A stretch of 64,000 nucleotides of DNA, taken from contig CAZUGF010000001.1 in the NCBI GenBank assembly GCA_964619705.1, positions 225,327 through 289,326 on the forward strand, written 5' to 3'. The notes beneath the pieces were generated by a model. The model saw only the letters and a list, made by a program, of their open reading frames with translations. It made no database searches and had not been told where the DNA came from. Positions 1 to 64,000 of this stretch are shown here, one piece after another. The stretch comes from an uncultured Bifidobacteriaceae bacterium (GTDB lineage Bacteria > Acidobacteriota > Vicinamibacteria > Vicinamibacterales > UBA2999). The number at the start of each line of letters is the position of its first letter. The stretch's first letter is position 1. Made by a program: the position numbers and the translations under genes.

Positions 1-231
1 GGCGGCGTCCAGTACATGGACACGGTCTTCCGCAACGCGACGAACACGTCGGAGGTCCCGAGCTACTGGCTGCTGAACGCCGTGGCCGCCTACGAGGTGA
101 ACACGCACCTGACGCTGCGCCTGAACGGCAGCAACCTCGCGGACAAGGAGTACGTGGACCGCGTCGGCGGCGGCCACTACATCCCGGGCCCCGGACGGCA
201 GGTGATGGTCACGGCGACGGTGAGGCGGTAG
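1..231 (+). CDS. TonB-dependent outer-membrane receptor, C-terminal end only (gene starts upstream of the window)
   Basis: Frame 1 is open from base 1 to the TAG at 229-231. The tail YWLLNAVAAYEVNTHLTLRLNGSNLADKEYVDR reads like the last barrel strands of siderophore-type TonB-dependent receptors. Confidence 0.7.
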   Translation, partial: GGVQYMDTVFRNATNTSEVPSYWLLNAVAAYEVNTHLTLRLNGSNLADKEYVDRVGGGHYIPGPGRQVMVTATVRR

Positions 232-318
232 GGCCGTGCCCATGCGCGACACCGCGCGTGGGCCACGCAATGAGGTGCGGTGAGTGGAACGAAGAAGAAA
301 GGTCGGGATAGGAACGTG

Positions 319-2595
319 ATGAGGATGCTTCTGGCAGTGGCTCTGGCGATGGGGACGCCGCAACTCTCGCTCGCGCAGGCGCCTGCGGCCGCCACGCTTG
401 CGGGTGTGGTGCGTGATGGGACCGGAGCAGCGGTGCCCGGCGCCACGGTGATCGTGCGCGCCTCCGCGGCGGAGCGGTTTTCGGCATCGGGCCGCGACGG
501 CCGCTTCGTCGTGCGGGGCCTGGAGTCCGGCACCTACAGCGTGTCGGTTGTCGCCGCGGGATTTGCCGTCGCGGACGTGGAGGTCGCGGTGCCGATGACG
601 GCGCCGCTCGATCTCACGCTGACCCCGGCGCCCGTGATCGAGGAAGTCCGTGTGGTGTCGGCCTCGCGCCAGGACGAACTGCGCGAGACCCTGAACACGC
701 GCGTGGATGTCGTCACGCGTGCCCGCATCCAGGATACCGGCGCCCAGACCGTGGCGGAGGTCCTTCGCGAGCTGCCGGGCGTCGTGACCCGGCGCGGCTC
801 GGAGACCGCCGGTGCGGCCGGGCAGCAGGTCCAGGGGATCGACTCGCGCCAGGTGCTCGTCCTCCTCGATGGGCAGCCGCTCAGCGGCGCCCGCGGCATC
901 AAGCGGGGCATCGTCAACCTGGACCGGCAGTCCGCCGCACGCCTCGATCGCATCGAGGTCGTCAAGGGCGCGTCCTCCGCGCTCTACGGCTCGGACGCCA
1001 TCGGCGGTGTGATCAATCTCATCACGCGCGACGTCTCCGCCCCGCTGGAAGTGAGCGGCGAGCTGTCCGGTGGAAGCTTCGGCGAGATCAACGCGGTGGC
1101 CGAGGGCGGCTTCCGGCACGGCCCGTGGTCGGGCCTGTTCACCATCGAGCACCACGAGCAGGACGGATTCGACCTGACGCCCACGACCTTCGATACCACC
1201 GGCGCGCCGTTCGAGCGCGTGGACTTCCTGGGCCGTGTGCGCGCGCAGGTCGCCCCGTCGGCGTCCGTGTCGATTCTGGCGGCGGGCTACGACAACACCA
1301 CCCGCGGGCGCTCCAACGGGGAGTCCGGCCCGCAGGAGGACGAGATCGACGACCGGACGCTCAACGTCAACGCGGTGTTCGACTGGCTGCCGCGGGCGAC
1401 GACCAGCGTGCAGTCGCGCGTCTACATCTCGCGGTACGACGAGGACTCGACGGCCCGCCTGGCGCCGCCGGCCTCGACGCCGCTCGACCCCGGCGCGCTC
1501 GACGAACGCGTCCTCAAGGTCGACGCCAGCGTGTCGCAGGTCATCGGCCTGCGCCAGCAGATCCAGGGCGGCGCCGAGTACTGGCGCGACGAGTACGCGG
1601 GGATCAACCGCCTGCGCAACGACGCGGGCGAGGATGCGTCCATGGCGACGGGCTGGATGCAGTACCGCCTGACGCTGGCTGATCGCGTGACCACGACGGT
1701 TGGCGCGCGGGTGGACAGCCACTCTCAGTTCGGCACGGCCGTCTCGCCGAAGGTCGCCGTCAACGCCCGGCTCGGGTCCGGCGTCAACGCGCGCGCGTCG
1801 TATGGCCGCGGCTTCCGGGCGCCGGACATCGGTCAGCTCTACTACCGGTTCCTCAACCCGACGAACTTCTATCAGGTCATCGGGAACCCGAACCTCGAGC
1901 CCGAGTACGCCAACTCGCTGCAGGTGGGCGGCGAGTACGCGACACCCGGCCGGCGCGCCCGCTTCGGGGTCAACGTGTTTCGGAACAACGTGCACGATCT
2001 CATCGAGTCCGTGAGCCTCGGGATGGTGGTGACGCAGCCGCAGCTGGACGCGCTCCTGGCGCGGGAAGGCCTCGACCCGTCGTTCCGGCCCGCACTCGGA
2101 CGCCTGCTCTTCACCTACAAGAACATCAACGACGCCGTGACCGAGGGCGTCGAAGTGGATGGCGATGTCGCCATCACGAGCGCGCTGTCCCTCGGCGGCG
2201 CCTACACCTATCTGGACGCACGCGATGATGCGACGGGCCTCGAACTCACCGGCCGCCACACGCACCAGGGCAACGTGCGCCTGACGTGGCAGCTCGACCG
2301 TACCGGCACGCGCGCGACCTTCCGCGGCATGTTCTACGGCGACTGGGTGGCCGCGCGCGCGACGACGGCCACCGGCGCGCAGGACACGATCGCGCCCGGC
2401 TTCGCGCTGTGGGACGTATTCATTTCACAGCGGATCGTGCACGGCCTCGCGGCGTTTGCGGCCTTGGACAACCTCTTCGACAACCAGGACCCGAACACCG
2501 GCCAGTTGACCCCGACGGGTACGCCGGCCGCCATCTACCGTCCCGAAGCCGGCAGAACCGCCCGATTCGGCGTTCGCTGGGTCTGGACCCGATAG
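319..2595 (+). CDS. TonB-dependent receptor with carboxypeptidase-regulatory-like N-domain
   Basis: The ORF runs 280-2595 with a GTG at 280. The ATG at 319 gives a signal peptide (MRMLLAVALAMGTPQLSLAQA), so 319 is preferred. It has a CarboxypepD_reg-like segment (LAGVVRDGTGAAVPGATVIV...GRFVVRGLESGTYSV), a plug motif (RIEVVKGASSALYGSDAIGGVINLITR) and a long barrel. Confidence 0.85.
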   Translation: MRMLLAVALAMGTPQLSLAQAPAAATLAGVVRDGTGAAVPGATVIVRASAAERFSASGRDGRFVVRGLESGTYSVSVVAAGFAVADVEVAVPMTAPLDLTLTPAPVIEEVRVVSASRQDELRETLNTRVDVVTRARIQDTGAQTVAEVLRELPGVVTRRGSETAGAAGQQVQGIDSRQVLVLLDGQPLSGARGIKRGIVNLDRQSAARLDRIEVVKGASSALYGSDAIGGVINLITRDVSAPLEVSGELSGGSFGEINAVAEGGFRHGPWSGLFTIEHHEQDGFDLTPTTFDTTGAPFERVDFLGRVRAQVAPSASVSILAAGYDNTTRGRSNGESGPQEDEIDDRTLNVNAVFDWLPRATTSVQSRVYISRYDEDSTARLAPPASTPLDPGALDERVLKVDASVSQVIGLRQQIQGGAEYWRDEYAGINRLRNDAGEDASMATGWMQYRLTLADRVTTTVGARVDSHSQFGTAVSPKVAVNARLGSGVNARASYGRGFRAPDIGQLYYRFLNPTNFYQVIGNPNLEPEYANSLQVGGEYATPGRRARFGVNVFRNNVHDLIESVSLGMVVTQPQLDALLAREGLDPSFRPALGRLLFTYKNINDAVTEGVEVDGDVAITSALSLGGAYTYLDARDDATGLELTGRHTHQGNVRLTWQLDRTGTRATFRGMFYGDWVAARATTATGAQDTIAPGFALWDVFISQRIVHGLAAFAALDNLFDNQDPNTGQLTPTGTPAAIYRPEAGRTARFGVRWVWTR

Positions 2596-2596
2596 A

Positions 2597-3544
2597 ATGA
2601 GGATGACCACCATGACAGTTGGCCGGTGTATCTCCGTTCTCGTGCTCGCGTTGTCCGTATCCCTGCCCCTCGGGGCGCAGGTACCGGCGAAGACCGGCGT
2701 GCTCCTGCTGGCGCACGGCGGGGCATCGGAGTGGAACGCGCGCGTCACGGCTCTGGCCGACTCCGTGAACGCGGAGCGGCCCGTGGAGGTCGCGTTCGGG
2801 ATGGCATCCCGGCCGTCGATCCAGGCCGCGGTCGACCGCCTGGCCGCCCGCGGCGTGACCGAGATCGTCGCCGTTCCGCTCTTCGTATCCTCCTGGAGCT
2901 CGGTCATCACTTCGACGGAGTACCTGCTCGGCCTGCGCGAGGAGGCACCCGCCGACCTGAAGCTGTTCGCCAGGATGGACCATGCCATGCCCGGCGGGCC
3001 GGCTCCGGCCGCCGGCGGCGCGGATCACGCGCACCATGAAGCCCCGGCCGCGGACCCGACCTCGCCCGTCGTCTCGCCCGTCCCCGTGCGGATGACCGCC
3101 GCGCTCAACCGGCATCAGCTGGTGGGGCAGATCCTTGCCGATCGCGCGCGGTCGATCAGCACGTCCCCCGCAACCGAGTCCGTGATTCTCGTCGCCCACG
3201 GCCCGGTGCCGGAGGAAGACAACCGGCGGTGGCTTGGGGACATGGCCGTCCTGGCCGAGCAGGTGAAGGCCTCCGCCCCCTACGGCGCGGTCCACTTCCT
3301 GACGGTCCGGGACGATGCCGGACCCGCGCTGCGGGAGCAGGCGACGAAGGAACTGCGCGGACTCGTCGAATCGGAACTGGCGGCAGGCCGGCGCGTGCTG
3401 ATCGTGCCGCACCTCCTGTCCTTCGGCGGCATCGAGAAGGGCGTCCGCACGCGTCTCGAGGGCCTCGACTACACCATGACCACCCAGGCCCTGATGCCGG
3501 ACGATCGGCTCGCCGAGTGGGTCCGGCAGCAGGCAGCGCCCTGA
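2597..3544 (+). CDS. Exported double-domain CbiX-like (class II chelatase fold) protein
   Basis: It starts 1 nt after the receptor stop and has a signal peptide (CISVLVLALSVSLPLGAQ). Two CbiX-type halves each carry the HG motif (GVLLLAHGG; SVILVAHGP ... VPHLLSFGG). They are separated by a His/Pro/Ala-rich insert (DHAMPGG...ADHAHHEAP). Confidence 0.7.
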   Translation: MRMTTMTVGRCISVLVLALSVSLPLGAQVPAKTGVLLLAHGGASEWNARVTALADSVNAERPVEVAFGMASRPSIQAAVDRLAARGVTEIVAVPLFVSSWSSVITSTEYLLGLREEAPADLKLFARMDHAMPGGPAPAAGGADHAHHEAPAADPTSPVVSPVPVRMTAALNRHQLVGQILADRARSISTSPATESVILVAHGPVPEEDNRRWLGDMAVLAEQVKASAPYGAVHFLTVRDDAGPALREQATKELRGLVESELAAGRRVLIVPHLLSFGGIEKGVRTRLEGLDYTMTTQALMPDDRLAEWVRQQAAP

Positions 3545-3596
3545 CCATGACCTGCGTTCACCTCATCCTGCGCGCTCATACCGAAAGGGAAGATAC

Positions 3597-4208
3597 ATGT
3601 CACGGCTGACAGGCCCTCGTCTGAAGATCATGCGTTCGCTCGGCACGACCCTGCCGGGGCTGTCGCGGAAGAGCATCGAGAAGCGCCCGTACGGGCCCGG
3701 TCAGCACGGCCCGACCCGCCGCCGCCGCCAGCCGTCACCCTATGCGCTGCGGCTCAAGGAGAAGCAGAAGGTCCGCTTCAACTACGGGTTGACGGAAGGC
3801 GCCCTGCGCCGGATCGTCGCGGCGGCGACGACCATGCGCGGGAACACCGGCGTGAACCTGATTCAGCTGCTCGAGCGCCGGCTGGACAATGCCGTGTTCC
3901 GCGCGGGCTTCGCCCGGACCATCCCCGCCGCGCGGCAACTGGTGTCGCACGGGCACGTCACCGTCAACGGCCGTGTCGTGGACATCCCGTCCCGGCGCCT
4001 CACCATCAACGATGTCGTCGGCGTGCGTCCGTCGAGCCACGCGCTCGTCGAGCAGGCCTTCGAATCGGGCTCCGGCCTCGAGTCGTCGTGGCTGGACGTG
4101 GACCGCGCGGCCAAGACCGTCCGCATGGTGTCCTATCCCGACGAGACGTTCCTGCCGTTCGAGCTCGAAACACGGCTGATCATCGAGCACTACTCGCGCG
4201 TGTTGTAG
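3597..4208 (+). CDS. rpsD: 30S ribosomal protein S4
   Basis: 203 aa with the N-terminus MSRLTGPRLKIMRSLG...GQHG. The S4 RNA-binding domain is present (LERRLDNAVFRAGFARTIPAARQLVSHGHVTVNGRVVDIPS). Confidence 0.95.
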   Translation: MSRLTGPRLKIMRSLGTTLPGLSRKSIEKRPYGPGQHGPTRRRRQPSPYALRLKEKQKVRFNYGLTEGALRRIVAAATTMRGNTGVNLIQLLERRLDNAVFRAGFARTIPAARQLVSHGHVTVNGRVVDIPSRRLTINDVVGVRPSSHALVEQAFESGSGLESSWLDVDRAAKTVRMVSYPDETFLPFELETRLIIEHYSRVL

Positions 4209-4238
4209 ACCCGCCGCACAATCCGAAGGGACCCGACG

Positions 4239-4466
4239 ATGGCACAGCACCAGACCGCAGCCGGACGGCACCACGACGAGGAAACGCTCGCCGAGAGCGA
4301 GAACGTGGCCGTCTACCAGTGCTCCTGTGGCATGACACACCTGCAGATCGGCGCCGTCTGCCTGACGCTCGAGCCGGGCGAACTGGCCGAGGTCGGGGCG
4401 ACGCTGCTCCGCGCCCTCGACCAGCGGCGCAAACTGGCGCCGGCCCGCATGTCTGTGGTCAACTGA
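4239..4466 (+). CDS. Small hypothetical protein (75 aa)
   Basis: ORF 31 nt after rpsD with GC3-rich codons consistent with coding. Contains a small Cys cluster (YQCSCGMTH...AVC). No family recognised. Confidence 0.4.
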   Translation: MAQHQTAAGRHHDEETLAESENVAVYQCSCGMTHLQIGAVCLTLEPGELAEVGATLLRALDQRRKLAPARMSVVN

Positions 4467-4576
4467 GGGCCTGAACGCCGGGGGGCCGTGGGCCCACCCG
4501 GCGGCAGGATGCCCGCCGCCCCATATCACTGGCACGGGCCCGTCGCTGGACACCGCGAGGCTCAGACGAGGCCGCC

Positions 4577-5743
4577 ATGAACATCGCCCGATCGCTGCGA
4601 GTTGCTCTCTGGCTCGGTGTTTTCCCCGGCCTGGCCCTGGTGGCCGCTCAACGCGCGCCGGATCCGGCCGCCGAGCCGTTCAAGGGCATCACGTCAGCAG
4701 GGGAGGTCGTGACCGGACTGTTCCCGGTCCGCGCCACCGGGGTATCCACCGCCCCCGTCCGCGACGCGGCCGCCGCCTTCCTGGCGGCGCTCACGGCCGA
4801 GCAGCGCGCCAGGACGCTCTACCCGGTGGACGATATCGAGTGGCGGCGGTGGAACAACGTGCACCGCTACGACCGCCAGGGCGTCAGTTTTGCCGAGATG
4901 ACCGACGAGCAGGACGCCCGCGCGGTCGGCCTCCTGCAGGCGGCCCTCAGTGCCCGGGGCCTGCAGAAGTCACGCGACGTGATGCGCCTCAACGAGACGA
5001 TCGCAGAGATCACGAAGCGCGTGGACGAGTACGGCGAAGGGCGCTACCACCTCACCGTGATGGGGGAGCCGTCGGCGACCGAGCCCTGGGGCTGGCAGCT
5101 CGACGGACACCACCTCATCATCAACTACTTCGTGCTCGGGGATCAGGTCGTCATGACGCCGACCTTCATGGGCTCGGAGCCCGTGCGCGCCGACGCGGGC
5201 CGGTACGCCGGCACCGTGGTCCTCCAGGACGAGCAGGACAAGGGCCTGGCGCTGCTCGGCGCGCTGGATGAGGGGCAGCGGGCGAGGGCGATCCTGCAGC
5301 CGGAGAAGACGGGCAACAACGCCGTCGCCCAGGCGTTCCGCGACAACCTGGTGCTGGACTACGCCGGACTGCCGGCTCGCGATCTCACTGAGGCGCAACG
5401 CGCACAGTTGCTCGACCTTGTCGCCGAGTACGTCGGCAACATGACCGAGGGACAGGCTCGTGTCCGGATGGAGGACGTCGGCCGTCATCTCGACGACACG
5501 TTCTTCGCGTGGATCGGCGGCACCGATCCCGCCGGCGTCTTCTACTACCGCGTGCACAGCCCGGTGATCCTCATCGAATTCGATCACCAGCTGCCCGTCG
5601 CGCTCGGCGGGCCCCGCGTGCCCGGCCGGCAGCACATCCACACCGTCGTCCGGACGCCGAACGGCAACGACTACGGCAAGGACTTGCTGCGCCAGCACCA
5701 CCTGACGGAGCGCCACGACATGCCGGCGGCTGCCGCGCGCTGA
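4577..5743 (+). CDS. Secreted DUF3500-like protein
   Basis: Signal peptide [19 protein letters not shown]. The body matches my memory of DUF3500 proteins ([32 protein letters not shown]; [15 protein letters not shown]). Confidence 0.7.
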
Positions 5744-5747
5744 TCGG

Positions 5748-6683
5748 TCAGGCGTCCCCGAACAGCATCACGAGCATCGCCTTCTGCGCGTGCAGGCGGT
5801 TTTCCGCCTGCTCGAAGACGACCGAGGCGCTCGACTCGATGACCTCGTCCGTCACTTCCTCGGAACGGTGCGCGGGGAGGCAGTGCATGAAGGCGGCGTC
5901 CGGCCGCGCGAGCGCCATGAGCGCCTCGTTGACCTGGTAGCGGCTGAACTTGCGCTTCCGCTCCGCGTACTCGACTTCCTGCCCCATCGACGTCCAGACG
6001 TCCGTGTAGACGGCGTCCACGTCCCGGACGGCCGCCTTGGGGTCGGTGAACTCCGTCAGGCCGGCGCCGCCCTGGGAGACCTCCGCCGCCTGGTCCGCGA
6101 CTTCGTCCGGCAGTTCGAAGCCCCTGGGCGTCGCGACGTGGACGGACACGCCGAGCATCATGGCCGCGTGCACGAGCGACGTGCACACGTTGTTGCCGTC
6201 GCCCACGAACGCGATGCGGCGTCCCTCGAACGATCCGTTCCAGCGCTCGGCGAGCGTCTGCATGTCGGCCAGGGCCTGGCACGGGTGCTCTTCGTTGGTG
6301 AGCGCGTTGATGACGCGGAGCGCCGGTGTGGCGAGCGTGATCTCCATCAGCCGGTCCTGGCCGAACGTGCGGATGACGGCGGCATCGACCCAGCGTTCGA
6401 GGTTGCGCGCCACGTCGTCGAGGGGTTCGCGGTCGGCGTGCATCACGTCGGCCGGAATCTCGACGATGTGGCCGCCGAGTTCCCGTACGCCGATGGTGAA
6501 CGTGACGCGCGTGCGGAGGGAGGGCTTCTCGAAGAGCAGGCCGATGTGCCGCCCGGCCAGCGTCTGCGCCGTCGGCGCCTGCGCGCGGCGCTTCCGGTCG
6601 GCCTTGAGGGTCACGGCGAGGTCCACGATCCCGCGCAGCTCGGCCGGCGTCAGGTCCAGGATGGAGAGGAAGTGTCGGTTCAC
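5748..6683 (-). CDS. argF: Ornithine carbamoyltransferase
   Basis: The ORF extends to 7022 but homology starts at the GTG at 6683 (VNRHFLSILDL). Motifs FEKPSLRTRVTF, EEHPCQALAD and FMHCLPAHR are present. It lies 8 nt downstream of the argJ stop. Confidence 0.93.
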   Translation of the reverse strand: MNRHFLSILDLTPAELRGIVDLAVTLKADRKRRAQAPTAQTLAGRHIGLLFEKPSLRTRVTFTIGVRELGGHIVEIPADVMHADREPLDDVARNLERWVDAAVIRTFGQDRLMEITLATPALRVINALTNEEHPCQALADMQTLAERWNGSFEGRRIAFVGDGNNVCTSLVHAAMMLGVSVHVATPRGFELPDEVADQAAEVSQGGAGLTEFTDPKAAVRDVDAVYTDVWTSMGQEVEYAERKRKFSRYQVNEALMALARPDAAFMHCLPAHRSEEVTDEVIESSASVVFEQAENRLHAQKAMLVMLFGDA

Positions 6684-6691
6684 GGGCGTCC

Positions 6692-7900
6692 CTAGGTGCG
6701 ATAGTCCGCGTTGATCCTGACGTACTCGGCTGAGAGGTCGCAGGTCCAGACGGTGGCCTGATGGCGGCCGTCCGTGCCGAGCCCGATCTGGATCTCCAGG
6801 TCGGCCCCCTGCAGGTAGTCCGCCGCCTGCGGTGCGCGGTCGTCGAAGGGGCGGCCGCCCTCGAACAGCACCACGGACCCGATCCGGACGTGCGCGCGAT
6901 CGAGGACGAAGAGCGCGCCCGATCGTCCCGCCGCCGCGACGAGCCGGCCCCAGTTCGGGTCGCCGCCATGGATGGCGGTCTTGACGAGCGGTGAGTTCGC
7001 GATGGCCCGCGCGGCCGTCCACGCGTCCGTCTCTGATGCCGCGCCCGTCACCGTGATGGCGATCAGCTTCGTCGCGCCCTCGCCGCCTCGCACGACAGCC
7101 AGCGCGAGCTCGCGCGCGACGGTCCGGAAGCCGGCAACCAGTGCCGGATACAGCGCCTCATCGATGACGATGCCGCTGGCGCCGTTGGCGAGCGCGAAGA
7201 CCGTGTCGTTGGTCGAAGGCTCGCCGTCGACGGTGATGGCGTTGAACGTGTCACGGCACGCGTCGGTCAGCGCCCGGGCCAGCAGCGCCGCGTCGACGGC
7301 GGCATCGGTGGTCAGGTACCCGAGCATGGTGGCCAGGCGCGGCTCGATCATGCCGGACCCCTTGGCCATGCCTCCCACACGAAACGTGCCGGCGTCGGTC
7401 GAGATGGCCGCCGCGGCTTCCTTGGGGAACGGGTCGGTCGTCATGATCGCCCGCGCCGCGTCGGCGCCGCCGGCATCCGAGAGCGCGGCCACGGCCCGGG
7501 GCAGCCCGGCGCGGATCGCCTCCATTCTGAGGTTGACGCCGATGACGCCCGTTGACGCAACGAGCGCCTGATCGGCCGGGCATCCCGCGGCTGCCGCCGC
7601 GAGCGACGCCATCTCGATGGCGTCCGCCAGGCCCTGCGGCCCGGTGCACGCGTTGGCGCAGCCGCTCGTCGTGATGATCACCCGCGCCTGTCCGCCGCTC
7701 CGGCGCAACTGCTCCTCGCACACGAGGACCGGCGCCGCCCGGGCGAGGTTGATGGTGAACACGCCTGCCGCACTGGCGGGCGTGTCGGACACGATCAGGG
7801 CGAGATCCGGCGCGCCGGACGCCTTGATGCCGCAGTGCACGCCGCTGGCCCGAAACCCGCGCGGCGCCGTGATGCCGCCGCCGATCGGCTCACTGCGCAT
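6692..7900 (-). CDS. argJ: Bifunctional glutamate N-acetyltransferase / amino-acid acetyltransferase
   Basis: 402 aa with the N-terminus GGITAPRGFRASGVHCGIK and an ArgJ self-processing site (RLATMLGYLTTDA). Confidence 0.93.
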   Translation of the reverse strand: MRSEPIGGGITAPRGFRASGVHCGIKASGAPDLALIVSDTPASAAGVFTINLARAAPVLVCEEQLRRSGGQARVIITTSGCANACTGPQGLADAIEMASLAAAAAGCPADQALVASTGVIGVNLRMEAIRAGLPRAVAALSDAGGADAARAIMTTDPFPKEAAAAISTDAGTFRVGGMAKGSGMIEPRLATMLGYLTTDAAVDAALLARALTDACRDTFNAITVDGEPSTNDTVFALANGASGIVIDEALYPALVAGFRTVARELALAVVRGGEGATKLIAITVTGAASETDAWTAARAIANSPLVKTAIHGGDPNWGRLVAAAGRSGALFVLDRAHVRIGSVVLFEGGRPFDDRAPQAADYLQGADLEIQIGLGTDGRHQATVWTCDLSAEYVRINADYRT

Positions 7901-8432
7901 GCGTCAGCACGGCTCCCGCCTGCGCGGCCTCGGCCCGGCGGCCGGCAGCCTCTGCGAGCGGGAGGATCAGGGCCTGCTGGCCGCACGACCGGAAGAGCAG
8001 GCAGGCCGCACAGTCGTGCGCGATCTTCTCCGGCACCCACGTGTGCGGCACGATGGAGAAGCCAAGACGCACGAAGAACGCCGGGTCGTGGGCGAAGGCC
8101 GAGAGCTTGTCGTAGCCGTTGCGACGCGCGCGGCGGGCGAGGTCGTCCACCATGCGCTGGCCGAGTCCCAGCCCGCGGGCCGTCGCGTCGACGACGAGCG
8201 AGCGGACTTCCGCCACCCGGGCGGACAGGGGCGCGAGCTCGGCACAGCCGACCAGGCGCGCTCCGCGGATCGCCACGACGAAGCGCGTCGCGTGTGTCGT
8301 GAGCTCGCCGATGGTCCGCGGCAGGAGGCGGCCCTCTTCGAGGTGCGCCGAGATGAGCGCGTGCAGGGCCGGCGCATCCGCAGCCGTCGCGACCCTGAAG
8401 GTCACCGTGTGGTTGTCGACGACGATCCGCAT
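7890..8432 (-). CDS. GNAT acetyltransferase, short stand-alone N-acetylglutamate-synthase-like
   Basis: Homology starts at the ATG at 8432 (MRIVVDNHTVTFRVATAADAP). It has an acetyl-CoA motif (VVDATARGLGLGQRMV) and a Cys-containing tail (KIAHDCAACLLFRSC). It starts 1 nt after the argD stop and overlaps argJ by 11 nt. Confidence 0.75.
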   Translation of the reverse strand: MRIVVDNHTVTFRVATAADAPALHALISAHLEEGRLLPRTIGELTTHATRFVVAIRGARLVGCAELAPLSARVAEVRSLVVDATARGLGLGQRMVDDLARRARRNGYDKLSAFAHDPAFFVRLGFSIVPHTWVPEKIAHDCAACLLFRSCGQQALILPLAEAAGRRAEAAQAGAVLTHAQ

Positions 8433-8433
8433 G

Positions 8434-9660
8434 TCAGGACTCCACCTCGGACAGGACCCGATCGAGGATGCCGGCCGCTTCGTCGATCTCGGCCGGCGTG
8501 ACGGTGAAGGGCGGCAGCATGCGCACGACGCGCTCGGCCGTGCGGTTGACCAGCAGGCCGGCCTCGAGTGCACGGTCGACGATCGGCTGCGCGTCCACGG
8601 TCAGTTCCAGCCCGCGCATCACACCCACGCCGCGCACGCTCCTGACCAGGGGGTGCTTCTCGCGCAGGGCATCCAGGCGCTGGCCGAAGAGGGGCCCCAC
8701 GGTGCGGACGTGTTCGATGATGCCGCCCCCGGTGTAGGGCACGGCGTTCGCCGTGCCCGTCAGGGCTTCGATTACCGTCAGCGCGGCGCGCATCGCGAGC
8801 AGGTTGCCGCCGTAGGTCGTCCCGTGATCGCCGACGGCGATCTGCGCGGCGACACGTTCGGACACGAGCGCGGCCCCGACCGGCACGCCCGATCCGATGG
8901 CCTTGCCGACGCTCACCAGGTCCGGCGTCCAGCCGAGCGACGGGAAGTGGAATGCCTCGCCCGTCCGGCCCAGCCCGCACTGGATCTCGTCGGCGATGAG
9001 CAGTGTCCCCGTGGAGCTGGTCACGGCTGCGATGGCCGCGGCAAAGGCCGGCGACAGCGGCCGGATGCCGCCCTCGCCCTGGATCGGCTCGGCGATGATC
9101 GCCGCCGTCCTGTCGGTCACGGCTGCTTCCAGGCCGGCGACATCGTCCGGCGCGACGAACGTGACGCCCGGCACCAGCGGGCCGAAGGGCTCGCGGTAGC
9201 GCGGGTTCGAGGTGACCGAGAGCGCACCCATACTCCGCCCGGCGAAGCCGTGCTGCAGCGCGACGAAGCCCGTGCGATCCGTCACGCCCTGCGAGAACCA
9301 GTAGCGGCGCGCGAACTTCAGGCAGGCCTCGACGGCTTCCGCCCCGCTGTTGCAGAAGAACGCGCGCGGCAGGCCGGAGAGGGCCGCCAGCCGTGCCGCC
9401 ACCTGCCCCTGGAGCGGGTGGTAGAACAGGTTCGAGGTCTGGATGAGCGTGGCCGCCTGGTCCGCCACGGCCGCCGCGAGGCCCGGATGCCCGTGGCCGA
9501 GCACCACGACGCCGATGCCGGACAGGAAGTCCAGGTAGCTCCGGCCCTCGACGTCGAACAGGCGGGTACCGTCGCCGCGGGCAAAGACCACGGGCTGCCG
9601 GTTGTAGGTCTGCACGACGTGCCGGGCCTCGAGCGCTCGTACTGCTTCGACTGTCGTCAT
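8434..9660 (-). CDS. argD: Acetylornithine aminotransferase
   Basis: Homology begins at the ATG at 9660 (MTTVEAVRALEARHVVQTYNRQPVVFARGDGTRLFDVEG). This is the class-III aminotransferase fold with a PLP-Lys region (DLVSVGKAIGSG). ATGA overlap with argB. Confidence 0.9.
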   Translation of the reverse strand: MTTVEAVRALEARHVVQTYNRQPVVFARGDGTRLFDVEGRSYLDFLSGIGVVVLGHGHPGLAAAVADQAATLIQTSNLFYHPLQGQVAARLAALSGLPRAFFCNSGAEAVEACLKFARRYWFSQGVTDRTGFVALQHGFAGRSMGALSVTSNPRYREPFGPLVPGVTFVAPDDVAGLEAAVTDRTAAIIAEPIQGEGGIRPLSPAFAAAIAAVTSSTGTLLIADEIQCGLGRTGEAFHFPSLGWTPDLVSVGKAIGSGVPVGAALVSERVAAQIAVGDHGTTYGGNLLAMRAALTVIEALTGTANAVPYTGGGIIEHVRTVGPLFGQRLDALREKHPLVRSVRGVGVMRGLELTVDAQPIVDRALEAGLLVNRTAERVVRMLPPFTVTPAEIDEAAGILDRVLSEVES

Positions 9661-10466
9661 CGCGTGATCCGGGTTCCTGCCGGTCCTGTCAATGGACCAC
9701 GCGCCTGGAGCGCGTGTCCGAGTGCCTTCATGTCGTGCCCGTCGACGACGGCCACCTGCCTGACGCCGCCCCTGGCGGCCGCCTGGCACGCCGCGAGCTT
9801 TGCCACCATGCCCGCGCTCACGGTGCGGGCCTTCACGAGCGTCCGGATCCCGCGCGCATCCAGGAGCGGAATCGTGGCGCCCTGCGCGTCGAGAACGCCG
9901 GAGGTCCCGCCCGCAATCAGGAGCCGCGATGCGCCGAGGCGCACCGCGAGGCTGGCCGCCAGCGTGTCGGCGTTGACGTTGAACAGCCGGCCGCTCCGTG
10001 ATGCGCCGAGACATGCCACGACCGGCACGAAGCCTCGCGCCAAAAGCACCGAGATCAGCACCGGCCGGCCGGCCTTCGAGGGACGGCCGACCAGACCCAG
10101 ATCCACCATCGCGCCGTTCGCGGTCCTGTAGGGCGGCGCCTTGGTGACCGGCGCCACCCCGGCATCGGCGCCCGTCAGCCCGACGGCCTGTCCGCCGGCC
10201 GCGTTGACCGCCGCGACCAGGCGGACGTTGATCGTGCCCGCCAGCACCGGCACCACCACGTCCAGGGTCCGCGCGTCCGTGACGCGGAGCCCGTCCACCT
10301 GCTGCTTCTCGACGCCCGCCTGCGCCAGGGCCGCGTCGATTGCCCGCCCGCCCCCGTGCACGACGACCAGCGGACCGCGCGCGCGCGCGATGGTCCGGCC
10401 GAGGGCCGCCACCGCCGCGGGGTGCTCGAGGAGTTCCCCGCCCAGCTTGAGGAGGGTGCCGTTCAC
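9657..10466 (-). CDS. argB: Acetylglutamate kinase
   Basis: 269 aa with a GTG start and a GTGA overlap with the argC stop. Amino-acid kinase motifs are present (PLVVVHGGGRAID; VACLGASRSGRLFNVNADTLA). Confidence 0.93.
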   Translation of the reverse strand: MNGTLLKLGGELLEHPAAVAALGRTIARARGPLVVVHGGGRAIDAALAQAGVEKQQVDGLRVTDARTLDVVVPVLAGTINVRLVAAVNAAGGQAVGLTGADAGVAPVTKAPPYRTANGAMVDLGLVGRPSKAGRPVLISVLLARGFVPVVACLGASRSGRLFNVNADTLAASLAVRLGASRLLIAGGTSGVLDAQGATIPLLDARGIRTLVKARTVSAGMVAKLAACQAAARGGVRQVAVVDGHDMKALGHALQARGPLTGPAGTRITR

Positions 10467-11509
10467 AGCAGCCCGGCGCGCTCGTCGAAGCCGTGCATCA
10501 CGTTGAAGTTCTGCACCGCCTGTCCCGCCGCACCCTTGATCAGATTGTCAATGACGCTCACGACGAACACGCGACGGCCCGCCTCGTCCACGCGCCACCC
10601 GATGTCGCAGAAGTTCGTGTGCGCGACGTGCTTGATCTCGGGCAGCGCCTCGCCGGTGAGGCGCACGAAGGGCGCCTGCCGATACGCGCGCGCGAACGCG
10701 CCTGCGACGTCGGCGCCCGTAATTCCCGGCGCCAGCTGCGCATACACGCTCGACAGGATGCCGCGCTCGATCGGGACCAGGTGCGGCACGAACGTGACGC
10801 TCGCGCCGAGCGCCTGTTCCATCTCCACGGTGTGGCGGTGCCCGAAGACGCCGTACGCCGCGACGCTCCCGTGGTTCTCGCAGAAGTGCGTCCGATCCGT
10901 CGCCGCCTTGCCGGCCCCGGAGATCCCCGACTTCGCGTCGACGACAACGGCGTGGCCCGGTGCGAGGAGACCTGCCTGCGCAAGGGGCAGCAAGGCGAGC
11001 AGCGAGGCCGTCGGATAGCACCCGGGGTTGGACAGCAGGCGCGCCGGCGCGATTGCCGCCGCCTCGAACTCCGTCAGCCCGTACGCCACGCCGGCCGGCA
11101 GGTCCCCCGTGGCGGGATACCACTGCCTGCGCGCCGCCGCATCGCGGATGCGGTACGCACCGGAAAGATCGATGACCCGGACGCCGGCCTCGATGAGCGC
11201 CGGGGCCGCCTCCGCCGATGCCTTCTCCGGCAGGGCGAGGAACACCGTGTCGGCGCCGGCGGCCATGGCATCGAGATCGAGCGGCACCACCTCGCCGTCC
11301 CAGATGCGGGACAGCGCCGGAAGGCGCCGCGGCGTGCTCGTGGCCTGCGAGCCGGTGGCCATGGCCAGCGTGGCGAACGGGTGCCTGGCCAGGAGGCGCA
11401 CCAGTTCCTGCCCGGCGTACCCGGTGGCACCCGCGATGGCGACACGGACCGCAGCCGTCTCGTGCCGCTGTCCGCCCCCAATCGTTTCCGCCGCGATGGT
11501 CTGGCTCAT
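10463..11509 (-). CDS. argC: N-acetyl-gamma-glutamyl-phosphate reductase
   Basis: 348 aa with an NAD(P) motif (IAGATGYAGQELVRLL) and a catalytic Cys motif (LLSNPGCYPTASLLAL). Confidence 0.93.
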   Translation of the reverse strand: MSQTIAAETIGGGQRHETAAVRVAIAGATGYAGQELVRLLARHPFATLAMATGSQATSTPRRLPALSRIWDGEVVPLDLDAMAAGADTVFLALPEKASAEAAPALIEAGVRVIDLSGAYRIRDAAARRQWYPATGDLPAGVAYGLTEFEAAAIAPARLLSNPGCYPTASLLALLPLAQAGLLAPGHAVVVDAKSGISGAGKAATDRTHFCENHGSVAAYGVFGHRHTVEMEQALGASVTFVPHLVPIERGILSSVYAQLAPGITGADVAGAFARAYRQAPFVRLTGEALPEIKHVAHTNFCDIGWRVDEAGRRVFVVSVIDNLIKGAAGQAVQNFNVMHGFDERAGLL

Positions 11510-11555
11510 GGTCGTCCCGCTGCCGCCTCTGTCTCCTGCCCGGAAATACGCTGAG

Positions 11556-11573
11556 AAGGATATTTATACATAG
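11556..11573. promoter_or_regulatory. Candidate ARG box (ArgR operator) upstream of argC
   Basis: The reverse complement reads TATGTATAAATATCCTTC. It has about 3 mismatches to the non-N positions of the E. coli-type ARG box TNTGAATWWWWATTCANW. It sits in the only AT-rich patch of the argC/argR intergenic region. Confidence 0.45.
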
Positions 11574-11619
11574 CGTCGCCCCGCCATGTCAAGAAAACAA
11601 ACGACAAACAACGGATCGA

Positions 11620-11637
11620 TATGTATACTGATTCAGT
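11620..11637. promoter_or_regulatory. Candidate ARG box at the argR 5' end
   Basis: TATGTATACTGATTCAGT has 3 mismatches to the non-N positions of TNTGAATWWWWATTCANW. It shares the TATGTATA core with the box at 11556-11573. Confidence 0.5.
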
Positions 11638-12124
11638 TCGCCGTATATTTATGAAGCCACGTCGTCTGGCAGCCATCCGTGACCTCGTCGCCCACGAAGC
11701 CATTCGCAGCCAGGATCAGCTGCGGCAGCAGTTGGCCGTCCGCGGGTTCGTGGTCACGCAGGCCACCCTGTCCCGGGACATCAAGGAACTCGGGCTCGTC
11801 AAGCGTTCCTCGGATGGGGCGTATCAGGCCGAGCGTGCCGAGGAGCAGCCGGCGGCGGCTGCCGCGGCGTCCCAGCTGGCGCGTGCGGTATCCGAGTACC
11901 TGGTGACGGCCGAGCCCGTGCAGCAGCTTGTCGTGCTCCGCACCGGCGTGGGTCAGGCGCAGCTCCTGGGCGTGGCGCTCGATCGCGCGCGGCTGCCGGG
12001 GGTGGCGGGCACCATTGCCGGCGACGACACGATCCTCGTGGTGGCCCGCGATGCCCGGAGCGCGCTGGCCCTCGTGCAGCAGTTCAACGACCTGGCGTCG
12101 GGCGAGGGCGGTCCGGACGAATGA
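11621..12124 (+). CDS. argR: Arginine repressor
   Basis: The ORF starts at the ATG at 11621. The downstream ATG at 11651 (MKPRRLAAIRDLV) is probably the real start, because an ARG box overlaps 11620-11637. It has a wHTH (SQDQLRQQLAVRGFVVTQATLSRDIKELGL) and a C-terminal domain (GTIAGDDTILVV). Confidence 0.9.
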   Translation: MYTDSVRRIFMKPRRLAAIRDLVAHEAIRSQDQLRQQLAVRGFVVTQATLSRDIKELGLVKRSSDGAYQAERAEEQPAAAAAASQLARAVSEYLVTAEPVQQLVVLRTGVGQAQLLGVALDRARLPGVAGTIAGDDTILVVARDARSALALVQQFNDLASGEGGPDE

Positions 12125-13224
12125 GCGTGGAGGGTGGCAGGGTGAACAGCGAACGGATTGTGCTCGCCTACTCGGGCGGGCTCGTGTCGTCGTCGGCGAT
12201 TCCGTGGCTGATCGAGCGCCGTGGCGTGGACGTCGTGGCCGTGACGCTCGACGTCGGCCAGGGGCGTCAGATCGAGGGCGTTCGCGAGCGCGCCCTCGCC
12301 GCCGGAGCGATCCGCGCGCACGTGCTCGACAGGTCCCATGCGTTCGTGGCGGACATGGCGTGGCCGGTCGTCCAGGCCGGCATCGATCCCGAGCCGTCGG
12401 ACGTGCTGCTGGCGGCGCCGCTCGTGGCGCAGGCCCTCGTCGAGATCGCCCGGCTCGAGCGCGCGACGCTCGTGGCGCACGGCGCGCGGGGAGAGGTCGG
12501 GCGTGCGCTCGATGCGCTGATACGCGCGGTCGATCCTCGCGTGGACGTCGTGTCGCCGGAGATCCCGCTCGACCGGGACGAGATCGTCGCCTGGCTCGAC
12601 GCGCGGGGGTTGAGCGCGCCGGGCGGCGATGCCGCGCTGGTGGCGGAGGCGACCATCTGGGGCACGAGTGTCCGCGGGCCGGCGCTCGCGGATGCCTGGC
12701 ACGAGGCGCCGGACGCGGCGTTCACCTCCGCGCGCCCGGCGGCGGAATGTCCGGACACGCCCGCGCACCTGGAGATCACCTTCGATCGCGGCGTGCCCCT
12801 GGAGGTCAACGGCGTGGCCATGCCGCTGACGGAACTGGTGGACAGCGTGGCCACGATTGCCGGGGCGCACGGCGTCGGGCGCGACGATGTCGTGGGTGCG
12901 CGCGGCGCGGACCGCACGCGTGAGGTCCGGGACGCGCCTGCGGCGGCGGTCCTCCGCCAGGCGCACCGCGCCCTCGCCGCGGCCGTGCTGTCCGGCGAGG
13001 AGATGGCGTTCCGCGCGCAGGCGGCCGGTCAGTACCTGTCGCTCCTGCGCGGCGGCCGGTGGCTCTCCGGTTTCCGGGAGGACCTGGACGCCTATCGCGA
13101 CCGCGTGCAGGCGCGGCTGACGGGGACCGTCCGGCTGAGGCTCTTCAAGGGACACAGCCAGGTCGTGGGCCGCCGCGTCGCGCAGTATGATCCACAGCTG
13201 ATGCACGCGGCCGCGGGCGAGTGA
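12121..13224 (+). CDS. Argininosuccinate-synthase homologue with divergent/degenerate signature motifs
   Basis: ATGA-coupled to argR and followed by argH. It is colinear with ArgG (RIVLAYSGGLVSS...; GVGRDDVV...; LRLFKGHSQVVGRR). However, AYSGGLDTS reads AYSGGLVSS and the GxTxKGNDxxRF region reads HGARGEVGRALDAL. Confidence 0.75.
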   Translation: MSVEGGRVNSERIVLAYSGGLVSSSAIPWLIERRGVDVVAVTLDVGQGRQIEGVRERALAAGAIRAHVLDRSHAFVADMAWPVVQAGIDPEPSDVLLAAPLVAQALVEIARLERATLVAHGARGEVGRALDALIRAVDPRVDVVSPEIPLDRDEIVAWLDARGLSAPGGDAALVAEATIWGTSVRGPALADAWHEAPDAAFTSARPAAECPDTPAHLEITFDRGVPLEVNGVAMPLTELVDSVATIAGAHGVGRDDVVGARGADRTREVRDAPAAAVLRQAHRALAAAVLSGEEMAFRAQAAGQYLSLLRGGRWLSGFREDLDAYRDRVQARLTGTVRLRLFKGHSQVVGRRVAQYDPQLMHAAAGE

Positions 13225-13264
13225 CGGCCCGGCGCACGGCTGCCAACTCTCGCCGAGGAATCCC

Positions 13265-14656
13265 GTGTCCCAACACCTCTGGTCCGGCCGCTTCGATGCG
13301 GCGCCGGATCCTGCCGCCTTTGATTTCGGCCTCTCGTTTCCGTTCGACCGCCGCCTGTTCGAAGACGATGTGACAGGCAGCCTGGCGTGGGCCGATGCGC
13401 TGGCGGACGCCGGCGTGCTCGCCCCCGCGGATGCGTCCGCCATCCGCGACGGCCTGCAGGCCATCCTCGAGGACGGCCGCCGCGATCCATCCTGGATTGC
13501 CGGGTCGGATGAGGACGTGCACAGCTTCGTCGAGCGCCAGCTCGTCGCGCGCATCGGCGACGCGGGCCGGCGCCTCCACACCGGACGATCCCGGAACGAG
13601 CAGGTGTCGGTGGACCTCCGGCTGTACCTGAGACGCCGCATTCCGGTACTCCAGGCGAAGCTGCGCGCGACGATCGCCGCCCTCGCGGAACAGGCCGCGC
13701 GCGCCGGCGACGCGCTGATGCCGTCGTACACGCACATGCGCCGCGCGATGCCCGTGCTGGTGTCGCACTACTTCCTCGCGCACGCGGCGGCCCTCCGGCG
13801 CGATCACGATCGGCTCACGCAGGCCCGGGCGGATGCCGACGCGCTGACGCTCGGCTCGGGCGCCGTCGCCGGGACCGGCTACCCGGTGGACACCGCGGCC
13901 CTCGCGCGCCGTCTCGGGTTCTCGCGGGTCGTCGCGAACAGCATCGACGCGTCCTCGGATCGCGACTTCGCCGCGGCGTTCCTCTTCGCCGTCTCGCTCA
14001 CGATGGTGCACCTCTCGCGGATCGCGGAGGACGTCATCCTCTTCACGAGCGAGGAATTCGGGTTCTTCGACCTCGCGGACGCGACAGCCACCGGCAGCAG
14101 CATGATGCCGCAGAAGAAGAACCCCGACCCGCTGGAGCTCGTGCGCGGCAAGACGGGACGCGCCGTCGGCCACGTGACGGGCTTCCTGGTCACCATGAAG
14201 GGGCTGCCGACCGGCTACAACAAGGACCTGCAGGAGGACAAGGAACCGCTGTTCGATGCGGAGGACACGCTGAGCGTCTCGCTCGATGCGACCTCCGCCG
14301 TCGTGTCGCAGCTGGCGCTGAACGCGGCCCGCACGGGGCGCGCGGCATCCGGCCTGCTCCTCGCCACCGACGTGGCCGACTACCTGGTTTCGCGCGGCAT
14401 GCCGTTCCGGCAGGCGCACGAGGTCGTCGGCGCGATGGTGCGGCAGCTCATCGAGGACGGGCGGGACATCGAGCAGTTGACGGTGCCCGAGTGGCAGGCC
14501 TTCCACCCCCTCTTCGCGGACGACGTGAAGGCACGGGTCACGGCCGGGGCCTCGGTGCGGGCCCGCCGCACGCCACAGTCGACCCATCCGGACGCGGTGG
14601 CGGCCCACCTGGCCGAACTGTCCGCGTGGCTGGCCGGAAATGCGGTCGAATCCTGA
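13265..14656 (+). CDS. argH: Argininosuccinate lyase
   Basis: 463 aa with the fumarate-lyase family signature (TGSSMMPQKKNPD) and the typical N-terminus LWSGRF. Confidence 0.95.
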   Translation: MSQHLWSGRFDAAPDPAAFDFGLSFPFDRRLFEDDVTGSLAWADALADAGVLAPADASAIRDGLQAILEDGRRDPSWIAGSDEDVHSFVERQLVARIGDAGRRLHTGRSRNEQVSVDLRLYLRRRIPVLQAKLRATIAALAEQAARAGDALMPSYTHMRRAMPVLVSHYFLAHAAALRRDHDRLTQARADADALTLGSGAVAGTGYPVDTAALARRLGFSRVVANSIDASSDRDFAAAFLFAVSLTMVHLSRIAEDVILFTSEEFGFFDLADATATGSSMMPQKKNPDPLELVRGKTGRAVGHVTGFLVTMKGLPTGYNKDLQEDKEPLFDAEDTLSVSLDATSAVVSQLALNAARTGRAASGLLLATDVADYLVSRGMPFRQAHEVVGAMVRQLIEDGRDIEQLTVPEWQAFHPLFADDVKARVTAGASVRARRTPQSTHPDAVAAHLAELSAWLAGNAVES

Positions 14657-14808
14657 TGGTTTCCCGTGCCGCTTGCTCACGACTGAGGGGTCTGGTAAAC
14701 TCCCCTTGCCCTGCGCCCTGCGGTCTATCGATCGTTCAGGCCTGAGCTTCCCACCATTCTTTGCTTGATGCTCTTGACGGGCCTGTAGGAGCTTTTCGGG
14801 GGAGTTGC

Positions 14809-15462
14809 ATGCAGCAACGCCAGTATCGACCTGGCGACGTGCTGGACGATTACTGTCCGCGCGAGCGTCGCATTACGGACCATGCCATCGTGGCGATGGT
14901 CGAAGACGGGATCGGACGCACACGCTGTGTCGTGTGCGACGCGGAGCACGAGTTCAAGAACGCCCGCGTGCCGACCCAACGCAAGAAGACAACCACGGCG
15001 GCCCTGTTCACGCAGGTCCTCGACAACCTCGAGGCGCCGGCGGGTCGGCTGGCCACGCCTGCCGATACGGCACCCGACCCCGACGCGCCGGCCGTGCCCG
15101 ACGCCGTGGAGCCGGCATCCGCGCCGCCGCCGCCCGCGTCAGACGAAGGCCATGCCGGCGATGCCCGGCCCGAGCCCTCGGACGACAGGCCGTTTCGCCG
15201 GTCCCTGATCCGCGCCCAGCTCCCTCGTCCCGAGGGGCAGCCTCCCACGCCACGCGCCATTCCCGAGTTCACCATGCACCAGCCGCTCAACGCGGGCCGG
15301 CGCCCGGGGAACGCGCGCTTCCGCCGCCGTCCGGGCGCACAGCCCGACAGCACGGGACCGATGCGGTTCGGCCGCGATCAGGGTCAGGGTCAGGGTCAAG
15401 GTCAGGGCCGGGAGCAGGGCAGCGGCCAGGGCGGCCGCCGCCGGCGCCGCAAGAAGCACTGA
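14809..15462 (+). CDS. Hypothetical protein: N-terminal Cys/His (zinc-ribbon-like) module and a disordered basic tail
   Basis: The ATG at 14809 follows GGGGGAG (the ORF track starts at a TTG at 14761). It has CPRERRITDH...CVVCDAEH, then a Pro/Ala-rich region, and ends GQGQGQGQGQGREQGSGQGGRRRRRKKH. No family recognised. Confidence 0.6.
   Translation: MQQRQYRPGDVLDDYCPRERRITDHAIVAMVEDGIGRTRCVVCDAEHEFKNARVPTQRKKTTTAALFTQVLDNLEAPAGRLATPADTAPDPDAPAVPDAVEPASAPPPPASDEGHAGDARPEPSDDRPFRRSLIRAQLPRPEGQPPTPRAIPEFTMHQPLNAGRRPGNARFRRRPGAQPDSTGPMRFGRDQGQGQGQGQGREQGSGQGGRRRRRKKH
15379..15408 (+). repeat. Hexanucleotide tandem repeat (CAGGGT-like x5) inside the CDS, encoding (GQ)n
   Basis: The sequence reads cagggt cagggt cagggt caaggt cagggc directly. 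Confidence 0.8.
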
Positions 15463-15503
15463 TGCCGGACCAGCCGGTCCGGATTCTCCACACAGAGGAC
15501 GCG

Positions 15504-16280
15504 ATGAACGGTCGCATGCACGGAAAGGTCGGCCTCGTCGTCGGCGTGGCGAACCATCGCTCGCTGGCGTGGGCCATCGCGCAGGCCACCGCGGCCGAGG
15601 GCGCGAGTGTGATCCTGACCTACCAGGGGCGCTTCGAGGATCACGTCACCAAGCTCGCCGCCGAGCTCCCGACGCCCGCCCTCGTGCTCCCCTGCGACGT
15701 GCAGCACGACGCCGAGATCGACGCTGTCTTCGCGCGCATCCGCGAGGCCCACGGCGGCCTGGACTTCCTTGTCCACGGCGTGGCCTTCGCGCAGCGCGAC
15801 GAGCTGACGCAGCCGTTCGTCAGGACATCGCGCGAGGGGTTCCGCACCGCACTCGACATCAGCGCCTACTCGCTTGTTGCGCTCGCGCGCGGCGCCGAGC
15901 CCCTCATGCAGGCCCGGGGCGGCGGCAGCATCGTCACGCTGTCCTTCCTGGGCAGCGACCGCGTGTTCCCGAACTACAACGTGATGGGCGTCGCGAAGGC
16001 GGCCCTCGAGTCGTCCGTGCGCTACCTCGCGAACGACCTCGGCCCGTCGAACATCCGCGTCAACGCGATCTCCGCGGGGCCGGTGAAGACGCTGGCCGCC
16101 GCCGGCATCGGCGGCTTCTCCTCGATCCTCGGCGTGGTCCGCGAGAAGGCGCCGCTCCGCCGGGCCATCGAGACGTCCGAGGTCGGCGCCGCCGCCGCGT
16201 TCCTGCTGAGCGACGCGGGCCGGGGCGTGACGGGCGAGGTGATGATGGTCGACGCGGGCTTCCACATCCTCGGGATGTAG
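15504..16280 (+). CDS. fabI: Enoyl-[acyl-carrier-protein] reductase (NADH)
   Basis: Homology starts at the ATG at 15504 (MNGRMHGKVGLVVGVANHRSLAW). An alternative ATG at 15462 overlaps the upstream stop. SDR/FabI motifs are present (NVMGVAKAALESSVRYLA; NAISAGPVKT). Confidence 0.9.
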   Translation: MNGRMHGKVGLVVGVANHRSLAWAIAQATAAEGASVILTYQGRFEDHVTKLAAELPTPALVLPCDVQHDAEIDAVFARIREAHGGLDFLVHGVAFAQRDELTQPFVRTSREGFRTALDISAYSLVALARGAEPLMQARGGGSIVTLSFLGSDRVFPNYNVMGVAKAALESSVRYLANDLGPSNIRVNAISAGPVKTLAAAGIGGFSSILGVVREKAPLRRAIETSEVGAAAAFLLSDAGRGVTGEVMMVDAGFHILGM

Positions 16281-16320
16281 TCGGCTTGTCCCGGCCGTCC
16301 GCGCCCCCGTCCCGCGCGGC

Positions 16321-17031
16321 CTACTCGTCGTACCGCTCGACGACGATCGCCCCGACGGGGACGCCAATCCGGATCAGGCTGTCACAGACATCGCGGACGA
16401 GGAGCGGCGGCCCGCACACGAGGCACCGCGCATCCGGCGCGGGCAGCGCGGTCTTCAGCAGCGACTCGTCGATCCGTCCCGTCCGGCCCATCCACCGCGG
16501 CGTCTCGGTCCGCGTGACGGTCAGGTGGAGTGTCAGCCGCCCGGCACCCGCCAGCCCCTCGAGTTCGTCCCGGTAGGCGAACTCGTCCGGCGCGCGCGCA
16601 CTGTACAGCATCGCCGTGCGAGGCGCGGGCATCCGGTGCAGGGCCTCGAGGAGCATCGATCGCAGCGGGGCGATGCCCGTACCGCCGGCCACCAGCAGGA
16701 GCGGAACATCCGGATCCGCCGGCGGCAATCCGAACGTCCCGAACGGTCCGTCGACGTCCAGCGCCACGCCCGGTGCGGCCAGCTCCACGTGCGGATCGAG
16801 CCCGCCCGTGTCGTCGACGTGAACGAGCAGCTCCATGACGCCGTCGCGCGCGACCTCGAACGGTGCGGAGGCAATCGAGTAGGGCTTGCGCAGGGGAGAG
16901 CCGTGGAGCCCGACCATCACGGCCTGTCCGGCGGTGAAGACGTAGCCGGAGTCGCCGGTTTCCAGTTGGAGGACGCGCGTCCTGGGCGTGGCCCGGCGGA
17001 CCGCCCTCACGGTCAGCGTCTGCAGTGACAC
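16321..17031 (-). CDS. Ferredoxin-NADP reductase-like FAD/NAD(P)-binding oxidoreductase
   Basis: GTG start. FAD motif LRKPYSIASAP and NAD(P) motif LLLVAGGTGIAPLRSML. It lies 28 nt downstream of the HD-GYP/GGDEF gene on the same strand. Confidence 0.75.
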   Translation of the reverse strand: MSLQTLTVRAVRRATPRTRVLQLETGDSGYVFTAGQAVMVGLHGSPLRKPYSIASAPFEVARDGVMELLVHVDDTGGLDPHVELAAPGVALDVDGPFGTFGLPPADPDVPLLLVAGGTGIAPLRSMLLEALHRMPAPRTAMLYSARAPDEFAYRDELEGLAGAGRLTLHLTVTRTETPRWMGRTGRIDESLLKTALPAPDARCLVCGPPLLVRDVCDSLIRIGVPVGAIVVERYDE

Positions 17032-17059
17032 CTGCCGATCGTAGACCGGGAGCGTGGCG

Positions 17060-19744
17060 CTATGGAACGCCGAAGCCCGCGCGCTCGACGCCGACCTCGG
17101 AGTACGCGGGGGCCGCGTCCGGTGGGGTCCGTGCTTCGCTGCCGGCTGCCGGAGACTCGGCGCCGTTCTCGGACTTCCGCCGCGTCTTGTCGCGGTACAT
17201 CCGCGTATCGGCGGCGGCCATGAGCGACTCGTACGCGTCGCCGTCCCGCGGAAAGATCGCGGCGCCCACGCTGACGGTCAGCGGCTGGCGCCGGCCGGGA
17301 CCGGCGTCGAACGGATAGGCGGCGACGGCGGTCTGCAGTTCCAGGCGCTTGCGTTCGGCCTCCTCGGGGCCGCACCCGGACAGGACGACGATGAACTCGT
17401 CGCCCGCGTAGCGCACGCAGATGTCGTAGGGCCGGACGACCGACTTGATGACGGCGGCGACTTCCCGCAGGGCGCGATCCCCCACGTGATGGCCGTGGGT
17501 GTCGTTGATGGCCTTGAAGTTGTCGAGGTCCATGACCAGCAGCGCCACCTCGTTCTTCATGCGCTCCGCGCGTGCCAGCTCGCGCGAGAGGTGCGTGAAC
17601 ATGAAGCGCGTGTTGGGCAGCCCGGTCAGCTGGTCGGTGAGGGAGTCCTCCTGCGTCTGCTCGAAGATCATCGAGTTGTGGATGACGGCGGAGGCCTGCT
17701 CCGACACCCGGTCCAGCAGCCGGCGATGGTCGTCCGTGTAGAAGTCCGGCTCGACGTGATACACGGCCAGCGACCCGATGAAGCGATCGTTGAACACCAG
17801 CGGCGCGACGAGCGCGGACTGCAGGTCCGTGGACGGGGGCACGATGCCCGCGGCCTCGAAGTCGGCGCTCGGCCGGGCATTGACCAGCGGCCGGCGGTTT
17901 CGCGCGACCCATCCTGTCAACCCCTGGCCGGATCGGATCGACATGGACGCGATCGCGTCGGACTCCGCGCCCGTGGCGAAGCGGCAGCGGAGCATCTCGC
18001 TCGGCTCGTCGTGGAGGAAGAGGGCGCAGGACGTGAACGGGACGAGGTTGCTCAACTTGGATGCGATGAGCGCCATCGTGTCCGCGATGCCGAGGCTCGT
18101 TCCCATCGCCTGCGCGATCTCGTAGAGCGCGTAGATCTCGCGGTGGGCGTGCGCGATGTCGTCAAAGACCGTGTTCGTCCGGGCGGGCGGCGCGCCGTTG
18201 TCGTCCGCCTCGGGCTGAAAGCCCGCGGCGGGACCGCCGAGCGTGGAAGTCGCATCCAGCGACAGGCGCCGCGCCGGGCGCGTGTCGAGCGCGTCGGCCT
18301 GGACCAGCATCGCGGGGAGCTTCTGCGTGAAGACCTGGACCACCTTGGGATCCAGCGCGCGTCCGGCCTCCTTCTGCAGGAGCGCGAGGGCGTTCTCGCG
18401 GCTCATCGCCTTGTGATACGGCCGGTCCGACGTGAGGGCGTCGAAGTAATCCACGACGGCCAGGATGCGCGCGCCCAGCGGGATGTCCTCGCCCGCGAGT
18501 CCCTGCGGGTAGCCGCTGCCGTCCCAGCGCTCGTGATGGCTCAGGATGAGCGGTGCGACGGGGTACGGGAACGGCACGGCGCTGATGATCTCGGCGCCCA
18601 CCTGCGGATGGAGGCGGATCTTCTGGAACTCCTCCTGCGTGAGCGGGCCTGGCTTCGAGAGGATGTGTTCGGGTACGGCGAGCTTGCCGATGTCGTGCAG
18701 GAGGGCGGCCGTCCGGACCCCCTGGATGGCCATCTCCGGCATGCCGAAGCTGCGGGCCACCTCGGTTGCGTAGAGCTGCACGCGCCGGATGTGCGTCTGC
18801 GTCGTCTGATCCTTGGCGTCGATGGCCAGCGCGAGCGCCTCGATGGTCGCCAGGTGCAGGTCCGCCATCTCGTTGACGTGCCGCCGCTCGTCGTCGATCC
18901 GGCCGAGGTACACCTTGTAGGTGCGATAGGTGAGGTAGAGCGGCGCCGCGAAGAGCAGCCCCACCCACACGCCCGAGGAGAGGACGGCCCAGGCGGCGGC
19001 CGCCGCCGCGCCCGCCCCGACGAAGTAGCTCGGCGCGCTCCAGAGGAAGTTCTGCTGCCACACCGTTGCCAGGTTCTCGCGCGTGAAGAGGGCGATGGCG
19101 ATGGCGATGGTGAAGGTGTTGAACAGGAAGTAGACGGTGGCCGCGGCGACCAGCGGCCGCGCGACGCCCGTCAGCGTCGGTGCCAGCACGCCCGGCACGC
19201 CGCCCGCCAGTTCGTAGGCAAAGCCCGCGGTCTGGACCGTCAGCGCCAGGCACGCCATGCTGAAGAGCGTCCGGTAGACGGGATTGGGCGTCTTCATCCG
19301 GAACGTGCACTGGCTCCAGGCACTGGTGACCGCCACCAGGAGCGTCGGGGTCGGGCCGAGCAGCAGCAGCGCCGCGAAGTCCACGGCGTAGGAGACCGAC
19401 ATCGTGGAGCCGCTGCGATCCAGCGGCAGCCGCACCTTGAATGCCGAGGTGACGGACGAGAGGAGCAGCAGCGCGAGGAAGAGGTACGGGTGCGGGAAGG
19501 AGAACTGCGGAATCTTCCAGACGAGCAGCGCCAGGCCGGCCGCAATCACGGCGCCGATGTAGAGACGAGCAGCCAGGGGGAGCGAGCGCATCTCTAGGTC
19601 CGGGCCGGCCGGTGGCACACGCCGCTCCGGTTCCACGATGGCGCCGCCCGCCGCGGGGTGCACCTCTTCCGTGACGTTCTGACCATGCCGTGCCTGCGAA
19701 CGAGCATAACTGGCGTTAGAGTCATGTTCCCACACGTTCTTCAC
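17060..19744 (-). CDS. Multi-pass membrane HD-GYP / GAF / GGDEF (AGDEF) c-di-GMP turnover protein
   Basis: 894 aa from the GTG at 19744 (alternative ATG at 19591). Residues ~50-270 are hydrophobic. It has an HD-GYP domain (HDIGKLAVPEH ... HHERWDGSGYPQGL), a GAF-like region and a GGDEF domain with an I-site (RPYDICVRYAGDEFIVVL). Confidence 0.85.
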   Translation of the reverse strand: MKNVWEHDSNASYARSQARHGQNVTEEVHPAAGGAIVEPERRVPPAGPDLEMRSLPLAARLYIGAVIAAGLALLVWKIPQFSFPHPYLFLALLLLSSVTSAFKVRLPLDRSGSTMSVSYAVDFAALLLLGPTPTLLVAVTSAWSQCTFRMKTPNPVYRTLFSMACLALTVQTAGFAYELAGGVPGVLAPTLTGVARPLVAAATVYFLFNTFTIAIAIALFTRENLATVWQQNFLWSAPSYFVGAGAAAAAAWAVLSSGVWVGLLFAAPLYLTYRTYKVYLGRIDDERRHVNEMADLHLATIEALALAIDAKDQTTQTHIRRVQLYATEVARSFGMPEMAIQGVRTAALLHDIGKLAVPEHILSKPGPLTQEEFQKIRLHPQVGAEIISAVPFPYPVAPLILSHHERWDGSGYPQGLAGEDIPLGARILAVVDYFDALTSDRPYHKAMSRENALALLQKEAGRALDPKVVQVFTQKLPAMLVQADALDTRPARRLSLDATSTLGGPAAGFQPEADDNGAPPARTNTVFDDIAHAHREIYALYEIAQAMGTSLGIADTMALIASKLSNLVPFTSCALFLHDEPSEMLRCRFATGAESDAIASMSIRSGQGLTGWVARNRRPLVNARPSADFEAAGIVPPSTDLQSALVAPLVFNDRFIGSLAVYHVEPDFYTDDHRRLLDRVSEQASAVIHNSMIFEQTQEDSLTDQLTGLPNTRFMFTHLSRELARAERMKNEVALLVMDLDNFKAINDTHGHHVGDRALREVAAVIKSVVRPYDICVRYAGDEFIVVLSGCGPEEAERKRLELQTAVAAYPFDAGPGRRQPLTVSVGAAIFPRDGDAYESLMAAADTRMYRDKTRRKSENGAESPAAGSEARTPPDAAPAYSEVGVERAGFGVP

Positions 19745-19852
19745 GCGTGCAGTCAGACTGCCGATCCTTCGGGTTTTGTCAGGGAATTACAGAGGACTAC
19801 AAGATGCCGGCTCGCCGGACACACCTGACAGTATACGACACAAACGCCGTGC

Positions 19853-21208
19853 TCAGGACTCGGCCACTTCACGGCGTCCGCGGCGTTTCGGAATGCCGGG
19901 CCCCGGCTCCAGCCCGTACTCGTCGATCTTGCGATAGAGCGTGCCGCGGCTGATGTCGAGGATGCGCGCCGCCTCGAGCTTGTTCCACCGCGCGGCGTCG
20001 AGGACGCGCACGATGTGGGCGCGTTCCGCGTCGCGGAGCGAGGGGAGCCGCGTGCTCGAGGGCTCGTCCGGCCGTGGCGCCGTGGGACCGTGCAGGAACT
20101 CGATGTCGGCGGCGCGGATGACGCGGCCGGGTGCGGAGAGGGCCGCGCGCGAGACCGTGCTCTCCAGTTCCCGGATGTTGCCGGGCCAGTGGTAGGCGAC
20201 GAGCTGCTCGTGCGCTTCCGGTGAGAACTGCTTGGCGTCGAGCGGCAGGCCGTTCGACGCGCAGTAGCGGGCGAGGAAGCGGCCGGCGAGTACCGGAATG
20301 TCCGTCGTTCTCTCCCGCAACGATGGCAGCCGGATCGCGAACGCGTTGATCCGGTAGTACAGATCCTCGCGGAAGCGGCTCTCCCGCACGAACATGTCGA
20401 GCGGGCGGTTCGTGGCGGAGATCAGGCGGAAGTCCACCGAGATCGATCGATTGCCCCCGAGCCGCTCGAACCGGCGCTCCTCGAGCACCCGCAGCAGCTT
20501 CGCCTGGGCGACGAGCGAAAGGTCGCCGATCTCGTCCAGGAACAGGGTGCCGCCGTTCGCCATCTCCAGGCGTCCGGGCTTGCGGTCGTGCGCGCCGGTG
20601 AACGCGCCCTTCTCGTACCCGAAGATTTCCGACTCGAAGAGCGTGTCCGGGAGCGCCGCGCAGTTGACGGCCTGGAACCGTTCCTTGCCGCGCCGCGAGA
20701 GCTCGTGGATCATCCGGGCGACGACTTCCTTTCCGGATCCGGTCGGCCCGAGGATGAGCACGGAGATGTCCGACTTGGCTGCAGTGCGGATCCACTCGAA
20801 GATGGCCAGCATCTTCTCGTCGCGGCCGATCATCTCGCGGAAGCGCTGGACGGAGGGTGAGGCCTCCTCCACGCCGATGTGCGCGCGCCGTTCGAGGAAG
20901 GTGTCGAGCAGGTCGCCCGTCGCGCCCTCGGGCCGCGCGGCCTCGTAGGTCGGTGGTTCCCCGGTATTCCGACGCGCCACGCCGACCTCGACCAGCTCGC
21001 GCACGCAGTTGTCCACGTCCAGCCGCATCCGGCCGAACGTCTGCATCAGCGCCTCGATGTCGAAGGCCTCACCGGGCCGCGCGCTCAGGAAGCGGAGGAT
21101 CCCGGCGCGCAGCGGCGACTGGACGAGGGCCTTGAACCGCGCCTCGGGGTCCACCTCGGTCCGGCCGCCGGCGCCGGCGCGCCGCGCCGCAAACGTCAGG
21201 TCATCCAC
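19853..21208 (-). CDS. Sigma-54-dependent transcriptional activator (bEBP) with a non-receiver N-terminal domain
   Basis: It has Walker A (GPTGSGKEV), a GAFTGA loop (YEKGAFTGA), Walker B (LFLDEIG) and a C-terminal Fis-type HTH (NKLEAARILDISRGTLYRKI). The ~130-aa N-terminus has no receiver motifs. Confidence 0.9.
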   Translation of the reverse strand: MDDLTFAARRAGAGGRTEVDPEARFKALVQSPLRAGILRFLSARPGEAFDIEALMQTFGRMRLDVDNCVRELVEVGVARRNTGEPPTYEAARPEGATGDLLDTFLERRAHIGVEEASPSVQRFREMIGRDEKMLAIFEWIRTAAKSDISVLILGPTGSGKEVVARMIHELSRRGKERFQAVNCAALPDTLFESEIFGYEKGAFTGAHDRKPGRLEMANGGTLFLDEIGDLSLVAQAKLLRVLEERRFERLGGNRSISVDFRLISATNRPLDMFVRESRFREDLYYRINAFAIRLPSLRERTTDIPVLAGRFLARYCASNGLPLDAKQFSPEAHEQLVAYHWPGNIRELESTVSRAALSAPGRVIRAADIEFLHGPTAPRPDEPSSTRLPSLRDAERAHIVRVLDAARWNKLEAARILDISRGTLYRKIDEYGLEPGPGIPKRRGRREVAES

Positions 21209-21284
21209 GCGCTGCCCCGGTGCTCTGCGTCACAGAGCAGATGCTACCCTAAGGCGATGCCGTCACGCAGGGAGAGTGCGATCG

Positions 21285-21701
21285 ATGGGCACTCTCTGGT
21301 CTGAGCTCGGGCCCGTCGCTGACGGGGGTGCGGATGGCCCCCGCGTGTACGCCGATGCGAACGTGCCGGCCGGCCTCGTGGCCTTCATGCGCCGGCGCCT
21401 CGGCTGGGATGTCCTCTTCGTGATGGAGCAGCCGGACCTGCGCCGCGCCCGGGACGTCGAGCACTTCCGCCTGGCCCGCCAGTTGCGCCGGACGCTGGTC
21501 ACGCTGGACCGGGACTACCTCGACGACCGGCTGTTCCCCGCGGCTGCCGGGGCCGGCGTGATCGTCCTGGCCGCGCCCACGCCCGCCGGGTTCGAAGCCC
21601 TGCTGACGCGGCTCGACATCGGGCTCTTCCAGGCGGCCGGCGGCCGGCTCCCGCTCGACGGCCGCAAGCTCCACGCGCACGTCGACTGGCCATCATCATG
21701 A
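21285..21701 (+). CDS. DUF5615-like (PIN-like) protein
   Basis: The ATG at 21285 lies within the longer ORF 21009-21701. The pattern ADANVPAGLVAFMRRRLGWDVLFV...DVEHFRLARQLRRTLVTLDRDYLD...GVIVL matches my memory of DUF5615. Confidence 0.6.
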   Translation: MGTLWSELGPVADGGADGPRVYADANVPAGLVAFMRRRLGWDVLFVMEQPDLRRARDVEHFRLARQLRRTLVTLDRDYLDDRLFPAAAGAGVIVLAAPTPAGFEALLTRLDIGLFQAAGGRLPLDGRKLHAHVDWPSS

Positions 21702-21741
21702 TCGCTGCCCATCTGTCCGTCCGCGTGACCGGAGCGCGCCC

Positions 21742-22941
21742 GTGATCGTCCTCGCCGGCGCCGACGTGGTCCTGCCCGATGGCGTGCTCCATGGGGGATC
21801 GGTGCTCGTGGAAGACGGGCGCATCGTGGACATCACGGAGCAGGCCGTCGACGGGCCCGCCGCGGCCACGCGCCTGGCACTCCCGGGCCACACGATCGTC
21901 CCCGGCTTCATCGACGTGCACGTGCACGGCGTGAACGGCGTGGATGTGCTCGACGGCCCCGATGCGCTCGCCGACGTCGCGCGCGTCCTGCCGCGCTACG
22001 GCGTCACGGCGTTCTGTCCCACGTCGGTGGCCTGTACGCCGATGGCGCTCCGCGTCCTGCTCGACGCCGTCCGCCGGGCCGCCCGCCACCGCGCGCCGGG
22101 ATCGGCGCGCGTGCTGCCCGCGCACCTCGAGAGCAACTTCATCAACCCTGCGTGGACGGGCGCGCAGCCCGTGGAGTGCCTGCGCGAGTACGACGGACGA
22201 ACCGGCGACACGGGCCCGGATGGGGCCGGCGGGTTCACCGGCGACGACATCCTCCGCACCATCGGGGCCAGCCGCCCCGAAGTCGGCATCGTGACGCTGG
22301 CGCCGGAGATGAGCGGCGGCCTCGATCTCGTCCGCGCCCTGCGCGACGCGGGCCACGTGGTCTCCATCGGCCACAGCGGGGCCAGCTACGGTGACACCCG
22401 CGCGGCCATCGCCGCCGGTGTTACCCACGCGACGCACCTGTTCAACCGGATGTCGCCCTTCGCGCATCGTGAGCCGGGTGTCGTAGGCGCGGTGCTCGAG
22501 TCCGCGGACGTCGCCGCCGAGCTCATCTGCGACGGGTACCACGTGCACCCGGCCGTCGTTGCGCTCGCGTGCGCCGTCAAAGGGGTGGACCGCGTGATGG
22601 CCATCACCGATGGCACGGCCGGATCGGGACTCTCCGTCGGATCGCGAACGCGGCTCGGCGGCCGCCCGATTGTCGTCGGCGCGCACGCCGCGCACCTCGA
22701 CGATGGGACGCTGGCGGGAAGCGTGCTGACCATGGATGGCGCCTTCCGGATGCTCGTGCGCAGCGCATCCGTCTCCGTCGTGCACGCCGCGCGCCTGTGC
22801 GCCACGACGCCGGCGGCGCAGTTGGGCCTGACGGGGCTCGGCCGCGTCGAGGTGGGAGCCAGCGCGGACCTCACGGTGCTCGACGAGGCCTTCGAGGTCG
22901 TGCAGACGTTCATTGACGGCGTGCCGGTGCTGGAACCATGA
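21742..22941 (+). CDS. nagA: N-acetylglucosamine-6-phosphate deacetylase
   Basis: GTG start. Amidohydrolase metal motif PGFIDVHVHG, plus SIGHSGASY and THLFNRM segments typical of NagA. Confidence 0.85.
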   Translation: MIVLAGADVVLPDGVLHGGSVLVEDGRIVDITEQAVDGPAAATRLALPGHTIVPGFIDVHVHGVNGVDVLDGPDALADVARVLPRYGVTAFCPTSVACTPMALRVLLDAVRRAARHRAPGSARVLPAHLESNFINPAWTGAQPVECLREYDGRTGDTGPDGAGGFTGDDILRTIGASRPEVGIVTLAPEMSGGLDLVRALRDAGHVVSIGHSGASYGDTRAAIAAGVTHATHLFNRMSPFAHREPGVVGAVLESADVAAELICDGYHVHPAVVALACAVKGVDRVMAITDGTAGSGLSVGSRTRLGGRPIVVGAHAAHLDDGTLAGSVLTMDGAFRMLVRSASVSVVHAARLCATTPAAQLGLTGLGRVEVGASADLTVLDEAFEVVQTFIDGVPVLEP

Positions 22942-22978
22942 CGCCGGACCGTCCGTCTACTCTCGCCAGGGGCACATC

Positions 22979-23905
22979 ATGACCCGGACCATCAGCGGAA
23001 CCCTCTTGCGCGTCTCGACGGCCGCGGCCGTCGCGGCGACGCTCGGCGCGTGCGAAGTCAACCTCGGCACGGAGGGTCTGACCGCCCGCGAGAAGCGCAC
23101 GTTCCAGGTCAGCGGCCAGCCCGACGTCACACTCGAGACGTTTGACGGCTCCATCGAGATTCACTCCTGGGATCGGGACGAAGTCGAGGTGGAGGTCGAG
23201 AAGCGCGGCATGGAGCAGTCCGTGCTCGATCAGATCACCATCGAGGCCGAGCAACAGGGCGACACGATCGTCCTGCGGGTGCTGGGGCCGACGAGAGCCG
23301 AATCGCGGGGCATGACGATCGGCATTCACATCGCCACGGCCGCGCGCCTCTACGTCGCCGTCCCGCGCCGCCTCCTGCTGCAGGCGCGCACGGGCGACGG
23401 ATCCATCCGCGCAGAGGATCTCGCCGGCCGCGTGGTCCTGGACACCGGCGACGGCAGCATCACCGTCGATCGCGTCTCCGGCGACATCGAGGCGCGAACC
23501 GGCGACGGGTCCATCCGCCTCGGCAACGTCGACGGCCGCCTGAACCTCGAGACCAACGACGGGCGCATCGAGGTGGATGGCAAGGTGGACCTGCTCCGCG
23601 CCCACACAGGGGACGGGTCCGTCCGCGTCCGCGTGGCATCGGGCGCCGCGATGGCCGGGGACTGGGACATCGAGACGGGTGATGGCAGCGTCACGCTGGT
23701 GCTGCCCTCCGCCTTCGATGCCGACCTGGACGCCGAGACCCGTGACGGGAGCGTCCAGCCCGCGCATCCGCTCATCGCCGAGTCCGCCTCGGACCGCGAT
23801 GGCGATCGCCCCGAGCGACGCCGCGCCCTGCGGGCCCGTATGGGCGCGGGCGGACACGTGCTGCGGATCCGCAGCGGTGACGGGTCGATCCGGATCGAAC
23901 CTTGA
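22979..23905 (+). CDS. Lipoprotein with DUF4097-like (putative adhesin) beta-repeats
   Basis: The ATG at 22979 gives a lipobox (AAAVAATLGAC). The body is a run of short repeats: TGDGSIRAED, TGDGSITVDR, TGDGSIRLGN, TNDGRIEVDG, TGDGSVRVRV, TGDGSVTLVL, SGDGSIRIEP. Confidence 0.7.
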   Translation: MTRTISGTLLRVSTAAAVAATLGACEVNLGTEGLTAREKRTFQVSGQPDVTLETFDGSIEIHSWDRDEVEVEVEKRGMEQSVLDQITIEAEQQGDTIVLRVLGPTRAESRGMTIGIHIATAARLYVAVPRRLLLQARTGDGSIRAEDLAGRVVLDTGDGSITVDRVSGDIEARTGDGSIRLGNVDGRLNLETNDGRIEVDGKVDLLRAHTGDGSVRVRVASGAAMAGDWDIETGDGSVTLVLPSAFDADLDAETRDGSVQPAHPLIAESASDRDGDRPERRRALRARMGAGGHVLRIRSGDGSIRIEP

Positions 23906-23926
23906 GCGCGCGCGCGGCCCGTTGAA

Positions 23927-24625
23927 TCAGCGCGGCGACGGATGCCGGTACGCCGTCGGGTCCGGCACGCTGGCGGCCGCGAACGCATCGCGCCGTTCGC
24001 GGCACTTGCTGCACCGCCCGCAGTGCACCGGCACCCCCGCGGCCCCGTCGTCGCCGTCCGTGCCCGTCATGCACGACATCGTCAACTCCAGGGGGACGCC
24101 GAGCCCGGCACCTCGCCTGATCACGTCCTCCTTGCGCCAGTCGGCGAAGGGCGTGGCGATCGTGACGCCGCGGTCGAGGCCGAGGGAGATCGCCTGCTGC
24201 ATGGCGGTAAAGAAGGCCGGCCGTGCGTCGGGGAACGGGTTGCCGGCCAGCGGCCCGAGCGCGATGCGGTCCGCACCGTGCGATGCGGCTACGATGCCCG
24301 CCTTGGCCAGCAGGACGAGGTTGCGCCCCGCGAGGTAGACGTCCTCGTCGGGCGTGTCGTACGCCGGCGGCACGCCGCGCACGGCCCAGTGGCCCGGGGG
24401 GTACACGTCGCGCATCGTGAACGCGACGCGTGCGAGCGGCAACACGCGGCTGGCGAAGACCGCGTGCTGCAGCAGCCGATCGAGCATGGCCAGCTCCCGG
24501 GCCTCCCACGCCAGCCCCACGCTCACGTGTACGGGAAGGACGCGCCCGTCCACGGCTTCGTGCGCGGCGAGCACGGCGCTGTCGAGGCCGCCGGACAGGA
24601 GCACAAGCGTCAATCGATCGCTCAT
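23927..24625 (-). CDS. queC: 7-cyano-7-deazaguanine synthase
   Basis: Homology begins at the ATG at 24625 with a PP-loop (LTLVLLSGGLDSAV). It has a C-terminal Zn Cys cluster (SCM...HCGRCSKCRER). Confidence 0.9.
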   Translation of the reverse strand: MSDRLTLVLLSGGLDSAVLAAHEAVDGRVLPVHVSVGLAWEARELAMLDRLLQHAVFASRVLPLARVAFTMRDVYPPGHWAVRGVPPAYDTPDEDVYLAGRNLVLLAKAGIVAASHGADRIALGPLAGNPFPDARPAFFTAMQQAISLGLDRGVTIATPFADWRKEDVIRRGAGLGVPLELTMSCMTGTDGDDGAAGVPVHCGRCSKCRERRDAFAAASVPDPTAYRHPSPR

Positions 24626-24652
24626 ACGGGCTATTCTCTCCCGAGGCCCCGC

Positions 24653-25327
24653 ATGCTGATTGTCTTCGACCTGGATGGCACCCTCATCGACTCCGTCCGC
24701 GATCTGGCGGAGTCCGCCTCGGAACTCGTGCAGGGCTACGGTGCGCCGCCGCTCTCCACCGACGCGGTCGCCGCGATGGTCGGCGACGGCGCACGCGTGC
24801 TCGTGCGCCGCGCGCTGGAGCAGTCCGGGCTGGACCCCGACGAGGCCGGCGCCCTGCCTCGCTTCCTCGAGATCTACGACCGGCGCCTGCTCGATCACAC
24901 GCGTGCGTATCCCGGCACCATCGAGGTGCTGGCCTCGCTCGTGGCCGCCGGCCCGATGGCGGTGCTCACGAACAAGCCGGTGGCGCCGTCCGAGGCCATC
25001 CTGGGTGCGCTGGGCCTGCGCGGGTTCTTCCACCAGGTGATCGGAGGCGATGGACCCTTTGCGCGCAAGCCGGATCCGGCCGGCCTCGGGTCCTTGATGG
25101 CGCGATGGCCCGGGCCGGCGCTGATGGTGGGGGATTCACCGGCGGACTACGAGACCGCACGTGCGGCCGGGTGTACCCCGGTCCTGGCGCGCTACGGGTT
25201 CGGGATCGCGAGGTTCGGCGGGACGCTGCCGGCAGACGCTGCCGTCATCGATCACGTCCGCGCGCTGCCGGCGATCGTGGAGACCATCACCTTGGACGCC
25301 GCCCGCATCCCGATCGTGATGCGCTGA
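24653..25327 (+). CDS. HAD-superfamily phosphatase (phosphoglycolate-phosphatase-like)
   Basis: The ATG at 24653 lies within a longer ORF. HAD motifs are present: IVFDLDGTLIDS, VLTNKP and MVGDSPADYE. Confidence 0.8.
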   Translation: MLIVFDLDGTLIDSVRDLAESASELVQGYGAPPLSTDAVAAMVGDGARVLVRRALEQSGLDPDEAGALPRFLEIYDRRLLDHTRAYPGTIEVLASLVAAGPMAVLTNKPVAPSEAILGALGLRGFFHQVIGGDGPFARKPDPAGLGSLMARWPGPALMVGDSPADYETARAAGCTPVLARYGFGIARFGGTLPADAAVIDHVRALPAIVETITLDAARIPIVMR

Positions 25328-25941
25328 CCCTCGCGCCCCTTCAGCTCCACGCTGTCCGACACGTCATCGCGCGCGCTGACTTCGATCGTCTCGCCCGGCT
25401 TCAGGTGGTGTCGCGCGATGAAGCGGAGGAACGCGGCATCCTGATCCGTCACCCGGCTCACGACGACCGGTTCGCGCAGGGGACAGTTGAGCAGCGAGAC
25501 GACATCCTTCTGCGGCACGCGCCCGTCGGCCGTCGGGATGGGATCGCCGTGAGGGTCCGCGTCGGGATAGCCCAGCATCTCGTCGATGCGCTCGATCAGC
25601 TTGTCCGACACGACGTGCTCGAGGTGCTCGGCATCGTCGTGGACCTCGTCCCACCGGAAGCCCATCACCTGAACGAGGAAGAGCTCGATGAGGCGATGGC
25701 GGCGAAGGACGAGCGCGGCGAGCTTCTCGCCCGCCGGGCTGAGGCGGACACCGATGTACGGCTCGTAGGCGACGAGCCCGGACTCGGCCAGGGCCTTGAC
25801 CATCGTCGTGGCCGTTCCGGGCGCGACGCTGAGCGCGGCCGCCAGCTGACCCATGGGGAGCATGCGCTGCCCCTCGGGCAACTGCGTCTCGCCCATGTAG
25901 ATGGCCTTGAGGTAATTCTCGACGGTGCTCGACGGAAGCAT
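25252..25941 (-). CDS. DtxR/IdeR/MntR-family metal-dependent repressor with C-terminal SH3/FeoA-like domain
   Basis: 229 aa with the N-terminus VENYLKAIY. It has a wHTH (MGQLAAALSVAPGTATTMVKAL), a metal/dimerisation region (RRHRLIELFL...VHDDAEHLEHVVS...DPHGDPIP) and an SH3-like tail. Confidence 0.85.
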   Translation of the reverse strand: MLPSSTVENYLKAIYMGETQLPEGQRMLPMGQLAAALSVAPGTATTMVKALAESGLVAYEPYIGVRLSPAGEKLAALVLRRHRLIELFLVQVMGFRWDEVHDDAEHLEHVVSDKLIERIDEMLGYPDADPHGDPIPTADGRVPQKDVVSLLNCPLREPVVVSRVTDQDAAFLRFIARHHLKPGETIEVSARDDVSDSVELKGREGQRITIGMRAASKVMVSTIAGSART

Positions 25942-25983
25942 CGTGTTATCAGAAGTTTACCAGAATCCACGCTCGCGGCCCGG

Positions 25984-26026
25984 TTGACTTTTTGCCAGAT
26001 AGTGTTGTTTAATTTTGTGTAGTCAA
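25984..26026. promoter_or_regulatory. Divergent promoter/operator candidate between the dtxR-like gene and the feo operon
   Basis: TTGACT (25984-25989) and AGTCAA (26021-26026) form an inverted pair. TTGACT-18 nt-TTTAAT (26008-26013) reads as a sigma70-type promoter for the + strand. This is the only AT-rich stretch locally. Confidence 0.4.
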
Positions 26027-26060
26027 AATCAACTCGGGCCACCGGCTCGGGTCAGCGTCC

Positions 26061-27071
26061 ATGAGCAGCGTCATCTGGGTTCTCCTCGGAATCGGCCTCA
26101 TTGCCGTGTTGCTCGCCCCCGGATACGGTCTGGCGGCGCTTGCCGGCGAGTTCCGGCGCAGGCAGGCCCGCGAGCGGGCCGAGAATGCCCTCAAGCACCT
26201 CATCGGCCAGGCCTCCGCCGGCCGTGCCGCGTCGCTCGGATCACTCCAGGGCGCACTCCATCTCGGCGATCGCGCGCTCCTGGCCCTGACGGGGAAGCTG
26301 GAGCGCGACGGCCTCGTCAGCGCGGAGGGATCCGACCTGCGGCTCACCGTGGACGGGGAGCGGGCGGCGCTTCACGTGCTTCGCGCGCATCGCCTTTGGG
26401 AGCTCTACCTGGCCGACGAGATCGGCGTGCCGCTGCCGCGTGTGCACCGCGAGGCCGAGCGCGCGGAGCACACGCTCAGTTCCGAGGCGCTCAACCGGTT
26501 GTCGGCGGCGATGGGGCACCCGGATGTCGACCCCCACGGCGACCCGATTCCCGGACCCGACGGCACGCTCGCGGCGCCGCCCGGAACGCCCCTCACGGCC
26601 TGGCCGGTGGCGGTGCCCGGCCGGATCGTGCACCTGGAGGATGAGCCGCCGCTTGCCTACGCGCAGTTGACCGCGGAGGGCCTGCACCTCGGCCAGGTGC
26701 TGCACGTCATCGATCGATCGCCGGCGCGTCTCGTGCTCAGCGATGGCGAGAGCGAGTACGTGCTCGCCCCGATGCTTGCCGGCAATGTGCACGTCGCGGC
26801 GATGGCCGGGCCCGCGGTGCGCGGGGCGGACGTCGTCCGTCTCACGGATCTCCCGACCGGCACGCGCGGCGAGATCGTGGCGCTCGAGCCCGGCTGCCGC
26901 GGCTTCACGCGCCGCCGCCTCCTGGATCTGGGCTTCACGCCGGGCGCCCGTATCCGGCACGACCTGACGACGTTCGCGGGCGATCCGCGGGCGTACCGGC
27001 TGCGGGGCACGACGATTGCCCTCCGCCGGGATCAGTCGGACCGCGTGCTCGTCAGGGCCGTGGGGCAGTAG
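26061..27071 (+). CDS. N-terminal hydrophobic helix + DtxR-like module + FeoA domain fusion protein
   Basis: There is an N-terminal hydrophobic helix (VIWVLLGIGLIAVLLAPGYGLAALAG). A DtxR-like core follows (LRAHRLWELYL...VHREAERAEHTLS...HPDVDPHGDPIP), then an SH3-like domain. A terminal FeoA domain follows (VRLTDLPTGTRGEIVALE...RRLLDLGFTPGARI...IALRRDQSDRVLV). It lies directly upstream of feoB. Confidence 0.75.
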   Translation: MSSVIWVLLGIGLIAVLLAPGYGLAALAGEFRRRQARERAENALKHLIGQASAGRAASLGSLQGALHLGDRALLALTGKLERDGLVSAEGSDLRLTVDGERAALHVLRAHRLWELYLADEIGVPLPRVHREAERAEHTLSSEALNRLSAAMGHPDVDPHGDPIPGPDGTLAAPPGTPLTAWPVAVPGRIVHLEDEPPLAYAQLTAEGLHLGQVLHVIDRSPARLVLSDGESEYVLAPMLAGNVHVAAMAGPAVRGADVVRLTDLPTGTRGEIVALEPGCRGFTRRRLLDLGFTPGARIRHDLTTFAGDPRAYRLRGTTIALRRDQSDRVLVRAVGQ

Positions 27072-27090
27072 GGGCGGCCGAGGAGACACC

Positions 27091-27909
27091 ATGAACGTGC
27101 ACACGAACTGCGACACCTGCCCGGCACATGCCGAGATGGCACGGCTCGGACTGGCCGTCGACGGATTCGATCGGGTGGTGGCGCTTGCCGGGAACCCCAA
27201 CACCGGCAAGTCCACGCTCTTCAACGCGCTGACAGGGCTGCGCCAGCACACCGGGAACTGGCCGGGCAAGACCGTCACGCGTGCCGAAGGCGCCTTTCGG
27301 CTCGGCGGTGTCCGCTACAAGCTCGTGGACCTGCCCGGGACCTACTCGCTGCTGTCGGCGTCGCAGGACGAGGAGGTGGCGCGGAACTTCCTCCTGTTCG
27401 GCCGGCCGGACTGCACCGTGGTCATCGTCGATGCCAGCGCGCTCGAGCGCAACCTGTACCTGGTGCTGCAGGTGCTCGAGATCACGGACCGCGCCGTCGT
27501 GGCGGTCAACCTGATGGATGAGGCCCGGCGGCGCGGGCTCGACGTCGACACGCGGAGCCTGTCGCGGGATCTCGGTGTCCCCGTCGTGCCGATCGTGGCG
27601 CGGACGAGCGAGAACGTGATGGCGCTGCTGACCGAGATCGCGGGCGTCGCCTCCGGCGAGACGGTGACGAAACCGCTGCGCCCGCGCGGGACGCCGGAGT
27701 TCGAGCGGGCCGTCAACCGGCTGGTGCCGCTGATCGAGTCCGCGGCGCCCGGCGTGCCGAACGCGCGTTGGATTGCGATCAGGCTGCTCGACGGCGACGC
27801 GGCCGTCGAGGATGCGCTCGCCAGCGGGGCGCTCGCGGAGCTGGTGGCGAGGCAGCAGGCGCCCGACGCGCGCTTCAGCCGGAAGATCGCCCTGCAGGGA
27901 GCCCAATGA
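27091..27909 (+). CDS. feoB: Ferrous iron transporter FeoB, N-terminal G-domain/helical part (separate ORF)
   Basis: An RBS (aggaga) precedes the ATG at 27091. G1 motif GNPNTGKST, G3 motif DLPG and G4 motif NLMD are present. It ends at a TGA that overlaps the next ATG (ATGA at 27906-27909). Confidence 0.85.
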   Translation: MNVHTNCDTCPAHAEMARLGLAVDGFDRVVALAGNPNTGKSTLFNALTGLRQHTGNWPGKTVTRAEGAFRLGGVRYKLVDLPGTYSLLSASQDEEVARNFLLFGRPDCTVVIVDASALERNLYLVLQVLEITDRAVVAVNLMDEARRRGLDVDTRSLSRDLGVPVVPIVARTSENVMALLTEIAGVASGETVTKPLRPRGTPEFERAVNRLVPLIESAAPGVPNARWIAIRLLDGDAAVEDALASGALAELVARQQAPDARFSRKIALQGAQ

Positions 27910-29309
27910 GCGAGCCCGCCACCGCGTCGCCGGCGGACATCGTCCGCGAGGCGGCGGTCCTGCGCCGGTCGCTCGAGGCCGGTTTCCGGGAGGAGGTGGT
28001 CACCTCCCTGTACCGCGAAGTGGAGCGCATCACCGGGCGGGCCGTCCACGACGCCGGAGAACGGCGTCTGGAACTCGATCAGCGGATCGATCGCATCGTC
28101 ACGTCGCGCGTGTTCGGGCTGCCGCTCATGCTGGGCATCCTGGCCGTCGTGTTCTGGCTGACGATCGTCGGGGCCAACGTGCCGTCGCAGATGCTCGCCT
28201 CCGCGCTCTTCCGCGTCGAGGACCTGGGGGCGGCCCTGTTCGACGGCGTCGGCCTGCCCTGGTGGGTGACCGGCTTCGTCTGGCACGGTGTCTTCCGCGG
28301 CCTCGCGTGGGTCGTGAGCGTGATGCTGCCGCCGATGGCGATCTTCTTCCCGCTCTTCACGATGCTCGAGGATCTCGGCTACCTGCCGCGCGTGGCATTC
28401 AACCTCGACTTCCTCTTCAAGAACGCGGGCGCGCACGGCAAGCAGGCCCTGACGATGGCGATGGGCTTCGGGTGCAATGCGGCGGGCGTCATTGCCACGC
28501 GCGTCATCGACTCGCCGCGGGAGCGGCTCGTCGCCATCCTGACGAACAACTTCGTGCCCTGCAACGGGCGCTTTCCGACCCTGATCATGCTGTCGACGGT
28601 CTTTGTCGCCGCGTCGTTCCAGCCGGCGGTGGCTTCGTTGGTGGCCGCCGGGTCCGTGCTCGCGATCGTCCTGCTGGGCGTGCTGTTCACGCTCGCCGTG
28701 TCCTGGGCCTTGTCGCGGACGATTCTCAAGGGTGAGGCCTCCGTGTTCACGCTCGAGCTGCCGCCCTACAGGCGGCCCGGCGTGATGCGCATCCTCTACA
28801 CGTCGCTGATCGACCGCACGCTCTTCGTGCTGTGGCGGGCCGTCCTCACCGCGGCGCCGGCCGGGGCCGTCATCTGGCTCCTCGGCAACATCGAGGTGTC
28901 GGGCGTCAACCTCGCGCGGCACGCGGCCAACGCCCTGGAGCCCATGGGCTGGGCGATGGGGCTCGACGGCGTCATCCTGCTCGCCTACATCATCGCGATC
29001 CCGGCCAACGAGATCGTGGTCCCGACCATGCTGATGGTGTACATGGCCGAGGGGATGATGACGGACCTGACGTCGTTCGACCAGTTGCGCACGCTCCTGG
29101 TCGACCAGCACGGTTGGACGCTGCTGACCGCTGTCAACCTGATGCTGTTCTCCCTCCTGCACAATCCCTGTGCGACGACCATCCTGACCATCTACAAGGA
29201 AACGCTGAGTGCCAGATGGGCGGCCATCGGCGCGCTGATGCCGCTCGTGCTGGGGATTATCGTCACGATGGCCACGGCCGCGGTGGCGCGGGCGCTGTTC
29301 GGCGCGTGA
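27906..29309 (+). CDS. feoB: Ferrous iron transporter FeoB, membrane (gate-motif) part (separate ORF)
   Basis: The ATG at 27906 is in another frame. The product is polytopic (FGLPLMLGILAVVFWLTIVGANVP...) and colinear with the C-terminal two thirds of FeoB. Confidence 0.85.
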   Translation: MSEPATASPADIVREAAVLRRSLEAGFREEVVTSLYREVERITGRAVHDAGERRLELDQRIDRIVTSRVFGLPLMLGILAVVFWLTIVGANVPSQMLASALFRVEDLGAALFDGVGLPWWVTGFVWHGVFRGLAWVVSVMLPPMAIFFPLFTMLEDLGYLPRVAFNLDFLFKNAGAHGKQALTMAMGFGCNAAGVIATRVIDSPRERLVAILTNNFVPCNGRFPTLIMLSTVFVAASFQPAVASLVAAGSVLAIVLLGVLFTLAVSWALSRTILKGEASVFTLELPPYRRPGVMRILYTSLIDRTLFVLWRAVLTAAPAGAVIWLLGNIEVSGVNLARHAANALEPMGWAMGLDGVILLAYIIAIPANEIVVPTMLMVYMAEGMMTDLTSFDQLRTLLVDQHGWTLLTAVNLMLFSLLHNPCATTILTIYKETLSARWAAIGALMPLVLGIIVTMATAAVARALFGA

Positions 29310-29350
29310 TCGTCCGGGGCGGGGGACGCCCCATCGACGATAATCGCGGC

Positions 29351-30061
29351 GTGCGCCTCGGTGATGCTTTCGAGAGTCCGCAGTCCCGGCGCCTGTACGT
29401 GCGGCGCCTGTTCGGCACGATCGCGGATCGGTACGACCTCATCACGCGGCTGCTGTCGTTCGGGCAGGACAGCCGGTGGAAGGCGCGACTGGTGCGCGAA
29501 GCGCAGGTGTCCGCCTCGGACGTCGTCGTGGACCTGGCGTGCGGCACCGGGGACATCGCGCTGGCGTTTGCCGCGCTCGGCGCCCGGCGCATCATCGGGC
29601 TCGACATCGTGCCGCGCATGGTCGCGATTGCCGCGGCCAGGGGCGGGGACGTGTCCTACGTGATCGGAGACATGGGGACGCTCCCGCTCGGGCGGGCCAG
29701 CGTGGATCTCGTGACCACCGGCTACGGGCTGCGGAACGTGCCCGATCTCGACGAGGCGATCGACGAGATCGCGCGCGTGCTGCGTCCGGGCGGCCGGTTC
29801 GTCTCGCTGGACTTCAATCGGCCCGAGTCCGCACCGGTGCGGGCGCTCTTCCTGGCCTATCTCACCGCCGTCGGAGCCACCCTCGGCTGGCTGCTTCACA
29901 GGGATCCGGACACCTACCGCTACATCGCCGCCTCGATTCGGCGCTATCCCGGCGCGGCCGGTGTCGCGGGGCGTCTCACTGCGCGTGGATTCACGAAAGT
30001 GCGCACGATTCCCCTGCTGGGCGGCCTCATGACCCTCCACGTGGCCAGCCGGACGCCGTAG
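29351..30061 (+). CDS. ubiE: Demethylmenaquinone/ubiquinone C-methyltransferase (UbiE/MenG family)
   Basis: Start is the GTG at 29351, or the GTG at 29306 overlapping the feoB stop. Motifs: RRLFGTIADRYDLITRLLSFGQDSRWK, SAM motif VVDLACGTGD, and RVLRPGGRFVSLDF. Confidence 0.85.
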   Translation: MRLGDAFESPQSRRLYVRRLFGTIADRYDLITRLLSFGQDSRWKARLVREAQVSASDVVVDLACGTGDIALAFAALGARRIIGLDIVPRMVAIAAARGGDVSYVIGDMGTLPLGRASVDLVTTGYGLRNVPDLDEAIDEIARVLRPGGRFVSLDFNRPESAPVRALFLAYLTAVGATLGWLLHRDPDTYRYIAASIRRYPGAAGVAGRLTARGFTKVRTIPLLGGLMTLHVASRTP

Positions 30062-30217
30062 CCGGGGTGCCTGCCCGGGCCGGAGCCCGCACGGGCGCGG
30101 GCCGTTCACGAGACTATCGAGCGCCGCGGCTCGGGCCGATGTATAGAGTGGCGTGAAGCGCAGGGCGGCCGTGTGCAGCCCGGGCGCCGGACACGTCCGT
30201 GTGCGACCTGAAACCCG

Positions 30218-32290
30218 ATGGCCCTAGTCGATTCCCTGCTGACCGCGATGGTGCGCGCCGATGGCGACGCGCTCGTCATGCACGTGGGCGAAAGACCCTA
30301 CGTCGTGGCCCAGTCGAGAACCATTGACGTCTCGACCCACGGACTCAACCTGAGCGCGATGAACGGGATGCTGGCGCAGCTCCTGCCCGTCGATGCCAGG
30401 GCCGCCCTCGATGAGCTCGGCGCCGTCGAACAGACGCTCCCGTCGCGCGGATCGGACCGCTTCACCGTGGTCGCGGCCCGTGGCGGCGAGGACATCTGGA
30501 TCGAGATCCGCCGCCGCCGCGAGGCGCGGGCCGTCGACATTGTCGACGTGGAACCCGCGCCAGCGGCTCCACCGGCCGCCGAGACCTCCGAGGCCCCTGC
30601 GGCCACCGAGGCCGAGCCGGCTGCCGAGGCGGTCCCCGTGTCGAGTGCCGGGCCGGACGCCGATGCGGACGCCGGAACGAGCGCGGACGCGGCGGCTGAA
30701 CCGACGATCGAGCTGACTGACGACGCGCCCCCCGTCAGCGGTGCGCCGCTCGATACCGATACCGATGCTGACGCCGACTTCGACGCCGATGCCGGCGCTG
30801 CGCGGCACGAACCCGCTGAAGACACGCCGGCGATGAACGGCATGCCGGCCCTTGAGATTGACGCCCGGGCGGATTCCACCGCCGGCGCGCTGGAGGAAGA
30901 TACGATGGCGATCGACGAGTCCTCGTCTGCGGGTGAGCCGCAGGTGCCGGAGCCGGTGGCGGCTGAGCTGACCGCTGATCTGCAGGCGGTGGCTGGAGCC
31001 GCGGATGCGGTCACGGCCTCGAGCGGCGATGCCGCGGCGGCGTCGCCGCCCGCGCCCGCCATGGCGTCCGGAGCCGTGGGCGCTGCGCACGGCGATCCGC
31101 CGCAGACATCTCGTCCGTCCACCCACCAGGCCGATGTGCCGCCAGTGACGCGTCGCGTGCGCATCGAGGTGCCGCCGTCGAGAAGCGGCGCCCCGCGCGC
31201 GGCGGGCGCGGACCGCCTGCTCCGGGCGGCTGCCGCCCTGGGCGCGACCGAGCTCTTCGTGACGCCGCAGGCCGTGCCGTACGTGCGCGTGGATGGCGAC
31301 ATTCGCCCGCTCGACGGCGAGGCCGCGCTGACGGCCGGCGAGGTCGAGGCGGTCCTGCTGGAGCTGGCGCCCGAGACCCTGCGCGAACAGGCACGCCACG
31401 GCGAGTCGGGGGAGTGGCTGGCGGAGATGGCGGACATCGGCCGCGTGCGGTGCGCGAGCTTCCGCGACCAGCGCGGGGTCGGCCTGCTGTGCCGCCTGAC
31501 GTCCACGCGCGCCGCCTCGCTCGAACAGCTCGGACTCGGGCCGGAAGTGCAGGCGCTGGCGACCGAACCGGACGGCCTCGTTCTCGTGGCCGGCCGCGAG
31601 GGCAGCGGCAAGTCGTCCATCATCTCGGCGCTCGTCGATGCGATCAACCGCAGGCGCGCGGACTACGTCATCACGCTGGAGCCAGAGCTGCGGCTGCTCC
31701 ACGAGAACCGGCATGCCCTGATCAGTCAGCGCGAGGTGGCGGGCGGTGAAGCGCTGGTGGCTGCGGCCCGGGCGGCCCTTCGCGAGGCCCCCGACGTGCT
31801 CGTGATCGACGGCCTTGATTCCGCCGAGATGGTCGACCTCGTCCTCGGCGCCGCCGGACGCGGCCTCCTCGTCGTGGCCTCGGTGCCCGCGGCCTCGGCG
31901 ACCGACGCCGTGGCGCACATCGTCGGGCTCGTGCCGGACGATCGCCGGGCATCCGTGCAGGCGTCGCTGGCCGGGCTTTTCCGCGGGGCTGTCTCGCAGG
32001 TGCTGGTCCGCAAGGCGGCCGGCGGGCGCGTTGCCGCGCGGGAACTGCTGCTCGCCTCGGGCGACGTCACGCGCGTCATCGCGAGCGGGTCCTTCGTCGA
32101 ACTGCCGGGCGCGCTCGACGCCGGGCGCCGGTACGGGATGACGTCGCTCACCGCCACGCTCGTCGAGCAGGTGCAGGGCGGCGTGGTGGATGTGCGGGAG
32201 GCCTGGCGCAAGGCGCCGAATCGCGACACGCTGGTTGCCGGCCTCAAGGCCGCCGCCGTGGACACCTCGCTGATCGATCGGCTCGCGTAG
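30218..32290 (+). CDS. PilT-like secretion-ATPase-family protein with duplicated N-domain, long acidic linker and degenerate catalytic motifs
   Basis: 690 aa. Residues 1-100 and ~335-440 both read like the PilT N-domain. Residues ~105-330 are low complexity, rich in Ala/Asp/Pro/Glu. The C-terminal core is colinear with PilT (GLVLVAGREGSGKSS...ALREAPDVLVIDGLDS...GRVAARELLL). Confidence 0.75.
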   Translation: MALVDSLLTAMVRADGDALVMHVGERPYVVAQSRTIDVSTHGLNLSAMNGMLAQLLPVDARAALDELGAVEQTLPSRGSDRFTVVAARGGEDIWIEIRRRREARAVDIVDVEPAPAAPPAAETSEAPAATEAEPAAEAVPVSSAGPDADADAGTSADAAAEPTIELTDDAPPVSGAPLDTDTDADADFDADAGAARHEPAEDTPAMNGMPALEIDARADSTAGALEEDTMAIDESSSAGEPQVPEPVAAELTADLQAVAGAADAVTASSGDAAAASPPAPAMASGAVGAAHGDPPQTSRPSTHQADVPPVTRRVRIEVPPSRSGAPRAAGADRLLRAAAALGATELFVTPQAVPYVRVDGDIRPLDGEAALTAGEVEAVLLELAPETLREQARHGESGEWLAEMADIGRVRCASFRDQRGVGLLCRLTSTRAASLEQLGLGPEVQALATEPDGLVLVAGREGSGKSSIISALVDAINRRRADYVITLEPELRLLHENRHALISQREVAGGEALVAAARAALREAPDVLVIDGLDSAEMVDLVLGAAGRGLLVVASVPAASATDAVAHIVGLVPDDRRASVQASLAGLFRGAVSQVLVRKAAGGRVAARELLLASGDVTRVIASGSFVELPGALDAGRRYGMTSLTATLVEQVQGGVVDVREAWRKAPNRDTLVAGLKAAAVDTSLIDRLA

Positions 32291-32296
32291 CGGGCG

Positions 32297-32728
32297 TCAG
32301 CCCAGCCAGGGCAGCAGCTCTTCGAGCAACGCGTCGACGACGTCGTCCTCGGTGAGGGCGGCGATGCCGGGGATGCCGGTCCTGATGGGCCGCTCGGTGT
32401 GGATGACGCGGCTCCCGCGGCTCCGCGTCACCTGGACCATCGGCTGCGGCGGGTCGGCGCCCGGATCGAACGAGAGCGCGATGACATCGTCGCGGTGGCG
32501 TTCGGGGCTCATGCGTACCTCGCCCGAGGGCGTCATCACCGACCACGCCTGCCCCTCGGACTTCAGCACCATGGCCACGGTCCGGAACGCCGGGATGGCC
32601 GCGGTCTCGAGGAACTCCTCGTAGGCCTTCTGCGCGGTCTGCACGCGGGCACGGCGATCGGTCGCCTCGCGCCGCGCCTGCTCCATGAGCTTCTGCACCC
32701 GCTTCCTGAGGAGCGCTACGTCGCCCAC
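32297..32728 (-). CDS. Hypothetical protein (143 aa), last gene of the aminotransferase operon
   Basis: The GTG start is 1 nt after the CoA-transferase stop. It has an N-terminal helical segment (LLRKRVQKLMEQARREATDRRARVQTAQKAYEEFLE). No family recognised. Confidence 0.5.
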   Translation of the reverse strand: MGDVALLRKRVQKLMEQARREATDRRARVQTAQKAYEEFLETAAIPAFRTVAMVLKSEGQAWSVMTPSGEVRMSPERHRDDVIALSFDPGADPPQPMVQVTRSRGSRVIHTERPIRTGIPGIAALTEDDVVDALLEELLPWLG

Positions 32729-32729
32729 G

Positions 32730-33917
32730 TCAGATGGCTCCCGCGCGTCTCAGGCTGTCAATCATCCCGCGATCGTACTCCAGTTCCCCGAGGACCGCGT
32801 CCGTGTGCTGGCCGAGCGTGGGCGGCGGCGTGCGGACGCCGGCCGGTGTGGCGGACAGCTTGATGGGCGCGCCGACGACGCGCGTCGCGCCCGCCGTCGG
32901 GTGGATGAGCGTCTGGACCATCTCGCGCGCGGCGAGGTGAGGGTCCGCCAGGACCTCGCGCACGTCGCGCACCGCCCCGCAGGGGACGGCCGCGGCGCGC
33001 AGGCGCGCCGTCCAGTCCTCGCGCGTCCGCTGCCGGAACGCCGCGTTCAGCACCATCGACAGCGCCGGGTAGTTGACCAGGCGATCGCGGTTGTGCCGGA
33101 AGCGCGGGTCGTCGGCCAGGTCGGCCAGGTTCAGGACGGGGCACAGGCGCTGCCAGATCGCATCGTTGCCGACCGCGATGACGATCTCGCCGTCCGCCGT
33201 CTCGAACGTCTCGTAGGGCGCGATCGTCGGGTGGCGATTGCCCATCCGCACGGGCGTCTCGTCGGTGGCGAAGAAGTTCGCGGCCTGGTAGGTGAGCAGC
33301 GCCGCCGTGGCATCCAGCATGCCCACGTCCACGCGCTGGCCCTGTCCCGTCCGCTCGCGCGCGAGCAGCGCGGCCGTGATGCCCTGGGCCGCGAAGAGGC
33401 CCGCCACGATGTCGGAGATGGCCACGCCCAGCCGGTAGGCCGGCCCGCTGGCATCGCCCGTGACGCTCATCAGGCCGCCCTCGGCCTGGATGACGGCGTC
33501 GTAGCCCGCCTCCTCCCGCCGTGGTCCGGACTGCCCGTACCCGGAGATGGACGCGTACACCAGCCGCGGGTGTGCCTCGCGCAGCGCGTCCCACCCGAAC
33601 CCCGCGCGGTCGAGCGCGCCCGGCCTGAAGTTCTCGACAAAGACGTCCGCGCGCGCCACCAGGCGCGAGAGCACCTCGCGTCCCTGCGGGTGCTTGAAGT
33701 CCACCGTGACGCTTTCCTTGTTGCGGTTGACGCTCAGGAAGTACGCGCTCTCCGGCCCGACGAAGGGCGGCCCCCACTGGCGCGTGTCGTCGCCCTGGCC
33801 GGGGTGTTCCACCTTGATGACCCGTGCCCCGAGATCGGCCAGGACCATCGTGCAGTACGGCCCCGACAGCACGCGCGTCAGGTCCACCACGGTCACGCCC
33901 GCGAGCGGGCCGCTCAT
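32730..33917 (-). CDS. Family III CoA-transferase (CaiB/BaiF family)
   Basis: Homology starts at the ATG at 33917 (MSGPLAGVTVVDLTRVLSGPYCTMVLADLGARVIKVEHP). ATGA overlap with the upstream gene. Confidence 0.85.
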   Translation of the reverse strand: MSGPLAGVTVVDLTRVLSGPYCTMVLADLGARVIKVEHPGQGDDTRQWGPPFVGPESAYFLSVNRNKESVTVDFKHPQGREVLSRLVARADVFVENFRPGALDRAGFGWDALREAHPRLVYASISGYGQSGPRREEAGYDAVIQAEGGLMSVTGDASGPAYRLGVAISDIVAGLFAAQGITAALLARERTGQGQRVDVGMLDATAALLTYQAANFFATDETPVRMGNRHPTIAPYETFETADGEIVIAVGNDAIWQRLCPVLNLADLADDPRFRHNRDRLVNYPALSMVLNAAFRQRTREDWTARLRAAAVPCGAVRDVREVLADPHLAAREMVQTLIHPTAGATRVVGAPIKLSATPAGVRTPPPTLGQHTDAVLGELEYDRGMIDSLRRAGAI

Positions 33918-34999
33918 CGCGTCTCTCCTTCCTGTGCGCCGGCTTCCCGTGTGCGCGCGATCCGCGCGAGATCGGTGAGCACGGCATAGGCCGTCTGGTC
34001 CAGGCTGCTCGTGCGCTGCACGATGCCGATCTCGCCGAGCAGGTCCGTCCGGAGGTAGAGCGCGTTCTCGACGGCCTCGAGCTGGGCGAGCGGATCGTGC
34101 GGGTCCAGCACTTCCGGTTCCACCTGCACCGCCACCGATCCGCCATGCCGGTGGGCGGAGGCCACGAGGCGGATGCGCCTTCCGTGGGCCAGGGCTTCCT
34201 GGACGTCGGCCGTGGTGACGTCGGCAATGCCGGTCCGCACGACGTGGTGCGGCGTGACGGCGCCTCCCATCAGGACGTTGACGAGCGCGGCGGCCTTGGC
34301 GGCGGCATCCCAACCATCGATGTCGAGCGAGGGATCCGCCTCCGTGATGCCCCGCGCCTGCATCTGGCGGACGGCGGCGTCGAACGGCTGTCCCCGCTCG
34401 AGTTCCGACAGGATGAAGTTCGTGGTCGTGTTGATGACGCCGCGGAACCCGTCGATGCGGATGGCCGGCAGCGTCTCGCGGACGAGGTTGAAGACCGGGA
34501 CGCCGTCCATCACCGCGCCTTCGAAGAGGAAGTGCCGGCCAAGACGGTCGGCCAGCGCCTCGAGCTCGTGGAATGCGAAGGCCGCCGGCCCCTTGTTGAC
34601 CGTGACGACGTGCATCTGTCCCTCGAGCGCCGCCCGCACGTGGGACACCGCCGGCTCGCCCGCGTCGATGTCGAGGACGGTGGACTCGATCGCCACCAGA
34701 CGGCCCTCCGCGGCGTCGTCCGCCAGGAGATCGGCCACCTGCCGCAGGACGTCGATCGTGCTGCGCTGGCCGGGCTCGTCATCCAGCTCGTCGAGCGATC
34801 CCCCGGCATCGATGAGCGCCCGGGCGCGCGCGATGTCTACGCCGACCGCGTCGACGACGGATCCATGACGGCCCGTGGCGACGGCCACGACGCGCCAGTC
34901 GAAGTCCAGGCGATCGCCCACCTCGTCGAGCATGCGCACGAAGCGGCGGGCGACCTGGCCGAAGCCGATGAGCGCGAGCGACAGCTCGGGCCGGCTCAT
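33914..34999 (-). CDS. Homoserine dehydrogenase-like NAD(P) oxidoreductase (no ACT domain)
   Basis: Motifs ALIGFGQVARRF, VVTVNKGPAA, FEGAVMDGVPVF, INTTTNFILSEL and EADPSLDIDGWDAAAKAAAL are colinear with homoserine dehydrogenase. Confidence 0.8.
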   Translation of the reverse strand: MSRPELSLALIGFGQVARRFVRMLDEVGDRLDFDWRVVAVATGRHGSVVDAVGVDIARARALIDAGGSLDELDDEPGQRSTIDVLRQVADLLADDAAEGRLVAIESTVLDIDAGEPAVSHVRAALEGQMHVVTVNKGPAAFAFHELEALADRLGRHFLFEGAVMDGVPVFNLVRETLPAIRIDGFRGVINTTTNFILSELERGQPFDAAVRQMQARGITEADPSLDIDGWDAAAKAAALVNVLMGGAVTPHHVVRTGIADVTTADVQEALAHGRRIRLVASAHRHGGSVAVQVEPEVLDPHDPLAQLEAVENALYLRTDLLGEIGIVQRTSSLDQTAYAVLTDLARIARTREAGAQEGETR

Positions 35000-36150
35000 G
35001 CCGCCGTCGTCGGGACCTGTTCGGCGTCCGGCAGCGCGGACAGCAGATCGTGCAGGCGCGACAGGCCGGTCATCATGTACTCGGAGGGTTCCCCGAACCC
35101 GAGCCGCAGGTAACCGTCCATGCCGAAGTGATCGCCGGGCACCACGAGCACGCTCTTCTCCTCGCGGAGCCGGGTGACGAGCGCGGTGGAGTTGATGCGG
35201 TAGTGGTAGCGCACGTAGACGATGGCGCCGGCCTCGGGCCGGATCCAGGAGAATGCACGCCGCCGCTCACCCAGCCACGTCTCGATGACCGGCAGGTTGG
35301 CGCGGAGGATGCCGCGCGTGCGCGTGAGCAGGCGCTCGCGCGTGGCGGGTTGCAGGGCCGCCCGTGCCAGCCGGTCGCTGAGGGCGCCGGGTGCGATGGT
35401 GGTGTAGTCGTGGTACGCCCAGCAGGAGGCCACCAGATCGGGCGGCCCGACAATCCAGCCGATCCGCAGGCCCGGCAGGCCGTAGGCCTTCGACAGGCCG
35501 CTCGTGACGACGACACGGGAGCTGCGGCCCCACATGGAGGGCGTCTCGACGCCGTCGATTTCCGCGCCGCGGTAGATCTCGTCGGACAGGATCCACGCGC
35601 CGACCCTGTCCGCTGCCCGCGCCACGGCGTCCAGGTCGGCGTCCGTCAGGCGCGCGCCCGTCGGGTTGTCCGGATTGCAGATCACGATCAGCCGCGTGCG
35701 CGGACCGACGAGCGCCTCGAGCGCATCGATGTCCACGCGCCAGCGTCCCGCGGCCGTGTCCTCGACCAGCGCCCACTCGCGGACGGTCCCGCCGAAGGCA
35801 CGGACGAGCCCCCACGCCTGCATGTAGGTCGGCACGAGCATGACGACCTCGTCGCCGGGCTCCACCAGCCGCCACGTCGCGATGTAGTTGGCTTCCGAGC
35901 CGCCGTTGGTGACCTCCACGTGCGGCGCCGATGCGCCGGGGTAGAGGGCGGCGATGGACTCCCGCAGCTCGGCGGTGCCGTTCGACTGCGTGTAGACGAG
36001 CGGCTGGTCCAGCAGCCCCTCGATGCCCGAGCCGCCCTCGAGCAGTTCCCGCGGCGAGAGCGGGCGCACGCCACTCTCGGAGAGATTGCAGTCCACCTGG
36101 TGCTCGTAGGTGGATTGCATCCGCTCCATGGCAAAAGGCTCGAGCTGCAT
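34996..36150 (-). CDS. Class I/II PLP-dependent aminotransferase
   Basis: Homology starts at the ATG at 36150 (MQLEPFAMERMQSTYEHQVDCNLSESGV). Motifs NPDNPTG and PLP-Lys SGLSKAYGLPGLRIGW are present. ATGA overlap with the next gene. Confidence 0.85.
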   Translation of the reverse strand: MQLEPFAMERMQSTYEHQVDCNLSESGVRPLSPRELLEGGSGIEGLLDQPLVYTQSNGTAELRESIAALYPGASAPHVEVTNGGSEANYIATWRLVEPGDEVVMLVPTYMQAWGLVRAFGGTVREWALVEDTAAGRWRVDIDALEALVGPRTRLIVICNPDNPTGARLTDADLDAVARAADRVGAWILSDEIYRGAEIDGVETPSMWGRSSRVVVTSGLSKAYGLPGLRIGWIVGPPDLVASCWAYHDYTTIAPGALSDRLARAALQPATRERLLTRTRGILRANLPVIETWLGERRRAFSWIRPEAGAIVYVRYHYRINSTALVTRLREEKSVLVVPGDHFGMDGYLRLGFGEPSEYMMTGLSRLHDLLSALPDAEQVPTTAA

Positions 36151-36261
36151 GCCCGGCAGTATAGCCGCTCGATTGTCCCGCTCGTGTCCCGTGGCCGGCT
36201 GTCCGGCAGCGGCGCGCGTCTGAAGGGACGGGAGGGCGCACGAATGTGTTATGACACTCGT

Positions 36262-36966
36262 ATGCCGAGATGGATCATCAGCCTGGCGATGGTGGGGGTG
36301 TGCATGGCCGCGTCTGCGAGGGCACAGGACAGGACGCCGGAACCGCCCGTCGTGGTGGCGCAGGGCGAGGGCATTGTCCGCACTGCGCCGGACCAGGCGT
36401 TCGTGCGCATCGGGGCCGAGGCGCGGGCCGGCGATCCGAAGGACGCGCAGGCGGCCAACGCGGCGGCGATGACCGCCGTGCAGGAGCGCATCCTGTCGGC
36501 CGGTATCGGGAAGGACGCGGTCCGGACGGTCACCATCTCGCTGCAGCAGGAGTTCGACTACGTCGATGGCAAACAGCGGCCGCGCGGGTACGTGGCGCGC
36601 AACGTGGTCGAGGTCCGCGTCGACGACCTGGCCGCGCTCGGCGCCGTGATGGACGCATCCGTCGGCTCGGGGGCCACGTCCGTGCAGGGCCTCCGCTTCG
36701 ACCTGAAGGGCCGGGACGCCGCCGAGCGCGAAGCGCTGAAGCGTGCCGTGGCCGATGCCGTGGCTCGTGCCGGCGCCGCGGCCGGCGGGGCGGGCCGCGA
36801 GGTGGACCGCGTCCTCCGCATCGAGGAGACGGGATCCCGCGCGATGCCGAGACCCGAGATGGCCTTCATGGCCCGGGCGACCGCCGATCAGCCCCAGACG
36901 ACGCCGATTGCCGAGGGGGAGATCGAGGTGCGCGCCCAGGTGACGGTCACCGCCTCCATCAAGTAG
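36262..36966 (+). CDS. Secreted SIMPL-domain (DUF541) protein
   Basis: Signal peptide MPRWIISLAMVGVCMAASARAQ (alternative ATG at 36244). Body: VVAQGEGIVRTAPDQAFVRIGAE...GYVARNVVEVRVDDL... Confidence 0.75.
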   Translation: MPRWIISLAMVGVCMAASARAQDRTPEPPVVVAQGEGIVRTAPDQAFVRIGAEARAGDPKDAQAANAAAMTAVQERILSAGIGKDAVRTVTISLQQEFDYVDGKQRPRGYVARNVVEVRVDDLAALGAVMDASVGSGATSVQGLRFDLKGRDAAEREALKRAVADAVARAGAAAGGAGREVDRVLRIEETGSRAMPRPEMAFMARATADQPQTTPIAEGEIEVRAQVTVTASIK

Positions 36967-37097
36967 GCCGGCGTGCCCCTTGCACGGGCACGCCGCGATG
37001 GCCGTGCTCGAGCTGGCGCGATCCGCCTGTCCCAATTTCACTTGCCCTGCTGTCCGGGGGCGTGTTCCTCTAGGATTCCCGCGAGCGCCGGCCCACG

Positions 37098-38027
37098 ATG
37101 TCCCTGCACCCTCTCGACACCGATCGGTCCCTGCCGACATCCTTGATCGAGATGGTCGGTGCGACACCGCTCGTGCGCCTGCCGCGGATCGAACGGGATC
37201 GGCCCGGCATCGAACTGTACGGAAAGGCGGAGTTCCAGAACCCCGGCGGTTCGGTCAAGGACCGGCCCGCGCGGCGCATGCTGCTCGAGGGCGTGCGGAG
37301 CGGGGCGCTCCGGCCGGGGAAGGTGATTCTGGACGCGACATCCGGCAACACGGGCATTGCCTACGCCATGCTCGGCGCATCGATGGGGTACCCGGTGTCC
37401 CTGTGTGTCCCCGAGAACGTGACGCCCGAGCGCAAGCGGATCCTGCGGGCGCTGGGCGTGGATCTGGTGATGACCAGCCCGCTCGAGGGGTCGGATGGCG
37501 CCATCCGTGAAGCACGGCGGCGATATGAGGCAGACCCGGAGACGTACTTCTATGCCGATCAGTACGGCAACGAGTTCAACTGGCGGGCGCACTACGACAC
37601 GACCGGGCCGGAGATCTTCGAGCAGACCGGCGGACGCGTCACGCACTTCGTGGCCGGGCTGGGGACGAGCGGCACGTTCGTCGGCGCCGGACGCCGGCTC
37701 CGGCAGCTGCAGCCCGCGATCGTGTTGGCGTCGGTGCAGCCGGACTCCCCGCTCCACGGGATCGAGGGCCTGAAGCACATGGAGACAGCCCTCGTGCCCG
37801 CTATCTACGATCCGTCCGTGGCGGACATCGACATGCGCGTCGGGACCGAGGAGGCGCAGGACATGGCCAGGCGCCTGGCGCGCGAAGAAGGCGTGTTCGT
37901 CGGGATCTCGTCGGGCGCCAACGTGGTGGCGGCCCTGCGGGCGGCGACGCCGCCGGCGGTGGTGGTGACCGTGCTGTGTGACAGCGGCGAGCGCTACCTG
38001 TCCGAGCGCTTCTGGGAGGAATCGTGA
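37098..38027 (+). CDS. cysM: Cysteine synthase, CysM type (thiocarboxylate-dependent pathway context)
   Basis: Motifs: PLP-Lys NPGGSVKDRPA, TSGNTGIAYA and GLGTSGTFVG. GTGA overlap with the mec-like gene. Confidence 0.9.
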   Translation: MSLHPLDTDRSLPTSLIEMVGATPLVRLPRIERDRPGIELYGKAEFQNPGGSVKDRPARRMLLEGVRSGALRPGKVILDATSGNTGIAYAMLGASMGYPVSLCVPENVTPERKRILRALGVDLVMTSPLEGSDGAIREARRRYEADPETYFYADQYGNEFNWRAHYDTTGPEIFEQTGGRVTHFVAGLGTSGTFVGAGRRLRQLQPAIVLASVQPDSPLHGIEGLKHMETALVPAIYDPSVADIDMRVGTEEAQDMARRLAREEGVFVGISSGANVVAALRAATPPAVVVTVLCDSGERYLSERFWEES

Positions 38028-38473
38028 CGATAGGGCTCGTGCTGGCGGCGGGGGTGGCGGAGGCGATTCGGGCGCACGGGGCCGAGACCTACCCGCACGA
38101 GTGCTGCGGCGCGCTCCTGGGCCGCGCCGGCACGGCGGTGACTGCGTTCCCGCTGCCCAACACCACCGAGGAGGGGCCGCGGCGCCGGTTCCGGGTCAGT
38201 GCCGACGACTACCGCGCCACCGAGCAGCGTGCCGGCGATCTCGGGCTCGAGCTGCTCGGCTTCTACCACTCGCACCCCGATCACCCCGCGCGTCCGTCGC
38301 AGTACGATCTGGACCACGCGTGGCCGGTGTTCTCGTACCTGATTATCTCGATCCGCAGCGGCGCGCCGCAGGAGATGGCCTCCTGGCGCCTGCGCGACGA
38401 CCGCTCCGCGTTCGACGAGGAATCGCTCGCCCTCGCAGAGGCCGAGCCCGACGCGGTCACTTCTGAGTCCTGA
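38024..38473 (+). CDS. mec: JAMM/MPN+ metalloprotease (Mec-like)
   Basis: Complete JAMM motif: E (HECCGALLG) and HSHPDHPARPSQYD (HxHx7Sx2D). Confidence 0.85.
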   Translation: MTIGLVLAAGVAEAIRAHGAETYPHECCGALLGRAGTAVTAFPLPNTTEEGPRRRFRVSADDYRATEQRAGDLGLELLGFYHSHPDHPARPSQYDLDHAWPVFSYLIISIRSGAPQEMASWRLRDDRSAFDEESLALAEAEPDAVTSES

Positions 38474-38483
38474 GGCCCACATC

Positions 38484-39938
38484 ATGGCGACTACGATCCT
38501 CATTCCGACGCCGCTGCGTCCCTTCACCGACAAGCTCGACGCCGTCGAGGTGGATGGACAGAACATCGGCGAGCTCCTCCAGAACCTGACGACCCGGTTC
38601 GCGCCGCTCAGGCAGCACCTGTTCACGAACGAAGGCCGCCTGAGAAGCTTCGTCAACGTCTACGTGAACGACGAGGACATCCGCTACCTCGCGAAGGACC
38701 AGACACCGGTGCAGCCCGGCGACGTGGTGAGCATCATCCCGTCCGTCGCGGGCGGCAGCGGCGCCGTCGCCGCCCCTCCGCTTCCGCAGTTGTCGCCGGA
38801 GGAGGTGAAGCGCTACAGCCGGCACCTGATCCTGTCGGAGATCGGCATGGACGGACAGCGGGCGCTCAAGGCCGGCAAGGTGCTGTGCATCGGCGCGGGC
38901 GGACTGGGATCGCCCGCCGCGATGTACCTGGCGGCCGCCGGCGTGGGCACCATCGGCGTCGTGGACTTCGACGTCGTGGACATGAGCAACCTGCAGCGCC
39001 AGTTGCTGCACACCACGCCCGACGTCGGGCGCTCGAAGCTGGACTCGGCCCGGGACAAGATCCTGGCGCTCAACCCCAACGTCCGCGTCGAGACCTACGA
39101 CACCGCGCTCAGCTCGGCCAACGCCCTCGAGATCTTCCGTCCCTACGACGTGATCCTCGACGGGACGGACAACTTCCCGACGCGATACCTGGTCAACGAT
39201 GCGTGCGTCCTGCTCGGCAAGCCCAATGCCTACGGCAGCATCTTCCGCTTCGAGGGACAGGCCTCGGTGTTCGCGACCCGCGGCGGGCCGTGCTATCGCT
39301 GCCTGTACCCCGAGCCGCCGCCGCCGGGCCTGGTGCCGAGCTGCGCCGAGGCCGGCGTGCTCGGCGTCCTCCCCGGCATCATCGGCACCATCCAGGCCAC
39401 CGAGACGCTCAAGCTCCTGCTCGGGGTCGGCGAGTCGCTGGCCGGACGCTTCCTCATCTTCGACGCGCTGCGGATGCGCTTCCGCGAGATGAAGCTCCGC
39501 CGCGACCCGGAGTGCCCCGTGTGCGGCGACCATCCCACCGTACGCGAACTCATCGACTACGATCAGTTCTGCGGCGTCGGCGCCGTCGCGCCGGATGCCG
39601 GATCAGGTGCCCCCATGTCCCAAGACATCAGCCCCCTCGAGTTGAAGGCCGCGTTCGACCGCGGCGACACGGTCGTCCTCGTCGACGTCCGCGAGCCGCA
39701 GGAATACCAGATCAACAAGATCCCGGGATCCGTCCTCATCCCCCTCGGCGAGATCCCGCAGCGCCACGCCGAGCTCGGCGATCCGTCGGCGCTCATCGTC
39801 ACGCAGTGCAAGTCCGGCGTCCGCAGCGCCAAGGCGGCGGCGTTCCTGCGCACCGCGGGCTTCTCCAACGTGAAGAACCTGACGGGCGGGATCCTGGCCT
39901 GGATCGACCAGGTGGACCCGAGCCAGCCGAAGTACTAG
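38484..39938 (+). CDS. Fusion protein: CysO-like ubiquitin-fold sulfur carrier + MoeZ-type E1 adenylyltransferase + rhodanese
   Basis: Residues 1-93 are colinear with mycobacterial CysO and end in IIPSVAGG. There is no stop codon (GCG GGC GGC AGC GGC...). A short linker follows. Then comes an E1 domain (RYSRHLILSEIG, IGAGGLGSPAAMYLAAAGVG, CYRC, CPVC) and a rhodanese domain with active Cys (VTQCKSGVRS). Confidence 0.9.
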   Translation: MATTILIPTPLRPFTDKLDAVEVDGQNIGELLQNLTTRFAPLRQHLFTNEGRLRSFVNVYVNDEDIRYLAKDQTPVQPGDVVSIIPSVAGGSGAVAAPPLPQLSPEEVKRYSRHLILSEIGMDGQRALKAGKVLCIGAGGLGSPAAMYLAAAGVGTIGVVDFDVVDMSNLQRQLLHTTPDVGRSKLDSARDKILALNPNVRVETYDTALSSANALEIFRPYDVILDGTDNFPTRYLVNDACVLLGKPNAYGSIFRFEGQASVFATRGGPCYRCLYPEPPPPGLVPSCAEAGVLGVLPGIIGTIQATETLKLLLGVGESLAGRFLIFDALRMRFREMKLRRDPECPVCGDHPTVRELIDYDQFCGVGAVAPDAGSGAPMSQDISPLELKAAFDRGDTVVLVDVREPQEYQINKIPGSVLIPLGEIPQRHAELGDPSALIVTQCKSGVRSAKAAAFLRTAGFSNVKNLTGGILAWIDQVDPSQPKY

Positions 39939-39944
39939 CCCGCA

Positions 39945-39987
39945 TTCTCGCGCGCGTCCTCGGCATGTTCTCGCGCGTGCCCTCGGC
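39945..39987 (+). repeat. Two 20-nt direct repeats separated by 3 nt
   Basis: TTCTCGCGCGCGTCCTCGGC (39945-39964) and TTCTCGCGCGTGCCCTCGGC (39968-39987) are identical at 18 of 20 positions. They lie just after the moeZ-fusion stop. Confidence 0.7.
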
Positions 39988-40057
39988 GCGTGAACTCAGG
40001 GCCGGCGGCCGCGTCCCCCCGCGTCTTCCTGGGCGCTGGTCGCCGGGGTCCGGGGGC

Positions 40058-40105
40058 GCTTTGTACGCGGTTTGTCACAGGGCTTTGTACCCGGCTTGTA
40101 ACAGG
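40058..40105 (+). repeat. Perfectly adjacent 24-nt tandem repeat upstream of iscR (four TTGTNAC-type cores at ~11-13 nt spacing)
   Basis: GCTTTGTACGCGGTTTGTCACAGG and GCTTTGTACCCGGCTTGTAACAGG are identical at 21 of 24 positions. The last core overlaps a possible -35 (TTGTAA 40096-40101), 18 nt before TAAAAT (40120-40125). Confidence 0.7.
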
Positions 40106-40158
40106 AGGGGGTTGCGGGCTAAAATAGGACTACTGAGGTCGGATTTAGGGACCCGCCA

Positions 40159-40644
40159 ATGCTGAGATTCTCAAAGAAGTCTGACTACGGCTTGATTGCG
40201 ATGTCGCACCTGGCGATGCGCCAGGACGGCGGGGGCTCGTCGAGCGCCCGCGAGATTTCGGAGAGCTACGCCATCCCGCAGGAGCTGCTCGCCAAGGTGC
40301 TCCAGCGGCTCGCGCGCGCCAAGCTGCTCGTGTCCGTGCAGGGTACGCGCGGCGGCTATCGCCTGGGCCGGCCGGCGGCGACCATCAGCGTCGCCGACGT
40401 GATCGAGGCCGTCGATGGGCCGGTGACCGTGACGGCGTGCGCGCCGGACGATCACACGTGCGAGCAGTACGGCACCTGCAGCATCCGGGACCCCCTCTGG
40501 AAGATCAAGGGACGCATCATCGAGACCCTGACCACGGTCTCCGTGGCGGAGCTCGCGGCCGACAGCAGCGAGCCGGCCCCGCTGCCCGTGACGCCCAAGG
40601 TCTCGCGGCTGCTCTTCGTGCCCCCGGCCGGAGGGTCCTCGTGA
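40159..40644 (+). CDS. iscR: Rrf2-family transcriptional regulator (IscR-like)
   Basis: The N-terminus is MLRFSKKSDYGLIAMSHLA with a wHTH. A three-Cys cluster motif is present (CAPDDHTCEQYGTC). It is the first gene of the Fe-S operon. Confidence 0.85.
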   Translation: MLRFSKKSDYGLIAMSHLAMRQDGGGSSSAREISESYAIPQELLAKVLQRLARAKLLVSVQGTRGGYRLGRPAATISVADVIEAVDGPVTVTACAPDDHTCEQYGTCSIRDPLWKIKGRIIETLTTVSVAELAADSSEPAPLPVTPKVSRLLFVPPAGGSS

Positions 40645-41816
40645 TCTATCTCGACCACCACGCGACGACGCCCGTGGACGCCCGCGTGGTCGAGGCGATG
40701 CTCCCGTATTTCTCGGGGACGTTCGGCAACCCGTCGAGCCGCAACCACCGGTTCGGCTGGGAGGCGGGCGAGGCCGTCGAGCGCGCGCGGAAGCAGGTGG
40801 CGGCGCTCGTCGGGGCGAGCCCGAAGGAGATCGTGTTCACGAGCGGCGCGACGGAGGCGAACAACCTCGCGATTGCCGGTGCGGCGCGTGTCGGCGATCG
40901 CCGGCACATCGTGACGGTGGCCACCGAGCACAAGGCGGTCCTCGATCCGTGCCGGCGGCTGGAGGCCGAGGGGTGGACGCTGACCGTGCTGCCTGTCGCA
41001 CCGGACGGCATCGTGGACCTCGCTGCGGTGGACCGTGCGATCACGGACGAGACAGCGCTCGTGAGCGTGATGGCGGCGAACAACGAGATTGGCGTCCTCC
41101 AGCCGGTGGCGGAGATTGCGCGCATGGCCGCGGCGCGTGGGGCCATCGTGCACACCGATGCCGTGCAGGCGGCGGGGAAGGTCCCGCTGGACCTGACGGC
41201 GCTCGGCGTCCACCTGGCGTCGGTCACGGCGCACAAGGTGTACGGGCCGAAGGGCGTGGGTGCGCTGTACGTGCGCGGCGCCGGGCCGAAGGCCCGCCGT
41301 GCGGGCGTCGACGGTGCGGCCGTGCGGCTCGTGCCGCAGATCGTCGGCGGCGGACAGGAGCGCGGGCTTCGCGCAGGCACGCTCAACGTCCCCGGGATTG
41401 TCGGCTTCGGGGCGGCGTGCGAGCTGGCGGCGGCCGGGATGGCGGAGGAGAGCGTCCGCCTCGGTGTGCTGCGCGACAGGCTGCGTGCGGCGCTCGGCCG
41501 GGCGCTCGACGGCGTGCGGATCAACGGGTCGATGACGGCGAGGCTGCCGGGCAACCTGAACGTGAGCGTTGACGGTGTCGATGGCGAGGCCCTGCTCGTC
41601 GGCCTGCACGATGTGGCGGTGTCCTCGGGCGCGGCGTGTACGGCGGCCGAGCCGTCGCACGTGCTGATGGCGCTCGGGTTGAGCCGGGATCGGGCGCTCG
41701 CGTCCCTGCGGTTCGGGCTGGGGCGCGGCACGACGGAGACGGACGTGGACCAGGCGGCGGCCCGTGTGGCCGCCATGGTCGTGCACCTGCGGGCGATGTC
41801 GCCCGTGGGAGCGTGA
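40641..41816 (+). CDS. iscS: Cysteine desulfurase, IscS/NifS type
   Basis: The GTG at 40641 overlaps the iscR stop (GTGA). Motifs: IYLDHHATTPVD, FTSGATEANN, PLP-Lys SVTAHKVYGPKG and active-site loop SSGAACT. Confidence 0.9.
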   Translation: MIYLDHHATTPVDARVVEAMLPYFSGTFGNPSSRNHRFGWEAGEAVERARKQVAALVGASPKEIVFTSGATEANNLAIAGAARVGDRRHIVTVATEHKAVLDPCRRLEAEGWTLTVLPVAPDGIVDLAAVDRAITDETALVSVMAANNEIGVLQPVAEIARMAAARGAIVHTDAVQAAGKVPLDLTALGVHLASVTAHKVYGPKGVGALYVRGAGPKARRAGVDGAAVRLVPQIVGGGQERGLRAGTLNVPGIVGFGAACELAAAGMAEESVRLGVLRDRLRAALGRALDGVRINGSMTARLPGNLNVSVDGVDGEALLVGLHDVAVSSGAACTAAEPSHVLMALGLSRDRALASLRFGLGRGTTETDVDQAAARVAAMVVHLRAMSPVGA

Positions 41817-41859
41817 GGGACAGGCGGCCGAAACGAGGCTGCGCCGCGGGAGAGGGCCG

Positions 41860-42240
41860 ATGAACTACTCCGCAGACGTCATCGACCGCGTCCGAAGCCC
41901 GCTGCGGGTGGGGTCGCTGCCTCGTGACGGCGCGGACGTGGGCACGGGCGAGGCGGGCACGATGGAAGACGGCGCGGTGGCGCGCATCCAGGTGCGCGTG
42001 GCCGGCCGCCGCATCGTCGAGGCGCGGTTCCGGGTGTTCGGGTGCAGCGCGGCGATTGCGAGCGCGAGCCTGATGGCGGAGTGGCTCGAGGGTGCCGCGG
42101 TCGGCGACGCGCCGGGCGTCACGGCGGATGGGATCGTCGCCGCGCTGGCCCTGCCGGCGGAACGCCGCCCGACAGCGGCGCTGGTGGTGACGGCGGCGGA
42201 GCGGGCGCTCGCGGACTGGAAGAGGAAGGCACAGCGATGA
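41860..42240 (+). CDS. IscU/NifU-N-like protein lacking two of the three cluster-ligand cysteines
   Basis: Colinear with IscU: [18 protein letters not shown]; [24 protein letters not shown]. The first Cys region reads [13 protein letters not shown]. The His-Cys region reads [13 protein letters not shown]. Confidence 0.7.
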
Positions 42241-42569
42241 TCGAGATCACGGAGAGCGCGGCACAGGTGATTGCCCGGCAGCTCGAACGGAGCCGCCTGG
42301 GCAGCGGCGGCGGCCTGCGGATTGCGGTCAAGGCCGGCGGGTGCTCCGGCTACGCGTACACGTTTGCGTTCGACGAGGCGCCCCGGGCCACGGACCAGGT
42401 CTTCGAGGGACCGGGCGGCGCGCGGGTGTTCGTCGACCCGCGGAGCCTGGCGCTCCTCGACGGCACCGTGCTCGACTACGACGCCGGGAACCTGATGGCG
42501 TCGAACTTTACCTTGAGGAACCCGCACGCCAGGAGCACCTGCGGCTGCGGCGAGTCCTTTTCCGCCTGA
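42237..42569 (+). CDS. A-type Fe-S carrier (IscA/SufA/HesB family)
   Basis: ATGA overlap with the upstream gene. Motifs: [15 protein letters not shown] and the C-terminal CGCGESF. Confidence 0.9.
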
Positions 42570-42601
42570 GAGGCACAGAGCCTGGAGCGAGACCCGGAAT
42601 C

Positions 42602-44047
42602 ATGTCCACATCCACCCAAGTCATCGAAGAACTGGCGAACACCGACTACAAGTACGGCTTCGTCACCGACGTCGAGCAGGACATCGTCCCCAAGGGGCTG
42701 AGCGAGGATGTCATCCGGCTCATCTCCGCGAAGAAGGAGGAGCCCGCATGGCTCCTCGACTGGCGCCTCCAGGCGTACCGCCTGTGGCTGAAGATGGCCG
42801 AGCCGGCGTGGCAGAACGTCACGTTCGAGAAGGTCGACTACCAGGGCATCTCCTACTACGCGGCGCCGAAGGAGAAGAAGAAGCTCGGCAGCATGGACGA
42901 AGTGGACCCCGAGATCCGGGCCACGTTCGACAAGCTGGGCATTCCGCTGATCGAGCAGCAGCTGCTGGCCGGCGTCGCGGTGGACGCGGTGTTCGACTCG
43001 GTGTCCGTCGCCACGACGTTCCGGAAGAAGCTGGCCGAGCTCGGGATCATCTTCTGCTCGTTCTCCGAAGCCGTGAAGGACCATCCGGACCTCGTGCGGA
43101 AGTACCTGGGGTCCGTCGTGCCGCACACGGACAATTTCTTCGCCGCGCTCAACTCGGCCGTGTTCACGGATGGCAGCTTCGTCTTCGTGCCGAAGGGCGT
43201 CCGGTGTCCGATGGAGCTCTCCACCTACTTCCGCATCAACGCGAAGGACACGGGGCAGTTCGAGCGGACGCTGATCGTGTGCGAGGAGGGCGCGACCGTG
43301 AGCTATCTCGAGGGCTGCACGGCGCCCAAGCGTGACGAGAACCAGCTGCACGCGGCCGTCGTGGAGCTCGTGGCGCTGGATCGCGCCACCATCAAGTACT
43401 CGACGGTCCAGAACTGGTACCCCGGGGACAAGAACGGCGTCGGCGGCATCTACAACTTCGTCACCAAGCGCGGGCTGTGCAAGGGCGTCGGGAGCAAGAT
43501 CACCTGGACGCAGGTGGAGACCGGCTCCGCCATCACGTGGAAGTACCCGAGCTGCATCCTGCAGGGCGACGACTCGGTGGGCGAGTTCTACTCCGTGGCC
43601 GTCACCAACAACTTCCAGCAGGCCGACACCGGCACGAAGATGATTCATCTCGGCCGGAACACGCGCAGCACCATCGTGTCGAAGGGCATTTCGGCCGGCC
43701 GCGGCCAGAACACCTACCGCGGGGCGGTGAAGATCGGCCGGAAGGCGGTCAACGCCCGGAACTACTCGCAGTGCGACTCGCTGCTCATCGGCGACCGCTG
43801 CGGCGCGCACACGTTCCCGTACCTGGAGATCAAGCACACGTCCGCGAAGGTCGAGCACGAGGCGTCCACGTCGAAGATCGGCGAGGACCAGATCTTCTAC
43901 TGCGAGCAGCGCGGCATCTCCCGCGAGGACGCCATCAACATGATCGTCAGCGGGTTCTGCAAGGACGTCTTCCGCGAGCTCCCGATGGAGTTCGCCGTCG
44001 AGGCCCAGAAGCTCCTCGGCATTTCGCTCGAAGGATCGGTAGGTTAA
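42602..44047 (+). CDS. sufB: Fe-S cluster assembly scaffold SufB
   Basis: 481 aa. N-terminus [41 protein letters not shown], with a highly conserved C-terminal half ([26 protein letters not shown]). Confidence 0.95.
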
Positions 44048-44052
44048 TCACC

Positions 44053-44808
<756 letters not shown>

Positions 44809-44813
44809 CCGCG

Positions 44814-46199
44814 ATGAGCAGCGTCATCGAGGGCGTTCCCACCGGCCAGGCCCACTATCTCGCCGAACACGCGCGGTTCCTCCGCGGACGCGGAGAGGCG
44901 GCGCCCGCCTGGCTCCAGGCGCTGCGCGAGAAGGCGCGCGTGCGCTTCGAGGGCCTCGGCTTCCCGACCACGCGCCAGGAGGAGTGGCGGTTCACCAACG
45001 TGGCCCCGATCGCGGGGACGCCGTTCACCCTTGCCGAGGGCACGCCGACCAACGCGTCATCCCTGGTGACGCGCACCGGCATTGCCGGCGCGATCCGCGT
45101 GGTCCTGCTGAACGGGCGATTCTCACCCGAGCTGTCACAGCTCGCGGACATGCCGGCGGGCCTCAAGGTGGGGAGCCTGGCCACGGCCATGGCCCAGGGC
45201 GCGCCGGAGTGCGCGGCACTCGGCCGTCAGGTCGCCGACACGCACGCGTTTGCCGCCCTCAACACGGCGTTCCTGGAGGACGGCGCGCTCATCTCCGTCC
45301 GGAAGGGCGCGGTCATCGAGGCGCCCGTGCACGTGATTGTCGCCGCCGGCGGGACGGGCCGCACGATGACGCATCCGCGCGTGCTGCTGCTGGCTGCCGA
45401 GGGCAGCCAGGTGAGCGTGGCGCTGAGTTTCGTCGGGGGGGCCGGCGACGCCCACCTGACCAACGCCGTCATCGAGGCCTCCGTCGCGGAGCGGGCCGTG
45501 GTCGACTGCTCGCTGGACCAGCGTGAGACCGACGCGGCCTACCACGTGAACACGCTGCACGTGCATACCGCGCGCAGCAGCACGTTCCGCCTCCGCACGA
45601 TCACGCTCGGCGGACGCCTCGTGCGCAACGACGCCACGGCCGTCCTGGGCGGCGCCGGCGCCCACGTGGACATCGATGGCTGCTACCTGGCCGACGGTCA
45701 GAGCCTGGTGGATAACCACACGACCATCGATCACGCCGAGCCGCACTGCACGAGCCACGAACTCTACAAGGGCATCCTGGACGGCAAGGCGCGGGCCGTG
45801 TTCAACGGGCGCATCATCGTGCGCCTCGACGCGCAGAAGACCGACTCCAAGCAGACGAACCGGGCCCTGCTGCTCTCCGACGACGCGACGATGAACTCGA
45901 ACCCGCAGCTCGAGATCTTCGCCGACGACGTGAAGTGCACGCACGGCGCGGCGGTGGGGCAGCTCGACGACGAGGCGATGTTCTACCTGCAGGCGCGGGG
46001 CCTCACGGCCGAGGATGCGCGCGACATGCTGATTCGCGCGTACGCGGGGGAAGTGCTGCAGCGGATTGCGATTCCCGAGCTGAGGGCGCAGCTCGAGCGC
46101 GACCTCTTCGTGCAGCTCGATCGCGACCTGGCGGCCCACGCCGTGTCCGCGCCGGCCGCGCGGGACCGGGCCACGGCCGGCGCCGGAACGGACCGGTGA
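44814..46199 (+). CDS. sufD: Fe-S cluster assembly protein SufD
   Basis: 461 aa with the motif TTRQEEWRFTNV. The C-terminal beta-helix region is homologous to SufB (FNGRIIVRLDAQKTDSKQTNRALLLS). Confidence 0.9.
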   Translation: MSSVIEGVPTGQAHYLAEHARFLRGRGEAAPAWLQALREKARVRFEGLGFPTTRQEEWRFTNVAPIAGTPFTLAEGTPTNASSLVTRTGIAGAIRVVLLNGRFSPELSQLADMPAGLKVGSLATAMAQGAPECAALGRQVADTHAFAALNTAFLEDGALISVRKGAVIEAPVHVIVAAGGTGRTMTHPRVLLLAAEGSQVSVALSFVGGAGDAHLTNAVIEASVAERAVVDCSLDQRETDAAYHVNTLHVHTARSSTFRLRTITLGGRLVRNDATAVLGGAGAHVDIDGCYLADGQSLVDNHTTIDHAEPHCTSHELYKGILDGKARAVFNGRIIVRLDAQKTDSKQTNRALLLSDDATMNSNPQLEIFADDVKCTHGAAVGQLDDEAMFYLQARGLTAEDARDMLIRAYAGEVLQRIAIPELRAQLERDLFVQLDRDLAAHAVSAPAARDRATAGAGTDR

Positions 46200-46201
46200 A
46201 C

Positions 46202-47434
46202 ATGGCGATTGCCCACGATCTCGACGTGCGGGCCATCCGTGCGGACTTCCCGATACTCGCCACCGAGGTCCACGGGAAGCCCCTCGTGTACCTCGACAAC
46301 GCCGCGACGACGCAGAAGCCGCGGGCCGTCCTGGACGCCATCGCCGGCTACTACACGGCCAGCAACGCCAACGTGCACCGTGGCGTCCACTACCTGAGCG
46401 GCCGGGCGACGGACCTCTTCGAGGCCGCGCGCCTCAACATCGCCGGCTTCATCGGCGCGAAGGACCCCGCCGAGATCGTCTTCACGCGGAACGCGACCGA
46501 GGGCATCAACCTCGTGGCGCAGACCTGGGGCCGGGCCCACGTGCAGGCGGGCGACGAGGTGCTCATCTCCGCCATGGAGCACCATTCGAACATCGTCCCG
46601 TGGCAGCTGCTCTGCGAGGAGAAGGGCGCCACCCTGCGGGTCATCCCCATGTTCGACTCCGGGGAGCTGGACATGGAGGCGTACGCCCGCCTCCTGACGC
46701 CGCGCACGCGCATCGTCTCGGTGACGGCGATGTCGAACGCGCTCGGCACGGTGAACCCTGTCGCGGAGATCGCGCGGGCCGCGCATGCGGCGGGCGCCGT
46801 GGTCCTCGTGGACGGCGCGCAGGCGGCGTACCACATGCCGATCGACGTGCAGGCCATCGGCTGCGACTTCTTCGTGCTCACCGGGCACAAGGTGTACGGA
46901 CCGACGGGGATTGGCGTGCTGTACGGACGGCAGGCACTCCTGGAGGCGATGCCGCCCTGGCAGGGCGGCGGGGACATGATCAGCACGGTGACCTTCGAGC
47001 GGTCCACGTGGAACGTGCTCCCGTACAAGTTCGAGGCCGGCACGCCCCATATCGAAGGGGCGATCGGGCTCGGCGCCGCCGTGGACTACGTCACCGCGAT
47101 CGGGATGGACCGCATTCAGGCGCACGAGCAGGCGCTCCTCGCCTACGGCACCGAGGCGCTCCAGACAGTCCCCGGCCTGCGGCTGATCGGTACGGCGCCG
47201 CGGAAGGCGAGCATCCTGTCGTTCGTGATCGACGGGATCCACCCGCACGATATCGGGACCATCGTGGACCGCCAGGGCGTGGCCATCCGCACGGGACATC
47301 ACTGCGCACAGCCCGTGATGGATCGCCTGGGGATTCCGGCCACCGCGCGGGCGTCGCTCGCCATGTACAACACGCGGGAGGACCTCGACGCGCTGGCGGC
47401 TGCACTGCGGCACGCGCGCGAGGTGTTCGGCTGA
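46202..47434 (+). CDS. sufS: Cysteine desulfurase SufS (group II)
   Basis: Motifs: IRADFPIL, VYLDNAATTQKP, PLP-Lys LTGHKVYGPTG and active-site RTGHHCAQP. Confidence 0.92.
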   Translation: MAIAHDLDVRAIRADFPILATEVHGKPLVYLDNAATTQKPRAVLDAIAGYYTASNANVHRGVHYLSGRATDLFEAARLNIAGFIGAKDPAEIVFTRNATEGINLVAQTWGRAHVQAGDEVLISAMEHHSNIVPWQLLCEEKGATLRVIPMFDSGELDMEAYARLLTPRTRIVSVTAMSNALGTVNPVAEIARAAHAAGAVVLVDGAQAAYHMPIDVQAIGCDFFVLTGHKVYGPTGIGVLYGRQALLEAMPPWQGGGDMISTVTFERSTWNVLPYKFEAGTPHIEGAIGLGAAVDYVTAIGMDRIQAHEQALLAYGTEALQTVPGLRLIGTAPRKASILSFVIDGIHPHDIGTIVDRQGVAIRTGHHCAQPVMDRLGIPATARASLAMYNTREDLDALAAALRHAREVFG

Positions 47435-47883
47435 TGTCGGAGCTGACGGATCTCTACCAGGAGGTCATCCTGGACCACAACCGCCGGCCGCGGAACTTCC
47501 GCGTCATCGAGCCGGCGAGTACCGCCCAGGAGGGCTACAACCCGCTCTGCGGGGACCGGCTCACGCTGTACCTGACGGTGCGCGATGGCATCATCGACGA
47601 TATCGCGTTCCAGGGGTCCGGTTGCGCCATCTCGAAGGCGTCTGCCTCCCTCATGACCGAGGCGGTCAAGGGCAGGACGGTGGACGAGGCGCGCGCGCTC
47701 TTCGAGACGTTTCACGACATGATCACGTCGCCGCCGGGAAGCGCGCTGCCCGAGATGGGCAAGCTCGCGGTGCTCTCGGGCATCCGCGACTTTCCGACCC
47801 GCGTCAAGTGCGCGGGCCTGGCCTGGCACACGCTGAAGGCCGCCGTGTCCGGCCACCCCGGCGGGCCCGTCACGACGGAGTAA
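47434..47883 (+). CDS. sufU: SufU-type Fe-S/sulfur transfer protein
   Basis: TGATG overlap with sufS. All three Cys are present (NPLCGD, GSGCAISKASASLM, RVKCAGLAW). It has Lys rather than His before the third Cys, as in SufU. Confidence 0.88.
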   Translation: MSELTDLYQEVILDHNRRPRNFRVIEPASTAQEGYNPLCGDRLTLYLTVRDGIIDDIAFQGSGCAISKASASLMTEAVKGRTVDEARALFETFHDMITSPPGSALPEMGKLAVLSGIRDFPTRVKCAGLAWHTLKAAVSGHPGGPVTTE

Positions 47884-47937
47884 GGTCACGCCGCGATGGC
47901 GGGCTCCTGCCCCGGCATCGCGCACGAGTGGAGCAGC

Positions 47938-48348
47938 ATGAACGAAAGGTTCCTTCCCATGATGCCGATGGGTGGCTTCGACGAGTCCCCGGCGAACGAG
48001 TCGTCCGAGTCCGTGGCTGACATCGTGTCCGACCCGCTCAAGACAGCGGAGCTCGGGCCCCGAATCATCGATGCGCTGCGGACCGTCTACGATCCTGAGA
48101 TTCCCGTCAACATCTACGAGCTCGGCCTCATCTACGACGTGCTCGTGGACGCGGGTGCCCAGGTCGGCGTGAGGATGACGCTGACGGCGCCTGCGTGTCC
48201 GGCGGCGCAGTCGCTGCCGGTCGAGGTCAAGGAAAAGGCCGCGGCGGTGCCCGGGGTCACGAGCGCGAAGGTGGAAGTGGTCTGGGATCCGCCGTGGTCG
48301 AAGGACCGCATGACGGACGCGGCCAAGCTGCAGCTCGGGATCTTCTGA
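47938..48348 (+). CDS. sufT: DUF59/SufT-like Fe-S assembly protein
   Basis: Motifs DPEIPVNIYELGLIY and TLTAPACPAA. An upstream in-frame start at 47896 is possible. Confidence 0.8.
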   Translation: MNERFLPMMPMGGFDESPANESSESVADIVSDPLKTAELGPRIIDALRTVYDPEIPVNIYELGLIYDVLVDAGAQVGVRMTLTAPACPAAQSLPVEVKEKAAAVPGVTSAKVEVVWDPPWSKDRMTDAAKLQLGIF

Positions 48349-48351
48349 CCG

Positions 48352-48837
48352 CTACTGCGTGCAGCGCGGCGCCGCAACGCGGACGCCCTGCATGACCAGC
48401 GCGCGGTACTCCGCGATCTCCTGTTCGCACTTCGACTTCGTGCCCCGCTGCATCAACTGGCCGATGGCCCACACCGCGACGCTCGACAGCGGCACGGTGG
48501 GCGATCGGTACGCCTGCGGCGTCAGGTGATTGAGGAAGTCTCCGTGCGTCGGCGCGCCGTACTGCAGGGGCTGGCCCTGGCCGATGTCGAAGCCTTCGAG
48601 GATGTCGATGCGCGGCGCCGTCCCGAACACCTGCACCTGATACTCGAGTTTGAGCGGCGACTCGGAGCGCTGTTCCTTCGCTTCCTCGAAGCGCAGCCCC
48701 CTGACGATGCGCTCGAGCGAGATGCCCATCTTCGACGGATCCACCTGTGGCGTGGCCTCGGCGGGCGGGGCCGGCGTCTGCGCGGGCGACGGGACGGCCG
48801 CGCCCAGGAGACACAGAAGAGTCAGGACGACCCGCAT
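48352..48837 (-). CDS. Secreted hypothetical protein
   Basis: Signal peptide MRVVLTLLCLLGAAVPSPAQ. No family recognised. It is convergent with sufT across a 3-nt gap. Confidence 0.5.
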   Translation of the reverse strand: MRVVLTLLCLLGAAVPSPAQTPAPPAEATPQVDPSKMGISLERIVRGLRFEEAKEQRSESPLKLEYQVQVFGTAPRIDILEGFDIGQGQPLQYGAPTHGDFLNHLTPQAYRSPTVPLSSVAVWAIGQLMQRGTKSKCEQEIAEYRALVMQGVRVAAPRCTQ

Positions 48838-48899
48838 GTCCTCATTATGACGCCTCGGCGCCGCGTCCGGCCGGCGCGCAAGGCTGGTATCCTGTCCTG

Positions 48900-49727
48900 A
48901 TGCGTATAGTCGTTGCCCACAGTCCTGATTCCGATGACGCCTTCATGCACTACGGGTTGGCGAGCGGCAAGGTCCCGCACGAGGGCCTCGAGTTCGAGCA
49001 CCTCCTGGCGGACATCCAGACGCTCAACGACGCGGCGTTCCAGGGCACCTACGAAGTGAGTGCCGTCTCGTTCCACGCCTACGCGCACCTCGCGGACAAG
49101 TACCTGCTGCTCCCGCACGGGTCGTCGATGGGTGACAACTACGGCCCGGTCGTGGTCGCACGGCAGGACGGGCCCTCGACGCTCGACGGGGTCAACGTGG
49201 CCGTACCGGGCCTCCTGACCACGGCCCTGCTTGGGCTGCGCCTGTTCAAGCCGGACGTGGCATACACGGTGATGCCCTTCGACCAGATCCAGGAAGCGGT
49301 CATCGATGGCCGCGTCCAGGCGGGCCTGCTGATCCACGAGGGACAGCTCACCTACGGCGACGACGGGCTGAAGAAGATCGTGGACCTCGGCGAATGGTGG
49401 AACGAGCGGACGGGCGGCCTGCCGCTGCCGCTCGGCGGCAACGTCATCCGCCGGGATCTCGGGCCCGAGATGGTGACCAAGGTGTCCCGTATCCTGCGCG
49501 CGTCGATCGCCTATGCGCTCGACCATCGCGATGAGGCCCTGGACTACGCGCTCCAGTACGGCCGCGGGCTCGACCGCGCGAGTGCGGACCGGTTCGTCGG
49601 CATGTACGTGAACGAGCTGACGCTGGACTACGGCGACCGCGGGCGGGAAGCCGTGCAGCGGCTGTTCGACGAGGCCTTCGAGAAGGGCGTCCTGCCGTCG
49701 CACATCGTCGCGGAGTTCAGCGCCTAG
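48900..49727 (+). CDS. MqnA/MqnD-family menaquinone (futalosine pathway) enzyme, MqnD-like
   Basis: The ATG at 48900 lies within a longer ORF. It is colinear, from memory, with Thermus MqnD (HSPDSDDAF...LLIHEGQLTY...DLGEWWNERTGGLPLPLGGNVIRRDLG...EALDYA). Confidence 0.8.
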   Translation: MRIVVAHSPDSDDAFMHYGLASGKVPHEGLEFEHLLADIQTLNDAAFQGTYEVSAVSFHAYAHLADKYLLLPHGSSMGDNYGPVVVARQDGPSTLDGVNVAVPGLLTTALLGLRLFKPDVAYTVMPFDQIQEAVIDGRVQAGLLIHEGQLTYGDDGLKKIVDLGEWWNERTGGLPLPLGGNVIRRDLGPEMVTKVSRILRASIAYALDHRDEALDYALQYGRGLDRASADRFVGMYVNELTLDYGDRGREAVQRLFDEAFEKGVLPSHIVAEFSA

Positions 49728-49843
49728 TCCGGATTCCGGGAGGCCCGTTGCCGGGCGTCGCTCGGCGCGCGCGGTGCCGATTCCGGGAGATCAGCGGCTT
49801 CCCCGGGCACCTGCGGCCGGCGCCTGATAGAATCGCCCCGCCC

Positions 49844-52135
49844 GTGCCCGTCCGCCGCTACGCCCTTGCGTTCTGTCTCGCGGTCTGTGCCTCGGAGGCT
49901 GCCTACGGCCAGTCCGGGCCCGTGTGGCTGGGCCCCACGCCCATCGCGCCGGACGTGTTCGCGCGCGACGACCAGGGCCGGATCACGCTGCGGGCCACCC
50001 GCCTCACCACGCCGCTGTCGATTGACGGCGCGCTTGACGAGAGCGCGTATCGCGACGTGCAGCCCATCGATCACTTCGTGCAGCAGGAGCCGCTCGAGGG
50101 CCAGCCGGCGACCGAGCGGACCCTGGCCTGGCTCTTCTACGATGACGAGCACTTCTATGTGAGCGTGCGGGCCTTCGATTCGGCCCCTGAGCGCCTGGTG
50201 GCCAACGAACTGCGTCGCGACAGCTTCAACATCTTCCAGAACGACAACATCACCATCAGCATCGATCCGCTGTACACGCGGCGCAGCGGCGTGTTCTTCC
50301 AGACCAACGCGCTCGGCGCGCAGCGCGACCAGGAAGTGCAGGACGAGCGGAGCAACAACAACGACTGGAACACGATCTGGTCCACGCGCGCGCGCATCCT
50401 GGCGGACGGCTGGTCGATGGAGTTCGCCATCCCGTTCACGTCGCTCCGGTACCGCGAGGCCGGTCCGCAGGTCTGGGGGTTCAACCTCCGTCGCGTCGTC
50501 CGATGGAAGAACGAGCACGTGATGATCGCGCCCGTGCCCGCGTCAGCCACCGTGCGCGCGATGTACAAGTTCGACGTCTTCGCCACCCTCATCGGTGTGG
50601 AGACGCCGTCACAGCGGCGGCCGCTCGACGTCAAGCCGTACGCCATCGCCGCGATGACGACGAACCTGGCGGCGCGCGAGCCGTTCCGGAACGATCCCTC
50701 CGCCGACGCCGGATTCGACGTCAAGTACGGCGTGACCAACAGCCTCGTCGCGGACGTCACCTACCGTACGGACTTCGCGCAGGTCGAGGAGGACCAGCAG
50801 CAGGTCAACCTGACGCGCTTCAGCCTGTTCTTCCCGGAGAAGCGCGACTTCTTCCTGGAGGGCCAGGGCCTGTTCAGCTTCGGCGGGGAGCAGCGCGGCG
50901 GCGGCGGGGGCGGCCAGACGTCCGCCCGCACGAGCGCGCCGGCGCTGACGCCGGTGGTGTTCTACAGCCGGCGCATCGGTCTCGGTCCGTCCGGCGAGGT
51001 GCCCATCCTGGCCGGCGGGCGGCTGGCCGGCCGCGCCGGCAAGTTCAGCGTCGGCCTGCTGAACATCCAGACCGAGGCCGCGGATCTCGATCAGGTGCCC
51101 TCCACCAACTTCTCCGTCGTGCGGCTCCGGCGCGATGTCCTGCGCCGCAGCAACCTCGGCGTGGTCTTCACGAACCGGCACGCCGACGGACAGCCGGCCA
51201 ACACGGTGATGGGCGCGGATGCCAACTTCTGGTTCTACCAGAACGTCGTGATGACCGGCTTCTACGCGCGATCCAGTGGATCGGCACCGGGCGGCGGCGC
51301 GCCTGCGTCTGACGACCGCGCCAGCTATCGCGGTGAGTTCGAGTATACGGGCGATCGCTACGGCGCCCGCTACGAGCACCTCGTCGTCGGCGCCGGCTTC
51401 CGTCCGGAGGTGGGGTTCCTGCGCCGCCAGGCCTTCCGCCGCAACTACGCGCAGCTGCGATTCAGCCCACGCCCGGCGTCCGGGCCCATCCGCAAGCACT
51501 TCATCGAGGCCGACTTCGACTACATCGCCGGCCGCGACGGCGTCCTCGAGACACGGGAAGCGAAGATTGCCTATCGCTTCGAACTCAACAACAACGACCA
51601 GTGGGGGATCGACTACTCCGACAACTACGAGTTCCTGCGCACGCGGTTCGAGGTCGTGCCCGGCAAGGTCATCCCGCCGGGCGCCTACGACTTCGGCGAC
51701 GTGCGCTCGACCTACTCCTTCGGGCCTCACCGCCGCGCGTTCGGGTCGGTCACGGTCGGGCACGGCAGCTTCTACGGCGGGCACAATACGGAGGCGGGCA
51801 TCCGCGGCACGGTGGAGATCTCACCCCGCTTCAACGTGGAACCGTCGATCGGGACGAACTGGATCGACATCCCCGCGGGCCCGTTCCGGACGACGGTCGT
51901 CAGCACGCGGACCACGTTCATGTTCTCGCCGCGGATGGCCCTGAGCGCCTTCCTGCAGTACAACTCGACGGCCGCGTCCTTCGGATCGAGCGTGCGCTAC
52001 CGCTGGGAGTACCGGCCGGGCAGCGACGTGTTCGTCGTCTACAGCGACGGGAGGAACACGGCGATCGGCGATCGGTTCCCGGAACTCGTGAACCGCACGT
52101 TCGTGGTCAAGCTCACGCGCCTGTTCCGCTTCTGA
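49844..52135 (+). CDS. Outer-membrane DUF5916 / CBM9-like domain protein
   Basis: The GTG at 49844 gives a signal peptide (VPVRRYALAFCLAVCASEAAYGQ). It has a CBM9-like N-domain (LSIDGALDESAYRDVQPIDHFVQQEP...FYVSVRAFD) and a long beta-rich C-terminus ending in F. Confidence 0.65.
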   Translation: MPVRRYALAFCLAVCASEAAYGQSGPVWLGPTPIAPDVFARDDQGRITLRATRLTTPLSIDGALDESAYRDVQPIDHFVQQEPLEGQPATERTLAWLFYDDEHFYVSVRAFDSAPERLVANELRRDSFNIFQNDNITISIDPLYTRRSGVFFQTNALGAQRDQEVQDERSNNNDWNTIWSTRARILADGWSMEFAIPFTSLRYREAGPQVWGFNLRRVVRWKNEHVMIAPVPASATVRAMYKFDVFATLIGVETPSQRRPLDVKPYAIAAMTTNLAAREPFRNDPSADAGFDVKYGVTNSLVADVTYRTDFAQVEEDQQQVNLTRFSLFFPEKRDFFLEGQGLFSFGGEQRGGGGGGQTSARTSAPALTPVVFYSRRIGLGPSGEVPILAGGRLAGRAGKFSVGLLNIQTEAADLDQVPSTNFSVVRLRRDVLRRSNLGVVFTNRHADGQPANTVMGADANFWFYQNVVMTGFYARSSGSAPGGGAPASDDRASYRGEFEYTGDRYGARYEHLVVGAGFRPEVGFLRRQAFRRNYAQLRFSPRPASGPIRKHFIEADFDYIAGRDGVLETREAKIAYRFELNNNDQWGIDYSDNYEFLRTRFEVVPGKVIPPGAYDFGDVRSTYSFGPHRRAFGSVTVGHGSFYGGHNTEAGIRGTVEISPRFNVEPSIGTNWIDIPAGPFRTTVVSTRTTFMFSPRMALSAFLQYNSTAASFGSSVRYRWEYRPGSDVFVVYSDGRNTAIGDRFPELVNRTFVVKLTRLFRF

Positions 52136-52910
52136 CGGCCTGTCCGAGCAGGTCATGAATCTGCCGGACGCCCTCCGTCAACGCGGCCGGGCCCGGCTGG
52201 AGGATGAACGCGGACTTCACCTCGTGGATCTGCCCGTTCCGTACGGCCGGGATCTGATCCCACCCGGGCCGTGCCGCGATCTTCTCGCGCCGGACAGGCT
52301 TGCCGCACCAGGACCCGATGATGACGTCCGGCTGCGCCGCAATCACGTCGTCGCTCGTCACGATGCGATCCTTCGCGAGCTTTGCACGCCGGCGATCGGG
52401 AAAGACCGGGTCGCCGCCGGCGATGTCCACCAGCTCCTCGACCCACTGGATGCCGCTGATGAGCGGGTCGTACCACTCCTCGAAGTAGACGCGCGGCCGT
52501 CGCGGGAACGCCGCCGCCGACTCCCGCACCGACGCCAGTCCCGCATCGAGCCTGTTCGCCAGGGCCTCACCCTTCTCCCCGGCACCGACGATGCCGCCGA
52601 GCACGCGGATCATCTGCAGGATCTCCTGGACGCTCCGCTGGTTGAACGTGAACACGGTATAGCCGCGCGCCACGAGGTCCGTCGTGATCCCGGCCTGGAG
52701 ATCGGAGAAGGCGAGCACGAGATCGGGATCGAGCGCCTCGATCTTCTCGTAGCGCGCGTGCAGGTAGGAGGAGACCTTCGGCTTCTGCCGCGCTTCGGGC
52801 GGTCGCACCGTGTACCCGCTCACGCCGACGACGCGGTCGCCTTCGCCGAGCAGGTAGAGGGTCTCGGTGGTCTCTTCGGTCAGGCAGACGATGCGCTGTG
52901 GATAGGGCAT
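52113..52910 (-). CDS. Cytoplasmic BtuF-like (cobalamin-binding-type) periplasmic-binding-fold protein without signal peptide
   Basis: Homology starts at the ATG at 52910 (MPYPQRIVCLTEETTETLYLLGEGDRVVGVSGY) with no hydrophobic leader. It has a class III PBP pattern (PDLVLAF...YFEEWYDP...PDVIIGSWCG). Confidence 0.7.
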   Translation of the reverse strand: MPYPQRIVCLTEETTETLYLLGEGDRVVGVSGYTVRPPEARQKPKVSSYLHARYEKIEALDPDLVLAFSDLQAGITTDLVARGYTVFTFNQRSVQEILQMIRVLGGIVGAGEKGEALANRLDAGLASVRESAAAFPRRPRVYFEEWYDPLISGIQWVEELVDIAGGDPVFPDRRRAKLAKDRIVTSDDVIAAQPDVIIGSWCGKPVRREKIAARPGWDQIPAVRNGQIHEVKSAFILQPGPAALTEGVRQIHDLLGQAVRSGTGA

Positions 52911-52914
52911 GGGC

Positions 52915-53628
52915 TCAATCGTGAACGAGTGGGCGCCTGGCGCCCGATTCGGGTGGGGTGAGGACGAGGTCGCAGCACGCAAAGCCGTCCCGGTCCACGG
53001 CCTCGCCCGTGGCGACGGGAATCGTCCGGCTGAACATCGGGCCGGCGAAGGCGAACGTGTGGAACTCACCGCGTTCGCCGCAGGGGTCCACGTCCGGCGG
53101 CAGGTCGCGGAGCAGGTCCGCGTCGAATGTCCGGCCCGCGAAGGACCGGTCCAGACGCCGCGTGTCGAGGCACGTGATCCGTGCCCGGAGTCCCTCCGCG
53201 ATCATCGTCCGCGCCAGGTCACTCGTCGTGGCGGTGTGCCACAACGGGAAGAGCGGCGTGAGGCCAATCGCGGCCATGCGCTCCTCGCGGTAGCCCCGGA
53301 CATCCTCCAGGAAGAGATCGCCGAAGGCCACGTGCGTGACACCCTGGCCGCGGTGTTCGGCCAGCGCATCGGCCATCCGCCGTTCGTACTCCGCATTCGG
53401 ACACGGCCACGGCAGCGGCACGACGTGCAGCGGGAGCCCCGCCGCCTCCGCCTGTGCCTCGAGCAGCCTGCGGCGGACGCCATGGGATGTCACGTGTCCG
53501 GTCACCGCGTCCGTCGTGGTCAGCAGTCCGACGACGAGGCCCGGGTGATCCCGGCGGAGGACGTGGAGCATCCAGGCCGAGTCCTTGCCCGACGACCACG
53601 ACACGAGGATGTGAGCCAGCTGTGCCAT
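52915..53628 (-). CDS. PP-loop ATP pyrophosphatase of the ATP_bind_4 (Dph6/MJ0570-like) family
   Basis: PP-loop ILVSWSSGKDSAWML, with the C-terminal motif GERGEFHTF typical of the family. Confidence 0.7.
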   Translation of the reverse strand: MAQLAHILVSWSSGKDSAWMLHVLRRDHPGLVVGLLTTTDAVTGHVTSHGVRRRLLEAQAEAAGLPLHVVPLPWPCPNAEYERRMADALAEHRGQGVTHVAFGDLFLEDVRGYREERMAAIGLTPLFPLWHTATTSDLARTMIAEGLRARITCLDTRRLDRSFAGRTFDADLLRDLPPDVDPCGERGEFHTFAFAGPMFSRTIPVATGEAVDRDGFACCDLVLTPPESGARRPLVHD

Positions 53629-53655
53629 AATCCGCGCTGCCGATCAGGAGGCCCC

Positions 53656-54030
53656 ATGGCGAAGATGCCGTTCCGTGGACCCGTACTCCTCGTGCTCGCG
53701 GCCCTCACGATGGCCGCCTGCGGCGCCAAGAGCATCAACCAGGTGCTGGCCGATCCCGGGCGGTACCGCAACGGCACGGTGACGGTCAGGGGGACGGTCG
53801 CGGAGAGCGCCTCCATCATGGGCCGCGGCGCCTACCGGATTACCGACGGCGGCCAGGGGTTGTGGGTCGTCACGACCGGCGGCGCGCCGCGTCAGGGCGC
53901 GCGCGTCAACGTGACCGGCCGGCTCCAGGACGGCTACGACCTCAGCGCGTTCGGCCAGGTGCTCAGGCTGCCCGAGTCGCTCCGGAGCGGTCTGGTCCTG
54001 ATCGAGCGCTCCCACAGGGCTCGCGACTGA
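53656..54030 (+). CDS. Small lipoprotein, unknown function
   Basis: The ATG at 53656 gives a lipobox (LVLAALTMAAC). Beta-rich body (VTVRGTVAES...RVNVTGRLQDGY), possibly OB-like. Confidence 0.5.
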   Translation: MAKMPFRGPVLLVLAALTMAACGAKSINQVLADPGRYRNGTVTVRGTVAESASIMGRGAYRITDGGQGLWVVTTGGAPRQGARVNVTGRLQDGYDLSAFGQVLRLPESLRSGLVLIERSHRARD

Positions 54031-54032
54031 GT

Positions 54033-54908
54033 TCACGGCATGCCCCGGCGGAGCGCATCCGCCATCTGTTCCACGACCTGCGCCACGCGCGGGCCGGGCA
54101 CGGTGAGGCCCTTGCCGGTCAGGATCGCGATGCGGTTCTGCCGGACGGCCGGGACCGACGCGAGCGGCCGCCAGGTGCCGGCTTCCCGCTGCGCCTCCTC
54201 CGCCGACAGGATGTCCGACGACCGCATCTCCAGGATGACCTCCGGCGCCCGGGCGAGGATCAGCTCCGTCGTGGCCTGTACGGCTTCGCGATCGATGTCC
54301 GCGAACACGTTCGTGCCGCCGGCCGCCTCGAGCATGTCGTGCAGGAAGCCGCGCCCGCCGCTCGCGTAGATGTTGCGCAGCGCGCCGCGTTCGCGGCCGA
54401 AGACCAGCAGCGTCCGGGGGCGCGGACCGGATCCCGTACGTGCCCGCACGGCGTCGAGGGCCTCTTCGATGCGCCGCGCCGCCCGGTCCGCCTCCTGCAC
54501 ATGGTCGGTCCGCGCGCCGAGCGCGCGCATCGTGGCGGTCACGTCCGCCAGCCCCTGATGGCGGTAGTCGAACACCGGGATCGCGGCGCGTGAGAGCTGC
54601 GTCCGGAGATCCGTCTGGCTGCCGTAGATGACGACCAGGTCCGGCCCGAGCGACAGGATCCGCTCGACATCCGGATCGAGGAGCGCGCCCACGCGGGGGA
54701 GCGATCGCACCTCCGGCGGGTCCTCGTCGTAGCTGCTGACGGCGACGACCTGCGGCCCCGCGCCGATCGCGAAGAGCATCTCGGTGACCGCCGGCACGAT
54801 CGAGATGATCCGCCGCGGCTGCCGGGCGTCCCCTGCGGCGGCCATCGCAACCACGATGACGGCCGTCAGGCCGCCGCAGACCCGGCGGGCAAAGGTCCTG
54901 CGTGTCAT
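54033..54908 (-). CDS. ABC transporter periplasmic binding protein, BtuF/HmuT (cobalamin/haem/siderophore) class
   Basis: The ATG at 54908 (ATGA overlap with the permease stop) gives a signal sequence (RRVCGGLTAVIVVAMAAAG). Body: RIISIVPAVTEMLFAIGAGPQVVAVS...PDLVVIYG. Confidence 0.8.
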   Translation of the reverse strand: MTRRTFARRVCGGLTAVIVVAMAAAGDARQPRRIISIVPAVTEMLFAIGAGPQVVAVSSYDEDPPEVRSLPRVGALLDPDVERILSLGPDLVVIYGSQTDLRTQLSRAAIPVFDYRHQGLADVTATMRALGARTDHVQEADRAARRIEEALDAVRARTGSGPRPRTLLVFGRERGALRNIYASGGRGFLHDMLEAAGGTNVFADIDREAVQATTELILARAPEVILEMRSSDILSAEEAQREAGTWRPLASVPAVRQNRIAILTGKGLTVPGPRVAQVVEQMADALRRGMP

Positions 54909-55906
54909 GCCTTCCTCACAAGGAGCCACAGAAAGAACGGCCCGCCGATGAGCGCCGTGATGATGCCCACGGGCAACTCGAGCGGCGCCATGATCGTCCG
55001 GGCGCCGACGTCGCACAGGACCAGGAACGCGGCCCCGAACAGGCCGGCGGCCGGCAGCACGAGGCGGTGGTCGGCGCCGACCATCAGCCGCACCAGGTGT
55101 GGAACCACGATGCCGATGAATCCCACCGGACCGCCGAGAGAGACGGCGGCGCCGGTTGCCAGCGAGGCGCTGAAGAAGGCCCATCGCTGCGCGCGCCGGA
55201 CGTCGACGCCCCGGCTCGACGCGACGTCCTCGCCCATCGTGAGCAGGTTGAGCGCGCGCGGCAGGACGGCAAACACCACGAAGGCCGCCGCGATGAACGG
55301 CGTGGCCGCGAGGATGGGATCGTAGCTCCCGACATCCAGGTCGCCCATCAGCCAGCGCACGGTACGGAACGAGTCGGCAAAGTCCGCCAGGTACTGCACG
55401 AAGAGGATCAGCGCGGAGAAGAACGAGTTGAGCGTCACGCCGGCGAGCAGCAGGACGTTCGTGGACAGCCCCCGCTTCTGCGACGACGCCAGGCCGTACA
55501 CGATGGCCGTGGCGCCGAGCGAGCCGAGGAAGCTCGCGATCGGCACGGACGAGACGCCGAGCACGCCGATGTCCAGGCGCAGCGTGATGGCGAGCATCGC
55601 GCCCAGCGCCGCCCCTGCCGAGACGCCGAGCGTGAACGGTGTGGCCAGCGGGTTCCGCAGCAGGGCCTGCAGCACGACGCCGGCCGACGCCAGCGTGGCG
55701 CCGATGAGCGCCCCGGAGAGCACGCGGGGCAGCCGCGCGACGAAGAAGATCTGGGCGTCCACGTTGTCCGGCCACGGCGTCGCCGTGTCGAACACGCGCA
55801 CGAGGCTGATGGACGTGCTGCCGACGGTGGGAGCCCAGACGAGCACGGCGAGCGTGAACGCGCCGAACAGACCGAGCACCGTGACGAACCGCCGCGTGAC
55901 GTTCAT
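54905..55906 (-). CDS. FecCD-family ABC permease (BtuC/HmuU-like)
   Basis: 333 aa and polytopic, with the typical C-terminal motif ELPVGIITALIGGPFFLWLL. Confidence 0.9.
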   Translation of the reverse strand: MNVTRRFVTVLGLFGAFTLAVLVWAPTVGSTSISLVRVFDTATPWPDNVDAQIFFVARLPRVLSGALIGATLASAGVVLQALLRNPLATPFTLGVSAGAALGAMLAITLRLDIGVLGVSSVPIASFLGSLGATAIVYGLASSQKRGLSTNVLLLAGVTLNSFFSALILFVQYLADFADSFRTVRWLMGDLDVGSYDPILAATPFIAAAFVVFAVLPRALNLLTMGEDVASSRGVDVRRAQRWAFFSASLATGAAVSLGGPVGFIGIVVPHLVRLMVGADHRLVLPAAGLFGAAFLVLCDVGARTIMAPLELPVGIITALIGGPFFLWLLVRKA

Positions 55907-56694
55907 GGCCGGACGCGGCCCACGGGGACGACCGTCATGTGGCCCGACGCGGCGTGGACGTGCACATCCGCGTCCACGTCGTAGAGCGCGCGGATGTTCT
56001 CCGGCGTGAGCACGTCCGCAATGGGCCCGCTCGCCAGGACGCGGCCGCGCCGGATCATCACGAGGCGCCGGCAGATGGCCGCGGCGAGGTTCAGGTCGTG
56101 CGTGGAGATGGCCATCGTGACCCCGCGCTCTGTGTTCAGCCGGGTGAGCAGGGCGGCGATGTCGAGCTGGTAGCCGAGGTCGAGCGACGCGGTGGGCTCG
56201 TCGAGGAGCAGGACGTCGGAGGCCTGGGCGAGCGCGGCGGCAATCACGACGCGCTGCTTTTCGCCGCCGCTGAGCGTGTGGAACAGCCGGTCCTCGAGAT
56301 CGCTCGTGCCCGTCGCGGCAAGCGCCTCGCGCGCGAGCGCGCAGTCCGCGGGCCCCTCCACCTCGAAGACCCCGAGGTGCGCGTGCCGTCCCATCAGGAC
56401 CATCTCGAGCACGCTGTACTCGAAGGCGAGCTCCGTCTCCTGGGGGACCACGGCGATGCGCCGCGCGATGGCGCGCCGGCCCAGGCGGGTCAGCGGGCGT
56501 CCGTCGAGGAAGACCTGTCCGCTGGAGGGCGGGCGGGTGCCGCTCAGCATCCGGAGCAGGGTGGTCTTGCCTGACCCGTTGGGGCCGAGGATGCCGACCA
56601 GGTCGCCCTGGTGGATGTCGAGCGTGACGCCGTCCACGACCAGCGGCAGCCCGCCGTGGTAGCGGAACGAGACGTTATCGGCCCGCAGGAGCAC
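55903..56694 (-). CDS. ABC transporter ATPase (BtuD/HmuV/FecE-like)
   Basis: GTG start. Walker A GPNGSGKTT, signature LSGGEKQRV and Walker B LLLDEPTASLD. Confidence 0.9.
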   Translation of the reverse strand: MLLRADNVSFRYHGGLPLVVDGVTLDIHQGDLVGILGPNGSGKTTLLRMLSGTRPPSSGQVFLDGRPLTRLGRRAIARRIAVVPQETELAFEYSVLEMVLMGRHAHLGVFEVEGPADCALAREALAATGTSDLEDRLFHTLSGGEKQRVVIAAALAQASDVLLLDEPTASLDLGYQLDIAALLTRLNTERGVTMAISTHDLNLAAAICRRLVMIRRGRVLASGPIADVLTPENIRALYDVDADVHVHAASGHMTVVPVGRVRP

Positions 56695-56916
56695 GTGTCC
56701 CGCCTTCCGCCGTCCCGGGTCCGTGCGCGGCGCCGGGACCGCCAGCCCTGCAGGCCGGCCCGTGCGGGCGCGGGGCGGCAGGGCGGCCGGCCCGACCGTG
56801 AAGGGGCGTGCGGGCGCCGCCTGCCCGGCCGCGGAGCGGCGTGTGCGCCCTGGGGGTCGAGCGCCGTGCGATCGTCATGGGACTGGGCCTCCCCGGCGTG
56901 ACCCGCGCCGGTAGCC

Positions 56917-57157
56917 GCTGCCGGAATGGCAGCGCGTCGAGGACGGTTCCGTGGCGGAGGTCTCCTGACTCGCGGATCGTGGCGGCGCGCCCTGCGTCTT
57001 CCCATTGCCGGGGGCAACAGTGACGGGCCTGGCGGGCCCTCCGCAAGCCGCCGGTGGGCCCGGCCGGTGGCCGGAAATCGGGCGCGCGCTCCCCGCATAC
57101 AGTGGCGGGACCGTGCGGGCTTGTCACCCGGCTTCCCTGCCGCCGGGAACGCGTCTG
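56917..57157 (-). promoter_or_regulatory. Cobalamin (B12) riboswitch aptamer
   Basis: The minus strand reads GTTCCCGGCGGCAGGGAAGCCGGGTGACAAGCCCGCACGGTCCCGCCACTGTATGCGGGG ... CACTGTTGCCCCCGGCAATGGGAAGACG ... CGAGTCAGGAGACCTCCGCC. This contains the GGGAA/GGTG/GCCACTG core and a near-consensus B12 box. A TAGAAT -10-like hexamer lies at 57169-57174 (minus). It is upstream of the BtuFCD-like operon. Confidence 0.85.
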
Positions 57158-57311
57158 TTGTCTTGACGATTCTAGCATGGCAGAATGGCGCGTCCCGTTG
57201 TCGGGCGCGGCCCGGGGAACGGCGTAATTGCCGGCAGGGCATGGAGTTAGAAGAGCGTGCGGATCGGGGCCCCGGGCGGTCTGGTTTGGCGCTACAATAC
57301 AGAATTTGTGT

Positions 57312-57326
57312 TTGTCATCATGACAA
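57312..57326. promoter_or_regulatory. Perfect 7-1-7 palindrome, candidate operator upstream of the yjbQ-like gene
   Basis: TTGTCAT C ATGACAA lies 14 nt downstream of a TACAAT -10-like hexamer (57293-57298) and 35 nt upstream of the ATG at 57361. Confidence 0.4.
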
Positions 57327-57360
57327 TCGGCTATCCAGCGCCGACCATAAAGAGGAACGC

Positions 57361-57864
57361 ATGAGCAAGAGTTCGACCGTGACCGTCCGCGAGACCCCCG
57401 TGCAGAAGGTGGCCTCGGCGACGGCTGGCGGCCTTGTGATTCACGGTGAGAACTTCGTCATCGACACGGACGATCGGATCGAGCTCGTGGACCTGACCGA
57501 CAAGGTCATGACGTACGTCAGGCAGTTCAATATCAAGGAAGGCATGATCACCCTCTGGTCGATGCACACCACCTGCGCGGTGTTCATCAACGAGTTCCAG
57601 AAGGCGCTCCTCGTCGACATCAAGAAGTTCCTCGAGGAAATGGTGGCGCGCGATCGCTACTACATGCACAACGATCCGGATCACTCGGACTGTGACCGGA
57701 TGAACGCCGACTCGCACCTGCGGGCGATGCTGCTCGGACACTCGCTCACGCTGCAGATCAGCGGCGGCGAAGTGGTCCTCGGACAATGGCAGCGCATCCT
57801 GATGGCCGAGCTCGACGGCCCGCGCGCCCGCACGCTCCGCGCGCAGGTCTGGGGTATCTCGTAG
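57361..57864 (+). CDS. YjbQ/UPF0047-family protein (secondary thiamine-phosphate synthase-like)
   Basis: The ATG at 57361 lies within a longer ORF. Motifs: GMITLWSMHTTCAVFINE and DSHLRAMLLGHSLTLQISGGEVVLGQWQRI. Confidence 0.85.
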   Translation: MSKSSTVTVRETPVQKVASATAGGLVIHGENFVIDTDDRIELVDLTDKVMTYVRQFNIKEGMITLWSMHTTCAVFINEFQKALLVDIKKFLEEMVARDRYYMHNDPDHSDCDRMNADSHLRAMLLGHSLTLQISGGEVVLGQWQRILMAELDGPRARTLRAQVWGIS

Positions 57865-57875
57865 ATCGGACGGCC

Positions 57876-58982
57876 GTGCACGCCCGTCTTCGATCGGCCG
57901 GCCTCTCCGACATTGCCGGGAGGCTGGAGGAGCGGGAGCGCCTCACGGCGGCCGACGGCGCCCTCCTGTTCCGAACGCCGGACCTCCTGGCGCTCGGCTG
58001 GCTGGCTAACCGCGAGCGCGAGCGCCGGCACGGCGCGAAGACCTTCTTCAACCACAACCTCCGGCTCGAGGCGACCAACGTCTGCGAGGCGTCGTGCCTG
58101 TTCTGCTCGTTTGCCCGCCTGGGCCCCGGCGACGCGGGCGCCCACACGATGACGCTCGAGCAGGTGTTTGCCAAGCTCCGGGCCCGCGCCGACCAGCCGC
58201 TCACCGAGGTGCACATCGTCAACGGGCTGCACCCGGGCCTGCCGTTCAGCTACTACATCGACCTGCTCCGCGGCCTCAAGGCCATCAAGCCGGGCATCCA
58301 CCTCAAGTGCTTCACGGCCGTCGAGATCGCGTACTTCGCGGACCTGTACGGTAAGACGGACGAGCAGGTGCTGGCCGAACTCGGCGAGGCCGGGCTGGAC
58401 TCGCTGCCCGGCGGCGGGGCGGAGATCTTCGCGCCGCGCGTGCGGCAGAAGATCTGCCACGACAAGTGCGACGGCGATCGCTACCTGGCGATTCACCGCA
58501 TTGCGCACCGGCTGGGCATGCGGACCAACGTCACGATGCTCTACGGGCACATCGAGACCATCGAGGAGCGCGTGGATCACCTGATGCAGGTGCGCGCGCT
58601 GCAGGACGACACGGGAGGGCTGCAGGCCTTCATCCCGCTGGCGTTCCATCCCGACAACAACCAGATGCGGAAACTGCCGGCCCCCTCGGCCAGCGATACG
58701 CTCCGCGTCCACGCCGTCGCGAGGCTGCTGCTCGACAACGTCGACCACATCAAGGCGTACTGGATCTCCTGCGGCGTCGAGGTGGCGCAGACCGCCTTGT
58801 GGTTCGGCGCCGACGACCTGGACGGGACCGTGCAGGAGGAGACGATCTACCACATGGCCGGATCGTCCACGCCGACCGCCCTGTCGACGGGCGACATCGA
58901 GCGCCTGATCGTCGATGCCGGGCGCGAGCCCGTCGAGCGCGACACCCTCTACAACGTCGTGCGCCTGCCCGTCCTGTCGTAG
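57876..58982 (+). CDS. Radical SAM menaquinone (futalosine pathway) enzyme, MqnE/MqnC family
   Basis: The GTG at 57876 follows the yjbQ stop. CxxxCxxC motif (NVCEASCLFCSF), with HIVNGLHP and LYGHIETIEERVDHL segments typical of MqnE/MqnC. Confidence 0.8.
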   Translation: MHARLRSAGLSDIAGRLEERERLTAADGALLFRTPDLLALGWLANRERERRHGAKTFFNHNLRLEATNVCEASCLFCSFARLGPGDAGAHTMTLEQVFAKLRARADQPLTEVHIVNGLHPGLPFSYYIDLLRGLKAIKPGIHLKCFTAVEIAYFADLYGKTDEQVLAELGEAGLDSLPGGGAEIFAPRVRQKICHDKCDGDRYLAIHRIAHRLGMRTNVTMLYGHIETIEERVDHLMQVRALQDDTGGLQAFIPLAFHPDNNQMRKLPAPSASDTLRVHAVARLLLDNVDHIKAYWISCGVEVAQTALWFGADDLDGTVQEETIYHMAGSSTPTALSTGDIERLIVDAGREPVERDTLYNVVRLPVLS

Positions 58983-59004
58983 GCGAGCGGCAGTCCCGTC
59001 TGGC

Positions 59005-59032
59005 GACGCCGCGGACGCCGCGGTGCGGCGTC
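59005..59032 (+). terminator. GC hairpin after the mqnE/C-like gene (possible terminator, no U tract)
   Basis: GACGCCGC - 12 nt - GCGGCGTC forms a perfect 8-bp stem, 23 nt after the stop codon. Confidence 0.3.
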
Positions 59033-59240
59033 TGCGTCACCACGCGACCGCGCGCGGCTCATCCGTGGCGCCGACTGTCCGGCAATGGGCCTGACGGAGT
59101 ATGCTGACAGGAGAGTCCGCGCCCCCGCTGAGCTGGTGCGAACGGGCTGGCGGCATTCCGGCTTCGCGTCCCCACTGAAGCCCGGGCTCTCTCCGGACAA
59201 CATCGTTCCACGCCGTGTCGTCGTGCGAGGAGACCATCGA

Positions 59241-60476
59241 ATGCTGCGGAGATCGCGAGTCGTGTCCCTGTCCATCCTGCTGCCGGCCGCCGTGGTGCTC
59301 GCGGCCGTGGGCACCGTCGTGGCCCGGCAGTCGGCGCCCGGGCCCCGCAGTGTGCCGCTCGAGACCGACGTGCACCGCATCCGCGTCGTGCCCGTGGCGC
59401 AGGGGCTGGTGCACCCGTGGAGCCTCGCGTTCCTGCCGGACGGCGATCTGCTGGTCGCCGAGCGCGGGGGACGGCTGCTCGTGGTGCGCGGCGAGTCGCA
59501 CGAGCAGATCGATGTGCCCGGCGTGCCCGCCGTGCACGCGCGCCTGCACGGCGGTCTCCTGGACATCGCCCTCCATCCGTCGTTTGCCGAGAACCACTTC
59601 CTCTACTTCACCTACGCGACAGCCGGGGACGCCGGCGCGACGGTGGCGCTCGCGCGGGCGCGCTTCGAGGCCGACGCGCTCCAGGACGTCGAGGACATCT
59701 TCGTCGCCGATGCCTGGAGCCGGACGGATCTGCACTACGGCTCGCGGATCGTGTTCGCGCCGGATGGCACGGTGTACATGTCCGTCGGCGAACGGACCGA
59801 GCGCGCGCGGGCCCAGGATCTCGGTGATCATGCCGGCACGATCGTCAGGGTTCGCGACGATGGCAGCGTGCCCGACGACAACCCGTTCGTCGGCCGCGCG
59901 GGATCGCGGCCCGAGATCTTCTCGTATGGCCATCGGAACATCCAGGGCCTGGCCATTCATCCCGAGACGGGGCAGTTGTGGGCGAGCGAGCACGGACCGC
60001 AGGGCGGCGACGAGGTCAACGCCATCCAGCCGGGGAAGAACTACGGCTGGCCGCTGGCGACCTTCGGACGCGACTACACGGGCGAGGCCATTGCGCCCCC
60101 GAGCCATCCCGGCACGGAGCTGCCGGAGGTGTTCTGGGTCCCGTCGATCGGCCTGTCGAGCCTGACGTTCTACCGCGGTCAGCGCTTTGCGGGATGGACA
60201 GGCGATCTCTTCGTCGCCGGCCTCTCGGGCCGCCAGGTGCAGCGCGTGCTGCTCACGGATGTTGGTGTCTACGGCCGGGAGGTGATCCTCACGGAGCTGG
60301 ACAAGCGCGTGCGTGACGTGCGTGAGGGGCCGGACGACCTGCTCTACATCGTGACCGACGAAGAGGACGGGGCGGTGCTCCGGATCGAGCCCGACGATCC
60401 GCCGACGTCCGATGCGGCGGCGCGTGCGGGGACATCCCGGGCGTGGCCGCGCTGGTTGGGCGCGCGAGGGCTCTGA
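59241..60476 (+). CDS. PQQ-dependent soluble sugar (aldose) dehydrogenase, YliI/Asd-like
   Basis: The ATG at 59241 follows GAGGAG and gives a signal peptide (RVVSLSILLPAAVVLAAVG). Beta-propeller motifs are present (PWSLAFLPDGDLLVAERGGRL; HYGSRIVFAPDG; FSYGHRNIQGLA; NYGWP). Confidence 0.85.
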   Translation: MLRRSRVVSLSILLPAAVVLAAVGTVVARQSAPGPRSVPLETDVHRIRVVPVAQGLVHPWSLAFLPDGDLLVAERGGRLLVVRGESHEQIDVPGVPAVHARLHGGLLDIALHPSFAENHFLYFTYATAGDAGATVALARARFEADALQDVEDIFVADAWSRTDLHYGSRIVFAPDGTVYMSVGERTERARAQDLGDHAGTIVRVRDDGSVPDDNPFVGRAGSRPEIFSYGHRNIQGLAIHPETGQLWASEHGPQGGDEVNAIQPGKNYGWPLATFGRDYTGEAIAPPSHPGTELPEVFWVPSIGLSSLTFYRGQRFAGWTGDLFVAGLSGRQVQRVLLTDVGVYGREVILTELDKRVRDVREGPDDLLYIVTDEEDGAVLRIEPDDPPTSDAAARAGTSRAWPRWLGARGL

Positions 60477-60491
60477 CGCGGAGCCGCGTGC

Positions 60492-60620
60492 TATACTCTG
60501 GCTTAGACCAAGCTGACGCGGCGGCCACGGCTGCCCTAGTCCGCTTGGTCTTTTCGTGACCGGAGATTGCGAAAACTTTCACAAGCTCGCAAGCCGGCCA
60601 CGGCCGAGAAGGAGACGACG
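60492..60620 (+). promoter_or_regulatory. Structured nadA leader: two hairpin domains sharing a CGGCCACGGC core (candidate NAD+-class-I/nadA-motif riboswitch or attenuator)
   Basis: It begins with a TATACT -10-like hexamer (60492-60497). Hairpin 1 is AGACCAAGC (60505-60513) paired with GCTTGGTCT (60543-60551), followed by TTTC. Hairpin 2 can pair CTTT(C) with the Shine-Dalgarno GAAGG (60607-60611). The two domains share CAAGCT...CGGCCACGGC. Confidence 0.4.
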
Positions 60621-61766
60621 ATGGCGACGGGCACGTTCATGCCGGTCCTCAACGAGGTCGAAAAGGCCAGCATTCGCGAGCGCCAGCCCCTGCCGGACGC
60701 CTACCTGGGCCTGTCCGACGAGGCCATGCAGGTGCGGATCGCCGCCGCCCGCGCGGCCCTCGGCGATCGCCTCGTGATCCTGGGCCACCACTACCAGCGC
60801 GACGAGGTCATCCGCTTCGCCGACTACACCGGCGACTCCTTCAAGCTCGCCAGGGAAGTCGCGAAGCATCCGTCCGCGGACTACATCATCTTCTGCGGCG
60901 TGCACTTCATGGCGGAGAGCGCGGACATCCTTGCGCTCCCGCACCAGCAGGTCATCCTGCCCGATCTCGCCGCCGGCTGCTCGATGGCGGACATGGTGGC
61001 GCCGGACCAGATGGAGACATGCTGGTCGGAGCTGGAACAGCTCGGCGTGGCCTCGCGCGTCGTCCCGGTGACGTACATCAACTCCGCGGCGGCCATCAAG
61101 TCCTTCGTCGGCGAGCGCGGCGGCAGCATCTGCACGTCGTCCAATGCGGCAGCCACGCTTCGATGGGGGTGGCAGCAGGCGGAGAAGATCCTGTTCCTGC
61201 CGGACCAGCACCTCGGACGGAACACGGCGTGGTCGATGGGTGTGCCGCTGGACGAGATGGTCGTGTGGGATCCCTTCGAGCCGTTCGGCGGGCTCACGCG
61301 CGATGCGGTCGAGCGTGCGAAGCTGATTCTCTGGAAGGGACATTGCTCGGTTCACGTCCGCTTCACGGCGCGGCAGATCGACACCGTGCGGAAGACGCAC
61401 CCGGGCGTACGCGTGATCGTGCACCCCGAGGTCCCCTTCGAGGTCCTGCAGGCCGCCGACGACTTCGGCTCGACGGAGTACATCCTGAAGACGGTACGCG
61501 CGGCGCCGGCCGGATCGACCTGGGCCGTCGGGACCGAGGTGCACCTCGTCCATCGCCTTGCGGAAGAGGTGGCGCCGGAGAAGACGGTCCTCTCGCTCGA
61601 TGAGATGGGCTGCCTCTGCTCGACGATGTTCCGCGTGTCGCCGAATCACCTGCTGTGGGTGCTCGAGGGCCTGCTCGACGGCGAGGTGCACAACGAGATC
61701 GTCGTGCCGGACCGGGATCAGAAGTTTGCTAAGCTGGCTCTTGATCGGATGTTGACGATCACGTAG
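60621..61766 (+). CDS. nadA: Quinolinate synthase
   Basis: The ATG at 60621 follows GAAGGAG (the ORF track starts at a TTG at 60567). Motifs: ILGHHYQRDEV, FCGVHFMAESA, Cys ligands (GCSMAD; HCSVH; MGCLCSTM). Confidence 0.93.
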   Translation: MATGTFMPVLNEVEKASIRERQPLPDAYLGLSDEAMQVRIAAARAALGDRLVILGHHYQRDEVIRFADYTGDSFKLAREVAKHPSADYIIFCGVHFMAESADILALPHQQVILPDLAAGCSMADMVAPDQMETCWSELEQLGVASRVVPVTYINSAAAIKSFVGERGGSICTSSNAAATLRWGWQQAEKILFLPDQHLGRNTAWSMGVPLDEMVVWDPFEPFGGLTRDAVERAKLILWKGHCSVHVRFTARQIDTVRKTHPGVRVIVHPEVPFEVLQAADDFGSTEYILKTVRAAPAGSTWAVGTEVHLVHRLAEEVAPEKTVLSLDEMGCLCSTMFRVSPNHLLWVLEGLLDGEVHNEIVVPDRDQKFAKLALDRMLTIT

Positions 61767-61826
61767 ATCCGGTCGTTCCCTGCGGCGTCACGCGCACAGA
61801 ACGATACTTCAACGACACGGGCCGAC

Positions 61827-61851
61827 GCCGCGCGGCGCAACCCTGCGCGGC
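61827..61851 (+). terminator. GC hairpin between nadA and the SOD gene (possible terminator, no U tract)
   Basis: GCCGCGC - 11 nt - GCGCGGC forms a perfect 7-bp stem. Confidence 0.3.
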
Positions 61852-61877
61852 CGCCCACATCACGGGAGTTGGACACC

Positions 61878-62480
61878 ATGGCTCATTCACTGCCGGCGCT
61901 GCCGTACGATTTCGCGGCCCTCGAACCGCACATCGACGCGCAGACGATGCAGATTCACCACGGCAAGCACCACCAGGCGTATGTCACCAACCTGAACGCC
62001 GCGCTCGACAAGCACCCCGAACTGCACGACAAGAGCCTCGACGATCTGGTCAAGGGCGTGGCGAGCCTGCCCGAGGACATCCGCACCGCGGTCCGCAACA
62101 ACGGCGGCGGGCACTGGAACCACTCGCTGTTCTGGACGATCATGGCGCCGGGCGCTGGCGGCGCGCCCACGGGAGCCGTGGCCGACGGGATTACCAGTGC
62201 CTTCGGCAGCTTCGATGCGTTCAAGGAGAAGTTCCAGGCCGCGGGCATGGGACGCTTCGGCAGCGGCTGGGCCTGGCTCGTGGCCGGCGGCAGTGCGCTG
62301 GAGATCGTGAGCACCCCGAACCAGGACAACCCGTTGATGGACGGCAAGAAGGCCATCCTCGGCGTGGACGTGTGGGAGCACGCGTACTACCTGAAGTACC
62401 AGAGCCGCCGCGCGGACTACCTCGGCGCCTGGTGGAACGTCGTCAACTGGGCGGAAGTCAACAGGCTCCTCGAGGGCTAG
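61878..62480 (+). CDS. Fe/Mn superoxide dismutase
   Basis: The ATG at 61878 gives [32 protein letters not shown]. The C-terminal metal motif DVWEHAYYL is present. Confidence 0.95.
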
Positions 62481-62501
62481 CCTGGACCCGGTAGTCCACG
62501 G

Positions 62502-62846
62502 ATGGACGACCAGTTCGAGCTCTTCGATCTGCGCGTCGAGGTCGTCGGCACGGACCGCCCGATGGTGTGCGGCCACCGCGCCGGCGACTGGTTCGAGGTG
62601 CGCGGCGAGAACCTGGTGATGCCTGATGGCCAGGCGTTCTCCATGTATGCCCTCGCCGCGCTCCTGCCTCTGCTTCCCGCAAGACAGCGCCCCACCCACG
62701 AACACGACTGGATGACGACGGACACGGATGTGGCGTGTCCGGACCCGAACTGCGGCGCGCGCTTCCGGATCACGCGCATCGGCACGCGCCGCTTCAGCCA
62801 CGCCGAGACGACGGTCGTCCCGCTGAAGCCCCGGTCCGGACGCTGA
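62502..62846 (+). CDS. Small TIGR04076-like protein
   Basis: 114 aa. The pattern LRVEVVG...CGHRAGDWFEVRGENLVMPDGQAFSMYALAALLPLLPA...VACPDPNCGARFRITRI matches my memory of the TIGR04076 family. Confidence 0.6.
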   Translation: MDDQFELFDLRVEVVGTDRPMVCGHRAGDWFEVRGENLVMPDGQAFSMYALAALLPLLPARQRPTHEHDWMTTDTDVACPDPNCGARFRITRIGTRRFSHAETTVVPLKPRSGR

Positions 62847-62849
62847 CCC

Positions 62850-63911
62850 ATGGGTGTGCCTCGCCGCGCGCTCGCGCCCGGGTACACCATCTCGCGCGTG
62901 ATCAAGGGCGGCTGGCAGCTGGCCGGCGGGCACGGCACCGTCGACGCCGAGTCCGCGCTCGCCGACATGGATGCGTTCCTCGAGGCCGGTATCACGACCT
63001 GGGACTGCGCGGACATCTACACCGGCGTGGAGGCGTTGATCGGCGAGTACCTCCGGCGCGTCCGCGTTCGCCACGGGGCGTCAGCGGCTGCGCGCCTGCA
63101 GGTGCACACCAAGTGCGTGCCCGATCGTGCCAGTCTCCGGCGGCTCACGCGGCAGGACGTGACGGCCCTGGTCGATCGGTCGCTGGCGCGTCTCGGTGTC
63201 GAGCGGCTCGACCTGGTGCAGGTCCACTGGTGGGACTTCGAGACACCGGGCTGGATCGAGGCGGCGCAGTGGCTGGACGATCTGCGCGGCCGCGGCAAGG
63301 TGCGGCACGTGGGGCTCACCAACTTCGATCGGGCGCGCCTTGACGAGGTGCTGCGTGCCGGGGTGCAGGTGGCATCGCACCAGGTGCAGTACTCCGTCCT
63401 CGACAGGCGTCCCGCGCGCGGCATGGCGGGGCGGTCTGCGGACCTCGGCGTCGGCCTGCTGTGCTACGGCGCGCTGGCCGGCGGGTTCCTGTCCGAGCGC
63501 TGGCTCGGCGAGCCGGACCCTGCGGGCGCCGGTCCGGCGCTCGAGAACCGGTCGCTCGTGAAGTACCGCCTGATCATCGACGAGTACGGCGGATGGCCGG
63601 CCTTCCAGTGCCTCCTGCGGACGCTGGAGGCCATCGCGCGCCGGCACGGCACGACCATCGGCGCTGTCGCACTCCGGTGGGTACTGGACAGTCAGGGCGT
63701 TGCGGCCGTCATCGTGGGCGCACGGCATGCGCGGCACATCGAGGCCACGTGTCACGCCGCGGTCCTGGCGCTCGACGACAACGACCGCGCGGCGATCGCG
63801 CGTGAGCACGCGGCGCATCCGGGACCGTCCGGCGAGGTCTACGGCCTCGAGCGCGTGCCCGGTGGGCCGCACGCCGTCATCATGCGTGACAACCTGAATC
63901 GCGCGGGATGA
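62850..63911 (+). CDS. Aldo/keto reductase
   Basis: 353 aa. Motifs: WDCADIYTGVE, LDLVQVHWWD, VRHVGLTNF and AYGALAGGFLS, typical of AKR. Confidence 0.85.
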   Translation: MGVPRRALAPGYTISRVIKGGWQLAGGHGTVDAESALADMDAFLEAGITTWDCADIYTGVEALIGEYLRRVRVRHGASAAARLQVHTKCVPDRASLRRLTRQDVTALVDRSLARLGVERLDLVQVHWWDFETPGWIEAAQWLDDLRGRGKVRHVGLTNFDRARLDEVLRAGVQVASHQVQYSVLDRRPARGMAGRSADLGVGLLCYGALAGGFLSERWLGEPDPAGAGPALENRSLVKYRLIIDEYGGWPAFQCLLRTLEAIARRHGTTIGAVALRWVLDSQGVAAVIVGARHARHIEATCHAAVLALDDNDRAAIAREHAAHPGPSGEVYGLERVPGGPHAVIMRDNLNRAG

Positions 63912-64000
63912 TGTGGAACGTGATCCCGTGGCGTGCGCTGGCCGCCGCGGTCTTCTTTGCGGTCATGGCCGCGCACCAGGGATTTGCGCAGCCGGCCTCC
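63908..64000 (+). CDS. Start of an exported protein (truncated by the window end)
   Basis: The ATG at 63908 overlaps the AKR stop (ATGA). It reads MMWNVIPWRALAAAVFFAVMAAHQGFAQPAS, which looks like a signal peptide. Only 31 codons are visible. Confidence 0.3.
   Translation, partial: MMWNVIPWRALAAAVFFAVMAAHQGFAQPAS

Follow-up and report, generated by a model that had tools for sequence, protein, structure and literature searches.

The locus described here raises the question of whether the gene situated between argR and argH, in the argG position, encodes an argininosuccinate synthase (ASS, EC 6.3.4.5). This gene, denoted argG*, is at positions 12121..13224 (+ strand) of the window, i.e., the whole 64-kb stretch of DNA that was analyzed. 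It encodes a 367 aa protein which, on the basis of Pfam and NCBIfam searches, alignments and an AF2 model, has the ArgG fold without the ASS active site and the C-terminal tail. Upstream is the arginine repressor gene argR (11621..12124, + strand; gene callers place its start at 11651), whose TGA stop codon overlaps the argG* ATG in the sequence ATGA at 12121-12124 (context gaATGAgc). Downstream is argH (13265..14656, + strand), an intact argininosuccinate lyase gene that has a GTG start and its own Shine-Dalgarno sequence, GAGGA, at 13255-13259. The coordinates and the overlap confirm that argG* is ATGA-coupled to argR and followed by argH, as stated in the original prediction. A split gene was considered and rejected; argG* and argH are separated by only 40 nt.

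The other arg genes are not part of a co-linear argCJBDFRGH cluster. They form an operon on the - strand (5748..11509) that is divergent from argR-argG*-argH and consists of argF (5748-6689), argJ (6692-7900), a GNAT gene (about 7890-8440), argD (8434-9660), argB (9657-10466) and argC (10463-11509), all intact and in a layout common to all related loci. None of the other arg genes is decayed, as had been noted, and each clears its NCBIfam cut-off (bits/cut-off: ArgF 335/281, ArgJ 473/351, ArgD 417/410, ArgB 167/151, ArgC 364/234, and ArgH 521/279.5 with TIGR00838). The argC<>argR intergenic region (11556..11655) displays AT-rich, partly palindromic stretches (TATTTATACATA; TATGTATACTGA...GTATATTTATGAA), which in a 70% GC genome are candidate ARG boxes on a reading of the sequence. 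The organism is a Vicinamibacteria-like soil Acidobacterium, in keeping with the TonB-receptor and sigma-54-activator genes elsewhere in the window, and an actinobacterial origin was rejected.

To map residues, three independent alignments were used, which include the T. thermophilus, Legionella and Mycobacterium ArgG structures as well as canonical relatives (45-48% identity), and these are in agreement. Ten ligand or catalytic positions were scored (D12, Y84, T116, N120, D121, R124, S173, E184, E258 and Y270, in T. thermophilus numbering), from a list of ligand residues based on ASS structures from T. thermophilus and human. Of these, Y84, S173, E184, E258 and Y270 are citrulline-pocket residues outside the second signature. 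Conservation supports the list: sequences of the canonical class match at 9 or more of the ten positions, and six of the ten are at least 96% conserved among 114 canonical sequences. None of the ten is left in argG*, and the losses are found in all alignments. The PP-loop remnant (12166..12192, residues 16-24; this and the following segments are on the + strand) reads AYSGGLVSS, with the canonical sequence being AYSGGLDTS. The invariant Asp, which is required for ATP pyrophosphatase chemistry, is thus changed to Val (D12V). The segment IDPEPSDVLLAAP (12382..12420) displays a 3-aa deletion that removes the Y84 segment, together with substitutions, at the canonical Y84 / T88-S89 citrulline-contact segment (LYEDRYPMxTAL). 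In place of the second ArgG signature, HG-x-T-G-K-G-N-D-Q-V-R-[LIF], which provides aspartate, citrulline and ATP contacts, is HGARGEVGRALDAL (12478..12519, residues 120-133), which when aligned is HGARGEVGR--ALDAL, i.e., T116R, K118E, a deletion of G119/N120, D121V and R124A. The S173...E184 substrate loop, EATIWGTSVRG (12646..12678, residues 176-186), has D175E, N177T and E184R, with S173 just upstream replaced by Val (S173V), and only WG and S182 are kept. The sequence DVVGARGADRTREV (12886..12927, residues 256-269) is found in place of D-x-V-E-N-R-x-x-G-x-K-S-R-E-I-Y and carries the changes E258G, N259A, K265R and Y270R.

The C-terminus is also early (13141..13224), with the protein ending 13 residues past LFKG..VVGRR, and the canonical tail of ~40 aa (ALYD..ATYD..FDH..GFI..), the oligomerisation arm of canonical ArgG, is absent. 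The degenerate groups are all 341-368 aa in length, whereas most canonical genes in the slot encode 394-419 aa. The broken motifs and the short length thus read as first reported.

The protein is nevertheless a colinear ArgG homolog, as was originally proposed, with both ArgG Pfam domains (N-terminal HUP domain PF00764, E 6e-28; C-terminal domain PF20979, E 2e-37) and a TM score of 0.87 to the solved ArgG structures 7k5z and 1kh1 in a Foldseek search. The AF2 model has a pLDDT of 89.7, with lower values, 77-86, in the substrate loop, and as modeled argG* keeps the two-domain ArgG fold. The GC3 of 0.90 is typical of coding sequence. However, argG* is under both NCBIfam ArgG equivalog cut-offs (NF001770, 243.2 vs 334 bits; TIGR00032, 227.1 vs 268.2 bits), as is its ortholog P0002. 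It is also not a member of the type II model NF003779 (65.5 bits, cut-off 657) or of NF038212, argG_rel (114.9 bits, cut-off 425), an ArgG-like family curated apart from true ArgG. Type II ArgG (NF003779; 1K92/1KP3) belongs to the same superfamily but is only ~24% identical. The closest known system is type I ArgG (TIGR00032/NF001770; 1J1Z/1KH1 from T. thermophilus and 7K5Z from Legionella), to which argG* is much closer than to argG_rel. The two share the domains, the fold-core residues and the argR-X-argH slot, and argG* is 45-48% identical to canonical Vicinamibacterales proteins and 32-36% identical to those with solved structures; it differs in lacking the PP-loop Asp, the T-x-K-G-N-D-x-x-R block, the pocket residues and the tail.

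The layout argF-argJ-GNAT-argD-argB-argC<>argR-X-argH is conserved across loci, and X is a canonical ArgG in L007, L009-L013, L017 and others. The argG* slot is syntenic with the canonical ArgG slot of L006-L013, L017, L089 and L091. By this synteny, argG* is orthologous to, and in the same place as, the canonical type I argG of other Vicinamibacteria-like Acidobacteriota. The earlier suggestion of a paralog is incorrect on this point, by both the synteny and the tree. In the tree, degenerate groups A and B are monophyletic with the partly degenerate L008 as sister, and group C, L068 and L014 are separate from them. Among related lineages ArgG has degenerated, to varying degrees, on at least three independent occasions. 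The slot itself is found in four states: canonical, degenerate, shrunken and empty. Shrunken relics measure about 240-335 aa, and in empty slots argR is directly followed by argH; these states occur alongside an intact argH (L097, L103, L106, L123 and L152), and the relic in L175 has only 257 aa and internal deletions. It should be noted that slot presence or absence was taken from a tblastn map, as an automatic slot-ORF picker mis-called L125, L132, L135 and L140.

A profile search shows how widespread the degenerate form is. About 130 of the best 150 representatives (50% identity clusters) are short and have 0-5 of the ten catalytic residues, and clustering at 50% identity gives well over 100 clusters with open frames of similar length. 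In 107 degenerate representatives the fold-core columns are 80-99% conserved, and the ligand columns are without consensus. The PP-loop Asp is found in 100% of the 114 canonical sequences vs 14% of the 107 degenerate ones, where the position is variable (V/S/A/L). All positions conserved in the degenerate copies are fold-core positions in real ArgG. Among the 107 representatives, none of the residues is conserved in degenerate copies alone; thus the set shares no novel surface or pocket signature. Group B keeps about half of the pocket (Y84, T88, R124, N177 and Y270 in most members), so the degenerate copies need not all be equally dead. Group B copies also pass the TIGR00032 cut-off despite the absence of D12 and N120. 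A literature search on ArgG pseudoenzymes, ArgG-like proteins and arginine biosynthesis or auxotrophy in Vicinamibacteria found nothing relevant, and the degenerate ArgG family, which is large and fast-evolving, is apparently undescribed. A highly divergent functional lineage, the other possibility offered in the original prediction, is disfavored by the lack of a ligand-position consensus and by the relatives that shrink or delete the gene and keep argH.

Rates of change set argG* apart from its neighbors. Between the window and the ortholog locus L004, ArgG* shows 56.6% identity, compared with 68-91% for the neighboring genes, and argG* is the fastest-evolving gene of the arg cluster. For degenerate pairs, dN(ArgG*)/dN(ArgH) ranges from 2 to 6.4, against no more than 1 for canonical pairs, i.e., the degenerate proteins change 2-6 times faster than ArgH, whereas type I ArgG changes at the same rate as ArgH or slower. 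For argG*, NG86 gives an omega of 0.12-0.49 and ML/YN00 one of 0.04-0.11, values that are rough as dS is saturated (about 0.6 to >3). The argH dN/dS in degenerate lineages is 0.04-0.11 (NG86) and 0.02-0.05 (YN00/ML), the latter for all pairs except window-L004, where the ML fit gave an unstable dS and only the qualitative result was used. Degenerate pairs at dS of about 1 or more retain 70-86% amino-acid identity, and dN/dS is well below 1 even in the shrunken copies L098/L150. Purifying selection on argG* is weak but it is still present.

Where argininosuccinate synthesis may now be encoded is suggested by two syntenic relatives, L102 and L175. Each has, a few kb beyond argH, an intact argG of the E. 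coli type (type II). Their slot genes are degenerate or shrunken, and with ArgH proteins 72-75% identical to that of the window they are more distant relatives. In L175 (contig JADMIO010803634.1, independently assembled in Logan SRR14001470) the type II argG lies between an FNR-like gene and an HD-GGDEF gene. The same two genes in the window (16321-17031 and 17060-19744, both on the - strand) are separated by a 28-bp junction (17032..17059) that has no argG. In L102 the type II argG comes after the FNR-like gene and reaches the contig end. The type II argG of these relatives (P0500) scores 880.7 bits with NF003779 (cut-off 657). The proteins have 445-455 aa with motifs intact (AFSGGLDTS, GSTFKGNDIERFYR) and are extremely conserved, being ~80% identical to an E. 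coli ArgG sequence and 88-91% identical to the 120 best database matches. Type II ArgG appears to have taken over the synthase function in L102 and L175.

Searches of the 64-kb window with T. thermophilus ArgG (tblastn), with an alignment-HMM on the six-frame translation and with P0500 revealed no second argG of either type. An E. coli-type ArgG query showed no argG near the slot in the window and about 90 loci, and in the closest relatives (L004, L015-L018 and L054) the 10 kb on either side of the slot have no second argG. Thus displacement by a type II argG in the window genome is an extrapolation, which we infer from the two more distant relatives. Several candidates for a second or replacement gene were rejected. 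The canonical P0049 and P0058, of the same provenance, both occupy the slot of other organisms, and a conserved 217-aa ORF and the GNAT gene, considered as clade-specific ArgG replacements, also adjoin canonical ArgG. A search with the L102 type II fragment matched mainly truncated proteins and gave no taxonomic signal. In addition, P0269 is on a frameshift-rich long-read contig, and P0365 represents one Acidobacteriota MAG with a type II argG adjoining PPK2.

Together these data make it probable that argG* is a relic without catalytic activity, which was left behind after gene displacement and which weak selection maintains. The gene descends in place from the type I argG of the Vicinamibacteria arg operon, and its product would no longer make argininosuccinate. 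ASS activity in the clade would be supplied by a separately encoded type II argG, as in L102 and L175; the type I copy would then be redundant and selection on its catalysis would have ended. A second argG of the window genome, if it exists, would be outside of the 64-kb window. The translated argG* ORF would persist under weak selection, either through a residual non-catalytic role, such as partner binding or nucleotide binding via the retained SGG / D-x-GQ / HG, or through constraints on a well-expressed, foldable ORF between argR and argH, and some lineages would finally delete it. The suggestion of a pseudo-enzyme in the argG position has thus held up, with the fold kept, the ten scored positions lost and purifying selection in force.

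Purifying selection that persists over such long divergence fits a mere relic poorly and hints at a function of its own. For HisZ, a dead HisRS paralog that regulates HisG, the regulatory role has been demonstrated, and its conserved interface is family-specific. By analogy, HisZ-type pseudoenzymes resemble argG* in being homologs of an essential enzyme that have lost the catalytic residues and are intact in the pathway operon under purifying selection. The argG* protein might likewise be a regulatory or scaffolding pseudoenzyme of the arginine pathway that has ArgR, ArgH or type II ArgG as its specific partner and may still bind a nucleotide. In agreement with this are the low dN/dS, including that of L098/L150, the intact ORF in dozens of lineages, the confident AF2 model, the polar positions common to the degenerate set and real ArgG (D-x-GQ, H113, HGVGR and R319), and the overlap with the argR stop codon, which is also found in P0132, L102 and L175. 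However, unlike HisZ, the family has no specific conserved residue and is dispensable in some lineages, where the gene is deleted outright. Internal deletions are tolerated, as in the L175 relic, and argH has its own Shine-Dalgarno sequence. A HisZ-like role for argG* is thus considered unlikely. Doubtful as well is the broader proposal that the degenerate copies, rather than being leftovers, form a large undescribed family of dedicated non-catalytic arginine-pathway proteins. These would be HisZ-like regulatory or scaffolding subunits that cooperate with ArgR, ArgH or the type II synthase, may still sense an adenine nucleotide and were freed by the type I to type II displacement.

Alternatively argG* might be a neutrally decaying pseudogene whose frame is open since stop codons are rare at 70% GC. 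The loss of every catalytic residue, the fastest rate in the cluster and the continuum in relatives from shrinkage to complete loss would be expected of such a gene, but decay of this type is improbable given the 70-86% identity at dS of about 1 or more with omega 0.04-0.49, the similar-length frames in well over 100 clusters, the conserved fold-core columns, the coding GC3 and the high pLDDT. Still less probable is an ArgG-fold adenylating enzyme with a new reaction or substrate, comparable to the nitrile synthetase ArtA or to argG_rel. The ArgG fold does serve other chemistry, and ArtA (PDB 9LEI/9LEH) is among both the sequence and the fold matches of argG* (TM 0.83-0.85). There are also recurrent substitutions within group A (T116R and Y270R, each in 7/8) and group B (D12R/Q, S173R and E258K). 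However, the PP-loop Asp is gone and its position varies, the pocket loops carry indels without a family-wide consensus, and the family gives no evidence of a conserved alternative pocket. The argG_rel score is far below its cut-off, and argG* is much less similar to ArtA than to ArgG (E 2e-11 vs 3e-57). That argG* is the organism's sole argininosuccinate synthase with a remodelled active site is scarcely credible, despite its position inside the arg operon, the strong selection on argH, which implies that argininosuccinate must be made, and the lack of another argG in the window, since the ten scored positions are replaced, and replaced differently in orthologs 56% identical and across the 107 representatives, empty-slot relatives keep argH, and an intact type II argG is found in relic-bearing relatives.

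The distinction between argG* and real ArgG has consequences for annotation. Degenerate proteins are already named "argininosuccinate synthase" in databases (P0002 and P0003 from JGI; MDH4064607.1 (P0008) from NCBI). Because of such names, and because group B passes TIGR00032, reconstructions of metabolism in a major soil phylum would assign the ASS step to the wrong gene and, where the slot is empty, would predict auxotrophy. The slot states also trace gene displacement in nature with unusual completeness, from canonical to dead but folded, to shrunken and to deleted. Such a series provides a system for asking why a dead enzyme stays selected for so long. If a non-catalytic role is true, argG* would be a new pseudoenzyme for amino-acid biosynthesis.

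The gene between argR and argH in the window, here termed argG*, is an ORF of 367 aa (12121-13224, plus strand). Its ATG is overlapped by the argR stop (…gaATGAgc…), and argH follows on the same strand with a GTG start at 13265 and its own GAGGA six bases upstream. The ATGA coupling and downstream argH noted in the original prediction are both present, and its motif strings are found exactly as quoted. Both ArgG domains are matched in Pfam (PF00764, 6e-28; PF20979, 2e-37), but the protein stays under the cut-offs of the two NCBIfam equivalog models for ArgG (243 vs 334; 227 vs 268). GC3 is 0.90, as in real genes of the window. The rest of the cluster, argF-argJ-GNAT-argD-argB-argC, occupies the minus strand and diverges from argR-argG*-argH. 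ArgH (521 vs 279.5), ArgF, ArgJ, ArgD, ArgB and ArgC each exceed their own NCBIfam cut-off. The argC-argR intergenic region (11556-11655) displays AT-rich, partly palindromic stretches, TATTTATACATA and TATGTATACTGATTCAG...GTATATTTATGAA, amid 70% GC, which from their sequence look like ARG boxes and are candidates for these. Because the second set overlaps the start of the longer argR version (11621, as opposed to 11651), the 157-aa ArgR of gene callers is favoured.

Residues were mapped by phmmer alignments to ArgG of T. thermophilus (1j1z), Legionella (6xnq) and Mycobacterium (4u7j), by MAFFT with canonical relatives at 45-48% identity, and by a second MAFFT of the corresponding genes from 22 related loci. 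Since the motifs are flanked by conserved anchors (AHG, WGR, HGVGR, RE..APA), all three sources give the same result at each of them. In T. thermophilus numbering, argG* displays D12V, T116R, K118E, deletion of G119/N120, D121V, R124A, S173V, D175E, N177T, E184R, E258G, N259A, K265R and Y270R. The Y84 segment is shortened by a 3-aa deletion, and the C-terminal tail is absent, the terminus coming ~40 residues early. From published ArgG structures, we take the changed positions to be ATP, aspartate and citrulline ligands. In support, the ten scored sites (D12, Y84, T116, N120, D121, R124, S173, E184, E258, Y270) match, at 9 or more of 10, in every sequence classed as canonical, and six of the ten reach at least 96% conservation among 114 canonical sequences. 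An AF2 model of argG* has a pLDDT of 89.7, falling to 77-86 in the two loops that formerly held substrate, and its superposition on solved ArgG structures gives TM 0.86-0.88. Thus, from the anchored alignments and the confident superposition, the catalytic residues are not merely shifted, a reading that the original prediction had left room for.

The nearest canonical ArgGs are from Vicinamibacterales/Acidobacteriota. An actinobacterial origin of the window was considered and rejected; against it are a TonB-dependent receptor with a CarboxypepD_reg domain and sigma-54 activators. Virtually all of the fetched Vicinamibacteria-like loci share the arg layout, and in many of these (L007, L009-L013, L017, L027, L089, L091) the argR-argH slot holds a fully canonical ArgG. 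Thus argG* is the ortholog of these genes, descended in place from a normal argG, and its earlier reading as a paralogue is wrong. An ORF of ~217 aa directly after argH (14761-15462, plus strand), with no Pfam or NCBIfam match, keeps its position across the clade at 40-67% identity, beside canonical and degenerate slot genes alike. Every related locus has the GNAT acetyltransferase gene (7890-8573, minus strand, in the window) inserted between argJ and argD. Within NCBIfam it best matches N-acetyltransferase NF005840 (below cut-off) and, in the ArgA/ArgH-fusion models, their acetyltransferase domain, and it may encode an extra N-acetylglutamate synthase alongside ArgJ.

The degenerate form is not confined to the window. 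Seven metagenomic proteins (P0002-P0008; 343-368 aa, 50-56% identical) share the losses of argG*, and a 132-kb JGI contig, L004, carries an ortholog within 20 kb of synteny. These close relatives form group A with argG*. Group B slot genes, from GTDB genomes (L015, L016, L018, L023, L039, L054), display SGGL[RQ]S[ST], deletion of G119/N120, S173R, E184G and E258K. Other GTDB genomes have degenerate (group C: L032, L042, L068) or partly degenerate (L008, L014, L019, L006) slot genes. In a tree of ArgH+ArgC+ArgR, groups A and B are sisters with L008 branching next, and group C, L068 and L014 lie elsewhere; these scattered positions indicate at least three independent degenerations. A group A profile gave 748 matches below 1e-30 among 1.84 billion 50%-identity representatives, and about 130 of the best 150 are short, at about 280-380 aa, with 0-5 of the ten catalytic residues retained. 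Two spot-checked degenerate matches, P0132 (4-bp overlap) and P0156, are both located after argR.

The clade was sampled via ArgH rather than ArgG by a metagenome scan (relatives at 62-81% ArgH identity), and slots are canonical, full-length degenerate, shrunken to about 240-335 aa (L094, L098, L099, L101, L104, L105, L150), or empty, argR being followed directly by intact argH (L097, L103, L106, L123, L152). In the last genomes argininosuccinate must come from a gene outside the operon. A candidate for it, an E. coli-type (type II) argG, is found beside the operon of two syntenic relatives. In contig L102 (ArgH 72% identical to that of the window), with the order argR-argG*-argH-p217-SDR-FNR and an argG* of 358 aa keeping 3 of 10 sites, the type II gene (6404-6832) directly follows the FNR-like gene, with AFSGGLDTS and GSTFKGNDIERFYR intact. 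Its Tyr codon in FYRYGLL, 24 nt before the contig stops, reads TAA, probably through an assembly error. In L175 (JADMIO010803634.1, 68.8 kb; ArgH 75%), whose synteny with the window extends from argJ to QueC and whose arrangement is independently assembled in Logan SRR14001470, the slot holds a relic of 257 aa, and a full-length type II argG (P0500; 10001-11362) lies between the FNR-like and HD-GGDEF genes. The accession of L175 resembles those of bulk metagenome assemblies, and the contig is therefore placed taxonomically by its synteny with the window. In the window a gap of 28 bp (17032-17059) separates these two genes, and a search with P0500 found no type II argG in any part of the 64 kb. 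With 881 bits, P0500 clears the NF003779 cut-off of 657. The two type II proteins are ~80% identical to E. coli ArgG; their assignment to type II does not depend on that comparison and is confirmed by NCBIfam for P0500 and by the motifs read. They are 88-91% identical to their 120 best database matches, and the few named matches of the L102 fragment come from several phyla.

In L174 (ENA ERZ25039606 contig_30201; 166 kb, 69% GC), type II argG (10001-11500) is split over at least four frames and neighbouring genes are split too, a pattern typical of long-read assemblies left uncorrected. Artefacts of this kind may account for many of the type II ArgG proteins listed as "partial" in the database. 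The QueC-family PP-loop ATPase ORF of the window (23930-25033, minus strand; QueC domain residues 143-353), syntenic in L175, has about 140 extra N-terminal residues as listed, and its true start probably lies further in. Two DtxR/IdeR-type iron-dependent repressor genes, each FeoA-fused (229 aa, minus strand; 336 aa, plus strand), adjoin a feoB-like gene (25252-29309); the doubling is unusual.

In canonical pairs ArgG evolves at the pace of ArgH or slower (each 75% identical in L007/L011; dN 0.02 vs 0.04 in L007/L009). In degenerate pairs dN of ArgG* is 2-6.4 times that of ArgH, and between L004 and the window neighbours are 68-91% identical (ArgH 84%, ArgF 86%) vs 56.6% for ArgG*. Omega in degenerate pairs is 0.12-0.49 (NG86) or 0.04-0.11 (ML/YN00) for ArgG* and 0.02-0.10 for ArgH; since dS is saturated, only the qualitative result, that decay is not neutral, is safe. 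Evolution is thus accelerated but constrained. This persisting purifying selection would fit a genuine non-catalytic role of the HisZ kind, which we consider a rather unlikely possibility. Among 107 degenerate representatives, 80 positions are 75-99% conserved, nearly all of them conserved in real ArgG too (e.g., A6, G9, D34, G36, Q37, H113, WGR, HGVGR, P273, W314, G335). Ligand columns have no consensus and frequent gaps, and column statistics found no residue conserved specifically in the degenerate set. To judge from the columns, the fold has been retained and the pocket released, a pattern unlike that of a new enzyme. With the PP-loop Asp gone and its position variable, a new enzymatic activity is unlikely. 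A synthase that still works with a remodelled site, the "highly divergent functional lineage" of the original prediction, is very unlikely given ligand positions without any consensus and the empty slots of relatives. Neutral decay into a plain pseudogene is contradicted by the omega values, by how many ORFs remain intact and by the conserved core.

Best supported is xenologous displacement of the T. thermophilus-like (type I; TIGR00032/NF001770) argG by type II. Type II argG would have taken over the synthase step in part of the clade; the operon copy would then have lost catalysis and its C-terminal arm, persisting as a translated, foldable, weakly constrained protein that some lineages have whittled down or deleted. 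We infer a second argG in the window's own genome also, and inference likewise covers whatever role, if any, argG* may have at present.

By fold and descent argG* is a member of the ArgG superfamily, and it fails every functional test of ArgG applied to it. It is not a member of NF038212 "argG_rel" (115 vs 425 bits), and is no closer to ArtA, an ArgG-fold nitrile synthetase, than to ArgG. We rate it as a pseudoenzyme lineage derived from ArgG that probably arose via displacement of type I by type II. No account of degenerate ArgG proteins turned up in the literature searches, and public sources name them "argininosuccinate synthase". Group B proteins such as L015:10001-11074 lack D12, N120, S173, E184 and E258, yet exceed the equivalog threshold of TIGR00032 (295 vs 268.2); thus automated pipelines will call them argininosuccinate synthase.

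Follow-up and report, generated by a model that had tools for sequence, protein, structure and literature searches.

A membrane-anchored DtxR/MntR-type protein fused to FeoA: a widespread candidate metal sensor within Feo-type importers

The gene directly upstream of feoB in the 64-kb window (i.e., the whole stretch of DNA analyzed here) encodes a real, widespread, and barely studied type of protein in which a membrane anchor, a DtxR/MntR-type body, and a FeoA domain are joined in one chain. This fusion protein is best placed in the DtxR/MntR family, as an anchored representative of its PgMntR-type branch with twin FeoA domains. We see roughly even chances that it acts as a metal sensor tethered to the membrane, being itself the FeoA subunit and exerting post-translational control over FeoB, with the neighboring repressor handling transcription. 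Such a protein probably lets an importer of ferrous iron or manganese sense cytoplasmic metal directly. A bolder version, in which the DtxR fold was repurposed from a DNA-binding repressor into an anchored allosteric Mn2+/Fe2+ sensor within a FeoA subunit that switches FeoB without transcription, is put forward more tentatively, as possible at somewhat below even chances.

The fusion gene (26061–27071, plus strand) begins with the ATG that is the first start codon past the upstream stop, and an identical 336-aa product has been called on an independent public contig. Its four-part anatomy of helix, DtxR-like body, SH3-like domain, and second FeoA domain, as proposed in the original prediction, was borne out. 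Pfam assigned Fe_dep_repr_C (PF02742) to aa 96–164 (E = 7.7e-25) and FeoA (PF04023) to aa 259–332 (E = 1.2e-19), the NCBIfam MntR profile aligned with aa 70–247 including the SH3-like domain, and a phmmer search of the PDB matched aa 34–172 with the entire winged helix to the manganese sensor DR2539 of D. radiodurans (E = 4.8e-26). The AF2 model of the protein (pLDDT 94.5, pTM 0.87) was placed by Foldseek on the full three-domain DtxR/MntR structure 5zr6 with a target-normalized TM-score of 0.86–0.90 and an rmsd of 2.0–2.4 Å, and the matches to 5zr6, 1c0w, and 3hrs spanned ca. 215 residues at target-normalized TM-scores of 0.75–0.90. At the level of predicted structure, this confirms the three-domain DtxR/MntR fold composed of winged helix, dimerization domain, and SH3-like domain. 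The segments VHREAERAEH and DPHGDPIP indeed align with VHDDAEHLEH and DPHGDPIP of the neighboring DtxR. The SH3-like ancillary domain (aa 185–250; 26613–26810, plus strand), recognized from the NCBIfam MntR alignment and by Foldseek, carries the motif H191-x-E-D-E-P196 that is 94–100% conserved in the fusion family, whereas canonical DtxRs have R-V-x-D-x-D at this place, and the domain bears a net charge of ca. −5. With aa 259–332 as the second, it is the first of two FeoA/SH3-type domains behind the DtxR core, i.e., the twin-FeoA layout is present.

At its N-terminus, the protein has a predicted transmembrane helix (aa 2–19; 26064–26117, plus strand) that is apparent from hydropathy (Kyte-Doolittle 17-mer mean of 2.72), conservation, and the AF2 model, which places a helix at aa 2–18. 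Such a hydrophobic N-terminal helix is found across phyla in 63 of 68 genome loci, as well as in 111 of 140 full-length cluster representatives and in 106 of 120 close homologues, so the worry that it might be the artefact of a wrongly chosen start codon can be laid to rest. In the 68 genome loci, the helix is preceded by only ca. 3 residues without any lysine or arginine, and the 21 residues that follow it contain 5.8 lysines or arginines on average. Because of this K/R-free N-terminus and the basic stretch behind the helix, we read it as an anchor in N-out/C-in orientation, i.e., the fusion protein would be held in the membrane by this single helix. A cleaved signal peptide was considered and rejected, given that a basic n-region is absent, that the basic cluster comes after the helix, and that the other domains are of cytoplasmic type. 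The anchor is followed by a P-x-x-G kink (aa 20–23) and a basic juxtamembrane helix (aa 24–40; together 26118–26180, plus strand), both evident from conservation and the AF2 model. P20 and G23 are nearly invariant, the pattern W-P-x-x-G-L recurs across phyla, and in the model the juxtamembrane helix runs into helix α1 of the winged helix as one continuous helix of aa 24–52.

The C-terminal part of the protein (aa 259–332; 26835–27056, plus strand) had been called a second, genuine FeoA domain, and this is what it is. It scores 70.6 bits with the Pfam profile (gathering cut-off 23), and in the PDB phmmer matched it to 7r7b, the FeoA portion of B. fragilis FeoAB, and to FeoA proteins that occur on their own, with 2k5f and 2k4y among the matches. 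In 73 of 74 loci, an HMM scan of ±5 kb found no FeoA domain outside the fusion gene, and no other was detected in the whole window. It is a bona fide FeoA, as in B. fragilis FeoAB, and is encoded directly upstream of feoB. However, ordinary FeoA is a free cytoplasmic protein of ca. 75 aa or fused to the N-terminus of FeoB, while it is linked here to a sensor and the membrane as part of a 336-aa anchored chain.

The fusion gene lies immediately upstream of feoB in all 66 loci compared, from at least 8 phyla, and in the window its stop codon is 20 nt ahead of the start of the next gene, which confirms the position directly in front of feoB. This next gene encodes NFeoB, a 272-aa protein of its own that comprises FeoB's G-protein and helical domains (27091–27909, plus strand; Pfam FeoB_N with E = 2.3e-60 and FeoB_Cyto), followed by the membrane part of FeoB with 467 aa (27906–29309, plus strand; Pfam Gate and FeoB_C; positions 205–594 of TIGR00437). 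Stop and start codons of the two overlap as ATGA, and the FeoB domains are complete but distributed over two open reading frames. We rejected a sequencing frameshift as the explanation based on this overlap, on the same gene calls on the independent public contig (with an identical call of NFeoB), and on the other loci, since 44 of 66 related loci have feoB in two parts and 22 have it as a single gene. NFeoB additionally has an N-terminal C-x-x-C-P-x-H extension (aa 7–14; nt 27109–27132) that is conserved in 65 of 74 loci. This extension shows no co-variation with the HxEDEP motif of the fusion protein, and a metal site shared between the two molecules is thus unsupported. The FeoA domain of the fusion protein would contact NFeoB.

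The fusion architecture forms several hundred clusters at 50% identity in at least 8 phyla, and its cultured carriers include Maribacter and Melioribacter roseus. In our search of the literature, neither a split FeoB nor a DtxR-FeoA protein with a membrane anchor turned out to have been described, and the survey accompanying work on B. fragilis FeoAB (Sestok et al. 2022) explicitly dropped FeoA fused to DtxR-type domains (PMC8980893). The one member that has been characterized is without the anchor, i.e., PgMntR (PG1044) of Porphyromonas gingivalis, a DtxR regulator with twin C-terminal FeoA domains whose operon contains the manganese transporter FeoB2 (Zhang et al. 2016; PMC4805248). Each monomer of PgMntR was reported to bind three Mn or two Fe, with a Kd of 1e-10 to 1e-11 M; the protein shifts its own promoter in EMSA at 700–1000 nM protein and also without metal, and requires its second FeoA domain for stability, manganese binding, and DNA binding (PMC4805248). 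It shares with the window protein all four cytoplasmic modules (winged helix, metal-binding/dimerization domain, FeoA1/SH3, and FeoA2) and, like it, is encoded in an operon that contains a feoB gene. The S1 Fig alignment of that study shows HHIEDEP and RRRLLDLG as common to PgMntR and homologues with hydrophobic N-termini (PMC4805248); the window protein reads VHLEDEPP and RRRLLDLG, in a comparison made only through the motifs of this published figure. The homologues listed there, from Melioribacter, Cytophaga, Roseiflexus, Anaerolinea, and others, belong to the fusion family, and they include cultured representatives in Cytophaga, Capnocytophaga, and Roseiflexus (PMC4805248).

In contrast to the fusion protein, PgMntR lacks an N-terminal hydrophobic helix, has Cys108 in its primary metal site where the window protein has Glu133, and has been studied solely as a soluble DNA-binding repressor instead of a Feo subunit; the words "transmembrane" and "hydrophobic" are absent from the paper, which never mentions an anchor (PMC4805248). 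The window locus further differs by its separate canonical DtxR and its split feoB. One outcome that would have spoken against the original prediction was that it turns out to be a common and already characterized Feo accessory protein. This applies in part because the architecture is common and because PgMntR has been characterized without a transmembrane helix, as a DNA-binding manganese regulator.

The domain for metal binding and dimerization (aa 96–165, with the DPHGDPIP linker at its end; 26346–26555, plus strand) is the part of the fusion protein matched by PF02742. H110, E114, H129, E136, H137, D157, H159, D161, and D194 are 98–100% conserved in the fusion family, and of the 12 positions that we tracked overall, 11 are 94–100% conserved; the twelfth is E133, which is a glutamate in 77% of members. 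Counterparts of D11/E102/E105/H106 and of H79/E83/H98/D126/H128/D130/D163 of DR2539 are all present, and with Asp/Asn at the position of Met10 and Glu at the position of Cys102 the ligand set is of the Mn type like in DR2539. The primary and binuclear ancillary sites known from Mn-type DtxR sensors are kept in full, and the fusion protein is predicted to bind metal. Mn2+ may be what it senses, rather than Fe2+. While the original prediction had spoken of iron sensing, the ligand set and the precedent of PgMntR and FeoB2 favor Mn2+ at least as much as Fe2+.

Conserved ligands could also have a purely structural role if anchor and dimeric body formed a passive scaffold that only tethers FeoA and NFeoB beside the FeoB permease. 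The ancillary site of DtxR-family proteins mainly stabilizes the fold (PMC7762939), NFeoB is separate and soluble in the 44 loci with split feoB and would need recruitment, and the fusion protein provides the sole FeoA domain found at the locus. Yet the anchor does not correlate with split FeoB, being equally present in loci where FeoB is unsplit (19 loci versus 37 split among those with the anchor), a tether has no need of ca. 230 sensor residues, and conservation extends beyond the structural site to the low-affinity primary, i.e., regulatory, site and to the residues of helix α1 that couple it to the DNA-binding domain. We consider a mere scaffold rather improbable.

It is more improbable still that the acidic and ligand-rich body with its binuclear site and HxEDEP motif sits at the cytoplasmic exit of FeoB as a metal acceptor or chaperone that passes the ion on. 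The anchor does put the protein at the membrane, the SH3-like domain has gained both an invariant H-x-E-D-E-P and its marked negative charge, and PgMntR takes up its three Mn or two Fe with very high affinity; but the affinity reported for PgMntR is too tight for easy hand-off, and no conserved partner or acceptor gene was found in the neighborhoods of the fusion genes. We also know of no precedent for such a chaperone-type role.

The winged helix-turn-helix (aa 41–95; 26181–26345, plus strand) aligns with the DNA-binding domain of DR2539 but is degenerate at its DNA-reading positions. PF01325 gave no match when the whole fusion protein was scanned at E ≤ 0.01, nor did it match aa 30–100 at E ≤ 10, and it was found in 8 and missed in 42 of 50 members of the family. 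The recognition helix has an information content of 1.73 bits in the fusion family compared with 2.83 bits in the adjacent canonical DtxRs, and the wing has 1.78 versus 2.65 bits, although both groups are equally divergent in the dimerization domain (55% versus 56% pairwise identity). Helix-turn-helix and wing together have a net charge of −0.7 in the fusion family versus +2.2 in the canonical neighbors. Counterparts of the DNA contacts Ala37, Pro38, and Tyr59 of DR2539 are not conserved in the fusion family, while the canonical neighbors keep the recognition-helix motif A-P-G/A-T/S-x-T-x-M and the wing tyrosine Tyr59. DNA-reading residues are thus unconstrained in the fusion family and kept in the neighboring canonical DtxRs, which suggests that the fusion protein has lost DNA binding. 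Alternatively, the recognition helix could be poorly conserved because operators differ between lineages, with its function intact. At the same time, little or no variation is seen in the helix α1 residues E41, D/N42, L44, and K45 that link metal site and DNA-binding domain.

Next to the fusion gene and divergent from it lies a canonical DtxR/MntR-type repressor of 229 aa (25252–25941, minus strand) that, as expected from the original prediction, has all three domains in Pfam (Fe_dep_repress, Fe_dep_repr_C, and FeoA/SH3). A canonical DtxR adjoins the fusion gene in 37 of 74 loci, and the other half show none adjacent. The spacer of 119 nt contains TTGACT (25984–25989), TTTAAT (26008–26013), and AGTCAA (26021–26026), of which the first two form a candidate promoter with 18 nt between them (25984–26013, plus strand). 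Conservation is what points to this promoter, i.e., TTGAC and TnTAAT are kept across 5 related loci; a scan of 25800–26200 for consensus promoters and terminators called nothing and missed the candidate because position 2 of its −10 element is not an A. The symmetry of TTGACT and AGTCAA that had also been pointed out is coincidental, as 141 nt contain three inverted pairs of 6 nt where by rough estimate 2–3 are expected by chance. It is not conserved either, with relatives reading AATCAA. The conserved symmetric element is instead the palindrome ATTTTG-N6-CAAAAT (26012–26029), a candidate operator over the −10 element and transcription start region. Its arms are invariant in 5 aligned relatives, locus L083 has the perfect ATTTTGATTAATCAAAAT, and each of the 8 loci of Vicinamibacteria type has it shortly before the fusion gene. 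Within the 64-kb window it is unique, with 0 occurrences expected by chance. An Rfam scan of 25700–26300 revealed no riboswitch and only a spurious miRNA match far below threshold. The adjacent canonical DtxR/MntR repressor would be the protein that binds this palindrome.

The same element could nevertheless be read by the fusion protein if it were a dual-function tethered transcription factor, i.e., if its winged helix repressed the feo promoter in the metal-loaded state and its FeoA domain served FeoB or stabilized the regulator. This is unlikely in our view, but because PgMntR shifts the DNA of its own promoter, and needs its second FeoA domain to do so, DNA binding by members of the family stays conceivable. 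The complete winged-helix fold is kept at high model confidence together with the nearly invariant coupling residues of α1, the DtxR DNA-binding HMM still finds 8 of 50 family members, the fusion gene has the conserved palindrome immediately in front of it, and half of the loci have no adjacent canonical DtxR. Membrane-tethered DNA-binding regulators like ToxR and CadC exist and similarly have a domain of DNA-binding type held at the inner membrane face by a single helix. However, their helix comes after the DNA-binding domain and leads to a periplasmic sensor domain, while the helix of the fusion protein is at its extreme N-terminus with ca. 3 residues outside and no periplasmic domain, so that sensing would be cytoplasmic. 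The unconstrained DNA-contact positions, a domain that is on average acidic or neutral, and the failure of PF01325 in most family members also speak against DNA binding. Furthermore, residues 3–6 of DtxR already clash with DNA when in helical conformation (PMC7762939), and the helical N-terminal extension of the fusion protein and its closeness to the membrane should get in the way of DNA bound as in canonical DtxR. Binding of the palindrome is more simply assigned to the canonical neighbor, whose DNA-reading residues are intact, and the DNA binding of PgMntR is weak, independent of metal, and that of a protein without an anchor.

We therefore return to post-translational coupling to FeoB, already suggested in the original prediction, with which the sole FeoA domain, the conserved ligands, the unconstrained DNA-reading residues, and a separate repressor with its own candidate operator are all consistent, though its mechanism is deduced. 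The fusion protein would be the FeoA subunit of a Feo-type importer for divalent metals whose FeoB is split into a soluble G-protein and a membrane part. Its N-out/C-in helix and the basic helix at the membrane interface would press the DtxR-like body to the inner face of the membrane, and this body could report the cytoplasmic level of Mn2+/Fe2+ because complete primary and binuclear ancillary sites are kept. As the DNA-reading positions are unconstrained, the metal-dependent conformational change would act on the attached FeoA domain and not on DNA. An altered engagement of FeoA with NFeoB would then result in fast feedback control of uptake, a direction of FeoB regulation that we infer. Transcription of the operon would be left to the adjacent canonical DtxR/MntR repressor at ATTTTG-N6-CAAAAT over the promoter.

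Compared with canonical DtxR, IdeR, MntR, and DR2539, the fusion protein shares the three-domain fold, the ligands of the primary and ancillary sites, and the proline-rich DPHGDPIP linker. It differs by the added membrane anchor, the extra FeoA domain, and the HxEDEP motif, by a recognition helix and wing that are unconserved and not matched by PF01325, and by an α1 that is extended N-terminally into the juxtamembrane helix. Control of FeoB by a winged-helix protein has a parallel in FeoC of Gammaproteobacteria, a Feo protein that works through FeoB and not as a classical repressor. This likeness is a functional analogy only, since none of 50 fusion-family members has a Pfam match to FeoC or any detectable sequence relationship to it, and the sensing site of FeoC is a Cys-rich cluster site rather than a metal site of DtxR type. 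According to a proposal cited in the literature, systems without FeoC compensate via changes of FeoA and FeoB.

The mode of action of FeoA on FeoB and the control of Feo activity after translation are open questions in the field. In the fusion family, nature has already attached FeoA to a well-understood module for metal sensing and fixed it to the membrane, which offers mutable handles in the form of ligand residues, anchor, and split NFeoB. Published Feo censuses have removed exactly these DtxR-FeoA fusions. Thousands of proteins named "DtxR family Mn-dependent transcriptional regulator" are probably Feo subunits, and the "ferrous iron" transporters associated with them may import manganese. 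If the reading of a sensor built into FeoA is true, the long-obscure role of FeoA would, at least here, be that of a regulatory input of FeoB.

The ORF at 26061-27071 (+) encodes a protein of 336 aa whose ATG is the first start codon past the upstream stop, and an identical gene with the same gene call and the same neighbours is present on an independent public contig. Its predicted four-part anatomy (a hydrophobic helix followed by DtxR-like, SH3-like and FeoA domains) is confirmed by domain parsing and structure modelling: Pfam detects the DtxR metal-binding/dimerisation domain (aa 96-164, E 7.7e-25) and FeoA (aa 259-332, E 1.2e-19), the NCBIfam MntR profile covers aa 70-247 including the SH3-like domain, and phmmer against the PDB matches aa 34-172 to the Deinococcus radiodurans Mn sensor DR2539 including its complete DNA-binding domain. 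An AF2 model of this fusion protein from 50 diverse homologues (pLDDT 94.5, pTM 0.87) fits complete three-domain DtxR/MntR/ScaR/IdeR structures with target-normalised TM-scores of up to 0.90 and rmsd of 2.0-2.4 A. Across the family of such proteins, an acidic SH3-like domain (mean net charge -5) is paired with a basic FeoA domain (+4; 26613-27056 in the window, aa 185-332).

Alignments with close homologues start at residue 1 and comprise the hydrophobic stretch, a near-invariant P20/G23 and then a basic run. When the open frame was read upstream of the E-D-x-L-K motif, 63 of 68 loci showed a hydrophobic 17-mer (Kyte-Doolittle mean >=1.8) with a start codon ahead of it, which argues against an artefact of a wrong start. 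Among full-length cluster representatives, 111 of 140 have the helix, as do 106 of 120 close homologues. Those without it are in many cases gene calls of 320-328 aa (e.g., P0007, P0032, P0033, P0046, P0048, P0052, P0059, P0062, P0067, and P0090, all without a hydrophobic N-terminus) for which gene callers probably chose a downstream start codon, hiding the anchor in the annotation. At the genome loci, the segment ahead of the helix has a mean length of 3 residues and a mean of 0.03 K/R, while the 21 residues past it carry on average 5.8 K/R and 1.2 D/E. Judged from these sequence features, the helix is real and its charge pattern is that of a predicted N-out/C-in anchor rather than a cleaved signal peptide. 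In the AF2 model, helix 2-18 is followed by a kink (19-23) and an unbroken helix 24-52 that enters alpha1 of the winged helix.

The original prediction had set this architecture against the usual small stand-alone FeoA and soluble DtxR. When 1.84 billion cluster representatives were scanned in full with HMMER, 331 clusters were recovered at E<=1e-30, most of them 330-360 aa long and matching end to end. The protein is typical of this large family, which spans several phyla. Its closest relatives are proteins from Vicinamibacterales/Acidobacteriota MAGs (64-76% identity) named "DtxR family Mn-dependent transcriptional regulator" or [quoted passage not shown]. Among the species-representative genomes scanned, carriers belong to Acidobacteriota, Chloroflexota, Bacteroidota, Ignavibacteriota, Gemmatimonadota, Verrucomicrobiota, Calditrichota, and Actinomycetota and include the cultured Maribacter polysiphoniae, M. 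caenipelagi, and Melioribacter roseus. The position directly upstream of feoB holds in the window and in all 66 related loci with sufficient flanking DNA. In 37 of 74 loci the fusion gene has a canonical DtxR next to it, which may lie upstream in the same orientation, diverge from it, or lie downstream; in the window it is, as predicted, a divergent 229-aa protein (25252-25941, -) with all three canonical Pfam domains. Its 3' end overlaps by 76 nt with that of a convergent HAD-hydrolase gene (+, ending at 25327), as on related contigs. Further flanking genes (22913-25327 and 29300-30061: a DUF4097 "toastrack" protein, QueC, the HAD hydrolase, and a UbiE/COQ5 methyltransferase) have no evident link to metal transport, and their order is maintained in related Vicinamibacteria-type contigs. 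Beyond them lies a 690-aa protein (30218-32290) with a type II/IV secretion ATPase domain (T2SSE, aa 435-600) preceded at aa 100-330 by a long low-complexity stretch that by eye is rich in Ala/Asp/Pro.

An HMM search for the C-terminal FeoA domain found no second FeoA-encoding ORF within 5 kb on either side in 73 of 74 loci, nor elsewhere in the 64-kb window, and the fusion protein thus appears to supply FeoA in this Feo variant. At one locus (L071:5064-6065, Actinomycetospora chlora JCM 17979), the FeoA domain is on its own 102-aa ORF, between a canonical-looking DtxR (LVRVDDGDP in place of HxEDEP) and a split feoB; this may represent the architecture in unfused form or result from a frameshift. 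In the window, feoB consists of NFeoB (G and helical domains; 27091-27909, +, 272 aa) and a membrane part (Gate/FeoB_C; 27906-29309, +, 467 aa) joined by an ATGA stop/start overlap at 27906-27909. G-domain-only FeoB fragments were taken as possible sequencing errors in a published survey (Sestok et al. 2022, PMC8980893). Since feoB is split likewise in 44 of 66 related loci from several phyla (a single ORF in the other 22), the split is a lineage feature and not a sequencing error. The fusion protein might simply be a passive tether for NFeoB, but we consider this decidedly unlikely; against it, the presence of the anchor is uncorrelated with the FeoB split. NFeoB itself begins with a ca. 25-aa extension ahead of the G1 motif that carries C-x-x-C-P-x-H ... 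L-x-K/R-L-G (27109-27150, NFeoB aa 7-20) and could be a metal site or docking peptide. This motif is found in 65 of 74 loci with the fusion gene and is mostly absent in Gemmatimonadota with unsplit FeoB; no co-variation with the HxEDEP motif of the fusion protein was found.

Conservation was compared across 74 fusion proteins and 37 canonical DtxRs of the same loci. The primary site of DR2539 (D11/E102/E105/H106) corresponds to D/N42, E133, E136, and H137 of the fusion family and the binuclear ancillary site (H79/E83/H98/D126/H128/D130/D163) to H110, E114, H129, D157, H159, D161, and D194, with 94-100% conservation except for E133 (E in 77%). A fusion-specific H191-x-E-D-E-P196 replaces the canonical R-V-x-D-x-D. 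Both DtxR-like proteins have a Mn-type ligand set with Asp/Asn at the Met10 position and Glu at the Cys102 position. A precedent is PgMntR, a twin-FeoA DtxR regulator of Porphyromonas gingivalis that shares an operon with the Mn transporter FeoB2 and of which each monomer takes up three Mn or two Fe (Zhang et al. 2016, PMC4805248). Together, ligand set and precedent make Mn2+ a serious candidate for both substrate and signal. That the protein is instead a metal acceptor seems highly improbable to us.

The two families diverge equally in the dimerisation domain (pairwise identity 55% for fusion proteins and 56% for canonical ones) and differ in their DNA-reading surfaces. Canonical neighbours retain A-P-A-S-V-T-x-M-L-K-K-L and the wing Tyr, while the fusion family keeps only buried hydrophobic positions, with 1.73 versus 2.83 bits in the recognition helix, 1.78 versus 2.65 bits in the wing, and a net charge of helix-turn-helix plus wing of -0.7 versus +2.2. 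The DR2539 DNA contacts Ala37, Pro38, and Tyr59 have no conserved equivalents, and the Pfam DtxR DNA-binding model matches only 8 of 50 family members and not the fusion protein even at E<=10. Residues 3-6 of DtxR, when helical, collide with DNA and have to unwind for the repressor to become active (PMC7762939); alpha1 of the fusion protein, predicted to be 13 residues longer towards the membrane, would clash as well. A tethered repressor with dual function is rather unlikely in our judgement; the published behaviour of PgMntR bears on this reading. PgMntR lacks the anchor, yet S1 Fig of PMC4805248 aligns it with homologues of Melioribacter, Formosa, Cytophaga, Thermophagus, Roseiflexus, Anaerolinea, and others that have hydrophobic N-termini and share HHIEDEP and RRRLLDLG with it, which by sequence makes it an anchor-less member of the fusion family. 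In gel shifts it binds its own promoter fragment at 700-1000 nM without a need for metal, and removal of its second FeoA domain (pI 11.4) abolished both Mn and DNA binding (PMC4805248). Part of this gel shift could therefore be electrostatic.

For the intergenic region, symmetric TTGACT/AGTCAA hexamers and a TTGACT-18-TTTAAT promoter had been proposed. All are present (TTGACT at 25984-25989, AGTCAA at 26021-26026), but the symmetry did not hold up: three perfect 6-nt inverted pairs occur in 141 nt where a roughly estimated 2-3 are expected by chance, and AGTCAA is AATCAA in relatives. The promoter fared better in that five aligned Vicinamibacteria-type spacers keep TTGAC and TnTAAT 18 nt apart, though a consensus scan of the spacer called no promoter. 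What is conserved is a palindrome, ATTTTG-N6-CAAAAT (26012-26029), whose right arm takes in AGTCAA and which is perfect in locus L083 as ATTTTGATTAATCAAAAT. Its pattern is unique in the window (0 expected in shuffles) and stands a short distance ahead of the fusion gene in 8 of 8 Vicinamibacteria-type loci, including two (L014 and L063) without adjacent dtxR. It overlaps the candidate -10 and the start region, the classical position of a repressor, and we infer that the canonical neighbour binds it. No known RNA element was found in this region.

The interpretation offered by the original prediction is supported in part. One family member, the atypical anchor-less PgMntR, is already published as a regulator. 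The words "transmembrane" and "hydrophobic" do not occur in PMC4805248, the survey of Sestok et al. excluded FeoA fused to DtxR-type domains from its data, a 2022 evolutionary survey says no more than that in some cases "FeoA has an additional domain", and our searches found no description of an anchored form or a split FeoB. What is undescribed in the searched literature is the anchor, the role as the sole FeoA found at a locus, the loss of constraint on the DNA-reading surface, and the partnership with a split FeoB. With evenly balanced confidence, we favour a membrane-anchored FeoA subunit whose DtxR-like body would sense cytoplasmic metal and act on FeoB through the attached FeoA domain, while the canonical neighbour would run transcription from its site at the palindrome.

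Follow-up and report, generated by a model that had tools for sequence, protein, structure and literature searches.

An in-frame fusion of a CysO-like sulfur carrier to an E1-rhodanese enzyme, encoded beside a JAMM protease in an Acidobacteria-type gene cluster

Gene content and modules of the locus

The genes considered here lie in the window, that is, the whole 64-kb stretch of DNA that was analysed, and form a gene cluster of the soil-bacterium, Acidobacteria type. The features are as follows.

37098-38027, forward strand: CysM-like PLP-dependent cysteine synthase, 309 aa (Pfam PALP, E 9e-63)
38024-38473, forward strand: JAMM/MPN+ metalloprotease, 149 aa (Pfam Prok-JAB, E 6e-25)
38484-39938, forward strand: fusion ORF, 484 aa, comprising carrier, linker, E1 and rhodanese (Pfam and ORF calls)
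38484-38756, forward strand: CysO-like beta-grasp carrier domain, residues 1-91, ending in IIPSVAGG (Pfam, CysO match, AF2/Foldseek)
38751-38756, forward strand: Gly90-Gly91 codons GGC GGC, predicted site of activation and of cleavage after Gly91 (GG conservation)
38757-38786, forward strand: linker, residues 92-101, SGAVAAPPLP (low identity, low pLDDT)
38787-39578, forward strand: E1-like adenylyltransferase module, residues 102-365 (Pfam ThiF)
39633-39908, forward strand: rhodanese domain, residues 384-475, with active-site Cys442 in QCKSGVRS (Pfam Rhodanese)

A sequence-only reading of this DNA had placed all components of the pathway in a single cluster, and the cysM-like gene, the JAMM gene and the carrier::E1-rhodanese gene do stand together in one conserved neighbourhood. 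The GTG start of the JAMM gene overlaps the TGA stop of the cysM-like gene (GTGA), and a search for intrinsic terminators between the genes and 3' of the fusion ORF was negative. The JAMM protein, which had been described as complete, retains its catalytic signature intact (E26, then H82-S-H84-x7-S92-x2-D95), and its top PDB match is 2kcq_A, a Mov34/MPN family protein (118 bits). The best NCBIfam match of the CysM-like protein is TIGR01138 cysM, at 334 bits and under the 394-bit cut-off, and its nearest solved structures are the CysM proteins of Escherichia coli and Salmonella (238 bits), followed by that of Mycobacterium tuberculosis (193 bits). E. coli CysM takes its sulfur from free sulfide or thiosulfate, whereas M. 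tuberculosis CysM is carrier-dependent and O-phosphoserine-specific. Downstream of the cluster lies an Fe-S cluster assembly operon (Rrf2/suf) with a promoter-like site of its own.

The three modules that had been proposed for the fusion ORF were recovered in frame by Pfam on the 484-aa product, as ThiS (residues 5-91, E 3.7e-13), ThiF (111-346, E 6.8e-84) and Rhodanese (384-475, E 5.8e-20). The junction at 38748-38765 reads GCG GGC GGC AGC GGC GCC, without stop or frameshift, and translation proceeds for 393 residues downstream of the GG. The carrier domain can be aligned over its full length with M. tuberculosis CysO (PDB 3dwg_C; E 2.8e-16, 38% identity), AGG ending both. The CysO-like N-terminus of the sequence-only reading is borne out by this match, but its boundary at residue 93 is not: the glycines are Gly90-Gly91, and Gly93 is the M. 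tuberculosis numbering. The domain also models as a beta-grasp in AF2 (pLDDT 81), as had been anticipated, and the best Foldseek matches of the model are the CysO structures 4n6e_B, 3dwg_C and 3dwm_A (TM 0.76-0.88). It is orthologous to free-standing CysO and to the stand-alone carriers that sister taxa encode in the same gene order. The linker is about 10 aa long, and the region containing it (residues 87-103) has AF2 pLDDT below 50 and is predicted to be disordered. The full-length AF2 model, made from a shallow alignment, is mediocre (pLDDT 68, pTM 0.47).

The E1 module contains the leader LSPEEVKRY, the motif GAGGLGSP, and two CxxC motifs, CYRC (270-273) and CPVC (344-347). Both the E1 and the rhodanese had been recognized correctly, but the label 'MoeZ-type' given to the former has to be changed. 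In the nomenclature of Voss et al. (PMC3227635), the first CxxC is replaced by NYRD and the second is absent in the MoeZ/MoeZR type, whereas the presence of both denotes MoeB/MoeBR. Because both motifs are present here, the E1 is classed by sequence as MoeBR-like. Its NCBIfam scores, 540 bits for PRK07411 MoeB and 520 bits for PRK07878 MoeZ (cut-off of the latter, 647 bits), are each under the respective cut-off. A candidate internal start of the E1, GTG at Val108 preceded by GGAGGAG, was rejected on account of its too short spacing; such a start would still not free the GG of the carrier.

Spread and variation of the fusion in related loci

An obvious concern with any such polypeptide is that two genes have been joined in error, through loss of a stop codon or through a frameshift, all the more as some fused and unfused relatives differ by only a single in-frame stop or an overlap of 4-10 nt. 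However, an independent Logan assembly of run SRR16797977 matches positions 37560-39942 of the window exactly and spans the junction. Protein clusters composed of ThiS, ThiF and Rhodanese, drawn from NCBI, JGI, ENA and Logan, number at least 120; the best 120 (74-100% identity) are all so built, and further representatives exist at 41-61% identity. Related loci were located with a 7-sequence alignment of close carrier domains and the nearest 80 species loci were compared. Among these species-level GTDB genomes 49 carry the fused state, some on contigs of 3-Mb scale. Because the independent assembly is identical and both the protein clusters and 49 of the 80 genomes show the same architecture, the fusion is genuine, and its explanation as an artefact is already effectively refuted. 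The carrier::E1-rhodanese fusion is thus common, not rare.

Neither of the two glycines, G90 or G91, varies among 21 diverse fusions, with identity down to 39%, or in any of the 80 related loci. Other architectures were found as well, namely carrier-rhodanese-E1 and JAMM-carrier-rhodanese-E1, and GG is also kept in the alternative fusions P0131, P0135 and P0148; in P0135 (Teredinibacter waterburyi WP_188152452.1) and P0148 the JAB domain is joined to the carrier-E1 polypeptide. The linker behaves otherwise. Mean pairwise identity among the 49 fused species is 0.14 in the linker, compared to 0.68 in the carrier and 0.79 in the E1, and the distance from GG to the RY of the E1 ranges from 16 to 45 aa; judged by this comparison, the linker is unconstrained and unconserved.

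In every one of the 31 unfused relatives the carrier ORF extends beyond GG, by 1-55 residues, and in none does it end there, unlike the actinobacterial CysO chains 3dwg_C and 4n6e_B, which terminate at GG. The survey of orthologues, in which a stop codon directly after GG would have been the sign of an artefact, thus returned either the fusion or a carrier with a tail. At least nine switches between the fused and unfused states were counted on an E1 tree of the 80 taxa. In essentially all of the 80 loci the gene just before the carrier encodes a JAB protein with an intact active site, and in most of them a cysM-like gene precedes it, in the order cysM-JAB-carrier-E1Rhd. In one sub-clade the CysM-like gene is swapped for a PALP-rhodanese fusion.

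Proposed maturation of the carrier and alternative explanations

In our opinion, the locus probably encodes a protein-thiocarboxylate sulfur-transfer system, most likely devoted to cysteine, in which the carrier is first synthesized as a precursor that the neighbouring JAMM protein cleaves after Gly91; the cut, the protease responsible for it and the end product of the pathway are our inferences from the sequence comparisons described above. The C-terminal 'extension' of this precursor would be the whole E1-rhodanese enzyme. Hydrolysis of the peptide bond after Gly91, by the JAMM protein encoded directly upstream, would release a carrier of about 10.1 kDa with a free Gly-Gly carboxylate, and an E1-rhodanese of about 41.9 kDa. 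The carrier might then be adenylated by the E1, the adenylate would be converted to a thiocarboxylate via the rhodanese persulfide, and the thiocarboxylate would act as the sulfide donor for the CysM-like enzyme. Finally, the same JAMM protein would free cysteine from the carrier-Cys adduct, like Mec+ does in M. tuberculosis.

Since adenylation needs a free Gly-Gly carboxylate, the carrier must be cut from its E1 before it can be activated. Such a requirement had been postulated already in the sequence-only reading, and the invariant GG, the free linker, the tails after GG and the repeated switching all support the putative processing step. The other option raised there, cis-activation within the uncleaved fusion, is chemically implausible for the same reason. 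As the peptidase would have to cut carrier-GG|X once in every catalytic cycle, any sequence following GG could be tolerated, and this tolerance would allow tails and full fusions to come and go in the lineage. The end product is less certain than the sulfur-transfer chemistry, because the CysM-like protein is nearer to E. coli CysM, scores under the family cut-off and is replaced in one sub-clade.

A separate problem is which protease would perform the cut. Adjacency of the JAMM gene alone is not proof of cleavage by its product, because the protease cutting M. tuberculosis MoaX is unidentified in the literature. Autoproteolysis or a housekeeping protease might separate the modules, leaving to the JAMM protein only the release of cysteine, and indeed Mec+ is known for adduct hydrolysis only. 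We consider this improbable, as linear Ubl fusions are cleaved by the JAMM enzymes DR0402, HvJAMM1 and PfJAMM1, trimming of the QbsD type is the accepted model, and P0135 and P0148 carry JAB in the carrier-E1 polypeptide itself; moreover, adduct hydrolysis and precursor cleavage amount to one reaction, hydrolysis of GG|X. The fusion could also be a gated pro-enzyme, an idea that we hold to be similarly improbable. Before cleavage, the carrier would sit docked on the E1 of its own chain or of the dimer partner and keep it silent, with the carrier tail threading past the adenylation site, until a cut by JAMM in situ activated the E1 with the carrier pre-loaded at strict 1:1 stoichiometry. If this were true, control of the pathway would rest with the JAMM protein as its master switch, under oxidative stress for instance, and the system would be the nearest bacterial analogue of ubiquitin-precursor processing. 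In a variant of this idea, the freed carrier would in addition be conjugated to proteins, by analogy to SAMPs and TtuB.

It is very unlikely, to our mind, that the fusion stays intact, with the N-terminal beta-grasp as a permanent regulatory or docking domain, a role already suggested for the Ub-like part of Campylobacter-type ThiF, and a separate free carrier as the true substrate. Ubl-ThiF fusions which co-occur with stand-alone ThiS, and for which a non-carrier role was inferred, were described by Iyer et al. (PMC1779556), and a free carrier could be encoded beyond the 64 kb of genome examined. Nevertheless, the domain is a ThiS/MoaD-family CysO orthologue rather than the 'distinct' Ubl of the Campylobacter type, sister species have at this position a stand-alone gene for that domain, and GG is invariant beside an unconstrained linker. 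A search for a further ThiS-like ORF found none in the 64-kb window and none in the operon. A rather unlikely alternative is that no cysteine is made, and that the carrier serves another thiolation (of tRNA, a cofactor or a secondary metabolite) or SAMP/TtuB-like conjugation, in which case JAMM would be both maturase and deconjugase. This might be favoured by the likeness of the CysM-like protein to the carrier-independent E. coli enzyme, by the PALP-rhodanese fusion standing in its place in one sub-clade, by weak NCBIfam similarities to SAMP1 (47 bits) and desampylase (69 bits), both under cut-off, and by the Fe-S cluster assembly operon downstream. The last of these, however, has its own promoter-like site, while translation of the cysM-like gene is coupled to that of JAMM, which it precedes in most of the 80 loci, the nearest solved relatives of the carrier are CysO proteins, and the operon type was tied to cysteine synthase by Iyer et al. 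(PMC1779556).

The comparative pattern, in which every carrier of the lineage has sequence after GG and fusions were gained or lost at least nine times, presents a clean natural experiment. It suggests that downstream sequence is selectively free where a GG|X peptidase is obligatory, and that gene fusion is thereby licensed. Thousands of database proteins labelled just 'MoeB' are carrier::E1-rhodanese polyproteins. Gene-by-gene pathway reconstruction misses the carrier hidden in them, and as a result Acidobacteria and other soil phyla will be mis-scored as devoid of a sulfur carrier. The fusion also offers a simple substrate on which to test how selective bacterial JAMM enzymes are towards linear Ubl fusions.

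Relation to known systems

A literature search, with many subscription papers outside its reach, found no description of this carrier::E1-rhodanese fusion. Earlier publications cover the operon type (2006), Ubl-E1 fusions as a class and the cutting of MoaD-MoaE fusions by JAMM enzymes; the present fusion varies a known theme and involves no new kind of chemistry. Indeed, the chemistry proposed here is identical to that of the M. tuberculosis CysO pathway, and the CysO/CysM/Mec+/MoeZ(R) system likewise comprises an AGG-ending beta-grasp carrier, a JAMM protein that hydrolyses CysO-Cys (Mec+; PMC3227635), a PLP cysteine synthase and an E1-rhodanese. In contrast to that system, the carrier is here fused to the E1 and all components belong to one operon; the pair of CxxC motifs that M. 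tuberculosis MoeZR lacks is present in the E1 (MoeBR-type), and the CysM-like protein is nearer to E. coli CysM than to that of M. tuberculosis. CysO, whose chain stops at GG, requires no maturation, whereas here the GG is internal (residues 90-91).

The closest catalogued arrangement is the four-component operon of Iyer, Burroughs and Aravind (2006; Table 1, row 4c; PMC1779556), with ThiS/MoaD, E1-rhodanese, JAB and cysteine synthase, for which the same link to cysteine was predicted and whose species list includes the acidobacterium Solibacter usitatus. The carrier of type 4c is a separate gene, and although release of fused ThiS/MoaD domains by JAB was proposed in that work, it does not contain the in-frame carrier::E1-rhodanese fusion, the universal tails after GG or the repeated switching. 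The same authors' Campylobacter-type Ubl-ThiF proteins also have a beta-grasp N-terminal to an E1-like adenylyltransferase, but their Ubl is 'distinct from ThiS', with a free ThiS alongside, in a thiamine operon; here the domain appears to be the carrier itself, the operon holds no free carrier, and there are a rhodanese tail and a cysM/JAMM context.

Sulfur carriers in frame with a pathway partner, whose activity needs a cut after GG, are known from M. tuberculosis MoaX (MoaD-MoaE; PMC4326299) and from DR2607 of Deinococcus radiodurans, a MoaD-MoaE fusion cut by the JAMM enzyme DR0402 (PMC8832034). The partner in those fusions is MoaE, the downstream sulfur acceptor of the molybdopterin pathway, and not the activating E1. 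Removal of residues after GG by a cluster-encoded JAMM protein before adenylation also has a precedent in QbsE, trimmed by QbsD (thioquinolobactin), and in CxnE, for which CxnF is the proposed trimmer (chuangxinmycin; PMC5925218). Our unfused relatives, with tails of 1-55 aa, are exactly of this precursor type. HcyS/HcyD of the Wolinella methionine pathway likewise involves a JAMM-trimmed carrier precursor. Extensions of the QbsE/CxnE/HcyS type measure 1-10 residues, whereas the extension here is a 393-residue enzyme. A more distant parallel is found in eukaryotic Ub-L40, Ub-S27a and polyubiquitin, in which a beta-grasp modifier is likewise made as a linear fusion and cut by a peptidase after Gly-Gly. 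Eukaryotic ubiquitin, however, is not fused to its own E1, and the enzymes that release it are mostly cysteine-protease DUBs.

Reading frames of the cluster and the fusion junction

The cluster consists of three closely spaced reading frames of one direction.

37098-38027, +, cysM-like gene, 309 aa (Pfam PALP, E 9e-63)
38024-38473, +, JAMM peptidase gene, 149 aa (Pfam Prok-JAB, E 6e-25)
38484-39938, +, fusion gene, 484 aa (Pfam ThiS, ThiF and Rhodanese)

The GTG start of the JAMM gene overlaps the TGA stop of the cysM-like gene (GTGA), and the fusion ORF starts 10 nt past the JAMM gene. With its full catalytic signature (E26, then H82-S-H84-x7-S92-x2-D95), the JAMM gene indeed encodes the complete JAMM protease, coupled to a CysM-type gene, that the sequence-only reading had described. 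The single in-frame ORF of three modules proposed there was equally borne out: ThiS was assigned to residues 5-91 (E 3.7e-13), ThiF to 111-346 (E 6.8e-84) and Rhodanese to 384-475 (E 5.8e-20), and the junction codons (GCG GGC GGC AGC GGC GCC) contain no stop, the frame staying open past the Ala-Gly-Gly of the carrier. The di-glycine is Gly90-Gly91 of the fusion protein (codons at 38751-38756); Gly93, as it was called originally, follows the M. tuberculosis numbering.

The fusion is not an artefact. Neither a stop nor a frameshift after GG, for which a check had been advised, appears in an independent Logan assembly (run SRR16797977), where the identical 484-aa protein was found on a contig of 2,383 bp that matches window positions 37560-39942 exactly over its whole length. 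When 5.8 billion proteins were searched, the best 120 clusters, drawn from NCBI, JGI, ENA and Logan (74-100% identity, 482-494 aa), all combined ThiS, ThiF and Rhodanese. After clustering at 50% identity, representatives of the fusion type could be followed down to 41% identity, scattered among ordinary E1-rhodanese proteins of 370-400 aa, which form the majority; cluster look-ups placed such fusions in Gemmatimonadales and in a Clostridia-associated cluster of 123 members.

Sequence and structural model both identify the N-terminal module as a carrier of the CysO type. Its best match among all PDB sequences was M. tuberculosis CysO (3dwg_C, E 2.8e-16; query 2-91 against CysO 2-93, AGG being terminal in both), followed by the Amycolatopsis CysO of 4n6e_B. 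The AF2 model of residues 1-100 showed the beta-grasp expected from the initial reading (pLDDT 81, pTM 0.71), the nearest solved folds being CysO structures (TM 0.76-0.88) and then MoaD-related proteins, SAMP1 and Urm1; disorder was predicted for residues 89-100.

Fused and unfused carriers among related loci

When GTDB genomes, one for each species, were scanned with the carrier domain, at least 579 relatives emerged, of which the best 80 were kept. These are mostly Acidobacteriota (Vicinamibacterales, Bryobacterales, Terriglobia, Acidiferrales), with a few Gemmatimonadales, Kryptoniota, Ignavibacteriales and Eisenbacteria, and the order cysM-like, JAB, carrier, E1-rhodanese is kept in essentially all of them. 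Given this distribution, a Vicinamibacteria-like acidobacterium is the most likely source of the window. The survey for a stop after GG versus fusion, suggested previously, found 49 fused (475-512 aa) and 31 unfused loci among these 80. In none of the 31 does the carrier ORF stop at GG; it extends 1-55 residues further in every one (for example V, R, WS, RA, RAS, NGTRT or NAVPPNRRAQG), unlike the actinobacterial CysO chains in PDB, which are GG-terminal. At L013, the one unfused locus checked by Pfam, the 94-aa ThiS ORF ends three residues after GG and is overlapped by 10 nt by a ThiF-Rhodanese gene, JAB lying upstream. A single in-frame stop is the sole difference from the fused state at some unfused loci (e.g. 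L028, L024); others have a 4- or 10-nt overlap and a different frame. With the 80 taxa placed on a neighbour-joining tree by their E1-rhodanese part, Fitch parsimony required at least nine fused/unfused changes.

Regional means of pairwise identity in the 49 fused species
Carrier: 0.68
Linker (residues 92-101): 0.14
E1: 0.79
E1-rhodanese connector: 0.20
Rhodanese: 0.62

In these 49 species the spacing from GG to the conserved RY varies from 16 to 45 residues, and GG is directly followed by a small residue (A, V, S or T). G90 and G91 were unchanged in 21 of 21 fusions, down to 39% identity, and the carrier ends in ...[AS]GG in all three proteins of other architecture, which would be self-processing polyproteins.

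P0131, 486 aa: carrier-rhodanese-E1
P0135, 634 aa: JAB-carrier-rhodanese-E1 (WP_188152452.1, cultured gammaproteobacterium Teredinibacter waterburyi)
P0148, 619 aa: JAB-carrier-E1-rhodanese

Several loci showed peculiarities of their own. Linkers of unusual length, each with a tandem short motif, were seen in the fused ORFs (starting at about 6274) of L008 (AEKGYDPFS...AEKGSYPFS) and L020 (EKGYGPFS...AEKGPYPFS). The only clear break in the otherwise compact operon was that of L047 (an Ignavibacteriales MAG), in which about 2 kb of other sequence separates the cysM-JAB pair (4-773) from the carrier and E1 genes (from 2749). In one Vicinamibacterales sub-clade, a 467-aa PALP-rhodanese fusion (L013 4032-5435, +; likewise L023, L025, L026, L032, L037, L038, L040, L051 and L058), only 33-36% identical to the CysM-like protein of the window, replaces the cysM-like gene upstream of JAB, carrier and E1-rhodanese, bringing a second rhodanese into the operon. 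Acidobacterial-type operons with 64-79% carrier identity were found in MAGs labelled Cyanobacteriota, Bifidobacteriaceae and Bacteroidetes (L002, L017, L044); likely, the contigs were mis-binned or loosely labelled and do not stem from these taxa, while horizontal transfer may be an alternative.

Proposed release of the carrier

Adenylation and thiocarboxylation of ThiS, MoaD and CysO need a free C-terminal glycine carboxylate. The central claim of the sequence-only reading, that a carrier fused to its E1 must be cut off, is supported by the invariant GG, the drifting linker, the tails at all 31 unfused loci and the nine or more switches. With GG invariant, the sequence after it unconstrained, every orthologue extended and the two states freely interchanging, the simplest account is a peptidase that would always cut after GG. 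The obvious candidate is the JAMM enzyme, whose gene is translationally coupled within the operon, occurs at essentially all related loci and in some cases forms one polypeptide with carrier and E1. Judging from sequence and from analogous enzymes, we consider it fairly probable that JAMM cleaves the fusion. From the 484-aa protein of 51,958 Da, the predicted products are of 10,078 Da (residues 1-91, ending in ...DVVSIIPSVAGG; 9,947 Da if Met1 is lost) and 41,898 Da (residues 92-484, with SGAVAAPP... as neo-N-terminus). A peptidase hydrolysing carrier-GG/Cys in each cycle would strip any C-terminal extension too, and tails and fusions would therefore be nearly neutral.

Each part of this view has backing in published biochemistry. 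Mec+ hydrolyses the peptide bond that links CysO to cysteine (PMC3227635), QbsD takes off the two residues that follow GG in QbsE, and CxnF was proposed to trim ten from CxnE (PMC5925218). M. tuberculosis MoaX (MoaD-MoaE) requires cleavage after Gly82 of its GG (PMC4326299), and the natural MoaD-MoaE fusion of D. radiodurans is cut by JAMM DR0402 (PMC8832034).

Enzyme types, neighbourhood and known systems

Both CxxC motifs are present in the E1 (CYRC 270-273, CPVC 344-347). Two such motifs denote MoeB/MoeBR, whereas in MoeZ/MoeZR NYRD takes the place of the first and the second is missing (Voss et al., PMC3227635), so that the initial assignment to the MoeZ type has to be abandoned; NCBIfam scores were 540 bits for MoeB (PRK07411) and 520 bits for MoeZ (PRK07878), both under cut-off. 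The CysM-like protein scored 238 bits to E. coli/Salmonella CysM versus 193 bits to that of M. tuberculosis. The E1 module of the window (38787-39578) is of the CxxC-containing MoeBR type and fused to a CysO-like carrier, while the MoeBR-type E1 of M. tuberculosis showed no interaction with CysO; evidently, carrier/E1 pairing rules differ between phyla.

Upstream of the cluster lie CoA-transferase III, homoserine dehydrogenase-like, aminotransferase (minus strand) and SIMPL/DUF541 genes. A 220-bp gap follows the fusion ORF and holds the only sigma-70-like site of the region (40096-40125), downstream of which are:

40159-40644, Rrf2
40686-41816, cysteine desulfurase
41860-42240, NifU_N
42237-42569, HesB/IscA
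42599-44047, SufB
44814-46199, SufD-like

The Rrf2/suf block is probably a separate transcription unit. The downstream synteny is common to many Vicinamibacteria loci, and Rrf2 and the desulfurase trail the carrier operon in many relatives; charging of the rhodanese is a possible, putative role of the desulfurase.

Proteins of this architecture are common and wrongly labelled 'MoeB'; our literature search, of limited coverage, found no paper describing a carrier::E1-rhodanese fusion in a cysM/JAMM operon. Ubl-E1 fusions were noted in 2006 (Campylobacter-type ThiF; PMC1779556) and in 2010 ('Ubl-E1-TBP'). The gathering of all components in one cluster, which the sequence-only reading set against the unlinked moeZ of M. 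tuberculosis, is not new, since the four-function cluster is operon type 4c, reported in 2006 already with an acidobacterium (Iyer, Burroughs and Aravind, PMC1779556). The same work proposed, as a possible role of JAB, the release of ThiS/MoaD from fusions with other proteins. The architecture found here joins elements each of which was documented before.
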